A stretch of DNA of 64,000 nucleotides from Trichoplax adhaerens (GCF_000150275.1 NW_002060957.1:514348-578347), one strand, 5' to 3'; positions 1 through 64,000 are shown, counted from the first letter of the stretch. Notes: generated by a model from the sequence alone, not told the origin. Numbers and translations: made by a program.

Positions 1-109
1 AGGTGCCAGTTTGGATTGAAAGCTTTGTACAACAAGGCAGCAACAAGGATAGTCAAGGGTATTTTATGAAGCTATACTAGTGGATTTTAGCGGAGATAAA
101 CTAGTTTAC

Positions 110-223
110 CTCTTCCTCTCGTTGCACAGTGTCCCTCAATTGGTCTTCACACTGTTCAGCTCGCTGCAAGGCATCTTCCGCCTCTTTTCGCAAGCCTGCC
201 ATCTTCTTTTTCACAGCTTCCAT
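110..223 (-). CDS. TPM: Tropomyosin, first coding exon (gene continues beyond the left edge of the window)
   Basis: Reverse complement reads caaaATG...GAG|gtaaac, giving MEAVKKKMAGLRKEAEDALQRAEQCEDQLRDTVQREEE (38 aa, phase-0 GT donor). This matches the MDAIKKKM-type N-terminus and the 38-codon first exon of tropomyosins. Confidence 0.9.
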
Positions 224-779
224 TTTGTACTTGTTTTGGATTGTATTTTCAACTAGGATTGCTTGAAAAATTGACAAAATTCACTGCAGTCAAAGTGGAA
301 AGATTCAATTTTTCCAAGGTAAAATGCAATCGTCCAATGTCAAGTTGGCCAAGAATGGAGATGGGAAGATCTTTGAGGAATGTGTGACTGGGTGACCTGA
401 CCCAACGTCTGACTTGGAAAGCAGACGACGCTACCTACAAGCAACGACCTACTGGGTGTCACTCGGGGCGTTTCAACCGTCATGGATTGTTTTGACATGC
501 AACTGCACAAGTGCACATGCCAGCAGTCCACTGCCGCCTCCAGCGCTGTTGTTTCAGTCCTAACACAGAGAATACACTGCAGTCGGAGTAGTATGAAAGC
601 GGAAGGCGCTGCCGGCCTTTGTGTCTGTGTGCGATCGACAGGACGTTGGTGCGTGTATCGTACCCTCTCCGCTTCACTCGACAGCACCTCAGTGAAGATG
701 AGTGCTGACACTATTTGTTATGTTCACGCGTCGTCAATGACGCACATCGAGGACGTTTCTCGCCGCTGGAAGCTCAATG

Positions 780-1260
780 TGCAGCAGAGTAGAGTACATA
801 GTAGGGTAGAAATTACAGTGTATTGTACTGTACACCACCGGACTGTATCGTGCAGTGAAAGCAATCTACAGTACTGTACAGTACGGTACTCTAGCCGGGC
901 TTCAATCGACTCATCGTTGCTTTGTCAGTACAGTACACCAGTACGGTTCAAGTGTACAGTAGGGTCACTTTGTCCCTGGTCATGTCAGATAATACTGTAC
1001 ACCGTACACTAGGACAGCATACCTCAATCGCCACATGATCTGCACAAAAGATGTCACCCGTGGCGATTCAGCTACACTACGCCAAACGCTCACCACGTGT
1101 ACTACACCCACTTCAGTGTTCGACAGGTGTACGTACAGTACGGTACTGTCAACCGTCCGCAGACGATTGTTGTGCAAACTGCCAATACACTACTGTACTG
1201 TATGGTGACGCAGTAACGATTCACACACGTCCACCACGGTAAGCGTGTCTGCGCGATAGC
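780..1260. promoter_or_regulatory. GC/CpG-elevated, GTAC/ACTGTAC-rich island upstream of tropomyosin
   Basis: Dense runs such as ctacagtactgtacagtacggtact, cagtacagtacacc and gtgtacgtacagtacggtactgtc. The same signature occurs 5' of MORF4L1 and NDUFA6. Confidence 0.5.
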
Positions 1261-1879
1261 ACTGACTGTGATTTCATCTTCACTCAATGACTGAGTTGGT
1301 CATCAGATTGACCTGGAAAAGCGGTAATGGCTATGCCTACCGCTTGTAAAACCAAAAACTGATTGCAGGGAAATTCTTCAATATCCTTGATATACTCATT
1401 GGATCAACATGGATATCCAAGCTTATTCATTATAAAAACAAAAAAAATAAAAATTTCACCCTATAGCAAATTCAATACCGTCGTAAAGCTCGTAACGCTC
1501 GCTCGTTCAACTCCTTGCAAATGATGTTGCAAGGAACAAATCGTTCTTCCAATTTCTTTCCAACTGTGTACTACCATGGACTCCTAGAAGAAGTCGTGGG
1601 CTTCACAGTTTCAACAACTGCGTCACCCAATGACAATAACATCAATCAAATAGGATCACAATTCTTCCTCACACCAAAAATTCGACGTGCAGTACAGTAC
1701 ACTGCACAGCGGGCCAGCAAATGGTCCAAACATTATTGCATAAAGTCGATCAAATTGAATAATTCATATTTTCAGTCAATTTGTAATGGATACGACCATC
1801 TGACTTTCCCACGTTAACCAAATTGGAGTCAGCGAATATTCCCTGACAGTGCAAATGTCCCTCAATGAAGCATCCCTAT

Positions 1880-2480
1880 AAAGTAGGCTTCCAATTTGCT
1901 TGCTATAATGAAAGCAACCATCACAAGATAGGAATATTCATTCCAGTTTTAATAAGGGTTCATTTTTGCTGTCAGGTTGATAGTCAATGAATCACGTTGT
2001 CCCACTGGCTACTCTATAGTGTGTATTAGAATCAGCTCATATATTCAATAGTCAAAATACGATAAAGCTGTCAATATCGTACAATTAACCGAGAATGGCT
2101 GTATGTCTACTAAGACTACACAAGGGTAATATGAATTTTATATATCTACGGAAATACTCCATCCATGGATGCCGATACACGTACAATCTGTACAAAGCTG
2201 ATAACCAGAAAGAGATTGACGACCGACTTAATTGCACGCTGTTGACAATCATTAAGTAACAAAACAGGCTACAGAATAGGTAACAGTGTCTGCAAGAAGT
2301 TCTCCAGCAAATGTAAAGACAGCGCATTAGCAAAGCATAGAACCTTATTAAGACTTGTACATGCGAACTAATAAAATAGGACAGCAACGCTCATATTTAG
2401 AATCGATCATGGAATATTCTAGAACTTATTAGTAGTTATTACCACATAGACATACAATGAGTATTCTACAAGGTTCTACA
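1880..2480 (-). pseudogene. Probable eroded rhodopsin-family GPCR
   Basis: Colinear fragments in changing frames with stops: SLYVYVVITTNKF* (TM1 end), ILNMSVAVLF (TM2-like), LFCSLFCYL...LSALYRLYVYRHP (TM3/ICL2-like), LVMVAFIIA (TM6-like). Confidence 0.3.
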
Positions 2481-4164
2481 TGCATACGAGGCTCAAATAC
2501 TTGCGCATCTAAGACTGAGCCTTACGAAATCGCTCTACTAATACGATGGCAGTTGCCAATTTAAGCATACTGTATTTCGACTTTAAATACCATAATGGAA
2601 CTTATAATTCAATCAATTATGGTGATCATTGCCATTGCTATTGACACAAAATTATAATTCAACATTTGCAAATCAACTCATTTAGTCCTTCTCTTTAAAA
2701 CTGGGATTACACCATGATTATAAAGCAAAGTGTACGCGTCATTGGCAATACTGAAATATAAAAAATGAATAGCGATTAAATGGCGTGGCGTCATTATTTG
2801 CGTTCATAATTTTGAATCATCAACTAATAAATATTGGATAACGAAATAAAACTTGATATTAAGTAGGAAGAGTTAGAATGTATCCACCATTACAATTGTA
2901 TCGCCTGTTGTTACAGGGATAATAAATAAAATTGCTGACATTTCTCTTTTCATTTTTTGATACTTGCATTTACAAGAGGAAACATACGAGTATGCTATAC
3001 TGAGCGCCAGAAATACAACTTTTCTACTAGACTTAAAGAATCCACAAATAGAAAATGACTATACCTACGGCATGTTTCCTATTATTCAACTTTCCATTAG
3101 TATACCTGAAATGGACCAGCTGTCAAAATGTGCAACAAGGACATATTTCATAAATGCGCTATATAGTCCCTTTACATACATCAACCACGATCCGAGTCAA
3201 TCAACAACATTTTTCAATTGAATAATTGGCTCCTCAGTTTTAAGGCAAGTTATAAAGTAAGAACTAAGACTTTCTCTCAAGGCTAATGGATCCTAAATGA
3301 ATAAGACTTGGTAAGAAATGCTTCTGTCTTTCTATTAAAATGTCAGCTTTAAATTTAAATCACACACATATACGAGAGGTACTGTGCTCTAAAATAGGGA
3401 AAGAACTAAAATCGATGCAGCTTTCTAACAAAGGAATTAGAATTACTACTACAGTATTTACGATTTGTTGAGCTAATGGTAGCTAGTTAAAACACCACTA
3501 ATCATTTAATTAATGAATCACCTTAGCAATGATGTTATTAGTATGTTTTGACAACGGATTTTCATATTAATAATATATTACGTAAGCGTGATTGATGCAT
3601 AACAATGATCCCATAGTCTCTTTATTTGTTACTAAAATGTTTAGTGATCTAGAATAATGCAACCAGTCAGCTATTTAGGATAAATCAATTTTACATACGT
3701 ACAGTAGATTAACTTTTCATAACATTGCTATAAAATTGAATTCCAATTAAAAGAATTCTATTTCTAAAGCAGTCATAACGAGCTTATATTACTGATACTG
3801 CATATAAATAGATAATGGGCCAACAATAAAAGAAAAACTCCATTGAAGCTTTATTAAGCTATTTTAACTAAAAGAATTTAGCTTTAAAAATTCAGTTGAA
3901 TTTTGTTACTTCGTAGAAAATTATCAGCATTTTATTCTCACCATTACTTCCGCAATTAGGAAAAATTGATTACATAACATATAGTATTACTATTATAGGC
4001 TACAGTTAAAGTCCAAACCGCGTACGGCATGGTTAACCATCAACCGCTGAATTCAATTATCAGGAAAGATATATGCAACCGTTACTTTGTATAACAAGCT
4101 TAGACGCTGGATATAACGAATCAGCAATCATCGCTTTCAATTTTATTGATCTGCATACACAATC

Positions 4165-5211
4165 ATGCCTGTAATTGTCCGGCATGCCATCAACTTAACA
4201 GTTTCAAATAATAATTTTAGTTATCATTCTAATGGCATTGATTACAATTTAATCCACACGTATGCTTCTATGGGTGCAATTCCGATCTTTTTACTCGGAG
4301 CAGTTGCTAATATTTTCATTTTATATGTCATCGCCATTTATTCCAAATTTCGGAAAAGAATTTACAATTTAATATGCGTTACGGTAATATCTGATATACT
4401 ATCAACATTGATATGCAGTATTAGTTATATTCTAGTAGTAGCAATCAATGTTCAACACTTGCTTGGTAGAGTGCTATGTAGAGTACTCGTATTTATAGTC
4501 ATGACATCCTATGGTATCTCTATCTTAACGCTAAGCGCTATTGCTTTAGATCGCCTTCAAGCTATCACAAAACCGATTACTTTTATTTACTGGAGGCGTA
4601 AATATAAAATCATGATCATCTCTCAAGTATTAATTTGGACTATATCGATAGCCGTATCATCACCCTTTTTAATCTTTATTGATACTTACCCAGATGAAGG
4701 AAAATTTTGTGATTTTCCAACTATTACAGCAGTTAATAGTCTCTTTTTTATTATATTAACATTATGCTATTTTGTTGTTCCTTCCACTATATTCATTGTT
4801 TCATACAGCAAAATTATCAAATACATGAAAAGTTATACTCCACCGGGCCAATTAAACTTTAATCAAGACCAACGTCAGAAAAAGAAAAATTTTATTAAAA
4901 TGTTGATACTAATTACTGCTTCTCATCTTCTTATTACTTGGCCATATTTTGCTACTAATATTGGTATGGCCATCAATCGATATTCCTTAAGACAATTGCG
5001 TCAAAATCATTTTGTGTACTATTTGTTAGCCTTTTTCTCTTACGCAACAACGACGGCAGTTAGTGTGGCCAATCCATTCTTATTTTTGAAATTTGATGCG
5101 AATATCCGCGCAAAATCTTGGGAAATTATCAAACGACTTGCAATCGCTAATTGCTGCTATCCATCAATTTCAGCAGTTACACCTATTACAGAATGTCCGG
5201 TGCCCTCATAG
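4165..5211 (+). CDS. Intronless rhodopsin-family (class A) orphan GPCR, 348 aa
   Basis: Seven hydrophobic segments. N-terminal sequons NLT and NFS, TM1 GAVAN, TM2 ISD, TM3 LCR...IALDRL, TM4 W, ECL2 Cys (KFCDFP), TM5 VVP, TM6 TWP, TM7 ANPFLF, then DANIR helix 8 and a CC motif. Confidence 0.93.
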   Translation: MPVIVRHAINLTVSNNNFSYHSNGIDYNLIHTYASMGAIPIFLLGAVANIFILYVIAIYSKFRKRIYNLICVTVISDILSTLICSISYILVVAINVQHLLGRVLCRVLVFIVMTSYGISILTLSAIALDRLQAITKPITFIYWRRKYKIMIISQVLIWTISIAVSSPFLIFIDTYPDEGKFCDFPTITAVNSLFFIILTLCYFVVPSTIFIVSYSKIIKYMKSYTPPGQLNFNQDQRQKKKNFIKMLILITASHLLITWPYFATNIGMAINRYSLRQLRQNHFVYYLLAFFSYATTTAVSVANPFLFLKFDANIRAKSWEIIKRLAIANCCYPSISAVTPITECPVPS

Positions 5212-6249
5212 TATTAAGTTCAGGAAAATTATTCTTGCCTCTTTTTCTTAATTTCTCATTTCAAGTTTTACTGTAACATCAGCTATAAGTACTTTGTGAA
5301 ATTAGTACTGAATAAGGTATTATTACATAAATATAGAAATAATATGGCTATTAAATTCTAGAAAACAATTGTTTTTCATCTTATTATATTATGGTTAATA
5401 TTAGATGATTCCGACGCTGACTTCACTGCCCTATTTACAAGTAATTGGCAGTCTACTCAATCTCAAATCATATATTATACTGCATTACTTTGATAACATG
5501 ATTGGAGATTAACCCAATCACATAATTAATTGTGAAGAAATTAATCGGGCTCTTATTAAAGCGAAGTAGTTGAATGGATACTTTCTTTGTTATGTTTAAT
5601 GAAAAAGTTCGAGTAAATTAATGCGAGTTACATTGATACCTAGAAAATTGAAATATACTGTGACAAGTTAGATTAATTCAATCAAATTGTGAAATGTAAC
5701 CGTTTTCATAGAATAGCTCTGCTAGCTATCTAGTGCGTCTTTTTTTATAATACTCAATAAAATTTACTTTAAATTGGAGATGGAATTATTTTTAATCATT
5801 TTTTACAGTTTTCATTAGTGTCTTTAAACGTATTCTATTACATCAATCAAAGATAATAATTACTACATAGAATTATCTTAATAAGAGTTCATCATGATTG
5901 CTGTAACAGTTAAATGATGTTTGAATCATAGTAGTACAAATAATTGGACCACTTGGATTGAGCTTGTTTTGACAAAGTGGAGACGAAAAGCCTTATGACC
6001 TTTTCATGCTTTCGTGTTACTCACACATAACGCGATAATCATCGATGATTTCAAATAGCAACATTATAGATTTAAAAGTAGTAATTTAATGTATTTGATT
6101 ACAAGTAAGACGTTAGTGAGGCTAAGCTCATACTGTTATTTCCTAAATAGCTTGTAAGCAACTTCAGAATGATCTACTAATCCAAATTATATTTTTTTAA
6201 ATTTAGATTGATTTCAAGGGTAGCAAAGCAGATTAATTAATTTATCAGT

Positions 6250-7200
6250 TAGACTTGACATCTTGATGTTAATGAAATTCATAAAAATCAATAACAATAA
6301 AAAGCGTTATGATTACATTCATGATGCAGATATTTCTCGAATGTTCTAAAATCAGATTGTCATTTCTGATTCTTGCAACCGATAAATCAACCATTTTAAG
6401 AGAACTTCCGTCGGGTACCATTTGCCGGTATCGATATTATATCGTTTGTTGCAAAAATACTGTTACCTTTCTAGCTAAATATCCTGTGTTATCTATTTAT
6501 GGGTCTCTTTATATTATATTTAATCACTAGATTGTATAAGACGATCATTAACGGATATAAACTGAATTAAATCTCGTTAAGACCATAAATACGATCGATA
6601 TGATTAAAAATTAAGGAGTTTATTATCCTTTCTAAGAATAATAATAATAATTCATTCTATAAGCGTTAATATTTTTACTGAATATACAAGTAATTACAAG
6701 TTTTTAAGAAGCGCTAATATTTGTAGTTAAAGAGTTTTCGAAAGTAACTGGAAATAAATTGGATAAAATATTTTCATAAAGTGATGGGCATCTCCAGCAG
6801 GTGCATTCTATAGCATTTTTAGTCCTATAAATTTAACTGCCATACTCACTATCCAAAAAATGTTACAGTATTTATTATTGAAATGGTTTTGTATTTCGAA
6901 TATAAATTGGAATTGTTTGCGTCATTAGCGTTGACATACTGTAGAGTTGGTATAAGAAGGATGATAAAAGTGATAGATTTTACTGTAGTAAAATGAAAGC
7001 TATATAGAGACAGACAGCACAGATTAAGCATGTGTAGTCGGATAGTTACTGCGAGTTAGGTTTAGCGCGGATGCTTATGGTGAGACTGGTGAAAACTTGC
7101 TAACTAAGTATACGTTAGGTGCATCATTTTTACACCGTTCGATTATTATATATGCGATAATATCATTGATCACTATGAAATTAGATAACAGCTACAATGT
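6250..7200 (-). pseudogene. Probable eroded rhodopsin-family GPCR, tail-to-tail with the intact receptor
   Basis: Colinear fragments LLSNFIVINDIIAYIIIERCKNDAPNVYLVS (TM1-ICL1-TM2), MLNLCCLSL...VKSITF (TM3), SKYKTISIINTVTFF/WIVSMAV (TM4, frameshifted), EHSRNICIMNVIITLFIV (TM6-like). Interrupted by stops and frameshifts. Confidence 0.4.
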
Positions 7201-9018
7201 AGAATATGACAATCATGGCAAAACATATAGGTGCCATAATCTAGGAACTAATGATACTTATATAATGTATCGTACGTCTATGAAAATATATTCTGCAGTA
7301 TAATATTAGAGCAAGGATCATACTCCGTTTAAAGCATACAATATAAAGTTTTGCGACATAATGCAAACAATCCGCGTATAACTTATGACGATTACTATAT
7401 CTTTATAAATTTATCGAAGCATATGAGAATTATTAGTAATCGCAGTTCGAGTAATTAATGTGATTGCAATAAATTCTACAATTAAAACGTGCATAGCGCT
7501 AAAGTTGTATTAGTTGCGTATTTTCGTTTGCAATAAGGTTAGTTGTACGTCATTTTCTTTGCTTTTTTATTTATGCCTGTGAAATAAAATAAAAGAAAGC
7601 TTACGCGTTTCTAATAGCAATGATTGAGATTTTTATAGAAAATCCTTTGATAGCACTACAAGCCCTCTGTCTTGTGTCAATTATATAGGGTTTATGATTT
7701 TAATATACGTATATTTGTAAATACGAAATTTTTTGACTTGGTGTTAGAAGTGAACGCTTAAAGTGTTTTTATTATATTTAAAGTTTCTACAAAATATTAT
7801 TCATTAACACTCTGGAAAAATAGTAGGGCTGGGTAGCACTTACCACTGTTTCAGTACGTACATTGTATCCTAGTGTCTTAATTTAAAAGATGAGTAGCAT
7901 AAAGATAAATTACATTATGTAGTAACTATGTAATTAAATGCTATAGGATAAATTTATAAGCAAAGGCGATTTCTTCGCTTTAGAAATGATTTCCGTTGCT
8001 GCATCCTTTCCCACGAAAATTAATGGCTACCATTACAATCGCATATAGCAAATAGTTTTATAGTAAAAAAAATAAAAAATTTAGGCTACTTGAGTGCAAT
8101 AACACTAGTAATGACCACAGTGTCTTATTTGTTTTCTATTATATTCAATTACCAGCTGGATGAAATTAAGTTAAGTAAATCTCCTTAATGTAAGTGTAGT
8201 AAGGATATAATTTAATACCTTATCACTAATTGCTATCGTAGCATTACTTTGTGATGTAATCGTAATTTTAATGGCGGGTACGAAAACCAATTCCATTATT
8301 TCATTTTATTGATTTTACCAAATGTAATCAAAATTGCTATACCTTTAGTGCATTTTGTCCGCTGACAATATTAACTTTTCTAAGTTAATAATTTATGATA
8401 AGAGAAATTTTCCGAAAGCGGAGACAATATTTAACTTAGACAACCAGTGGTAGCCTGAATAGATTGTATATTAATGTATTAAAATATTGACAAAGATATA
8501 AATATTTTATTATCCTTTATTAACAGGATTTCATAAATATAACAACGGCAATTGCTAGCAGTGTCGAATGAAGCTATGCATCGTATCCTTATTCATTTGT
8601 CAGCTAACCAATAAACATTTACTATTCCAAAGGATACTAATACCGTAGCTGTAATATGCACAAACAAAATCTCAAAAAAAGACAGGTTATAATTACAGTG
8701 CTGAAAGTCGAAATAATCATCATTCTTTCAGTACTATTCATCCTAAAAACGACTGCAATACTATTCATAGACGTCATTAATATTATACAGAAAAGTAACA
8801 CTATACAAATTAGCCTATTTTCTTTGTCGTAATTATAGTATAAGAACGCTATCATTCTATTGCAGTCTGCGACGATCAATTCGTTTAATCATTACAAATG
8901 GTACAGAAACGCCTAATTAAAGAATTAATAAACCAGTCGTTATTATCTTTAAGGTAAAGAAGTCATTTAGTAATCTATAAGGTGTAACTGCCTAACAGCA
9001 GCAATAATTTATTGGTAC

Positions 9019-11885
9019 TTAGATAAGTTTTCTATTATATTCCGGTGGTGCTGTTTCATATTCCGAAGTTAGAAATATAGATTCATTTCGATGTATATAC
9101 CTAAGGTGACGAAAATGTATACAGAATTTCAAGTTACTATTTTATCATAATAACTACTACATATGCAAGTCCATAAAGGCAGGTGTCGATTAATAAGCAT
9201 TAATTGCATAGATAATGTAAAAGTAAAGGTCTCGCTAAATTTTTCTCTACGTACTGTGATGTATAAACAATTTACTTACATAAGTATATCATCGACGAAA
9301 TGCTGTACAAGGTTTATATTTTTTTCATCTAACGTTGTATATGTCATCACATTACCAAGCTTGACTATAAAAGGTAAAGACATTGCATAATAATATGAGT
9401 AATGCAAGCTTATCAATTCAAAGTGCTATAATCTGATCACTGATAATTCTATCCATCATTGGCTATTTAACTATCATATTACTATAGCAAGTAATCTTAA
9501 CATACCAAACAATCTTAGAAGGTGCTCTGCGCCGTAAATCTGTGACAATGACGTATCTTTAGAGTTTGTCTTTAAAATCTAAGTGTAAAACAAAATAGCG
9601 GTAAATTTTTGTAAAACTTGTCGAATATTTACCGAAAAGTATGTCAGATTAAAGACTAACCTCTGCATATTGCGGACGTTCAAATTTATATAGCAGTTGG
9701 GATCCTAACATGGAATTGAAATAGGTTCGAAGTCCAAGAGTAATCTCTCTTGCTAAGCCACTACGCACAAATAACGTATTAATCAAAATATTACATCCAT
9801 AATATTCACGAAATTATTATCAAGGACATAATAAAAAGTCGAAAAATTTTCATGTGTATCCTGACCTTACAGCAGCTGGTGATCCACGCTTTTCCTTTAT
9901 GTAACTGTCAAGAATGTCATCAACTGCAAATTTTCTAGGCAACTTGATCAGCTGGGTTTTAAAATATCGTATTAAAAAATTGATTGGAGTAAAATGAACG
10001 TTAGCAGAGAGCTTAAGCAACCTTCAAGAGTCGTTTTCTTACCCGTTTCTGTCTATTAATGAAATCATAATCATCGATTAACCAACGTTTCATTTCTTCT
10101 GGTAGTTTAATTTTGATTTCGCCTTTCGCTGTTACCCCGTCCTCCTGCAACATAAATAGTACGTACGATATATTTAGTGTTTAAGTTAGGATATTATTAA
10201 GCTATGTTTACAGTTATCCTATTGGCAATACGGTATATATAGATATCAAGATTTTGTAAAAATTAGTCTATTAGAAGATGAAGCACTGAAATGTAAAAAT
10301 ATAATATCATAATACCACTTTTTACACAAACACCAGTAAAAAAACTATTGAACGTGAACATTACCGATTCTATGGACTGTTCATTTCTTCCTCGTTTTCT
10401 TCTGGTTGGCTCCACTCCTGTTAATAAAGTTATAAATATCTTTAAACATTACAATATAATTAGTCATTTACTTTTCTACAGTTCCTGTAAAAACGTGTAA
10501 TAAACGTCATTGGTACGGCATACTGGATGTAGCTTTATCGATAGCGGACGGTGTAGAGGCACCTTTCTCCTTTTCGCCCATCTTTTTCCTTGTTCTTCTA
10601 ACATTGCTGTATAAAACACATGAAATATATTGCATATAGATTATACTGTGACGGCGGTTATGGATTTCAAACTAAGCCATCGATCTCTATAGTTAACGCT
10701 AGTCAATGGACAAACGATAGTGTAACCTACGATGTCCTCGTTTTGCCTTATAATTTACAAAGCTACACATTCAGTATTACGGATTTACAGCATAACAAGC
10801 CACAGTTAAAAGCATTGACTTACGGATAACGTAATTTTAAATCCTTCTGAAGTTGTAAATTTTCGTCGTTGTATTTTAAGACACGATCTTCCGGCACCCA
10901 TTCGTCCCAACTGAAATGGGATCATTAAAAGCGTAAGCTAAACTGATACATTATACCATTGACATTTAGCAGCTACTACACTGAATACTGGGTCGTAAGT
11001 AGGGTAGTATTCTAGCGCAGACTGTATTTTAAATTTTGCACAATATCTTTCCATTGTAGAGTTACCACCTCGTAGATTTACGAACTGTGCAAGACTAAAT
11101 AAGGTAAGATGATGCGTTATTTTACTCTGGCAGTCAGGCAATATATTCAAGTTACAGTTAGGGCAACGATTTAGATTAATGTTGTATAGAGCATATTCAT
11201 CGACTCAGTCTATAGGACGGTAAATATCATGTACGTACAGCATAAGCTATCGCAAGAAACTGATAATCTATCAAGCGTTCCATAATATTACACGTTTACA
11301 TCACCCATGTTATACTGAGTCATTGTACGCGTACTGTCCAATCCTATAGAATAGACTGTCAAACTATGTGGAAAATGTGAACATGCCTAGCAGAATCAAT
11401 AGTGGTTTACAAGTGACTGCAGAAATTACAACATGTATTCAAGAATGCAAGGCAATCTGACTAAGTAATCCATTTCATGATCCAATTGCAGGCATAGGGC
11501 TATACAGTATTACTTACTTTTTATTCCAACCATTGTAATGGATCAAGTATTTCATTTTACCATTATTGTCGTCGATTTCAAATTTGATACACTAGAAAAA
11601 AGATGAAGGATAACATCATTCAATAGCAGTAGCTGATACCATGAAGGTATTCCTTTTCAAGTTGTACATGATTATTGCGCCATATTACTGTACAGTATAT
11701 CCATCATTAACCGATCAAAACTGACAACGAATCAATTCAATTCACCACCATCATCCAGCTGCATGATACAGATCTATCAACGATGATGAATAGAGTTACG
11801 TTACCTTCGATTCATAAAGAAGCGGCCCATGATAGCATAGCACTCGTTCAGAATCAGCAAACATTGGCTTCCCGGTGTCGGCCAT
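9019..11885 (-). CDS. MORF4L1: Mortality factor 4-like protein 1 (MRG15/Eaf3; chromo-barrel + MRG domain), 11 exons
   Basis: Exons 11805-11885, 11518-11591, 10824-10910, 10524-10606, 10365-10417, 10043-10144, 9866-9951, 9661-9760, 9506-9578, 9280-9364, 9019-9100, all GT-AG and phase-compatible. Motifs ERVLCYHGPLLYESK, YLIHYNGWNK, WDEWVPEDRVLKY, YFNSMLGSQLLYKFERPQY, IYGAEHLLRLF, YETAPPEY. Confidence 0.96.
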
Positions 11886-11929
11886 CCTGGAGTGCAGCTA
11901 AATTCAAGTTTCGCTAACCTGCCAACCAG

Positions 11930-12330
11930 TTGATTACGACCTAACTAAGGGTACAGCAGTTGAAATGGAGTTGGCCAGCGGTCATCTTGTACGTGATACC
12001 AATCCAACTACTGTACTCTACGGAATCGTACGGTGTATCTTCAATGTGTATGGAGGTTGGACTTTTCTCTTTCTGGCTTAATATACCAATGTCCAATTGT
12101 CCATACTTCCGTACGATCTTGGATAGATCTTGACCAGATCTCTTCACCATGGAGACACAGTCTGATTTTTCGTGTAGTACTGTACAAGAAACGCTTTCTA
12201 CTGTAGCGGGACGACAGTAGACTGTACCTGTAGTCAACATTGTACAGCATTCGCGACTGCGCGTTGCTGCATGAACTATTTTCCTGTTTCAGATGGCGGA
12301 TATGCGATATGGCGTTATAACGCGATGTGC
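11930..12330. promoter_or_regulatory. GTAC/CpG-rich promoter island immediately 5' of MORF4L1
   Basis: Repeated ctactgtact, agtactgtaca, actgtacctg and ttgtacagc with locally frequent CpG, directly upstream of the ATG at 11885. Confidence 0.5.
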
Positions 12331-14336
12331 TATAGTCCGATTGGACATAAACTAGAGTACAGTTTATATCACCTAAAATGGATCATGAGCCAATGGACAC
12401 GATAGTCATTGCGGTTTGCAATGGATACTTGTCAGTTGTTTTCATCGCTAGGTCGTAATGAAGAGCTCGCTGAATGGGCATGATTTGTTATTCAATATTG
12501 GCACAAACTAAGTTATAAGAGAATAAGACATAGACTCGTATAAGCGTATATTTATTAGAGGTGATTCGAGATCCATATTCTGAACTAAAAAATGAGGTAC
12601 GGTATCGATGGAGGCATAGGTAGCAATTATTTATTCTGTAACTTTAAAGTATGAAATGACTCATAATAAATTCCTCACTTGCACCAAGTCCGTTGCTGCA
12701 CCATGTACAGTACAGTACACGATTTTACCTTTATTTTTTTAAAGTTATCTGAAAGTACAAGATTTTAAAATCAAACCATCAATAGCAGAGGACCAATTAC
12801 TCGTACTACGAATGGCAGTCTTCCAAATAATCGGTAGAACGAATATCGTAAAATCAATCATATATCTGATTATATTGCATACGGACTGCTATCTTGCACT
12901 GCAGAAAGTATGAAAATGGTCACTGCACACGCATAAATAACAGTCCGCTGAAAAATGTTGCGGCGCTTTTTGAACCACGACGATAGACACAGTCACAAAG
13001 AACTGCTTTGGAACGTTAAACGTTATAATGAGTAATCACTAGTTCATTCAAGCTCTGCACCACTTATTGTAGATCTACGCTCGAGGCGAAAGAATGTCGC
13101 TCTAGAGTTTAACAAGAGTAGAATTTGACTTTCAGTTATTAGACACATTACGTCATGTTATATGCAGTACTAGTGGTACCCATTTAGGTTTTAGGTTTTC
13201 TACTGAGGACGATATAATGAGTAATAAATACACCAATATCAAGCATGAAGTAAAACCTTCTCAGGGTGTGGCATAAATGAAACTCTAAGAGTAGTAGTGA
13301 ATGAGGAGAAGACCTCTTCCGTTTACTTAAAGGAGACTTGATGATGAGTCATTAAACTATTGTATAATTATATTGATTTATTATTCATAAAATACAGTAT
13401 TACTTTACCGACTATAGTATATTGTACTCAGTGTCATTCTGTAATTACTATTATTATTTGGTTTCCCGGATACAAAAACAAGATCGAGTATTTTCTCCTT
13501 ACTTGTGGTAGCAACATAAGCTTCTGCATAGTAAATAATAACAATATAATACAGTAGAACTATAGTATGTGCGGGAACATAGCTTAGGTCTGTCGATCTC
13601 TAGTCCCGGGGTATCACGAAGTACTTCCTACGTATACTGATGTACATACACTGAAGGATTTGGACGGCCCATTCTATATCATATACACGCACACATGATT
13701 TGTCCGTAATTTGACGTAAATTACAGTCATTGCTGGTAGACGTAAATGCTGGAGGGGTTCGATGGAAAAGACTGTTAATTCGGCTGACTACTAATTTGAG
13801 TGAAATATACAAGTTGAAAATGATGCTAGCAATAACGCCATAAACCTTACGATGTCGATATTATACTAGAAATAGACAGCAACAAGTAATTTAGCGGTAA
13901 GAAGTAATTTGGGATAAAATAGCCGCGTACGAGTGCAGTACTGCAGAAGTCACGATAGAAGAACACGATCATATCGTGAATGATTATCGCACTGTACGAG
14001 AAATACTGAGCACTGCGAACATCAGTCTTGCGATTATCATCATATGACATGAATCGTTTTGTTATTATTGCATCTGCATTTTTTTGGATTTTGTAGACTA
14101 AATTTACTTACAGTTGGTCTAAATTACTTTTAAATCAAATAAAAACAGACCCGTCTTAGTTTTATTTTATTTTATTCGTTTGGGATCAGAACATTTAGAC
14201 TAGAACACCATTTTAATACAGTACACGATATTCTGCTATTCTAAATAAGTTGATGCTATACTATGCTGAAAAAAAACATATACTCTTATTTGCATAATTT
14301 TAAGTCCGGTTTAAAACGTCGACTGGTACCGTAACT

Positions 14337-16863
14337 ATGGGATCAACACCATCGACAACCGTAAAAGTGATCAAAAATAATCATAATACCAATCATAATG
14401 GGTAAGTTAGATAATTTTAGACATAATTGTCATATTTATCAGTATATAATATGCTTAGATAGACGTACTTTAATATTAAAAACTCAATAAAGTAGTAATG
14501 TCATTAATACATCGGTGTGTACAGTAAAGTATTACATACCAGTATGCACATATGGTAGTCGTAGCTTCGATTGTATGGATTTATAGCTTATCAAATCAAG
14601 CTTGGAATAAAATTACAATTTGATTATACATTCATTTTTTATCTTCTATTTAGAAATAGTGCTTCGGAAGATAAAGCTAAGAATACTTTGCCATTTGAGG
14701 TACCAATAATCAGACCAATTAATCTGCCTTTCGGTATACTGTATATATAACATAGTTGTCATGTTATTGATATTTTTGGATAATGAAATTCTAAAACTGT
14801 TATGAACACCTGTTGCAATTTTATATTCAAATTCTCGTAGAGACAAGCGGATTGGCAGATGCGATTAGTAAGTGCAGAGGTAGAAGTATCTGAAAAACAG
14901 CTTGATCGACTGGAGGTGGATGTAACTCGTCTTAAATCTCAGGTACATTAATTACTCAAATAGAAATTTAAGTCAAACAACGTTTACAGTGATATCTTAA
15001 GCTACGAGGCATTTATATGAAGTTTTGGAAATATTTCTTGATTTTCTTGAATTAAGTTCAAGAACTTTGCAATAATTTCAACTCTAATTCGATTCTTAAT
15101 CTATACTGCTAGTCAATCAGTGTTTCGATTAAATTGCAACATACTAGTTTCTATTTATATCGCGTAATCACAAGGTGATTTTTCTTAACGATCCAAATAA
15201 AAATCGAAGACATTAGTCCAAGGGGAAACTATCATCTATATTGTATCATAAAATTGGAGCTTGAGCAGAAAGCTAGTGCATAATAAAATATACTTTGAGT
15301 CATGATACTCCTCTAATATAGTGCTTTTGTTACTACAAGTACTTCACGAAATAGGTAACAGAATAGTGATTTTAACGGTCTATCTGTATGCATATATTAT
15401 TAACATTTTACTGGCAGTAGCAGAATTTAATCATAAAGTAATAGTTGATCAAAGAGTATACCGGCTATACCATTCAATTTTAATTTTAACCGTATTGAAA
15501 ACATAAGAATAGAAGAAATAGAGCTAAATTTTGTATTGCTCATTTTATCCCAGGCTTAGAGTACCTTATTGCTTCTCAATTGATTAGAGATGATCAAGAT
15601 ATAATGCGATCTATTAAAATTTACTCAAATTTATCATTATTAGAATTTTTCTTCGCTAAGATATCAATGTATTTTCGACTGTTAGATAAATTGAAAGTTG
15701 ATGTTTACGTCTTTTCCTTATTAAAATTCACATTCATGATATGATTAATGAGCCATCAATCCGAATAAATTGATCTAATTCAATTTAAAGCTACTATGTA
15801 TTACCTTATAATTTCTACATTAATACCTGGTAGAATGTAGAATTACAAGTTGAAAACGAAAATTTACGGCAAGCTCTAGCCAATGCTGAAAGGCAACTTG
15901 AAATTGTCAAAGATGAAAATAGTGACTTCATTTTGGAAATCAAAAGAAAATATGAACAGCAAATTACTAATAAAAATCACGTAAGAAACAGCATTTCTTA
16001 CTTTGAATCGTATTTTCATGCCATAAAGTGCTGTATTCATTGTTCCGTTCATGATTCTTTGATCTTATATAATTGCAATCGAAATGAAATTAACCCATAT
16101 GATTGTTCATCTCTGTCTTTCAGAAAATAGATACATTGACAGAGAGTTTACGGCAAGCTGAATCAACCGTAGTAAAACTTGTAGGGATACTATTTAGGCT
16201 TCTATTCGGCTTTCAAATTATCTTGCAATTAATCAATTAAATAATAGTTTTCATGGGGCATCATTTGTGCTAGTAATAAGTGCCATATATTGGCATTTTA
16301 TTATATATTTAGAAAGAAAAATATTCAAAAAGGATTGACAAGATACGAACGAATTCCGCAAAAAGCAGACAAGAATCAGCGCTGCAATTAATGTCTAGTA
16401 AAGAAAAGGTCACTCGCTTAGTTGAAGATAATAACAATTTGCAAGGTATGCTATATATAGCAAATTTAGAACTAAATTTATTAGTGAAATAAATTATAGT
16501 ATGAGATTCAGTACGGTACCTTATTACTACGCGAATAAGAAATATGGGATATCATTAAATCGTTGAAGGTGTATTGGGCAATGCTTAAAAAGGTAAATAC
16601 AAATCTTACGATTTAATTTTGTACTTATTTTTGGGTTTTTAGAGCAAATCAGACAGTTGATTTTGCACGGGAACAGTAATGATCCGGCAGAATCAGGTAG
16701 TGATCCTTATAAAGATAGCATGATTATTTTGGAAGAGAAGAGAAATACCTTGGTATTGCAACTGTCTGAACAAATTTCTGCGCTAGAAGATGAGAAGAGA
16801 TTACTATCATTCGATTTGCGAGCAGCTTTAAATAAAATTAAAGATTTAGAAGTTGAACGATGA
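14337..16863 (+). CDS. Coiled-coil protein with MGxxxS N-terminus, 7 exons (tentatively CCDC192-like)
   Basis: Exons 14337-14401, 14654-14699, 14841-14942, 15834-15980, 16124-16180, 16313-16445, 16643-16863 join in frame with GT-AG sites: MGSTPSTT...VSEKQLDRLEVDVTRLKSQNVELQVENENLRQAL...LVLQLSEQISALEDEKRLLSFDLRAALNKIKDLEVER*. Heptad pattern is clear; the family name rests on my recollection of C-terminal similarity only. Confidence 0.8.
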
Positions 16864-18979
16864 TCTTAAAGCTACAAGGAGATATAATATTACTGCCAAT
16901 AATTTGAAACGAAAAAATATCTATATCAGCTAATTAACACATTCAATTGGCTTATTTGCTATTTTTAACATTTTATGATAAGGCTCTCCGCAATTAATTC
17001 AATTTTATGTATTAAAGACTGCTGCACTTAGTGTTCATAATATAACGATAAATAATTTAATTTTTAAAAGATTTTACAAAGAGATAAGCTAGTTACTTCT
17101 TATTTTTTTTTATTATTCATCGATCACTTTCAATGAGAAATATATAATTAAGTATGATATTCTTCGCAAGTGAAATATCAAACCACGAAGTTATGCTTGG
17201 AAACTTACTCAATGGATTATAATCTGAACTTTGCACTGTAAAGTCTTGCATATTCGTATCTATCAATTTCTATAAGTTATCAAAGTTACTATTGCTGAGG
17301 CAACTGTGCTTAGATATTATCTATCTGTGCTCCATATAGGTAGCTAAATAATGGAACTTTGTCTGTATAGGTGTATGATTCCAGTTACTTGCCATCTTAA
17401 AACGAGTTGCATTTACTGTACTACTAAGTCTATTTTAAACTTAATCAAATCAAACTTGGGTAAATGCTTCCATTTTAAGTTGTCAAATAAAACAAAGATT
17501 TCTATTATGTAAATGTTGCTATATCGATAAAAATGCAGTACAATTGCAACAAATAAATTTGTTACGAGATAAATGCAAATGGTGACTTATTTCATACATC
17601 GAAGGAGATGATAAGCAGAGCGGACTATTTCAGATTATCTCGCTATCAATCAGTCGTAAAACCGTTATATACCGAAGTTAGGTACGATTATTTAATTATA
17701 ATTAGTTATCATACTAATCGATCGGACTGTAAACTGAGGCTGCTTAGGATTCGATCCAAATATGTTAAATTGAAGGATGGACGGCGGAAATGCATTGTTA
17801 GTTATACCATGGATTACTAAAAATATTTCTTTAGCAGTCCATGATTATATTTAGACCTAAGTAAGATTTTCGAAAATCTATTCATTGGAGCTTGCTCATT
17901 TCTGAGCACATTATGAGAAGCAATTCGATTTGAAGTTCTGTTACCTTGCAAGAAAACGCAACAAATTACTTACTTTATTATTGAATCTTCAAGGTAAGGA
18001 TGATGGTTATTTATTAGGATATTATTTCAGTGTAAATTATTAATTAAAAAAAAATGTAACATTCAACCAGAAGAATAATTGCTAGCTATTTGTTAATAGT
18101 TCGATCTCAGATAAAAATTGTAACTAAAAATCAAACCATTTTATAAGTAATAAACCCTAACTACAGTGTCGTGGAGTCTTCGAACCAATGATTGCTCAAG
18201 CTTGCTACTAAAATAGATGGATCAATGTAAGTATTAAAAGTACAAGGATTTGCACTCGAGCAAGGTTGCAGTAAAAAGTTATGCACTATATACGAGTATA
18301 TCGAAAGAATCTACCAAATGCACACGTGAATGATAGAATCTTTCAAATAAAAAATTTATTTCTGTTATGCTGCTTATTGATACACAGGACAAATAACCAA
18401 ATCAGTACTCATTTATATTGCTCACAGATTATGCCCAAATCATAGCTTTTTTTCTTCTTCTGAAATTATTCGTAACACTACTTCCTAATATATGCACAAC
18501 ATGTATTATAGCATCGCCTTTGACAGCAGCAAAATAATAAGCAATATTCGATATCATGCCATCACATTACACTTAACACTTTTTAGGTCATGATTACACT
18601 TTATGGTATATAACTTGCGGTAGCACAGAAGTTAGCTATCATTTATCAACATAATTAGCAGTGTGTTGTCGCATAATTGCTGTTACCAATTACAATGATG
18701 TTATGAACAAGGGGATTAGTTGATTTGTGAATTTCAATATTGAAAGAAATACTGCATTTGGATTAAAAATAAATTGAAATAAGCAAGAAAGCAGAACTAT
18801 CCTATGAGCTATAGTCTTGCCTCGTACGTATTGTCTACTGTGCCATTCAATTTTTTACTGTGTATAACGAAATCGTGTTGATTATACTTAATTTTAATAT
18901 TCCACTCTATACAAGGGCTATCGTTTTCGCAACCCGTTCGATAGTGCCGTTAGAGTAATTACTGCATTAGCTGTACATA

Positions 18980-20166
18980 TTAATTATAATGACCATCTAA
19001 AAATTTGGACAAAAATTCTTTAGGCCTTTCCGGTTTAGTTTCTTCAAAGTATCTCATAATATGAGTCTTAGCTTTCCATATGCTGTTTATTTCCTGTAAT
19101 TCCATACGACCCTATAATGGAAAGTATCAATACCAATTACAGTAAGGGATGTATAAACTTGGCAACTAACTTGATAGCTACTTAAGATACACGTTACATG
19201 CCATTAATGATGGATGAGAGCAAAGTAAAGTATCATAATGAAACATTGAAATAAAATGTAATGGCGCGAAGTAATTCATGAAATAATATGAATCTGTATG
19301 CTCTTAGTAGTGAACTGATCGGTTAGAAAACATTCAATTGTTATTTGATTGATTTCACAAACCTTGATAATCAGCATGTCGATTTTTCGCAAGTCATGAA
19401 TTCCAGCATTTCTCAAAAACATTTCCCTAACCTTATTTCTGCCTTCATCCACTGTAATATCAAGTTTATACGTTTGTATAGCCCGTGGGACCTACAAAAA
19501 GTGCATCGCAGGTTAGTCAATGAAACAGTGACCAATTCTATTCTGAAATGTTACTTCAAATACAGCAATACTGATGCTGAAGCGGAGTCAACAACACTCA
19601 GTGATGATCTATCTTTTCTGACATTGATATTTTAGCTGTCTCTACTGTATAGTCTTATGAATGTGGAAGCGTCATGATCAACTTCGGGTAAAGAACTAAC
19701 TGAATGATGCATGCTATCTTACGTGCACGACAGCCATTAGCAACAATGTTGTCAAGACCTTACAGTCAATTAATATGACTCGAGACGACAAAAATATAGA
19801 TCATTAGAACAGATGTAAGGAAACAAGCCGATCCTATACCGATCCATTGCATAGCTTTACCATATCATTCTAGTTACACTATGAAAAGGTTGTGTTTCGA
19901 CAGTAAACTGGATACTAAGCATTATTATGTGATTGAGATGGCAAATGATTGATAATTATTATGAAAGAATCTCCACTGTCTACTTAAGCAACTCCTGTTC
20001 AATTTTGGGCATGATGTGTTTCCGGCATAACATTTAGACTAATTTCATCTGTAGACAATTTTACCTCTCTATACCATTCTCTGTAGAGATTAAAGACTCG
20101 TCTTCTAGCTTCGATAGAGGTAGATGATAATAAAGGTTTGACTTCGGCTACAGCTCTGGCCGCCAT
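18980..20166 (-). CDS. NDUFA6: NADH:ubiquinone oxidoreductase subunit A6 (B14, LYR family), 3 exons
   Basis: Exons 20065-20166, 19363-19491, 18980-19111 give [34 protein letters not shown]|[43 protein letters not shown]|[43 protein letters not shown]. Confidence 0.97.
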
Positions 20167-20350
20167 CTTGGTGGGGAGATCAACGCGATCGACGTGAGTG
20201 TACAGTACAGTGCGAGTGGTGCTTTGAATTTGTATAGTAAAACACACGTTGAGCGTCCCTGCCGCTGGTTGGTACTGTACACTCGGTGCACTGTACTTCG
20301 TGTCCAGCGTCCACTGTCCAGTACGTACAGAACAGATGTCGCAAGTTCAA
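20159..20350 (-). promoter_or_regulatory. NDUFA6 promoter: TISU/YY1-type CAAGATGGCGGC over the start codon plus GTAC-rich island
   Basis: Minus strand 20170-20159 reads CAAGATGGCGGC. Upstream lie gtgtacagtacagt, ggtactgtacact and cagtacgtacag. Confidence 0.55.
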
Positions 20351-20574
20351 GTAGTATTGTTATGCAATGTGAAGACAAACTACGACATCTGTTAGACACC
20401 TCTAGGGAATGGAAACTGGACTGGGCAACTTCTCACTCCAATTCCATTTCTTGTCTTGCAGTTTTCTCTTGGACCATCGCAGTTTCAACTCGTTTTCAAC
20501 CTTAATAATGACGGTGCAATGTAGTCGGTGAATGTATCTTAATGGTACATACGATATGAGGTAGAGACGGGTAG

Positions 20575-21319
20575 TCAAAAAGCCTCTTGTACAACCAGCA
20601 ACTTGCAAAATGACGAGTGATGGCATGGAGCCATGGACTACTGCGATACTGTATCTAGTAGTCGAAGATCGACGATCTACTGTACACACAAGATGCAAAA
20701 CATTGCATAGCAGATATTCAAAAAGTCTCATGTGCAACCAGCAACTTGCAAAAAGACGAGTGATAGCATGGAGCCATGGACTACTGTGATACTGTATCTA
20801 GTAGTCGAAGATCGACGATCTACTTTACTATACTGTACACGCAAGATGCAAAACATTGCATAGCAGATATTCAAAAAGTCTCTTATACAACCAGCAAACT
20901 TGCAAAAAGACGAGTGATAGCATTGAGCCATGGACTACTGCGATACTGTATCTAGTAGTCGAAGATCGACGATCTACTGTACACACAAGATGCAAAACAT
21001 TGCATAGCAGATATTCAAAAAGTCTCATGTACAACCGGCAACTTGCAAAATGACGAGTGATAGCGTGGAGCCATGGACTACTGCGATACTGTATCTAGTA
21101 GTCGAAGATCGACGATCTACTTTACTATACTGTACACGCAAGATGCAAAACAGTGCATAGCAGATATTCAAAAAGTCTCTTGTACAACCAGCAAACTTGC
21201 AAAAAGACAAGTGATAGCATCGAGCCATGGACTACTGCGATACTTTATCTAGTAGTCGAAGATCGACGATCTACTGTACAGTGTACACACAAGATGCAAA
21301 ATAATGCATAGCAGATATT
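20575..21319. repeat. Tandem repeat, 5 units of 143/153/144/153/~151 bp with a ~297-bp higher-order dimer
   Basis: Units start at tcaaaaag (20575, 20718, 20871, 21015, 21168). Units 2 and 4 share a 10-bp insertion (tttactatac); units 3 and 5 share gcaaacttgc. Confidence 0.97.
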
Positions 21320-22272
21320 ATCGCGGAATCTGAAAGAAGTTTTGAAACATGCATAAAAAAGGAATTCAGTCTAACGATTGATTTATTAATGTAGGATTAG
21401 GGTAATGGAGGGCATAAGTAAGACTAATAATAGTATGAAGTGATAAAGAGCTGTGGTAATATTTGTCTCGGCAAATTGACTAGTTGAAGGCCTAAAATTG
21501 CTAAACTTGGACGTAGACCGGTGCCGAGTGCATGCATGTGTTCTAGCCCCATGCACGCTGATAATATCGCGTATCGCTATAATAAAACCGTTGGGAATGG
21601 ACTGCAATTGGATCGGCTGGCAATCAATGAATTGGATAGCTTTCTCGTATAATCCTTATTCTAGTTGAAATGCATTGATACGCATACATGCAATTATAGA
21701 AGTATGGTACTGTAAAGAGAAGCAAGTACATTAACATTCTACGCGTATTTCAAGTTTATACATATATAGTCATATACGTTGTAAGACGAAATCAGCTCAA
21801 TACAAACGCTAAAATAGAAGAACTGTTGAAAAAATGAAATAATCCAATGCGACGTTAGACTGCAAGTGATGATTAATAGCTGACTTTCGAGAACTGTTGC
21901 TTAAAATGTACTGGATAATGCATACGAAGTTCTAATGTACAATCTATTCAGTTTTGGCTCGGTATGCCTTAAAGTAGAAATAAGGCTTTCAGTAGATCAA
22001 ATGATAAAATCCACCACGATACCGATATCTGAACTTTGATAACTATTAATATATAATTAACACCGTATAAAAATTAAAGACATTGCGATATTTATAGCTA
22101 AATCTCGAAAAGCATACAAAAGCACATGGTTTCAAAATTGAAACAAACACTGGTTACAATTCTTTTTTTTCTAGTATCACAACTACAACAATGATAAAGC
22201 GAAGCTATTTTTTTAACGTTATTTCTAAGTTAAAATAGGAATTTGTCTTAATCAACCACGAAGTAAAGGCAT

Positions 22273-25200
22273 TTAAACACTGTTACTGTTGGTAATAAGG
22301 GACGGAAATAAGTAGGCGTAATTTAAATGCCCATCCGCTACGTTTTGTAGGTTGGTAGCAATTAGACTAGCTTCTAAAGTACTGGACTGAGCAGCAAAGC
22401 TGGTAACTAATGCTTGTGCTGGTGGGTCTTCAATGTCAGCTCCATAGTCAAGAAGGCTATCATGGCGTAATGTAGTTTGCAAATTTGCAAAATTTACTTG
22501 AGTCTGTAACAAGAAATTGAAAGGATGGTTTATCATATTCGTAACGTTAGTACGACTGCTACACATCAAAGTTTTATTGGTTACGCGTATAATCTCTTAC
22601 ATTCATTTAATCTTTATACTTACGATAGATTGCGAACCAGTAGGGAATCGTTCTGGCTGAAATCCAGCAACACCATCGACATCGTAATATTTTCCAGGCA
22701 TATTAGGCACAAAGGATGCATACTCAAGCAGAGGATAATTGACAGCCGCGTGCTGACCAGATGCAGTCCATAAAATCAAGTGGATGGCATTGATCAGTTG
22801 ACGTCTATTTTGAAACGCTGGAGGAAAATCTTTTATCTGTTCAATAAATTAAAACTGAAGTTGTTATTTAACGTAAAGGATAAAGCAAGAATTGAGCTTA
22901 TAACGAAAATGGGCGCCTATTTACCTTGCCATTTGCGGAGTTTGGAGTGCCTGTTGCCTCATTGGACAACTCATCAGCCCAGGCTTGTAATTCAAAATCG
23001 TTGACAACATCCGCATCGCTATCATAGTATCTAACAAACGAAGAATATTATTAGAATGGCATGAATAATTTCAGCAATATCATATTTGATAGCATATGAA
23101 TATACAAAATAGGATACATATACGAGTATTTAGCTAGCCCGTTAGACCTACAGAATCGTAACGTATTATTAAGAATTGATAAAATTGAACGAAAGTAGAC
23201 AACGATTGCCAATTAATTGGATAAGTACGTTATGGCGTATGAATTTTCTTAATTAATTTTAAAGCTACTATTAATCCTGAATTATTTTTAGTTAGCACTT
23301 TACTCAAAAATAAAATCATTAAACCAAAGATTTCGTCATTATCAAATTAACCGGTATATCAGTATGCTATGATAATTCACACTAGGCATCAATACATTAT
23401 ACCCGTATACATATTTATTAACATAGCACAAAGTGATAGTGTTATGAATTATAAATTTAAGAATATGAGAGAAGTATTGTACCATATACATCTTAAGTTG
23501 TAAAGTACTTTACGTATATATTAAGAACAGCATACTATAGCTAGTAAATAACTTACAATGAAATATATTGTTCCGTAAAGTCTCGTAACAGATCAAAGAC
23601 TTTCTTGCCGTCATCACGATATGGATAATAAGGTAAGATAGTTTCTGTTGCTGATTTATCAATTCCGTAAAGCCTGCAAAGCCGGCAGTGGCTATATTGT
23701 CATATTGGCCAAATTGAGGGATATGACTTAGCTCTACAAATTTGTTCAAGGTTAACGTGCCAACGCAATGACGGCGTAAAATTTGGCGTAACGGATGCTT
23801 TAAGGGCAAGTGTCGATTACCAACAACGCAGACTGGATCCATTAAGAATTGAGTTTTTAAGAGATGTTCAACAAGTTGACTGGAGACATATGTCGCTAAT
23901 TGAGCTCGAGTTTTAGCAATAGACCAGTTATCGCCATCAGCAGGGGTAAAAACTGAGGACGTTGGTGTGCTATCCATCTGAATTGCAACTGGCAGTAATT
24001 GACCATTATTGACATCGGGATTAGATACGAATATAGCAATTGGCGATGAGGTATTTTGCATTGTTCTATTATCAGTGGGTACTTCGTTGATGTCAGGTCC
24101 TTGCGGAAGTGCTCGTAATTCTGGAAATTGCATTACGAAGATACGACCATCTTCCAAAGCCTAATTTATTTTATGTTTACACAATTTACACAGTTATCAT
24201 CGATGACAATAATTATCCAAGGAAGCTCAATTATCACTACAATAACAGTAACATGATAAATTACTTTCTTACTTGATTTACAGTATTACCAAATGTTTGC
24301 GAATTCAATTTGGACTCAATAGCATTCTTCCAACCAAAATCAGGATTTAAGAAAGGTTTTAACTCAGAAACCTTAGTACCATCGAAAATAGCATCTAAGT
24401 AAGACCAAATGTTTATTTTTTGAGCATTATTAAAAGGAAATATTAAGAGATATCCATGTATGAAAGATATAGTACGGTATATCTTACAAGTATTATTCGC
24501 TCCGTGTGGCTCTATCAAGTATATTGTACAGGGTATATCAAAATGGAATTATTTATTTCTGTCTTACCTCTCTGACAAACAACTTTCCAGACAGGCTTAA
24601 AGCAGCTAGTATAAAACAAGCGCAAGCCATATCGCGAAAAACGAGCTGATAAGCACTTTCGGAAGTAGCTTGGTGTGTTGTAAGTATTTTCAACGGTAGT
24701 GCCATCCAGCCACTTACCATATTTTGCTCCCACATAGACACGTGAGTACCATGCTTTGAAGTACTTATTAACAAGTTTAGCTTCCGTAGGATCCGACAAT
24801 ATTGGTAAACGGCCATGATTACATTTGCACTTATATTGAGCAATATGCCAGTTTGTGTAATGATATGGACGAAAGGCTTTATAGCAATGTTTACCAATTA
24901 ATTTCCAACCCTGTGGACAAGCTACATGTACATACAAGATTTAATATTTTGGTTGCTTAATTCAAGTTACCATTACCGGTAATTAAGATCTGATTAGCAG
25001 ATCGGGTAATTTTGGAGAACGTGTTATTATTAACAAATTACTCATAAATAATGTGATTAAAGCTACTTCAACTTACATGATTTGAAAACTCTGGATAGCT
25101 GCAAGGGATGTAATCCTGCCAAACGCTGCTCTGCAAAGACTTTATCATCCGAGAAATTATCAATGATTAGATCACTAGGCATCGTGAGTTGATTTCCTAG

Positions 25201-28200
25201 TGCCTAAAGTAATGAATTTACAAAGCATGAATAGGTTTAGCTAAGTTTGCTATCAGTAAAAATTTCTTGATTGATAGTATGCTCTTAAAATAATTACATA
25301 GTATATGATTATACTAAAATATAGCATCCTATCAAAGTCGTTAAATCCAATTAGCTGACTTATCCATTTTTACCAATAAATTTCGTGGTGCAGCTAATTA
25401 CGATCACTGCATAAACTTATTTTAGCATGATAAATTATAACTCAGTATTATAGCAGTATACCATTGTATGTGATTATGACTAAGTCTAATAGTATCAGAA
25501 CTAATACCTATGTTGTTTCTTTATCTTTGCTTGCATTCAATTCACATTATATGATGCTTATGTACTTTATATTTCTGCATTGCATTTGTACTATCCTTCA
25601 CATAGGTTGCACTCTACTGTTGATTAGTACAACAGTAACTCACATTCCCAAATTACAGTTTGAGACTCAAAATTCTTTGAGTTTACCATTAATTCATTAC
25701 AGCCTGTCATCAATTGATTTCAAGATTTCAATCTTAGCTGTATACTAACTTAGATGAATTTAATCAACAAAAAAATAAAATTAAAATTAAATTAATAGCC
25801 TGATCGACACTCGAGGGCTTAGCCACACCCGAGATCATAATTCGAGGACAATTTAGTATGCTGATTATTTTGACGCATGCGTCCATTAAGCGGAAGGTAT
25901 ATTTCTTTTCACGATATAGTTCCGCAAATTTTCCTTTCTAGATATTATTTGCCAGCCGGACTAGAGATTTCTCCGCCTTTACCACTCCCATCTATTATTT
26001 AAAACTAATATTGAATGCGATCTGCTTTTCTTTTTTTTTTGTCACTTAATGAACAGTAAAAAGGATACGTCCGCGCATTGCAATCGATCGCTTAAAAATT
26101 GCAGAGCTATAATCACCTGGAATGATTTCAGCTAATTATGGCACAGTTGCCATGTATAAGGAATAAAGTGATAGTATGCAATGTAGAACTGTACGTCTTA
26201 ATAAAGTAACTATTGATTATAGCTCGTATGATGAAATGGCTCACCTACCCATATGAGCTATGTAAGGTCGTAGCTGATAGCCATACTAAGTATTATTGCT
26301 ATTTGAGCAATCTACTTTTAAGATTAATGACTCCTATACATTATCTAGACGAGGTATAGAATTGACGGAAAGGAAAAATTGCTAAATAGTACTTAAATTA
26401 AATTCAGAAATTAAATTAATCAAATCATTCTTAGCAAAGTGTGCCAATATTTTTTTATTACTATATCATCATTCAAATTTTCTTGGTTATTGTACAATTC
26501 AGCTAATGACGAACGTCACTGATCGTAACTAGTTGCTTAACCTATAATTTTTTTAGAAATATTTATTGAGTAGTGCTTATTTGCTGTTGCAAAGTATGGC
26601 GATGTCTTAAAAAGTCACGCAAAGAGTCAAAGGAGTAGGATGCAGCTGCCGTTAATATAGACAAAATTTCATTCCTCAAGGGATGTGTCCATTTCTGTGA
26701 TGCTAAAGCTTATACCTATTCTAGATGTGCAAATTGGCAAAGACTGACTAAAAATACTATTAGTCATAGGTCGCTAATTGCTGTACAAATTTTTTGAGGG
26801 ATCTTATTTTACATGGAGTGACTTTGCCAGTATGAGAATGCATGGATGCTAATAGTTTTTACTCTGTTAATCTTTCATATCAACAAAAACTTCCAATTAT
26901 ACTTTGCTATTAGCAATGCTGATATTGATTTGTTGATACACGTAATTATTAACTAAGCATAATATGGCCTAGTGTTGGCTTAATATTTACTTTCATAAAC
27001 ATAAAATATCTCAAATGCTATGATAAGGGTGGAGGAAGTAAAAGGCGGATTCGGATATTGTCGGTGAAATTCTCAATTAAATACTTTGCACCTACTTCCC
27101 GTAGTACTGAGGCTTACATTCTTTTAGAGTACCATGTACCAAATTGAGTCTATATATATAATGCATGGTAGGAAGTGCAGTACACTCAATGAAGAAACTG
27201 TTAATGTTATACTTCATATAGTCAAGATGTTTGTATCATTATAATATCTTTACAATAAATAGTAAAATATCCTTTCGCGTTAAGTTTAACATAACTTAGA
27301 TAAAACATTTGCTGCAAGTGAGGACTTGCAGTTATTGAAAGAAGACAATCAATGATTTATATAATTATTAATCTCATCTGAAATTCTGAGTCAGATACGC
27401 GAGTAAGATTAAATTTTAGAACGCTAACGTAATTATAAGCTAGTGCGTATATATATTTACGAAGAGAATTTTTATTAAGATCAAGGTTCAGTTCTATATC
27501 AAAAGCAATACAGTACATAAAGTGACTTACCAACTGCGCATCGTAAAAGAAGGAAAACAACGCCTTGTAGTCTTCAATAACGGTAAAGTCTCGAAGAGAA
27601 TTATTGCCAGTGGTAAGGAAAGTGGCCGCTAAGTTAGCACTGTCCTGTAACGTGAATTGATACGAAAAAAACCATGGATTTTCCAATGGATCACTAAATG
27701 CAACACCGAATGCTGTGCCTGGATCGGCATCCCATAGTGGTGGAATTAACACAGTTGGATCCCGCAGAGGATTATTAAAATCTGGTGTTTGACGTAATGC
27801 ATATATAGTTTGACTTTGGGCTAGTTCAGTTTGACGATCCGCTAAACATGCTGCACTAACGAATTGTGGTATATCGACTGGACAAGTATGGTTACTACGA
27901 GGCAATCCAACCAATTTATGATCCTTTTTAGATTCGATAAGTAAATCAGCTGTTTATAATTGTAGAGATAAAGAGCTATTATTAGATAAAAACACAGCAA
28001 ATTGGTCTTTGATACGATATTAACCAATTCGGAGATTGTTAACATAATATATTGTTTAAGTACCGTGATGAGTATACAACGAATACGAATATCAATATAT
28101 GATTAGCGCATCTCTATATATTCAACAGGTCTAGATAGGATAGAGCCATTTCTTCACTTTTTAATAGCATGATTGATTGTATAATCAGGGTCATTGCATA

Positions 28201-30378
28201 GTTACTGTAGTCACTTAAAATGAAACAATCAATTGGTTTTGCTATAGTCTGATACTATCTTAAATTTTATATTTATAAGGGTGAAACGTCAACATTGCAT
28301 AGAGTTTACTTATCTTATTTTAAGCAAGCAAACGATATTTTAACGATACTGCCGAGTTAGCTCGACGATGGATAAAATGTAATAGACTTTGCAAATTTGA
28401 TGTAATGATGTTTAGATAATTATCATACGCGCAAAGGAGAAGCCTTCTATTTTACTTCAGTCAAATTAAACGCTTAAGAAATATAGCATAAAGCATATAC
28501 ATATGAATTTATATAAATGAATTTATATATAATGGCCTGTAAAATCAATAATTATTAATATAAACACTGAAAAGGACAATAAAAATTAATTAAAGTAAAC
28601 GCTGAAGTTTCTAACTGACCTATTGGTCTATATTCTTGATCAGAAGAAGTCACATCACTTTTATTTTACAAGGATAATTTAAGAAATGAATTAGGTAACT
28701 AGCTCCAAGATCTATACATATAATAATTAATCTGATAATTTGATAAATGGATTATTTAGTTAGGGACCAATCGTAGCATTGAGAATGAAATCGATTGATG
28801 ATAACAAATAATTTATAGTCCATAATTTATTATAAATCGTATGTAATCATTAAGAACTTCTGTATCGCGTATATCGTCTTTAATATTATTTTTACTGATT
28901 CTGTTTAGTGTTGCAATTGAGATAAATCAAGATTGTTACAAAATTATGGAGGAGTCATGATCAACGTGAATATTTTAAGTAATGCTATGATTAAACTACA
29001 AATTATAGACAATAATCACTGCAATTAATTATTCCATTGCCGAAGCCTTGTAAGGATATTTATAAATCAAGTACTATGATTGTATAGTTGGCCAATATGG
29101 CATTCTACTTACTATTATCTTGGCTTTTGAAGAATTGGCTGTTAAAGAAGCAATCTGAATAAATTCCAACGCATAAACATGTTTCTGGTAAGATGCAGAA
29201 TTCACCTTTACCACAACTCTGACGGCAAACAGCTAAATAGATTGAAATTTTAGTTTTCTTAAATTTCTTGAATTAATACACATAAGGCGTTAAAATTTAG
29301 CGGTTTGGGAATTCTAAACTGCTAGCGATGACAAAGACTACTACATGCGTAGTGATAATGGAATGCTTTAAATTATTGACTTTTATAATCAAGATTAAAT
29401 CAACTATGAGTTAATATTATCCAAATTTTTATGAATTGTTATAAATGGCTTTTCTTTATACGATTAATCAGGTATAGAATGGACTGTAATGTACTGTACA
29501 TTAAATGCTCTATCATAAAGCAATAAGGTCCGCACCAGCTGTGTTCATGGCATAATAATATAAAGGTTCAGTTTTCGATTAATTTAAATTTTCTACTAGA
29601 TTAATTGCTAGTATGGTAACTGTTACAGAGTAAGTTAACTTTTCAAATAAGTTCACGTTTAATCCATGCTTCATATTCTATATAAGTCAAATAAATTATA
29701 GACAGCGCCATACAACTCCTTCACTATAGTTTTCTTGCACCGTTATCGTAACGTCTCTTATATTACTTTTTAATTTTACAACAACATTTTGCAACGAATC
29801 CCATAAATATTACATTGCAACTTAATACTACAATGTCTGGCAATGCATATATAATACACTAATTTACAGCAAATCGATCAACTACAACTATCCTGTATCA
29901 TATAGTCGGTACCGGATAAAGTGCAATTATGAGCTTGTGGCAATTTAAAGATCATAACGGTCACTTACAGAGTAAGATCATTACATGAGGTTAGCTAATT
30001 TATGAATAGTATCATGTCTTTGAAAAATTAACATATCGCATGCATTGCTATTCAAAGTGCATGAAATATCACTGCCTTGACATAATGACAAATATATTCT
30101 GTTTCTAAAACTACTTACGTGTAAAACAAGGATCTTCGCCATAAATTATTCCATTAGGCCTTGACCAACCTTCACAACATTGAGGATCTTTTTGATTTTT
30201 TATGCTTAAGTTCTTAATGATGCTATTTAGTCTTTGACCATCGCTGATTTAATTTTAAATGAGTAATTAAATAATCATAGGATACATAGGATCTGGCATA
30301 GTATCAAACTTAAAACACAGAAAAGATTTTTACCTCTCCACTTCGCAAACATTGTTATTGAGAAAGCCAGCGATGATA
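22273..30378 (-). pseudogene. Lipoxygenase paralog A (EMI/EGF - LOX with inserted C-type lectin domain); frameshifted in this sequence, 5' exon not located
   Basis: Exons ~30334-30378, 30119-30243, 29113-29232, 27531-27949, 25077-25203, 24568-24921 (CTLD), 24273-24394, 23557-24160 (two ancestral exons fused out of frame), 22925-23030, 22624-22836, 22273-22503. LOX motifs FAEQRLAGLHP, LLPVAIQ, WSIAK, EHLLKTQ, HPLRQILRRH, YPYRDDG (shifted frame), QHAAVNY, PNMP, NSNSV*. Confidence 0.8.
24568..24921 (-). other. C-type lectin-like domain exon of LOX paralog A (354 nt, phase 1-1)
   Basis: tgtag|CT TGT CCA ... CAG AGA G|gtaag. Translates as CPQGWKLIGKHCY...WHIAQYKCKC...VYVGA...KWLDGT...KCL...SCF...VVCQ. 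Confidence 0.92.
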
Positions 30379-33300
30379 CTTGCAATAAAAGGAACATAAA
30401 TTATTACTTATTCCATATATCTAATCAAACTGTCTATTTTTCTAAGGATATTTAAAAACTGATATAGAATTAGCAACAAGTTGTTCGTACTTCATAAAAT
30501 GCCCACAATTAAATAAATCAGCTGATCACAATGATGTAACTAAATTTAACAACGGGATCTATGTAGAGATATAGATAGTGTGTTTCGTGTCTCTTTAGTT
30601 TTTAAGACGTGAAATGCAGTTTTTACTCGCTTTGGCTTAAATCTCCAATTATATCACAATAGAAATAGTATGAAACACTTTTTTTGCACCCTTCTTTTTG
30701 CTGTATAGCTTCCCCTACCTTGTTAAACGCTCGTATTGTGATGAGGGTAGTGGCAAGATGGCAAAGATGGCTATAAGAGCCAATACAGACTTCATTTTGA
30801 GACAACGAAATGAATCTGATCGTTCACTGTGCAACCTAATCAATTCAACGTGAGAATTATTAAGAAGTATCAAGTTGTTTATCAGTTTTTGACAGCAATG
30901 ATTAATCAGCCTTAATTATTTGTTAATAGTGCAATAGATTATGATGACAATGTGATTGACTTAAAACAATTAATAAACAATTATTCATCATTGTGCTCGA
31001 CATCGCTTCAATGAACACTATGTTAATATTGATCTAACTTTTCTACAATGCCATGCATTTTTCGATCTTATTTGATTCGCTGAAATTATTTTGCTTGACT
31101 TTTTGTAACCAAAAGACCACTTCGAAGAAGATTTAGATGGTAAATCTTATAAGCATTAATAATATCAGGTTTAAATAATACTTTCTTAATAAATACGTAG
31201 CCTACAGGCAATACAGATGGCTAGACTGCTAGAATTTAAGATAGATAATTGAATCCATAATTTTTATATGCCTTACTTCAAGATTTCGTTTAATTATCAT
31301 CACAATAAAATTATATAATAACATTTACTATTATCAAAGATACATTTTCGGCTAGAGAATAAATAATGGAAAAGACTAGATTTAAGAAATTATTATTTAT
31401 CAAAGTATGATTTACAGCCATTAAAAATTATAAGCGCTAAAACATAACTACGTAAGATATGGTAATGCACATGGAGCATAAAAATTATAAAGAATTTTTG
31501 CCCCTATTCATAAAAATGAATATTTAAATTAAGGGATCATTAAAGGATCCTTATATTGATAATTCATTATAATTAATTGGATTATTAGTTTTGTTTCACT
31601 AATTAATGAATGCTTTGCTAAATCACAATTGTTACGGTAATAATGAAAAAACCGTTCGGGGGCAACTAAATGCGGCAGTTAATATTTAAAATAAGATGCA
31701 TCGTCTATAAACATATTTTCGAAATTTGAAGGTTAGGATCCATTTATTTTCCTAAACTTAAAACAATAGAAACTACGACATTAAGTCACTAGGAATGATT
31801 CTCTTGGAGCAAGCCAATGTGCTATCGTTTCCAAAATACTTCTGATAGTAAAAATACCTTAGTACGACTTTTTACAAACGATTCTAGAGGTATAAATTGG
31901 GGTATACTTTGGAGTGGGTATAGTCTGGGCTGTTACACAGGTTCTCATTTTTTAGCATCCTTTTATAATTGGTGATATTATAGTCATATCATGGTTTTAT
32001 ATTTTAGCTAAATATTTACAGCGGTTAATTGAAGCTATAAAAGTATAGCTAAAGTAAAATTGTTGCAAGAATACAGATAATTTTATTAATTTAATCTAGC
32101 TTTCATTTTATGATCTATTCTTAGTGTATGGTACTGTTTTGCATAAACGTTGTATAATGGAATAGTATCATAATAATTAGTATCACTACTACGTAGTTAC
32201 TAATAAAGGAAACATTAGAGTCGTCTAATGTTTTAGAGGAGAGCGAAATCATTGTACAGTAGATTATAGTTGACTTCTATTACCCCAAAATACTACCATA
32301 TTAGTTGCGCTGCCAACAATTTCTAATAAATATTCAAACTTAACAAGATTTATTCATTTGCTAGATTTTTCGTTCTAATCAATAATTTTCAGAGCTCGAT
32401 CAATTTAGCTAGCGCTAGAACCAGTTATGTAGATAAATAAACGTGATTGGTGCTTTTAAGACTCTTGAGATAATATTTTGTAATAGATATCCTAAGATGA
32501 TCTTATTCTATAATAGCCTAGTAGTGACTAAGTCATGGTGTTATGATATATGAGCAGTATTAACTAAATATCATTCTGATACCATTACCTACTATATTTG
32601 CTTTTAAATATTAGTGGGCTAATAATTATTTTATCAGGTAATTCATTCTGATAGAAAGACATTAAAGAGATTTCGTATAATGCTATTTATACAATGTAAA
32701 ATTATAGATTATTGCATGTAACGATAGAAATAGATCTTAAAACGCAAAGCTTAATGGCATGAAGTTGGTTGATAATTTATTCCCAAATCTAATAAACTTT
32801 CATTCAATCCGTCATACCTTTACTTTAATCACACTCTATTTTCTAGTTTTAATCACTCTGAATCATTTTTTAAAGCCTCCTTTATTTCTTTATGCTTATG
32901 CTGAAATATATCTGAAGATATTGTTACTGCTGAAATACTTTTTCTGTCCACGTAAAACGAAAGGCAGTAATTTTAATTAAACAATATCACAGATATCAAT
33001 CTAATCTACGAGACGCTATAAAAATATGAAGCTGTGAAGCTTACTCAAAATATGCTTTGACATCGAAGTAATATAACGCTAATTCTATATCTATCAATAC
33101 ATCTATCGATCATCACAAAACTTGACTAAACTACATTGCTTTTCCTAAAAGTTCCAATAATAGCTTATTTTTGAGTTTGTAGCGCCAAAATTTTCATCAT
33201 TTATTTCTAAGAGAAAAAATTAAAAAGAAGTATCAATGCGTTGTATACAATAAAATATTTGCTTTTACCATGTTGTACTAGGACTTTCGTTAGCTAATTT

Positions 33301-34028
33301 AAAGGTTAAAGGTTAATATTTCATAATGCTTGTAGTATTTTCATAATGATTTCAGATACTGATATGGAAAGACTGGTAAATTTCTTTTTTACATACCTTT
33401 CCCTATAATACGTATGATTAGCTCATTTGGCGATGATAGTAAATAAAGCATAAAATAAAAGAATTATTGTATTTTATTCTTATATAGCTCTGATTCGATA
33501 AATGATATCATAGTGAATACAGATAAATAATGAGCCTAGGATGGGTTTTGTAATTTTTAATTGAAGTATTGAGGCCAAAAAGTCAATATATCTAATGTTG
33601 ACTAAGAGATATATGGCTACTAATTGTTTCTACGAGACAATGAAAATATTTCTTAAGTGCAAAGCTACATAAAATTGTCTGCGTATTCTGCCTTTAGTAT
33701 TATATATTCAATATGAATGTGCTATGGGAATTGACCTTGGCCTCTAAACGATAAGCTCAAGGACAATATTATAAAATTGTGAACGACAAACTGATATGCT
33801 ATGTACGGTACCGAGATCTCGGAACAGTAGGAGTTAATTAGGTGCTTGCTTTGCTAGCCCCCATCAGGCAATGCTCGCTTGTTTTGTTCTTAATTCTATG
33901 ACGGGATATTGACTAGATTGCTAGAAGAATTCTTTAATTTAATAGTCACTGAAAGTAGTTTGTTTACATAAAATTCAATAAATATTCTTGAGAGATTAAA
34001 TGTTATACCAGGAGATCCTACGTTAATG

Positions 34029-34052
34029 ATTAATTAATTAATTAATTAATTA
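34029..34052. repeat. (ATTA)6 microsatellite
   Basis: attaattaattaattaattaatta. Confidence 0.9.
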
Positions 34053-37000
34053 TGAAAAAAATAAAGTTGTTGCTAAGTGTCACTAACCAGCTTCGTGACA
34101 AAGATAACGTAAAACAAATCTCTAAATTACTCTAGTCTCCAGGATTCAGTATCCCTAAACTACCTCACAAGAATTTAGACGCCTTTGCTTCTACGTTAAA
34201 ACAACTATATAAGTCTTCTTTTATTCAACTATCTGCCGAGCTTAACCCTTCGGCAGCAGCTATCATGTAGGAGTCATAACGGTTCATGAAATTTAGCTCA
34301 TATTGGATAGCTAAATTAATACAGAAATTATTCATAATTTTGGACATGTACCGAACGATTCTAGATAATTAGACTACAGTATGTCCACACGCAGAATTAT
34401 TTATAGTATCACCTATAATTGAATATCTTCAGGATATTCATCATAAGCGTTACAAGACATAACGCTATAATCAATTACTATTGGTTACCTTATAAGAACT
34501 TTTACTACAATGCAGCATAATTTACTGTAACAAATAATAACTACCGCAGTTCTTACTGTAAGTCATCATTAGTTATCTCCATGTATGAATGTTAAACACT
34601 AAATTTAGTCATATACTTTTCACAGTGGCTCGTACCGTAACACTAAGATATTACGTTTAAACCATGTGTCACAATTTTACTTCTGCGACAAGGTAACGTA
34701 CAGTAAAAGTCTATAAGTAGCTACTGACTTAAACGCCCTTCTACCTAACTTTAAACACACACAGCAAAATACTGTAAAGATAAAACTTTTATTAGCAAAG
34801 ACACATCTACAACTTTTTACTACCCCACTCAACTCAAATGTTCCCGTTTATATAGGAAAAGTCTAATTTGTAAACAACAGTATTATTATTATACCTTACT
34901 AGGAGAAACATCTCGAAATGAGATGTTCGTTACATAGCTTTTCTATCAGTAAACATTTTGTATTTCTTACTCTTACTTAATCTTAATCTAAGCACGTAGG
35001 TTGTCTAATTCAACTATCATCAACTAGAACTTGAATCATCTTACTGCTATTTATCACACAATAACAATCAATATCAAATATGTAATGAACTATCACAAAC
35101 AACATCCACGTTAAGGCATTACTTATCTTACCTAGAACTACAAATATGGATATTCTCCGTACTAGCTACTACTGTACTTATTAAACTATCCCAATGACAA
35201 GGCAACACCGTAACACCATGTAAATATTAGTGTTAACAAGGCATCTCGAGTAGTTGTATCAATTTGCAAGATACTAATATCATTTCTAGATGAATGCCCA
35301 ATATCTTTTTACATCTTAATAGTTGATGGATATCATAAAATTGAACGAAAGCCTTTCACATTATTACCAGTGCCATAGATAAATTCCAATTCTCTATTAA
35401 TTACTATAAATTCACTTCTAGACTTAATTATTTTCAAGCGCAGGCGACTTATGAGTTTCTGACATAAAATTCTAAACTTTTAAAAGATTAATAGTTTGAG
35501 AATATCGACAGTACGAAAAGTATTTCTTGATATTTCGGAAATAAGCTAATAGAACACCTGTTGCTAAGTAGTACAGTTATTCTTTTAAAATAATTGCTAA
35601 TAAATTGCTTGATGTAATCTCTTATTTCAAACGTATATGTTACGGTCAGTGTATAAGCTATTATTGCCATGGAACGATTCATAACTCGACAAACTCCGAT
35701 ATAATTTGCTACTAGGTAGCAAATAAATGGGCTGCATGAATAACCCGTTCGTAATACGTACTTGTTACGGTTCATCATTACCGTAAATAAAAAAAGAAAT
35801 ATTTATTCATATTTTTTCTAAAGTAGAGTTGCGATATGTTAAGTCGTTAATGGATTTCCATTAATGAATGTGTGATAAAGATTGCCACACTTGATTAATG
35901 AGTTATTAAGTAACATGTCTAGTTGATTTGTTAACTGGAGTAAGAGTGGTAAACACTCAATATTAATTTACATATATCTATTCTATACTGACTGTCATAA
36001 ATATATGTTATACAAAATCAAGTATATTGTAAATAGAATTATGCTGATAGAAAATGGCATAGGTATATAAGAGCGTGCCTTTAATCATAGAAGGAGTTCT
36101 CTTATTACATTGCCTAGTAATATATGTTATCGTTCGAATAAAGAGGATTTATGAAGTTATCCGGATATACACACTGCTGAATAAGGTCTTATACTAAGCT
36201 GGTCGAGTTAGTGAAGCTTATTAGCAACGGTATATTACGGTAGAGCGGTTACGTTAGGAATAAAATTAGTTACTTGTACCACAAACGACGTTACGACAGA
36301 ACTATATATTGATAGTTTTTCTATTACTCGTAAGTAAACAATTGAGCAGCCTAAAATTTGTCATGTAACAACTGTAAATTGCTAATAATAAGACACAACC
36401 AAGATTGGGAGAGAAAAGAGTTCGAAATAGCCTGTTATTAATTCCGCGTCCGTTAGCTCAAGGAATTTAGCTTTTTTAATGAATAACTTAACATGGCAAT
36501 GGAAGAGGCGAAAAGAATATATGCTTCTGTTTATTCATTTGCATATATAGCTATTTTTACCTATGTTCTTGTATTTATACAGCTCGTCAGGATTTCTATT
36601 TAGTATCTACTAGGATAAATACATAGAATTTGCTCTTTAACTTCTTAAGTTCACTTTACTATTCGTGGATTCGACTGCCACTTGATTGAAAGTTGTAAAG
36701 AATTTTGTTGATGTATTTACTGGGGCCTGATTGTGGCACAAAATATACCATTGTTTCGATGCTTAATAAGCAGCAGTCCTATTATTTCACTGTAGATCAA
36801 TGTCTATATTCGACCAGAGAATTAATGATAATTTACTTATATAATTAATCAAAATGGGGCAAAAATTTTTTCATGCACCGACACTGATGTCATGCAATAG
36901 AGCCTACAAATATGATGTACTGGTATGACAGTATTCATTTTAGGAACTAGTTAGAGGTGATTGCATCCGCAAACAACTTCAGGCACTGAAATTCCACGGC

Positions 37001-38654
37001 CCATATACAGTATTGAATAGTTACTGGCCCTTAAAGGATGATACAGTAAATGATAACTTATAATTACGGCTTAAAAGATATGCACCACTTGCAGGAGGTA
37101 TTAACTGAAATATCAGCTTACGCCCCTCTAGAATCATACAGGCACGTAATTTTCTCAGCATCTATCATTATCATTATTGATTTATTTATCTTGGCTAACT
37201 TTATGAATGGCTGAGTAAAGATTTTAAGTTTCGTCCTTTTGGACAACATTACTTGAAACAGCATTTTGTAGGACTATTTCTGGTAGTCATAAAAGTACAC
37301 AGAATCCTGAATATTATATGCTCTTTATATTTTATTTCATGCGAATTATCTTACTCAGTTAGGACAGGTATATATTTGTTTATGATATAGGTAAGGTTAG
37401 AGTCTGAATTTTTATTTAGGTACGTAGTATTCTCCATTATACTGCGGTATATAATGATTATTTTGCTAAATGAAATATCTAAAATTGACGGTAACATTCT
37501 CGTATAAGCGAGTAGCAAACAAGTAAATTACAAGGATAAAGTTTTACTAAATATAATTTAATAAAACTAATGTCCTCAAGCTGCTATAAGAAAGAAATGG
37601 ATACCTTTATTAGTATTAGAATATATGGCATTAAAACTAGTCTATTTAATTGTCTCTCACTTTTAAACTAACGACAATTACCAGGTTTAGGACACTAAAG
37701 CAGATTTTGTCATTCCGATTGTGACTAGGAGGAGGTAAAACTAGTAAGATCCATGCTTTGACGTTTTAAGATAAAGATATCCATGACAAATCATATGTTA
37801 TCGTATGAATTAAATTTTACCTTAGGAAAATCTAACATCTTAGCATAATAAATTATTAAATTAGGGATAACGTCAATACGATATGGTGCTAAGTAACTGT
37901 CCATATAGGCAATTAAAATATATGCTTGTATTGCGATACAAGGACCACAAGTTAATAAAATTACGAATTCGATGAGAGGAAGGAAAAAATTTTACGGCGG
38001 ACTAATTATACTTGAAGAAATGATGGCATTTACCAGTTAATACAGAAAGTGAAATTTTCTACGAAATAATTGGATGCGCACTATTCATACCCAACTAAAT
38101 TTTGCAGTAATAGCGAATGAATAAAGAAAGAAACTCAATAAATATGAGCGTATCTGTTATAATATTAAGTACGGTAATTTTGCGTAATATATTAGAATTA
38201 GATCGATATGATGTTAATAATAAATCCGTGTCTGGAGCAAAAAGGATGCCATACGGCAATTTAATAATTATTCTGTAATATCATAGTGAACTGGTAGATT
38301 ACATCGCAAACGTAGAGCTATAATGCATAATACACTATCATTCTAAATTAGATAGTCTATTTTAACCTTATATGATTTGATAATTTATGCTTAACTTAGA
38401 TAGTTCCTACATTTTAATGAAGTAAATTAGCGAAGGTAGATAGTTAGTCTTATTACAAGAGTGGAAGCTTGTAGTTTTTTCTGAAATATCGCGGTCTATA
38501 TTCTGTTACTTATTCATAAAGTAATAAGATGTAGCTTTAACTGATATGTGAAAATAGCAACAATGCTACTGCTGATTTTAAATATGCCCGTACTATCGAT
38601 GTTACAATGTAAAATTATGTTATATTGCTGTTAGAATCCATATCTGAAATGGTC

Positions 38655-41600
38655 TTAACTACTAATGCTATTTGGTACATTTTTTGGATGAAGGTACTTA
38701 TAGCTCAAATGGCCATTGGCAACATTGGCGTTATTTCTAGCCACTAAATTAGCTTGAATGGTATCAATGCGAGCCTTGAATTCGAAGACCAACTCTTCAG
38801 CATCGCTATCTGCCATGCTAGCTGCATAATCGAACAAACTATCGAAATGTAATGAAGCCAAGTTGAAGCCAACTTCTACATGAGTCTAGGATAGAAGAAA
38901 TAAATATTAGAGATAAATTTGTTATTGCGAAATATTAGTACTGGAAAGCTAATGAGGTAAAGTAAATGATGACCCTATAGTACTTTAGCTGTGGTTAATT
39001 ATTATTATCTTGTTCAAGAATGTAGAGTGTTACTAATTATAATTGTAATTATCCTGAAAAATTTAGTATCAAACCTTGTACTATTGTTTACAGTTAAACT
39101 CATAAAATTTGAAATTTTGCCGATATTGTTTGTCTACTAACGTCGCAGATTCTAATGATAAATGCTTATTGGATAATTATACTTACTAAAGATTGGGTCT
39201 TGGTTGGGAATTTTATTGGGTCAAATCCTGTTACACCGTCCACGTTATAAATTTTACCAGGCATATTAGGTAGAAAAGTGCCATATTCAATGACTGGAAA
39301 ATTAACTGCTGCATGTTGGCAAGAAGAAGACCAAACGAATTTATGCAATACATCGATGACTTGAGCTTTTGTAGTGAAAGATTGAGGGAAGTCGCGTAAC
39401 TACATATTTAAGCGAGACGATACCAGTTTAAGTAAGTAAGTAATGATAACGAATTATAGTTTTTTTGTAGTCTCTGAATACTATTAACATCAGTTCATAT
39501 ATTGCAATAAAGTTTAGCTTTAAAATACATAGCTCTAGGTGACTCAAAATGACACTGGATACAGTTATTACTCACTTTGCCTTTGCCTGAGTCTGGAGTA
39601 CCTGTAGCACCTAAAGCAATTTCGTTTGCCCAACGTTGCATTTCATGATCGGCAACTACAGTTGCATCATCTACATAATATCTGAGAAAATTAATTTGTA
39701 AAATTAGAATCGAAGGTTATTGTATTTGTTCCTCCAGGTCAGTTGTCTATTAAACTTACAGGTTAACGTAATCTCGTATAAAATCACCAATAGCTTTATA
39801 TAATTCTAGCCCATCATCTCGGTAAGGAAAGAAAGGAAGTGCTTGCTTATCCAATAATCCAGATTTCTAACTCATGATAAATATAATATATAGCGACTTA
39901 AATTAGTATATACTACAAAACGTTGTACTCAATTAATGGTAGACTGTTCAGTGATTCGATAATACAAATTTTTATATCATTATAAACTAGATATTGCTGC
40001 TTAAGTGCCCAGAAGGTGATGCTTTTAACCAAAGCTAGCAGAATCGTTGTCTTACTAAGCAATTACTACAAGCAGCTTCAGTTATAATTCTATTGCTTAA
40101 TATAACAGTTAGGTCAATTTTTTTCGGTAGTGAACGATAAGTACTTCAATATTTTGCGTTTAATATATTGTAGCACAAAATTTATTCAACTCGTTAAAAA
40201 ATAGTTAAGCTCAAACCTTTAATCGATAATTAGGGTCGTGATTATTAAATGACCAGGTATTAAATCCATTATTTATAACGTCATTTTGTCCCTTGAATCC
40301 AACAGTCAGGATTCTGTCCACTCTACCACCGAGTGGTATTAAGCTTAATTCGCCAACTTTATTCGTAGTCAATGTTCCTCTACAATGTTGGCGAATAAGT
40401 TGGCCCACAGGATGTGTTATTGGTATATTTCGTTTACCTGATACACATAAGGGATCGTTGACTAGATGAGTATGCAATAAATGTTCTAATAATTCAGCGG
40501 TAGTAAAAGCGGACATTTGAACTAAAATTTTAGCAATGGTCCAGTTATCGCCATCATCTGGTGTATATACTGGCGAATTTTGAGTACTATTGATCTGAAT
40601 AGCAACAGGCAAAAATTCTCCATGGTTGACGTCCGGATTTGAAACAAAGATTGCAATTGGCGACATTAAAGTCATCATAGTTCTACCATCATTTGGTATT
40701 TCTTCAAAATCGGGGCTGGTTCTTATTCCTCTAAGCTCAGGAAATTCTGATACGTATACCCTACCATCTTGCACAGCCTTAAAAGTATAAAAAACAGCAA
40801 ATTATAATTATGCGCAAGCATACAATTGAGATTTAGATAGAACTGATAGGGAAATACAGTAATCTTTATTTACTTACATCAACAAAGGTATTACTATAAT
40901 AAGGCGAATTAGAAGCCAGTTTGGATCGAATTGCTTTCTTCCACTTGAATGATGGGTTTAGAACGGATTTTAAGGTTGAGATCTTAACGCCATTTAAATT
41001 AGCAGCTACAGATGATACATAAAAATATTAATAGAATCCAATCATGCTATCAAAAATCATTGAGAAATAGCATGATACCAAAATAGCCCTTATTTTTATA
41101 TCAAGTAGTCACCTTTTTGACATAATATTTTTCTCAAAGGCCAGAAACAGAAACTGTATCTTAATTTTAAGCCAGATTGAGTAAATCCAGCTGTTAAACA
41201 TCGACGGAATGCACTAGGTTGATTGCTGGCACCCACAACTGGAGTGCCATCGGGCCATGTACCGTTACCGCCGTCAACATAAACGGGGACAGAAGCAAAT
41301 TTATATCGCTTATTTACTTTAGCGGCTTCCTGTGAATCCGATAGATCTGCTAGATGGCTGATATGGCATTCGCAGACATGTTTTGCAGCATTAAAATTGC
41401 TGTAAGGGTATCCACGGAACATTCTATAGCAATTCTCTCCAATTAACGTCCATCCTCGTGGACAAGCTAAAGAAGAACAGACATTGCTTTAAAATTGATC
41501 GTGCTCAAGGCTAACTGAAAATAATTGAAAGGCTAATATTATTGTAGTAAGGCCCAAACTATACTTTAAATGAAAATTCTACTAACTACCAATACTTTGG

Positions 41601-44600
41601 TTAATGTAAAGAATGTTTTTGGTTATATATCAGGCAGTATACCGAATCTATACAGTCACCTAAAGAAGATCAAGAAAGCATGATACTTACGCTTGCCGAT
41701 AACGCGCTTCACGGGGAATGGATTTAATCCGGCAATTTGCTGCTCTGCAAATACACGATCATCTTGCCACATATCAATAATTAAATCATTGATATTAGTT
41801 GGGACATTTCCTTGGTCCTACGTATGTGAGAAAAGCATTACAAGAATTGATTCTCAATCGATAGAAAACATTACAATCATTGTCTATTATCAAGTGAGAA
41901 TGTCGTAAAGGTTCCCCATTTTAATACTGATATTAGAGATTACTTCTATACACTTACCACATGAAACATATAGAAGAAGAAAAATAATTCTCGCCAATCT
42001 GAAATACTAGAAAATTCCCGGACAGAATTATTTCCTAGACTTAAGTAAGTCTGGACTAATTGTCCGTTGGTTCCCAATATAAAAAAGTATTGATTTAACC
42101 AAGGTGCTTCAAAGGGGTCACTGGCTCCAACACCAAAAGCCGTTGGTGGATCGATGTCCCATAATGGAGTAAGTAATACATCTAAATCACGACCAGAGTC
42201 ATTAAAATTAGGCGTAGTACGGATTTTATAAATAACACGATTAGTAGCTAATTCTGTTTGGCGCTGGATGGTACAGTTGGGGCTAGCATTTTGCGGCAAT
42301 GCTACTGGACAGGTTTGGCTAGTCGATCTTTTGCTATGTTGTTCAGCATCGCGATCGAATAAATTATTGTCAAAATTTTCTTCACTTCCAACGTCGATAT
42401 CCGCTGCCCAACGTGTGAATTGATCAAAAGGCGATCCTAAAGTTTCAATAAATTCAAGGAAAATTTTGCAGAATGAAAAGTTGATGCAATCCGTCTTGAA
42501 TTATGATACTCTCTATCTGATCTAAAAATCATGATCTCTGCATCTATATCCGTTCGTTATAGTAAATGAAATATGACTGATATCGCCGCAATACTTAAAT
42601 TAACAATTACTGACTTTTGTACCTAACGTAGTCTAAATTTAGATAAGATGAATTATGGAAGCATCATACTAGAAAATAGTAGAGATGGAATATGAATTAA
42701 GAGTGCAAGTTACTTTTTTTTCCATTCGTCGCATTATAAGTTGTTGATTGACATCCTCTATAGCCCAAGACGCATAAGCACTTATCTGGCTTATAACAAG
42801 ATTCCTTATTGCCACAGGGTACCTTGCAAGTTGCTAATTATAGAATAAATGAATCAATAAATGACTAATGAATTGAGCACATTATTTTAGAATCATTAAG
42901 CAAGTAAATTTCAAGCTATTGAGATTTTTGATCGCAAAACTGAGACTAGAAATAGTCCTACGCAAACAAAAATGGTGGAAAGGATTGAATCATGAGTGTT
43001 AAAAGTTGAGGTAGATTATATTACAGTTACGCTTAATTAGACGAAATTACACATAAATCATCTATTTTATCTTAAATACCATAGCTTACAGGAAAAAGGA
43101 GATCGCAATCAATACGATACAGAAATTTAACGCTGCACAAGATTGTCTATTTTAAGGCTACGCTTTTGATTGGTAATTGAATTTTAGAAGTACAAAAATT
43201 TTGCACTATTGAGACTGAAATTCACTGCAGAGTTTAGTCATCTATTTTCTTCCGGATTATTGTACAAAGTGTGAGCACCGCATACTATTGCACTTACGAA
43301 TAAAGCAAGGTGCATTTCCTTCTCGATTACCGCCGGCCCTTGTCCAGCCATCGCAGCATCGAAATTTTGTAGCCCTAGCAATATAGTCTTCCTCATCAAA
43401 GAATCGGTCGCTGATGCTATGGTAAGCTCGCCTAAAATAAATTTTCAAAGTATGACATTTATATTACTTTCTATTATTAATTCAATGCCAATCAATATCA
43501 CGAATTTCGCGTATTATTTCCCACTCCACTAAAAGTAATTATAAATACTTGGCAAACTGTAAGCTTAAATAAATCTCGATATTAGGATTGAGCTCAGCCT
43601 ATATGTACTATAGAATGGAAGTTTAAACTCTGAGATATTATCGAAGGTATTCAATACTAAATCATATCTGTGTCATGATAAAGGTAAGAATAAGTTGGCC
43701 AATTTTTCACAGGATCCTATTACAACATACGATTTGACTTTTGCTAAGTGTAATATTATAATTAGCATGTTACTCACACTGTAACGCTGTAATATTTATT
43801 TCTTCTTAGTCTAAACTGTAATTATTGTAGTGGTTATCTACCTAAAACTGAACTTACTGCTTGAGCACATTTCAGTAAATGATCACTTTTGTTTCACTAA
43901 TGATCAATACTACCACAGTTATTACCGCATTCATTGCTACCGCTTATCGATGTCTAATCTTAATTATACCGGAAGCTGTCCAGTTTACTACTGCCATTAA
44001 AACTAGATACATCTAACTTTGCAAAATCTGCGATCCAATTTACTGATTAACCTGCCAATAGAATGTATTTTAATCATGATTGATTAAATACTAGAACAAG
44101 ATATTTTACAATATCATTAGTACTATACCACTGTGCAATCAACTCTTGCGACAATTTTAGCCCCTTTTCTATACAGATAAAAGTAAATAATTTGGAATGG
44201 TGGTTTACCAGTTTGACGCCCATGCTAATAAATTTAGTTTAGCCAGCATACAATGGAATTATTTACATGGATAGTGTAATACGTTAAATTTTAGGTAATG
44301 TATGCACATATTTAGTGAATTTTATGGCATTTACCGGTATTAATGCATGTTGTAAACTAATTACGATCGATAATAATCGATACCAGCGCGGTATAATATC
44401 CGCATATGCTAGTTATAATTAGAATTATCCATTAAATTGTTTTCAAATTTTAATAATACTAAGATTAATAACAGTAAAATTATAATTATTAACTTTTATA
44501 CGAAGAAAATCAAGAAGAACATTAAAGCTAACATCAAAATGGTTGATAGCTTCAGTTGAAAACTTACTTGGCAGTATAAGAGCAGACATTGACATTGACG

Positions 44601-44658
44601 GAACCACTACTGTTAAGACAATGAATAAATAGATGCTATTATTTAACATTTCCATCAT
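38655..44658 (-). CDS. Lipoxygenase paralog B: predicted secreted EMI/EGF - LOX with inserted C-type lectin domain, ~890 aa
   Basis: Exons 44568-44658 (signal-peptide-like), probable micro-exon 44209-44224, 43298-43431, 42714-42833, 41958-42436, 41691-41817, 41113-41466 (CTLD), 40878-41005, 40217-40777, 39760-39866, 39576-39681, 39187-39399, 38655-38885. From 43431 to the stop all sites are GT-AG and in frame. Motifs WQDDRVFAEQQIAGLNP, FLPVAIQ, WTIAK, EHLLHTH, HPVGQLIRQH, FPYRDDG, QHAAVNF, PNMP, PNSISS*. The two 5'-most exons are less certain. Confidence 0.9.
41113..41466 (-). other. C-type lectin-like domain exon of LOX paralog B (354 nt, phase 1-1)
   Basis: tttag|CT TGT CCA ... CAA AAA G|gtgac. 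Translates as CPRGWTLIGENCY...FNAAKHVCEC...VYVDG...TWPDGT...RCL...FCF...ILCQ. Confidence 0.92.
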
Positions 44659-44984
44659 CTATAAATAATAACTTTGTCTTCTATTTGTAATAGACCAATT
44701 TTAATTGATAAACTATAAATGAAAAATTATTCTTTGCGTCACCATTGAATTATTAAAATAGGCTATTTTATGATGAAGTTGAGAAAACAGTCGCTTATAA
44801 AAGCCTAACAAATCTGATAACAGTCACCAATTTTACAAATATACAGTATTCACAAAAAGATCGTTAGTAATTAACATTCAATATCATTATTTATTGCTAA
44901 TGTGGAGCATTAGTAATCAAATAGATAAATTCTACAGTATTGCTGTTATTTTGAACGGTGGTAATTACTTATTCCGGAAAGCAG

Positions 44985-45212
44985 AAATTATTTGGCCGAT
45001 GTAACTAGTTATTTGCAAGTATAAGTGGCGTTTTAGCTATTATTACTGAATAAATCCAGAATTTTCTTCTATGATGTGTAAATTAATTGGGCCAATGTAA
45101 CAAGTTATTTGAAAATATTTACTGTGATTTCACTCTTATGATAATATACTCGTAGGATCACTATTTTTCTTCCATGACAGGTAAATTAATTGGCCAATTG
45201 AACTGGTTATTA
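44985..45212. repeat. Three degenerate direct repeats (~95-103 bp spacing) upstream of LOX paralog B
   Basis: aaattatttggccgatgtaactagttattt (44985), aaattaattgggccaatgtaacaagttattt (45080), aaattaattggccaattgaactggttatt (45183). Confidence 0.65.
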
Positions 45213-47449
45213 TCCGCAATCCATATTACTTTTCAAATTATCGTGTTTTCCATTTTATTTTGCTGATACGTCCTTAATTAGCGGTTTTAAAATTTCAGCT
45301 GTATCATGACGCTGCAGCAATTAAGTGAACAATAATACACGGATTTAAGCTATGCTTTAATAATTTTAACCACTTTCTACAGTTGGCTTTAGTAGTAGTT
45401 TTAGAGTTCATTCCACGTACTTGACGACTGATCTTGATTTGATTCATTACAATTTAATGTGTTCTAGAATAATACTTATGTATCATTTACTACAAATTGA
45501 TGATAGTTATTATTTCGAAGTATTGTTTGAAATAAATTATGAATAATGATCTTGTATCATTTAAAGTAATTGGATGATAACTGTTGTTCCAAATTGTTTT
45601 TTGAACGCGTTATACAATAATAATTATGAATTATTGAAATCATAAATGCAATGACTGCTGTTTCCAAATGTTGTTTATGCACATTAGGGAAAAATGAAGA
45701 TAACGGTATAGACAATCATAACATTCTATGCATAATCTAAATTTAGTTATAATTATTCTCGCATCGCGGTAAATGATGGAGTAAGTTAAAAATAATCTTA
45801 ATAGATTAATATGAATCGACAATATATGGAAATATTATGTTATGAATAAATAATGTTAATTTGTTTCCATGATTTATAAAGGTGTTGTGATTTCAGCTAA
45901 TTATAGTATTATTGTGTTTTGAAAATGTAATATCGATATGTAGTAATCACTATGTAGTAGAGAATAATCGTTTATGCTTAATAAAGCAACTGTGGATGAT
46001 AGGGGTTAAAACCATTCATTAAAGAAATTAAAGGAATTCTAGATGACAGGGTTAAAACCTTTCATTACAGAAAATTTTATTGTTATAACTTATGCTCGAT
46101 GTAATTTCAATTTAAAATAATGTACTGGTAATTCGATGATGTCTAGAAATACCTTGATGCGATGTAATAAATCCAAATCAATAGCACTGATTCAAGCTAA
46201 GGATAGTAAAAATCTCTGAACTAATAAATTAAGTAAACTTTTCGACTATGTCTAATTTGCACAAAATAATTTGCATTAAAAGTTTTAATTGCGATCGATA
46301 GATAAAACATTTATCTTTCGATTTCTCTTCTCTGGTCGGAGTTATTACTTTGAGCTTTTGATCATTACATAAGATCAATTAGTTCACAATTAGAATGTGA
46401 TATTTATTATCATTAATTACTCATAAGAATTGGTTTTAATCACAAATGATCTCAATTAAAAAAAATTTACTGGTCTATATTAGTCCAGTTTGACATGATT
46501 GTCATTTGCAAAAAAGTTATCTAGTAGTGATTTAAAATCTTATTTATTGCCTTCAGACTCAAGTTGGCTTTGATCAAGTACGATACCTATCTAATCAGAC
46601 TTGATATAATCTGGCTTTTTAGACATTAAATGATATTAATTGGATGCATTTTACTATCATTTCCTTATCTGGTATGAAATATCCAATTACAACTTCTACT
46701 ATATTTAGTGGGCAAATAAAAAAATGGTAGTTCCGTATGCTATCCATATCAATACCTAGCTATAACTTCTACCTTTTTAGCTATCAATAAAGCTATTTAT
46801 ATTCGATTTATTCACTGGCCTAATAAAAAATAGGATAATTCTGTATGCTATCCTTGACAGTAGCTAAATATAAATTAGATGATTATTATATAATCGAGAG
46901 GCCAATTATACGCTGCTTTGATTTCATTTTGAAGACTACCTCATTTCTGTTTTATTGTCTGCTTTTACCAACAAAATTATCTTTTAGCCATAATATAGTC
47001 ATCTTTCAATAAAAGTTACTGTTATTTGGAACTGTGTTAACTTTAAAATTACCTTTTGTGTAAAAATTGGTTAGTTAAGAAGGTATAAAAATAGGATAGC
47101 ATCTTAAATGCTATCGCTAGTTGTTATCATCGTGATAATTTCTAATCAAACTTTCATCCAGATTCGAGTTCTTTTTATTTGCTGTTATTTTCCTACTAAT
47201 TTCTGCTTTCGTTATAATATTAAGGTGCAATTTTAAAATAAACTAGACCACAATTTTGCTTTGGTGTTAACCACAGCTACATGTATTAAGTGATTAGACT
47301 AAAGACGCTTCTAAAATGGGGCTATTAACCTGGCTACAACAAATAAGAACAATCATACTAATATAACCAGATCGATCTTTCTAAGTAGACAATTTGATAC
47401 TGTATAGTAGACTTTACCTTTGGGAAGCAGTGGCTAAGGCTACTAAGAG

Positions 47450-50400
47450 TAGAAAGTATCCAAGATTCATGTTATCCGTTATTTTCTCGCTGAGTGCTTG
47501 CTATGATGACCAATCACCCGGTCGTTGTGGAACAACGCAGAGGATGTTTATGAAAATGACAGTGGTTAGATCCTGTATTTATAGTGGTAGATGAAAATCA
47601 GCGTAATTTATTATCGCCTCTAAGGGCATTGATGTACGGAAGTTTACTTTACGCTATTTCTTCATTATCATCAATAATTCATAATATTGACATTTAATTG
47701 TTATTCCGATCTGTCAGCAATGATTTGTATTCTTGATATCTTAATAATTCATTTTAAGATTCAATTTGATGAAAAATTATCTTGATCAATTTCTCAGAAT
47801 TAATGACAAAGTTGGTCTTCCTATGCTGGCAAAATGTTTTACCTTCTTTTTTCGCATTTTAAGTTCATTGCTACATATTATATAACTTTGGAAGCTGTAA
47901 TTAAGGTGCAGATAATTGGCAGTAGCCTATTTTGATTTCTTCCTGTGTTTCTGTATGATTTGAATGACTATTCTTTATCTAATGCATATTATTAGCTTAT
48001 TATCGTTATGATTTCTTCAATAGTCTGATCATGACGGCTTGCTTGCGTCCTCAGATGGATTCTGCTTTAATTATAAATTAGAATCTGGATGGATTAATTG
48101 TAGCTCAGTCAATATTGCATTGGGGTTGTCAAGCGGATGCAAAAATGAAAATTTAAATAAAAAAATCCTCCTGGTCTTTCATTTAGCGTGTAAGAATAAG
48201 TAGAGTCTGACCTTTAAGCTTTGTGGCGATTTAATTGCTATGCTAAGCTAATCGTAAATATTTCTTGACGACATCATAGGTGTGATATTCATCTGACGAA
48301 TATCGTAAAAGGAATCCAATATAGCAAATAAATAGAATAGAAATCTCTTCATATCGTGTTGTCCCTACAAAGAATATTAGGTATACAATTTTAATCGAAT
48401 GAATAGTAAACAAAGCCTCGCTTGTGTGCTATACCGCTTAGGCTTTGATGGTAAGGAATTGCAACAGATTCATGCGACTTATTATATATCATTATGCATT
48501 ATCTTGAACAATTAATGCCAAATATAAAAAGATTGCAAGTATATTAATACTTATTCTGATTTTGTAAAATCTCATATATAAAGTAATTAACTTCATGTGA
48601 GTAAAATTTAAAATCTGTTTAGGTGTTGGAGTGTGAGCTAAGATGTATAAGAATTTTAAACTAAAAGTTAGTTATCTCGCTTCAGTAGTTAAAATCGCTG
48701 ATTATCTAGATTTAAAATAGTTGTTATTCCGGACAGTAGGCCATTCATTAATAATTTACCAGATAACATTGTTACTTAGCTACTAATAAAGGATTCAGGC
48801 AGTAGCTCACAGTTAATCTACTCCTAGTAATAAATCACATTTCCAATAACTTCGATCAAGGATTGCTTTATTAATCGCATCTGCGATCGTTATTTATTTA
48901 AAATATTACTATGCAAACGTCGTGGCATCGGTGATTATTTCTTTAGGATCTTGGTAAATGAATAAACATGTTTATTTCTGTAGCAGAAATAAATGAAGTG
49001 GCAATAAGTGAAAAAATGAATATTATAATAAAATTTAGTGTTAGTGAGCAGCTATAAGTTATTAAGTAGAGAAGTATATTTTTGCTTAAAATAGATTCAT
49101 TGGTACTTGTCTAAGTACTCTGGTTCTACTCAATGAATTATTCGGAAAATCGAATTAGTTTAGAATAGATAAAATAGCATTTGAGTATTGAAGATTATTC
49201 CTGCAGGTATTTTATATTTTGATTGTGTAATAGATCAAACTATGTGAGTAAGCTACAATTTGTTACCATAGATATCACAATATAAGTGTAAATAATGAAT
49301 AAATCTGTTAGAAATAGCTTAAAATGCTATTCCAATCTGATATTGGCCTAAACTTCTGGAGATGTAATCGGTGGATTACATTAAGATCTGTCATGAGCCT
49401 AAGGCCTCGATCGATGTTGACAATTTTATCCAGATATACGTGCTATTACAACAATTACTTTAAGTAAAGAAAGAGAATATTGTCTCATAAAACGAAATTA
49501 TAATTAAAATGTAGAAAGCATGTGAAAATATTATCTCATACATCTAAATTATAATCGAAGTTCAATCAGAATATGAAATTCATAAGTATTTAGTATAAGT
49601 CAGGGTGCAATTTAATACCAGTTTGATTGATCAAAGTTTTTGCTGTAATTTGTCTTGCTAATACTGCTATAAGTCATAACTTAGAACAGCTCTTTCATAC
49701 GCAGTCAACTTAAAGATATTTCGTCTACTTATAATTACACATAATATCTAATTTATGTGATGTCAAGATTATTCTAGTTGATAATAGAGAAAAATTGTAT
49801 GATCTATAATTAATTACTGTCTAGCGATCCGATAACATAAATATCTAGTTTTTTTGGTTCCTATGCATAGAAGTTCGATTTTGCAGTCTGTTATCATGAA
49901 TTGTATAGATCAAGATCCACAATTTTTTATTAATTCGATAATCTCCCTTTCTTTTCGATGCATACGTGTTTGTGCATATTGCTTTTACGATAATATTGCT
50001 AAATTTTAACTACGGACTGATTTGAGACTGCTAAATTGACGATAGTTGACTTTAGAAAACACAATTCTATTCAGAGGATCAATTTTCTCGTCTCTTTCCT
50101 CTCTTTTTCTATGTATTGTCATAAATTAGATATAAGTTAATTTTTCGATATTGTACCAAGAAACAGGGAGATAAGAAAATAATTTATCCATTTTTGTTTC
50201 TATTTCTGTTACATTCGTACTTACGTTGATCGGTTATACTAACGAATATCTTGCTTAATAGTGCCAAACTAACTCAATACCGTATGATACTGTCGCAATT
50301 AGAATCCAAGATAGAAATATCTTAAGAAATTTTTATCTCTTTTTGGGCTAATTATTGTTTTCATTTACAGATAAATCTGCTTATTTCTTCGATAAGTGGC

Positions 50401-53400
50401 TTTTTGTAGCTTTTTTAATGTATCATCGTCTCTCGAGTTAATAGTAAGGGAGAAATTTTATTACGTACGCCTTAGACGATATTGCGAGCTGCAATTTATC
50501 GATTAACCAATTAATGAATGAACTAATCAATCAATTCGATTTACTTTTAAAAGCCATCTAATTGAAGCTAATTTAAAATTAAATGATGCAAATCTGAAAT
50601 TGAAAACGTAAGTAGCTACAGCATTTTCATGAATATTAATATTAGGCGTAACAACTTCTTTTCGAATACTTTAATTGTTCAATCGCTTTGACCTGTAATT
50701 AACTGCCTTATTTTCAGTCTGTAAGCCCTTAAAATAAAATAATCTATAAATAGATTTATCGAATTGGTGAATAAACGATCTAGTTAAAAATTAGAAGCCT
50801 TGTTCATAATATTATGGTACTGCAATTTAAAAAGGCTTGATTATTAATCTACTAAGGTCATCTAAATCAGGAACGTAGCTTATGTAGAATCTACCATCGT
50901 AATAGGATAAGTTAATTTGTGTATGAGATGACGTAAGATAGGATGGTTTTAAGACCTTGACAATTGCTAGCCAGCTTTGATCATACTGTATTTTGATATT
51001 TAGACCAAATAGCAATAATAAATAATGTAATCGATCTCTTCAGAAGAGTAATTTTGATTAGAGTTGAAAAGTAGCAATAGTAACAATGTTGTTAAGATCG
51101 GTCAATAGCCAAACTGCTCTGATTATCAATTATAATTTTATGTCAAGATAAAATCGCAATGATAAATTGATCGCATTATAAAATGCTATTTAGATCCATT
51201 AATTTTACTCCAATACCTTGCTATCTACAATCAAGGAAACTGAAATATGAACTTGATTACTTTATAGCTAATTGTGAGCTGTTTAAATCCTTTTTCTTGA
51301 ATGATTTAAAGATATACTGGCTTATTCTTTAACGGTATGAATCTAATGCCATTGAGCCTATAATGAAATTTATATAAATATTTTAAACCAGCTTTCAGTC
51401 TATCATGAAGGCTCATTTGATTTATGAAGCTAAGATAGAATAATATATATATATGGTTATATATTATTGATAACTTTGCTGGCATATCATTTTAAGATTG
51501 AACGATTGTCAAACCTGTTGTGCTCTACATTAATATTTTATTCGTGCTATCGATCATCCTTACCTTTCATCATTAATACTTATTAATCAGTTCCGGTATG
51601 GAAATTTACAGATTTAATTGGCAAAATAATGGCAGTATCTCTAATTTTCCTTCAAGTTAAAAAAGAATTAGATCCGGATGATAATTAGATAGGTCGAATG
51701 AGGATAATTAACGGCTTAGATTAACAAAATCCTTTATCTTTACTTTATAACGGAAGGTGATCTGGAATAACCTACCGTATATTTCGTCCATTTATCAAAT
51801 GATTTTACATAAAATAACGTTAAGAAGGAAATTATTGGTATTAATGTTTACCAATAATATTAATAAAACGATCTAAAATTACCATGTTGATATTATTTAA
51901 CTTATTATTTCATGAACATCGTACAAATTTTAGACTGATTAAATTTGACTGATGGCGATAGCTGATATGTAAACCTGAATAGTACTAATTTTCATATTAT
52001 GCGAATGTTATCTCACGAGTATTGATTCCATCAACATGGTTTATTTGAGTAATTATTTAGAAGAAAATCTATATATTATGCTATAAAATTTGATAGATTG
52101 CGCTAATATGGATAAAACTGGTTGCAAGATTATTCTAATTGGGCTGGTAGGTGCCCCCAAATTTAAACGTTTAGATTTATAGTTTTTCTAGTCCTGCCCA
52201 TCAATGCAGATTTGATGAGTCATCAAGATTCACGTAAGCAACTATTTTAAAGGTAATTTATATAAACAGCTAAAAAACTTCACAGTTTAGTGTAATTGGG
52301 ATACTACTGCTTGCAGATTGTTCTAATTTTGCTAATAGATGTCCTCCAAAATATAAACATTTCGATTTATTATCTTTCTAGTCCTGCCTCACTGATGTTG
52401 ATCCGATGTGTCATCAGGATTCATTTAAGCATTTATTCGAAGGGTAACCTACTTAGCGAGTCTCCTGTTACTTAAATAATACCAATTTCAATTATTTACT
52501 ACTGTCTAAATCTCATATTAATTTTTTATATTCATTAAAGCAGTCGCTGATTGTCGTAACTAAAAATTTTGCTTCATTATGTTCATCAATTTATTATATA
52601 TCACTTTTTGCTCATTAAGATCCGTTTCAGACTAACGCAAAATTATTCAATCAATTTTGAATATTAGTATTATTTAGTTTTATACATTTCATATGCTTTT
52701 AGTTCCCAAATGCAAGTATTAAGGCGGATAATCATCAAAACGATCTTAAATGTATTCTTTCTGTTAAACTTACTTGTAGCGGCGACTTTAATTAGATCAT
52801 ATTTCGGATTAATTTCTTCTATAAGATTTAATAGAAGAACTTACATCTTGAAAATAAGCTGTTAAAGATACTTCCGATGCTAAATGATCTTTAATTTGAA
52901 CCCGAGTGAATTTTATTTTATTCTTATCTCTTTTTACAAAATTACATCATAGACGAAATGCAAGACTTTGCTACCGTATTTTTATTAATTTATAGTGATC
53001 AAGGTCTGAAAGTGAACAATAATTTCTTCTTGTCTAGAATATTAATAAACGTTTTCAATAAAGAAAATTTCATGAAATAAGTCTGTTGATTTAGCGATAA
53101 TGCTAACTTGTTTAGCTTATATTCGCTGCTTAATTATAGGTTTAATTATAATTTATCCCACAACAAGAATTAAATACTCTATTCGCTAAATGTAGGTCTA
53201 TCTCATGATGATATTATAATAAGTAACTGTTAAATTTGACGGAGAAAATGCAGTAGATCATGCATTGCTAGGGCTTGTTGATGCTTAGTTAAGCAGTCTC
53301 TTACTACCCTTGGCGTAAAATACTATTTTGGTTTTGCAAAATTTTACTTTAATTAATTTAAGATCTATATCCACACTATTAAGGAGGTAATTGTGGTGAC

Positions 53401-55000
53401 TTTTAGACTTAATTGATCAAGTTCTGCACTTATTATTTCATATTTTATCAAGTGATCTACATAACATATGACTTTTATGTAATGTTAGGAATGATACAGC
53501 AGAAAATGTAAAACTTTTATCGATTGAAGGGATAACTGCCAAGTAAAAATGAACATGGTAGACTATTACTATCATGGTAATTTGTATGTAGTAATTGAAA
53601 GCTCTCTCAACTTACAAATAATTTATAGTAATCTCATTATCAAGCTTAAAACTATAATTTCATCATAACTGAAATAATATTATCTAAGCCCGGTGAAATT
53701 GTTGAATTAAATCAGAATAAGTTTATTGTCGCTTAGTATAACTAATCTATTTTAGGGAAATTCTTCAGTTATAACAGTAGAAAACATCAGGCATTAGCTG
53801 ACTCCCAAGGTCTCTGATAAACTGCATGCCATTAAATTTTTAAAGTTGAAACATAAAGGCTAATTTAAATGATAACGCTGACAATAAGATATTTGTAAGC
53901 TTTACTGGTATCGACAATTCATCATTGGATTCATTATATTGATGTTATTCTTAATAACTTACCTTTTGCTTAGTCAAGCGGAGTAATATCATTAACAGTT
54001 GACGGCAGATTGCAATATTCCAAAATATATGAAGATCAACCGGATAAGGCACACCTACAAATAAGAATAAATTCATTTTATGTAATATAATGGAGAATTA
54101 ATAGCCAGACTGCAATTGAATTCAATGTTTTTAAATTTAATCTTAACTGCTTAAAAATATGGCGGTTTAAATGACCACATAAATATATGATACAGCTTAG
54201 CTAATAAACGGCTTTTGTATGCGTTACTTCAGCAATATCTATTTCGCAAGCTGATATTTACCACAATATAGGATAGTGTCTGAAAAAAAGCATATGTGCA
54301 TATTGCAGTATTTGCATTGCTTAACGGTACTGGTAAGAACTGAGAAGAGCTGAGTAAAAGGCGAAATAAAGTGTGACTGCATATTTAATTTTTAAATAAT
54401 AAATATACGCACAAGCGAGTCGAAAAATTTTCCTTTCATCGTTCATTTTATAGCATAAGAATCAGATACTCTGATCATGAGATGTGATATTCCCTATGCA
54501 GGTTGCTTAGTCAGAGAAATGGAAACAGGGACAGTTTCTAAAAGATTACACTGCGTATTTTTTTAGGATAAATTCTTAAAATATTCAATACAGATTCTTT
54601 GTAACATTATAGGCGAATAAACCGGGCGCTTGATTTGCTGGAATCATTCATTTAGCAGACTGAGTACAGTGGCAGCTAAATCGGAAGTAATAGATATACA
54701 ATTATTCGTGTGGGCCAACATTTCCTGTATCTAATAAAATCTATATTTTACTCAGATTAAATGATGGAAGCAATGATTAAAAATTCGGCATTGACCAAAT
54801 TTCCGATAATTTCCGATTCTTAAATGATTGAAATAAGGAAAAAATTCTTTAGAACCATTTAGGTAAAACACAAAAATTGAATGAAATGATGAAAACATTT
54901 AATTTCTAGCCTGTGCAAGGATATTATAATTATAATTTACTCAATTCTACGCTTGGAATATCATTTGTCGTTTTATATATATGGTAAACTTTTGATATTG
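47450..55000 (+). pseudogene. Possible heavily eroded LRR-containing (LDLa-LRR-7TM type) receptor gene(s)
   Basis: Scattered plus-strand LRR-like fragments among many stops: NLMKNYLDQF (~47763), IDLSNW*INDL (~50750), FNGMNLMPLSL** (~51328), KELDPDDN*I (~51662), LHLENKLLKILP (~52841), GLSHDDI (~53194), then TM-like YVHIAVFALLN (~54292). No long ORF. Confidence 0.3.
52184..52450. repeat. Diverged ~70-bp direct duplication, ~190 bp apart
   Basis: tttctagtcctgcccatcaatgcagatttgatgagtcatcaagattcacgtaagca versus tttctagtcctgcctcactgatgttgatccgatgtgtcatcaggattcatttaagca. Confidence 0.75.
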
Positions 55001-56912
55001 GCGATTAAATGTGAGCTGCTAGTTCATACATAATTAAATACAGTATGGAACAGTATACGAATACTTTAACATACAGTATATCATAGCGTAGGTATTCCTT
55101 ATAGCAGTATAAACTATCATCAGTCAGGAGGAGTAAAAGTAGTGAGGTAATTTACGATGATTTCATATAAGTTAAATTTTTTATTGAAAGTAACTTATCG
55201 GTTTCAGAAGTGAGCCTGATAATTTGACTTCTAAATGGAATGAGGCAATACCATCCAAAATCAAATGGTGACCATCAGGATTTGCTTTTACTATACAGTA
55301 TATGGTCGTTCAGTAATGTTACGTATAGTTTAAAAATTATTTAAAAATATGATTAATACACTCAGCAGTAAACTGAATAGCAATTTAAAACCAGTTTAAC
55401 ATGGAATATTTCAATATAGCAAGCAGCTAGATTAGCGCAAAATCGCAATGTTTTGGCAGTTACAGATATTAAAAATGAATAAATTGATAAGATAATAGAC
55501 GGGAGTTCAGAATCGGCTCATTATGGATTACTTAATTAAGCAAGCAGCTGGATTAATATGAAACTGTAAGATATCATGGACTGCAATGTTTTAAGTAATT
55601 CAAAAATTCAAAATTGAAGACTGACTAGGTATTAATCATTCTCTTAAAATCATTTTAAGACAAATTACTTTAACTTAACCAATGACTAGATTTATGGGAA
55701 GCTACAAGGTTGTGTACAGTTCGAAAAGATATTTTAAAAAAATAATAAATTGATGACGTACTAAACCGCATTTCAGAATCAGCTTCAATAGATTTTCCAG
55801 CAATTATGTAGGACTTGAATGTGACTTAGAATTAAATGACTGTTTAAAGACGTTCTATGGTAATTTGCACAGATAAATACAGCTTTATAGGCGAATCTGT
55901 GATGGTCAGTAGGATTGTATCTTGATTTTTGTTCCACGATAAATCGACATATTTTCCCTAAGCATATTTGACACATAGCATAAGAATTTGATTTATTGTG
56001 AAGTTCCAGTCCCCACGCATTGATGTGCAAATCAGATTAAACTTGTAACACGTGTAATTTTATAACAGCTACCATCAGTCGATTAATTATTACATGCCTA
56101 AATGCGCGTACGTCGATGAGATAAATTTTAAAATAAAAAATTTAACGACAAATTGTTACGAATAAATGTTTATCATTAACAATGAAATTTAATCATACAT
56201 ATTAATGCTAACAATACCAATACTATGACAGCACTAGAATAGCGTCTTCTATATGCTAAATTTACATCATACTAGTATTACAGTTAGATTTCATGAAATA
56301 AAAATTGATACCATAGTTATTAATATCTCGGTACGCTATTTTACACATTGTCACAAATTTAAACTTTTTAACATTTAATGGGAAGATTAATTTAGAAGCA
56401 TTTATGCTTTGCAGTACTTACAGCATGGATTACAATTTTTCTGTTAACTGTACCCAAGTCATCATTTACTATCATTATAGTTATCTTTATGAATTCGATA
56501 GAATTGCCTTACAATTCTATTGGCTATATCGTAATAATTTTATACTGTATCGCGTGTTCTACTTATAACTAAATCAAACAGTTTCATCTAAATCACTAAA
56601 ATATCGTCTTAACCGATAATATTACAATATGGTCATACACAACTGTGTTACGACTACAAAATAGGAGATTATTTAGCATGATTGTTATAATTTCTATTAC
56701 GTTAATTGCCATATCATTTTTAATAGTAATTGAAAAATTTGTATTCTCTTTTAGATTGCCCATAATTTAATACATTATATTATATTCTTAGCAAGTATAT
56801 ACTACAATAACTGTTTCTTTAGAACTAAAAATAGATTCAGTAAATCTTTTCAGCGATATAGTCCAAGATACATACAATAAATCCATACAGGTAATGCATG
56901 AGAGTTATCATA

Positions 56913-59900
56913 TTAACGCCAACTTAGATTTTGCTGTGCATTCAACTGTCCAGGAGTGTTCGCGTAGATGTTGCCTTGCTGTTGCACAGGAAAATTACCG
57001 TACTGTTGTGAAGTTTGTCCAGTCATGTTTCTTGCAGACGAATCACTTGGCGAAGATTGAGCTGAAAGTAAGAACAGTATCATTTCATTAAAGGGTTTCT
57101 AGTTTCATATAAAACATATACCACACATTTTCATCATCAATATAGATTAGTATATTACGAGTGAATACTTCAAAACGTTGGATAGATACCTACCTTCCTG
57201 TACAAATTTACTGGCATAGGCAAATACTGCTTCATAGCACATGATGTATTGATCCTAGTAATAAAGTATATAATTTGGTTGATTACAACAAACTACAAAT
57301 GGACATCTTTAATTCGTTCTTTTTTCTAGGCGAGATAATAACACATGTAACACGTTGACATCAACATACTCTGATCATATACCTTAGTTCGAACCATGTA
57401 ATTTCGACGTTGGCGAAGGGATTGAATCAGCTTTGAAATATTTACTATGCAGCAATAATTTAATAGGTCATTAAAACCTAGATTCAGATACTAAAAATGC
57501 TACATTAGCAATAACACATCGCATACTTAATCCATGTCCGCCTGCCATTTCTTTGATAGCAGTGTAAAGGATACAGAATGCTCCTGTTCTTCCAACTCCA
57601 TCACTGTAAGAGGACACAAAATTAATCTTCGACTAATCTATTATTATGAGAAGAAGCTGTATATGCCGCTCTTACCTGCAATGCACCACAACAGGCGCTT
57701 GCGATCCAGGGTCGATCTTTTGTAGGTGAGATGTGACGTCTTCTAAATAGGCCATGAGTGGCTTGTACGATGTTTGATTGCTACAATAGAATAAATATAA
57801 GAAGTGAATAAGCTTTTATTAAACTCCATGAAATAGCGTATTTTGTATTTTACTTACAACGGCTGAGGCCACGTAATCAGTTGTAACTGAGTTATTGACC
57901 TACTTTCGGTATTCTAGTAGTAAAGCAATAAGTGTAGGTTATTTTAACAATCAGCTAATTAAATAAAATATTATGGTATAGTATCTTGCTCTACTTCAAA
58001 ATTATAAGAACCTTTTTAATGGTTATTATCCTCTTGAATCCATAAGGTTGAGCTTCTTGGCTTGCTAAAGTTACAACAATAGCACCGTAGGTAACTGATG
58101 ATCCTACATTTTCCGGCCAATAGCGATCGCACACACGCTAGCGTAAGTGATTAAACGCACATATTAATACAGTATAGAAGGTAACTGAAGGTGTCATTTT
58201 TTGTAGAACTCTACCTTGCAGTTTTCAATTTCAGCTACTAACATAGCAATAAATAATGCATTTGTTTCCCAAATCATACGCCAGAAATCAGTAAAGGATG
58301 ACGGCAAGGGAGGTTGTGTAGCAATATATCGTGATGATAACGTAGTTAAATCATCAATCAAGCTCGAGTTTATATATCCTTCATCGCCTTCATATTGCGG
58401 GCTCAATATTACTCGGGAATAATCATCTAACGTCAATAATAAGCATAATTGCGTTTTAGTTATCAAATTAGTATCGTAGCTTCAGACAATGTTTAATATT
58501 CTTCTTACAAGGTAGAATAGTTTCATCGCGATTGCCAATTGGATGCCGGTGAGCTACGTTACAAGGGTATTTGCGAGAGTCCGTAACACGGCTCTCTTCT
58601 AGAGCCTGTATGTAAGAAATATTCATCGTAAGTCAGCCATGAAATGAAAACTACAAGAATATAATTTTATTTTTATTCAAAACGCAAATCTAAAACCTGA
58701 AACTCAGTAGTGAAACCGTCACAGTTCTGTTGGGCACTGTAGCATAAAGACTGCATGTTTTGACCAAACTGCATTGTATCAGAGCGTAATTTATCTATGT
58801 ACTCTCTGGAGAAACTTTGAAGAAGTGGCTTCTGCTGAGTTGGAGCAGCTGGTTTACTACCCGCTATCACAGGCGATAAAATAGTGCTCCCGGATGTTCC
58901 TTGCAAATTAAATTGATCTACGCTTGAGGTAAGTAAATCAACGGGCTGATTATTGTTTTTCGCCTGATATAACCGTGGTGGAAATTGCTGATTCTGCACC
59001 GGTTGAAGAATTTGAGGCTTTTGTTGTTGTGCTGGGGGTGCTCCATTGTATTGTCCCTGCTGTAAAACAGATTCGTTTGAATTATTTCATAAATTGTATA
59101 CATATTTGCTAACAAATTTATTTTTCGGTTACCTCATGAAGTTGCCTAGAATTTGCCTGCGACATGTTTGCATTGTATGGCCTAACTGGTCCCTGTTGAT
59201 TGACTTGCTGCAGTGGAGTAAACTGCTGTTGTTGTTGCTGCTTGGCAGTACTGATTCCACCTTGTACTTGGCTGTTGCCATACATATTTTGACCTTGCGA
59301 ATTTGTTTGATTATACATATTCATGCTTTGTCCACCTTGCTGAGTGTTAAGCATTTGCTGCATTACAGGATTAGAATGAACATAGACAGTGCTCTGCGCA
59401 GTTGATTTAGCCGATTGTGAAGGAAGATTATTTACCATAGAAGGATTATTATTTACCGTTACGTACGAAGTTTGCGTAGTAGGTCGAGGCCCCATTTGTT
59501 GCTGTAGTGGCTGAGCACTCATAAAACCAGTCGGACCTTGATTTTGGCTCTGCTGTTGTAGACTAGGCTGCTGCTGATTACTGCATATCCAAGCGGTATT
59601 ATCACCAGCTGGTTTAGAAGACTGATTTACTATCCCTTCATTTCGCCTTATGTTGAAAGAGCTATTTGATGGGATATTTCCTTGAGAGAAAGTGCCGGGA
59701 TGCTGATGTTGAGACACCGCTTGTCCTGCACTGCTTTGCGATTGAATAGTATGTGCTTGTTGATTTTGGGGCCTTGATAAGACCTGTGTCGGCTGCTGAG
59801 CTGACTGAGACGACGGAAGTTGTGGCTGGTAAGTCGGGTAGCCAGAAAACTTCTGATCTAATCCTTGATTCGAAAATTGATTTTGTAAGGCAGTAGTTGA

Positions 59901-62900
59901 TTGAGGCAAATTTGATTGAATATCTTGGCGTTGTACATTGGTGTGAGGACCCAAAACGTTACCCGAGGATGGCTGCTGAAAACTCACGTGTTGTGAATTT
60001 GGTTGGTTTAAATTTGGATTTGATATTTGTCTTTGTATCGCATTAGGCACTGCAGTACTATTTGACTGAGAAATTTGACGTTGCGGATTAGGTGCTGTAT
60101 TACTACCGGATTGAGAATTTTGATATTGTAGGTTATCATTGAATGCTATTGTTGCATTACCACTCGTCAACTGTTGAGACTGATAGTTATTTTGGGGTAG
60201 CATACTTCCACTAGATACTTGCCGGGTAGCCGATAATTGATTTTGAGGATGCGATGGAATGTTGGCTTGGTATGGCAGTGAGACTGGAGTTGATACATTG
60301 CTTTGGGAATTCATTGCTGCAGAAATCTGGTTTACTGAAGATAAAGGAACTGGACTACGCTGCTGCGACAGTAACGGCTGTGGCGATTGTGGTTGCATCG
60401 GTAACGGCTTCTGTTGTTGTTGAGAGATACTTGCGGGAGTTGGATGTGGAGATTGTGGAGATACTGGAATAGTCGATTGGGAATACGTACTGGAGGGTAG
60501 CGATTGTTGATGCTGAAGTGAAGATGGAGCTGCATCCGTACGGCCTTGGAAAAATTGATTATCATCTCGATTCGGCAAAGGTAATGCAGTAGGACTAGCG
60601 GTATTAAAATTCATGCCTTTGTTTAAGTTTTGCTGATTTGTTGGCGAAGTAGGGGTTACTTGGCCATTTGCAATTAATCCCCAACGCTGAGTGTTTGCTA
60701 TTGGCTGTAATAAAAACATATAATTATTTCAGTATCTGAGATAAGAGCATAAAACTATTTATCAAATCTTAAAATGAAAAAAATGTACAGTATTATTGGC
60801 CATTAATTCAGCATTTTTCTTCGCTCTTCTTTCTGCAACAATTTCCCTAAGAATACAATATGTAGATGAGATGCTATTTATTCGAATATGATTTGGCTAC
60901 ATTAAGGCTCTACCTTGCTTTTTGCTCCCGTTCTTTCAATCTTTGCTGTATGACTGGTTCAATTTTCTGAGAGAATTTTTCGATATCATTTGCAAATTTC
61001 TTATAGAATTCAATTCCATGCCTAGAATAATAGAGGCGAAATAATACCGTCCAAGTCAGAGTCTGCATCTATTAGAACGTAGAATACTAACAATACGTAA
61101 ATACTTACTCGGCTTTTGAAATTAATTCATTCATTACGTTGTAAGATAGCATAAGGGATTTAATATAAGCATTTCGCCTATGATGGAAGCAAATTTAAAA
61201 CATTAACCAAACGGTCATAGACCTGTAGCTTCAATAAGATTAGCATTTCGTTTCTTACTTTGCGCTAGTTTTGCATGCTTGTTCACGTGCAGCTCCATAT
61301 TTGGCATTTGCATCAGTTAACACCCTAGTTAAAGCAGAAAAAGAGAGAAAGGACTATAGCAGACTATCAGGAAGTACCCCAGAGTTATATCTATATAACA
61401 GCCACAATGCAAGCGCCTTACATTATAATTCTTTCTTGAGCCGCCAAATTTTGGCGAATTACGTTAACAAGACTATCATGTTTCTGTATCTGCTCGTGAA
61501 AGATATCAGTACTATCTTTATTGGTTTGAGTGACAATCATGGATGTAATATCATCCTCATTTAAGGCTTCTCTCAAATTTCCCTCTAGATTACTTCTCTG
61601 TTTTTTCATTTCTTCTACTTTTGCCTGCAAGCCACGTTATGATATAAATAATCATGCATGAATCTAGGAAAATAATATAGTTAACACTATTGAATGAATT
61701 CATTTTACCAAAATTCTTCGAAGATTTGTTTCAGCAGCTTCATCAATAGGTATATCTAATAAGTTTAACTTTGGTAGAGAAGCCATTAAAGCATCCTTCG
61801 AACCATTTAGCAATTTTAGATTTTCAATATTACTATCGTATGCATTGAAAACTTCATCATTGCACTTCATCGCTTTGTCGTTTGCTTCTTTTCTTCTTTC
61901 GAATTTAGATTTCAATTCTTCAAATACGGCTGCGTCATGTACTATACCAAATTTAGACTACAAAACACCGAATTAGATGGCATATCGCAAATCGAGTTCG
62001 AAACTTAGATAAAGTTTGACAGGGAAGGCAACTGGAAATAGTACGTAGTTTTACGTAGATACCTCAAAGCGCTCTGCAGCTTGGTTTTCTTCATTCAATT
62101 TTTTGTCAGTAGCGTTAATTTTATCTTCGATATCTTGGTATAAACGCTTTAACTCTGAAATTAAATAAACAGACTAAATTAAGACACCTACATACCGATC
62201 TATAGGGCCTTGAACAAAATATTACCTTCGATTAACTCAATCAATTTTTCTAGAACATCAGGATTGCTATTTAACTGTTGATTAATTTCAGAAATTTCAC
62301 CTACATCACATCATTTGTATAATCAGATAGAGTAATTAGTAATGGCTTTCGGTATATATCTATTTTTGATACGTATATAAAAACCTTACTTGGCAATTCC
62401 ATTTGTACTTGCATATCGCTTCGGTTTAAGTTTGGTAATTGGAGTGACGATATCACTTGGCTTAAGTAATTTTAGAAATTTGTTTCAAATATAATCAAAT
62501 ATAAGTCTTAGGTCTGACTATGCTGCATATGCCAAAATATCATAATCATTAGGAAGAAATTGATCCATACCTTAGCTCTTCATTTTTTTGCTGAATAGAA
62601 CTAGTAACTGATCGCAGGAGTTGAGCCTTTTCTTCACTATGGTACATAGAATATTAAACAAACAGTCTAGATTAATTTAATCTAGTAAGAGTATTAACAA
62701 CGATGTCATGGTGCTGTGCTTACCTATACATTGATGACTGTTCATGTGCCTGCATTGGAACAAGTTTTGCAAAGATGTCATCGCCATAAAGATTTTTATC
62801 AGTTGGGCAAAAGGCACGAGGTTTAGAGAGAGAAAGTCCTAAAGAGATGTATCAACATGGCAGTCAGTGACGATTTATGATATTAAGTAATTTAAATCTT

Positions 62901-63946
62901 TTCCACAAGTACTAATCGATTTAACATAGTATCATCTCATGCCTTCGATCACTGGCAGATTAGCGATTGCAGGTATAGATTCATGATACACAAAGTCATT
63001 ATCTTTGATCGCTGCTTTTAACCTGTTTGAATATACAAGTTTAGCATTGGCCAATAACGGCATAAAAATATACATATAATAGGTAAAATATTGACTTATA
63101 GAAAGGCTGATTTATCATCAGATGTATCAAGCTTACTGATAATTTATCACGTCGTAGGTGTAATTATAGACATCTTGGAATTTAGCATCAATTCCTTGCT
63201 GTGAATTTTCATAAAACGAAATTGTTATTAATGACATTTTTCAATTAGAAGGTAATTTCGTCTTAAAATATTACCGCTACCTTTAAAAGTTTTGAACATT
63301 CTTCTAGTTTTGCAGAAGCAGCTTTTAAATAACCAACCTTAAAATGAAAATAAACGAAGTAGAGAGAGCTTAGTGATGCCGTTATCTAACTGTATTTATT
63401 ATATAACAATATATATGTCATTGTCAATCTATAGATTATATACAACGTTCCATAAAATTTTAGTCGCATAGTCATCCTAACTTACAATGATAAAAAGAAA
63501 TACTTACTTTATCTCCAAATCTCGAATTTTCATCGGAAGAGTTTGCCATATACAACTGTTTAAGTAGATTGTAATTGTTAAGAAATTAATAAATGCACTC
63601 GGTTGAGCAAATTAAATGGTCCAATACATTACAATTAACTATACGAATTACTCACATGCGCAACTGCGTCATAGTATACAATTTTAAAGGTTAGAAACTT
63701 TGACCATACCTAAAAGAACAAAGTAATGATTATTTTAACAACTATATAGTATTTACTTGCATTTCCTATAGTAAACAATTTCGTTCTTACTTTGCATCTT
63801 CTTGAACTAATGATTTGTACAGCAGCTTCTAATATATTTTGGCCAAGTCTCAGATAGCTAATAATTTGCGCTGCTATTCGAGCAATTAAGGAGCCCTTTC
63901 TGTTGTCTTTGATCGATTTTTCCAATATGCATTCTTGCGCTTGACC
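56913..63946 (-). CDS. PTPN23: Tyrosine-protein phosphatase non-receptor type 23 (HD-PTP): BRO1 - V domain - Gln/Pro/Ser-rich linker - PTP-like domain; 5' end outside the window
   Basis: BRO1 motifs GQAQECILEKSIKDNRKGSLIARIAAQI (63946 down) and KDNDFVYHE (~62980-63010). V-domain EALNEDDIT...IRQNLAAQERI. A ~1.6-kb Gln-rich exon (~59130-60705). PTP motifs YINSS, YIATQPPLP, DFWRMIWE, RYWP and VVHCSDGVGRTG. Stop at 56913-56915. Confidence 0.93.
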
Positions 63947-64000
63947 CTATTTTCGCGACAGAATGTTAGGTAAAAAATAATAATAGATAGGCGAGATTTC

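Follow-up and report, generated by a model that had tools for sequence, protein, structure and literature searches.

Animal lipoxygenases (LOXs) are usually regarded as cytosolic proteins that consist of a PLAT and a catalytic domain and make signalling lipids. The coral 11R-LOX of Gersemia fruticosa (3vf1) and the 8R-LOX domain of Plexaura (2fnq, 3fg1, 3dy5) are the solved structures that best match the core of the enzyme described here (E 1.4e-22 and 1.6e-17), with the same iron-ligand motifs and no nested domain; both carry an N-terminal PLAT, lack a signal peptide and end in Ile. Where domains are joined in the allene oxide synthase-LOX of Plexaura, the fusion is end-to-end, unlike the nested arrangement reported below. 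Pseudomonas aeruginosa LoxA (4g32, 5ir4) and fungal manganese LOX (5fno), whose homology is detectable (E 2e-11 and 5e-5), are secreted, PLAT-less and work outside the cytosol, but these are bacterial or fungal enzymes with neither the animal Cys-rich extracellular modules nor a nested domain. Additionally, eight lipoxygenases are reported in the proteome of the coral skeletal organic matrix (bioRxiv 10.64898/2026.03.24.713908).

In the present work we analysed a window of 64,000 nucleotides from Trichoplax adhaerens, and all coordinates are counted from its first letter. The window holds gene B, an expressed and apparently selectively maintained animal LOX of predicted secretory type, with a binding-type domain, the C-type lectin-like domain (CTLD), placed within its catalytic domain, as well as the tandem paralog A.

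Structure and Transcripts of Gene B

Gene B runs from 47470 to 38655 on the minus strand, where all features named here lie, and comprises 13 exons and 884 codons. Its transcript evidence consists of Logan contigs from four runs (X4, X7, X8, X10), each of a separate study, in which the joints across all exons are present, and single contigs of 2764-2813 nt cover every exon. Between the ATG at 47470 and the stop at 38655 the reading frame has no interruption, and every intron is GT-AG. The contigs of all four runs carry the joints 41691>41466 and 41113>41005, and therefore the 354-nt exon between them is part of the LOX mRNA, which bears out the earlier note in reading CTLD and LOX as one message in one frame. 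That note had begun the gene at an ATG at 44658, which is intronic; in the transcripts, 44609 is joined to the first exon at 47470-47418, with a 2.8-kb intron between them, and loose 5' contig ends (X7, X8, X10) place uniquely at 47420-47447. A promoter-like box, TATAAATA, was read directly at 47576..47583, about 105 nt upstream of the exon 1 ATG.

The N-terminal Head

The coding part of exon 1 (47418..47470), defined by contig 5' ends, the GT donor and a checked frame, supplies the ATG and a putative signal peptide, MNLGYFLLLVALATA followed by SQ, in which a hydrophobic core and an A-x-A cleavage motif can be read. The EMI-like head starts with VCSY in exon 2 (44568..44609; joint 43430/1>44567/8, contig end 44611 and frame) and continues in exon 3 (43298..43431, from contig joints) with a CCDGW motif; F.CC.GW aligns with residues 91-97 of a Nematostella homologue (P0151), inside the weak Pfam EMI match of that protein. 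Exon 4 (42714..42833) is, by its joints and Cys count, a six-Cys EGF-like module with a weak Pfam EGF_PEAR1L match (E 0.041). The N-terminal 116 residues are made of the putative signal peptide and Cys-rich modules, and the whole protein has 22 Cys and 8 N-x-S/T sequons.

Neither PLAT/LH2 nor the catalase-related allene oxide synthase domain has a Pfam match on any upstream exon of gene B, while a control relative (P0040) does match PLAT. The cnidarian relatives have signal-like N-terminal peptides and EMI/EGF matches as well. The clade of gene B, whose members lack PLAT, have putative signal peptides and EMI/EGF-like heads and end in Thr/Ser, appears to be built for the secretory pathway. The secreted design claimed before has support in the putative signal peptide, which lies on a different first exon (47470-47418) than was supposed.

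The C-type Lectin-like Domain

Exon 7 (41113..41466; joints in four runs) is 354 nt long and AG/GT-bounded, with phase 1 on either side, and its 118 codons (residues 319-436) encode a complete C-type lectin-like domain, as the earlier reading had it. Pfam Lectin_C (PF00059), with a curated cut-off of 22.6 bits, matches it over profile positions 4-106 of 107 at 17.4 bits, below that cut-off; the corresponding exon of paralog A (24568..24921) reaches 22.9 bits, and those of the orthologues in contigs of a diverged relative score 14.8 bits (L002, orthologue of B, below the cut-off) and 27.5 bits (L001, orthologue of A, above it). A two-sequence profile of the B and A exons gave 90 PDB matches at E<=1, and the 60 listed were all CTLDs, the best at 1.2e-7, while 28 of the 30 ESM Atlas matches belonged to Lectin_C clusters. 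The AF2 model (pLDDT 80.8) has the beta-alpha-alpha-beta topology of a CTLD, although its input alignment held three canonical CTLDs of the same genome, which may bias it toward this fold. With this model, Foldseek gave no fewer than 348 matches in the PDB at E<=0.001, and those among them that were listed were CTLDs throughout (TM 0.64-0.74). The long-form Cys framework (C0-C0', C1-C4, C2-C3) is present in full, with its six Cys and one extra, invariant Cys kept in four of the four sequences.

The motifs for calcium and sugar are absent from the gene B domain as read in sequence, with RYS at the WND position, QPS at EPN/QPD and VYVD in place of WIGL; in L002, QPD is present and WND is absent. 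A lectin (glycan-binding) activity of the gene B CTLD is doubtful given these residues.

The Lipoxygenase Domain and Its Insertion

The catalytic domain lies on both sides of the CTLD, in frame, which agrees with the nested position first claimed. By contig joints it starts in exon 5 (41958..42436; C.V.LPQ....C), which matches residues 112-211 of Nematostella P0151 (BLASTP, E 9e-11), and continues in exon 6 (41691..41817) with the LOX motif W.DD.VFAEQ.IAGLNP..V.RV; the latter matches PDB LOX chains (5med residues 96-127, E 9e-4) and ends in phase 1 with ...AGLNPFPVKRVIGK, immediately before exon 7. Downstream, exon 8 (40878..41005, from contig joints) encodes a 43-aa linker segment (..NGVKISTLKSVLNPSFKW..) that is common to the cnidarian clade in a motif alignment with P0151, P0154 and P0013. 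The LOX core follows in exon 9 (40217..40777; Pfam and PDB match), which begins AVQDGRVYV, and then come exons 10 (39760..39866, ..PFFPYRDDG..) and 11 (39576..39681), both set by contig joints and frame, exon 12 (39187..39399; Pfam and motif) and exon 13 (38655..38885; contigs and frame). Pfam Lipoxygenase (PF00305; cut-off 23.6) matches exon 9 at 51 bits and exon 12 at 29.6 bits, and the catalytic core matches 54 LOX sequences of the PDB at E<=0.001, 3vf1 (E 1.4e-22) among them.

All four side-chain metal ligands are kept, as H-x4-H in the helix motif EHLLHTH of exon 9 and H-x3-N, the third His and the Asn, in QHAAVNF of exon 12. The C-terminus is Ser instead of Ile, gene B ending in ..PNSISS and its orthologue in ..NSIST, and Thr or Ser ends are found throughout the cnidarian-placozoan LOX clade. 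The LOX iron ligand at this end is the terminal carboxylate, not a side chain; a non-Ile C-terminus keeps that carboxylate, and is a variant rather than proof of inactivity. In gene B about 268 residues separate G.NP from the His motif, whereas among 85 representatives the median is 132, and the PDB chains 5med and 3o8y have an equivalent gap of about 25 residues. Relative to other LOXs, the CTLD is a real insertion, in the loop just after G.NP..V.RV.

Paralog A, Orthologues and Selection

The predicted body of paralog A (22276..29230), found by tblastn of the B exons, holds homologues of exons 4-13 collinear with B. As the earlier note stated, both tandem paralogs share the 354-nt, phase 1-1 CTLD exon with the same boundaries; the two are 47% identical without gaps and keep all 7 Cys. 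In the relative, L002 and L001 carry a 354-nt exon as well, and the boundaries AG/CT..AG/GT are identical in B, A, L002 and L001. Against the orthologue, the dN/dS of the CTLD exon is 0.135 for B and 0.11 for A, at a saturated dS above 1.2, and that of the core LOX exons of gene B is 0.02-0.09, while the introns of B and A are no more like those of the relative's orthologues than shuffled sequence. These ratios indicate that the CTLD exon is under purifying selection in both paralogs.

In the tree, the four CTLD-bearing LOXs group together (96), B pairing with L002 and A with L001 (99 each), and this group is nested in the cnidarian-placozoan clade (99). The CTLD would have been gained before the duplication into A and B, and then retained in both copies. 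In L001 as in paralog A, Gln stands in place of the second iron-ligand His (HLLKTQ). Paralog A is thus short of one iron ligand but has retained its CTLD, and the value of the module may be independent of catalysis.

Origin of the Insertion

The Nematostella homologue (L009) has an empty phase-1 intron in the same loop, at KVTGDH/E/SNGVKW. In Oculina (L010), fibronectin type II (fn2) exons of phase 1-1 occupy this loop; coral proteins have 0, 1 or 2 fn2 modules there, and coral RefSeq isoform sets likewise show 2, 1 or 0 at the same site. Insertion of the CTLD by exon shuffling is well supported, because its exon is phase 1-1, the Nematostella intron is empty and of phase 1, and the coral fn2 exons are themselves phase 1-1; the exon-shuffled chimera proposed before is upheld by this symmetric exon together with a matching-phase intron in an insert-free homologue. 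Since the fn2 sequences fall within a scleractinian subclade, the CTLD and the coral fn2 insertions are independent of each other in the tree. The CTLD would have entered a phase-1 intron that predates the placozoan-cnidarian split, carried on a symmetric phase 1-1 exon.

We tentatively suggest, with somewhat less than even confidence, that this conserved phase-1 intron is a plug-in slot for swappable extracellular binding modules (the placozoan CTLD and the coral fn2, the latter maybe as cassettes), and that it marks an unrecognised clade of secreted LOXs that oxidise lipids outside cells, in placozoans on the membranes of prey or microbes during external digestion and in corals within the matrix.

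Proposed Function and Alternative Readings

In our reading, which we consider likely, gene B encodes one polypeptide with a signal peptide, an EMI-/EGF-like head, a PLAT-less LOX and a CTLD in a loop, and this protein would be secreted, active and equipped with the CTLD as a binding module. The enzyme would be secreted or stored in secretory granules, and is assumed still to oxygenate polyunsaturated lipids. The nested CTLD would replace the missing PLAT in docking to a membrane or target, and would bring the active site to a substrate outside the cell, for example mucus, matrix or the membranes of prey or microbes, probably by means other than classical Ca-dependent sugar recognition.

Two alternatives concern the exon itself. 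It could be an often-skipped cassette, with a lectin-less LOX as the main product, given that skipping a symmetric exon preserves the frame and that the coral isoform sets vary in fn2 number at the same site; we hold this to be very unlikely, as exon 7 is in all transcript contigs of the four runs and the skip joint 41691>41005 is in none of them, contigs being prone to drop rare variants and hide minor isoforms. The lectin-less mRNA that the earlier note considered does not appear among these contigs. That the CTLD exon is a mis-modelled artefact or a separate nested gene deserves next to no credence, its arrangement and frame being conserved in the diverged relative and single contigs of four studies linking it to its flanking exons; a nested gene is ruled out by these contigs, which join LOX exons on both sides.

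The remaining alternatives accept the gene and question the task of its parts. The nested CTLD may serve oligomerisation or regulation, as an active-site lid or a snaclec-like dimerisation domain of an extracellular LOX: dimeric, loop-swapped CTLDs of snakes (e.g. rhodocytin, rhodocetin) are its best matches in Foldseek, the long-loop region is the part of the model with the lowest confidence (pLDDT 53-68), the seventh, unpaired Cys (C.C) is kept in all four sequences, and the domain is without sugar-binding residues. We think this unlikely; fn2 is a classical matrix- or collagen-binding module, and its presence in the same slot in corals is easier to reconcile with binding modules that can be exchanged than with a specific lid. 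Similarly improbable, in our judgement, is that members of the clade, instead of being conventional dioxygenases, act in the secretory pathway by transforming hydroperoxides or by binding lipids without catalysis. The non-Ile C-terminus across the whole clade would suit such a role, as would the conservation of HLLKTQ in A and L001 although A is under purifying selection, and we found no assayed member of the cnidarian-placozoan clade in the literature. However, gene B retains its four side-chain ligands, the iron is ligated by the terminal carboxylate whatever the last side chain, and the low dN/dS of the core LOX exons speaks against a non-dioxygenase. If the gene B enzyme is active, as the binding-module reading assumes, it would suggest that early-branching animals use extracellular lipid peroxidation in feeding, defence or the biology of their matrix.

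Comparison with Known Systems

The closest full-length homologues are the Nematostella vectensis LOX XP_048584002.1 (P0151; 39% identity over exon 9) and related PLAT-less LOXs of sea anemones and corals. This group shares with gene B the CC.GW EMI-like head, the C.V.LPQ catalytic start and the phase-1 intron in the same loop; in P0151, which has a Thr C-terminus, that intron is empty and there is no nested domain. The same LOX clade includes scleractinian RefSeq predictions named "polyunsaturated fatty acid 5-lipoxygenase-like" (for instance Montipora capricornis XP_068716666.1, which is P0013, Montipora foliosa, Porites lutea and Oculina patagonica). Like gene B, these have signal peptide-like N-termini, no PLAT, a Thr/Ser C-terminus and an extracellular module in the same loop, at the same phase-1 intron and on phase 1-1 exons; unlike gene B, they are computer predictions, and bear one or two copies of fn2 (none in some predicted isoforms) in place of the CTLD. 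Thus far, we have found no paper in the literature that describes either the scleractinian fn2-nested LOXs or a CTLD-nested LOX. The unique design once claimed for gene B holds in so far as its CTLD-bearing version is known from this lineage only, and fails in so far as the coral predictions have fn2 nested at the same site. The use of the same intron twice, for a CTLD here and fn2 in corals, makes this a natural example, unusually clean, of how an exon is shuffled into the core of an enzyme, and the loop may serve as a site that tolerates insertions when lipoxygenases are to be engineered for targeting.

As for the module, the gene B CTLD agrees in fold and in its long-form Cys framework with NK-receptor type CTLDs (KLRG1, 3ff7), the oxidised-LDL receptor LOX-1/OLR1 (1yxj) and the snaclecs of snake venom, which are likewise without the canonical sugar-binding residues. 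In those receptors and toxins the CTLD is free-standing or terminal, whereas in gene B it sits inside an enzyme.

Transcript and gene model of gene B

Gene B is a real, expressed lipoxygenase (LOX) gene with an unprecedented C-type lectin-like domain (CTLD) nested in its product. It lies on the minus strand, at 47470-38655, in AT-rich eukaryotic DNA with short introns. Its CTLD exon, exon 7, is a 354-nt open stretch (41466-41113, minus strand) in phase 1 at both ends, flanked by ..ttctttag (5') and gtgact (3'). Logan contigs from four runs of four studies, which are assembled contigs and not raw reads, were compared with 38659-44658. Twelve joints were identical in every run, each with CT..AC ends (GT..AG when read on the minus strand), and individual contigs, 2764 and 2813 nt long, contain the whole mRNA. 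The joints include 41466>41691 and 41005>41113, so that the earlier note's placing of the CTLD exon inside the LOX mRNA, through the junctions 41691>41466 and 41113>41005, holds in contigs of four studies. Readings of the exon as a nested gene or an artefact are ruled out by contigs joining it to LOX exons. The skip joint 41691>41005, which the earlier note had proposed to look for, was not seen in the assembled contigs of the four runs, from which minor isoforms could escape. To the extent that contigs can tell, inclusion of the CTLD exon in the LOX transcript is therefore constitutive.

The contigs of three runs break at 44611, and then run on with letters foreign to that stretch, which place once in the window, at 47420-47447. 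By sequence reading on the minus strand, exon 1 consists of an ATG at 47470 followed by MNLGYFLLLVALATASQ, with a GT donor after 47418, and a promoter-like box, TATAAATA, lies upstream of that ATG. When exon 2 is taken to begin at 44609, the 13 exons join into a single open frame of 884 codons that runs to 38655, and every intron is GT-AG. The ATG at 44658, previously taken as the start, therefore falls in intron 1, and transcripts lead instead to the exon with the ATG at 47470. The idea of a secreted protein survives this correction with a better putative signal peptide, although not the one read from 44658. The mature protein contains 22 Cys and 8 N-x-S/T sequons.

Two low-depth signals were observed in the introns. 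One contig (run X8) carries a 74-nt skip at 43008-43083, inside intron 3, with GT..AG on the plus strand, a hint of a minor spliced transcript, antisense or independent. In a metatranscriptome (run X4), low-depth contigs cover introns across 42437-44566, at about 16 versus 500-570 on exons; unspliced RNA or carried-over DNA could explain them.

Identity of the lipoxygenase and of the nested domain

Domain and structure searches on gene B were run exon by exon, the exons being joined only for the reading-frame check. Exons 9 and 12 exceed the Pfam Lipoxygenase cut-off, and exon 9 matched 54 LOX sequences in the PDB, the best being coral 11R-LOX (3vf1, E 1.4e-22). The ligand motifs H-x4-H and H-x3-N are intact. 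Upstream of the catalytic domain, no PLAT domain was found by Pfam searches of the single exons; the region holds an EMI-like segment with CC.GW and an EGF-like exon with six Cys.

The domain encoded by exon 7 is a CTLD. Alone, exon 7 scores 17.4 bits against Pfam Lectin_C, which is sub-threshold while covering profile positions 4-106 of 107; the cut-off is exceeded by the exon of the tandem paralog A (22.9 bits) and by that of a relative's A-orthologue (27.5 bits). A two-copy profile of B and A matched 90 PDB sequences at E<=1, with a best value of 1.2e-7, and the 60 listed are all CTLDs; its alignment to KLRG1 is full-length. By ESM Atlas features, 28 of the 30 neighbours of exon 7 belong to Lectin_C clusters. 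The AF2 model has CTLD topology at pLDDT 80.8, from a seven-sequence alignment in which three rows are canonical CTLDs of the same genome, and Foldseek returned at least 348 PDB matches to it at E<=0.001, those listed all being CTLDs with TM 0.64-0.74. The Cys pattern is the long-form framework plus a conserved seventh Cys. The complete long-form domain of the earlier note thus stands as to fold and Cys framework, but WIGL and WND are missing, as are EPN/QPD in gene B. By its motifs, this CTLD is probably not a Ca-dependent lectin.

Insertion into the catalytic core

Aligned to Cyanothece LOX 5med, exon 6 reaches residue 127 and exon 9 starts at residue 153, which frames the insert within the catalytic domain as had been claimed; in the 5-LOX chain 3o8y, the corresponding gap runs from about 269 to 294. 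Other LOXs have about 25 residues at this site, whereas gene B has 161, with 118 from the CTLD exon and 43 from exon 8. Gene B has about 268 residues between G.NP and the His motif; among 85 representatives the median is 132 and the 95th percentile 160. These differences mark the CTLD as a true insertion relative to other LOXs. The motif-spacing scan of LOX representatives flagged a sole true insertion, in P0013 of the coral Montipora capricornis (XP_068716666.1), which bears a fibronectin type II (fn2) domain. In human 5-LOX, a phosphorylation site on the protein surface, Ser271, falls in the insert-site segment, and a solvent-exposed insert site would fit with this.

Copies, orthologues and selection

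The search of the Trichoplax genome itself covered 105,631,681 bases on 1414 contigs. It contains four LOX loci in total and two copies only of a CTLD of the gene B type, those of A and B; the other two LOX loci, on C1412, are conventional, have no insert and end in ..PNSISI. An isolated 26-codon fragment at G000:C1409:4850180-4850257 (L007:1501-1578) closely resembles the C-terminal strand region of the gene B CTLD (..SGLKLKY..CFW.LRKILC..), and may be the relic of a partial copy.

Orthologues were found on two genomic contigs in the Logan assembly of another organism (run SRR30664517). L002 contains exons 6-13 of B, with 73-91% identity at the amino-acid level, and L001 contains exons 3-13 of A. 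On each contig the exons are collinear with those of the window gene, and the CTLD exon measures 354 nt, with identical boundaries (AG|CT..AG|GT). The dN/dS of the CTLD exon is 0.135 for B versus L002 and 0.11 for A versus L001, with dS of 1.3-1.5, and that of the LOX exons is 0.02-0.09; between introns, similarity does not exceed that of shuffled sequence. These values show that the CTLD module is maintained by selection in both paralogs across a deep divergence.

Paralog A (22276-29230, minus strand) has peculiarities of its own. In its exon 9 homologue (23651-24160) and in L001:5406-5966, HLLKTQ replaces H-x4-H, making the second iron ligand Gln. The change is also in the relative's orthologue and is therefore old and maintained; dN/dS of paralog A is still about 0.07-0.11. 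At 23559-23700, homology to exon 9 ends at residue 170, and the exon-10-like segment begins 12 nt earlier in another frame (23663 versus 23651), so the exon 9/10 junction of A is unlike that of B; the splice site may have moved, the intron may be lost or a frameshift may have occurred.

Other features of the window

Just downstream of paralog A, at 20400-21400, GC is above the surroundings and a unit of about 300 bp recurs several times head to tail, with the repeated translated strings ..RLFEYLLCNVLHL..DRRSSTTRYSIAVVHGS.. in a six-frame read-out. At 4165-5211 (plus strand), an intronless 348-codon ORF looks by eye like a seven-helix receptor. A Gln/Ser/Pro-rich ORF of 533 codons at 59118-60719 (minus strand), in a higher-GC region, looks like a low-complexity protein or exon.

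Proposed function and alternatives

For gene B, the following are established: one mRNA, one frame, intact ligands, a CTLD folded in the AF2 model, purifying selection and an exon-shuffling origin. In cytosolic LOXs, docking is supplied by PLAT. We propose that the gene B protein enters the secretory pathway, where the CTLD would supply this docking function, and that lipid oxygenation would thereby be aimed at an extracellular target. A regulatory or oligomerising role of the CTLD is an unlikely alternative to docking, and it is similarly doubtful that the clade performs a chemistry other than that of a dioxygenase, the ligand motifs of gene B being intact. Use of the CTLD exon as a cassette is less probable still, with the exon joined in all four runs. 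Our preferred reading remains docking by a secreted enzyme. Eight lipoxygenases are reported in a coral skeletal organic matrix proteome, which does not state their identity and domains (bioRxiv 10.64898/2026.03.24.713908); this lends indirect support to the idea of extracellular LOXs in corals.

Comparison with known lipoxygenases

A HMMER search of 1.84 billion representatives gave three matches only below 1e-30; among named proteins, the closest relatives come from the cnidarians Nematostella, Exaiptasia, Actinia, Acropora and Sanderia. An hmmsearch of the 150 best LOX representatives with the CTLD profile found none that contains this CTLD, and nothing better than E 0.8. Full-text literature searches turned up no account of a LOX in which a CTLD or fn2 is nested, or of the secreted clade; the coral fn2-bearing LOXs are known as automatic RefSeq predictions only.

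A quick maximum-likelihood tree of the exon-9 region places the four CTLD-bearing genes in one clade (support 96), with B and L002, and A and L001, as orthologous pairs (99 each). They lie inside a cnidarian-placozoan clade (99), and the fn2-bearing sequences all fall within a separate scleractinian subclade (99). This topology indicates that the CTLD was gained once, before the A/B duplication, and that the same intron received fn2 modules independently.

Like gene B, the cnidarian relatives have signal-peptide-like N-termini, EMI or EGF matches without PLAT, and a catalytic domain starting with C.V.LPQ....C. The near-universal C-terminal residue of LOXs is Ile; in the cnidarian relatives, gene B (38658-38672) and L002 it is Thr or Ser. 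Paralog A ends in Val and L001 in Ala, unlike the rest of the clade.

In P0013, the fn2 domain sits exactly at the Trichoplax CTLD position. A search started from this protein found LOX+fn2 proteins in Montipora, Porites, Oculina, Desmophyllum and transcriptomes. In Montipora foliosa, predicted isoforms of 744, 684 and 631 residues carry two, one and no fn2 modules in the CTLD-site loop. A further Montipora capricornis prediction, P0198 (950 aa), has at least six fn2-like Cys motifs plus LOX, and may represent longer module arrays in the slot or a model fusing adjacent genes. In genomic DNA, a phase-1 intron with no module in it interrupts the Nematostella gene at KVTGDH|E|SNGVKW, and both fn2 exons of Oculina are phase 1-1, with the next exon starting in phase 1. 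Together with the phase 1-1 CTLD exon, this confirms the exon-shuffled origin suggested in the earlier note. Gene B thus appears as a member of an undescribed, predicted secreted clade in which one intron serves repeatedly as a module slot, empty in Nematostella, filled with fn2 in Oculina and with a CTLD in Trichoplax.
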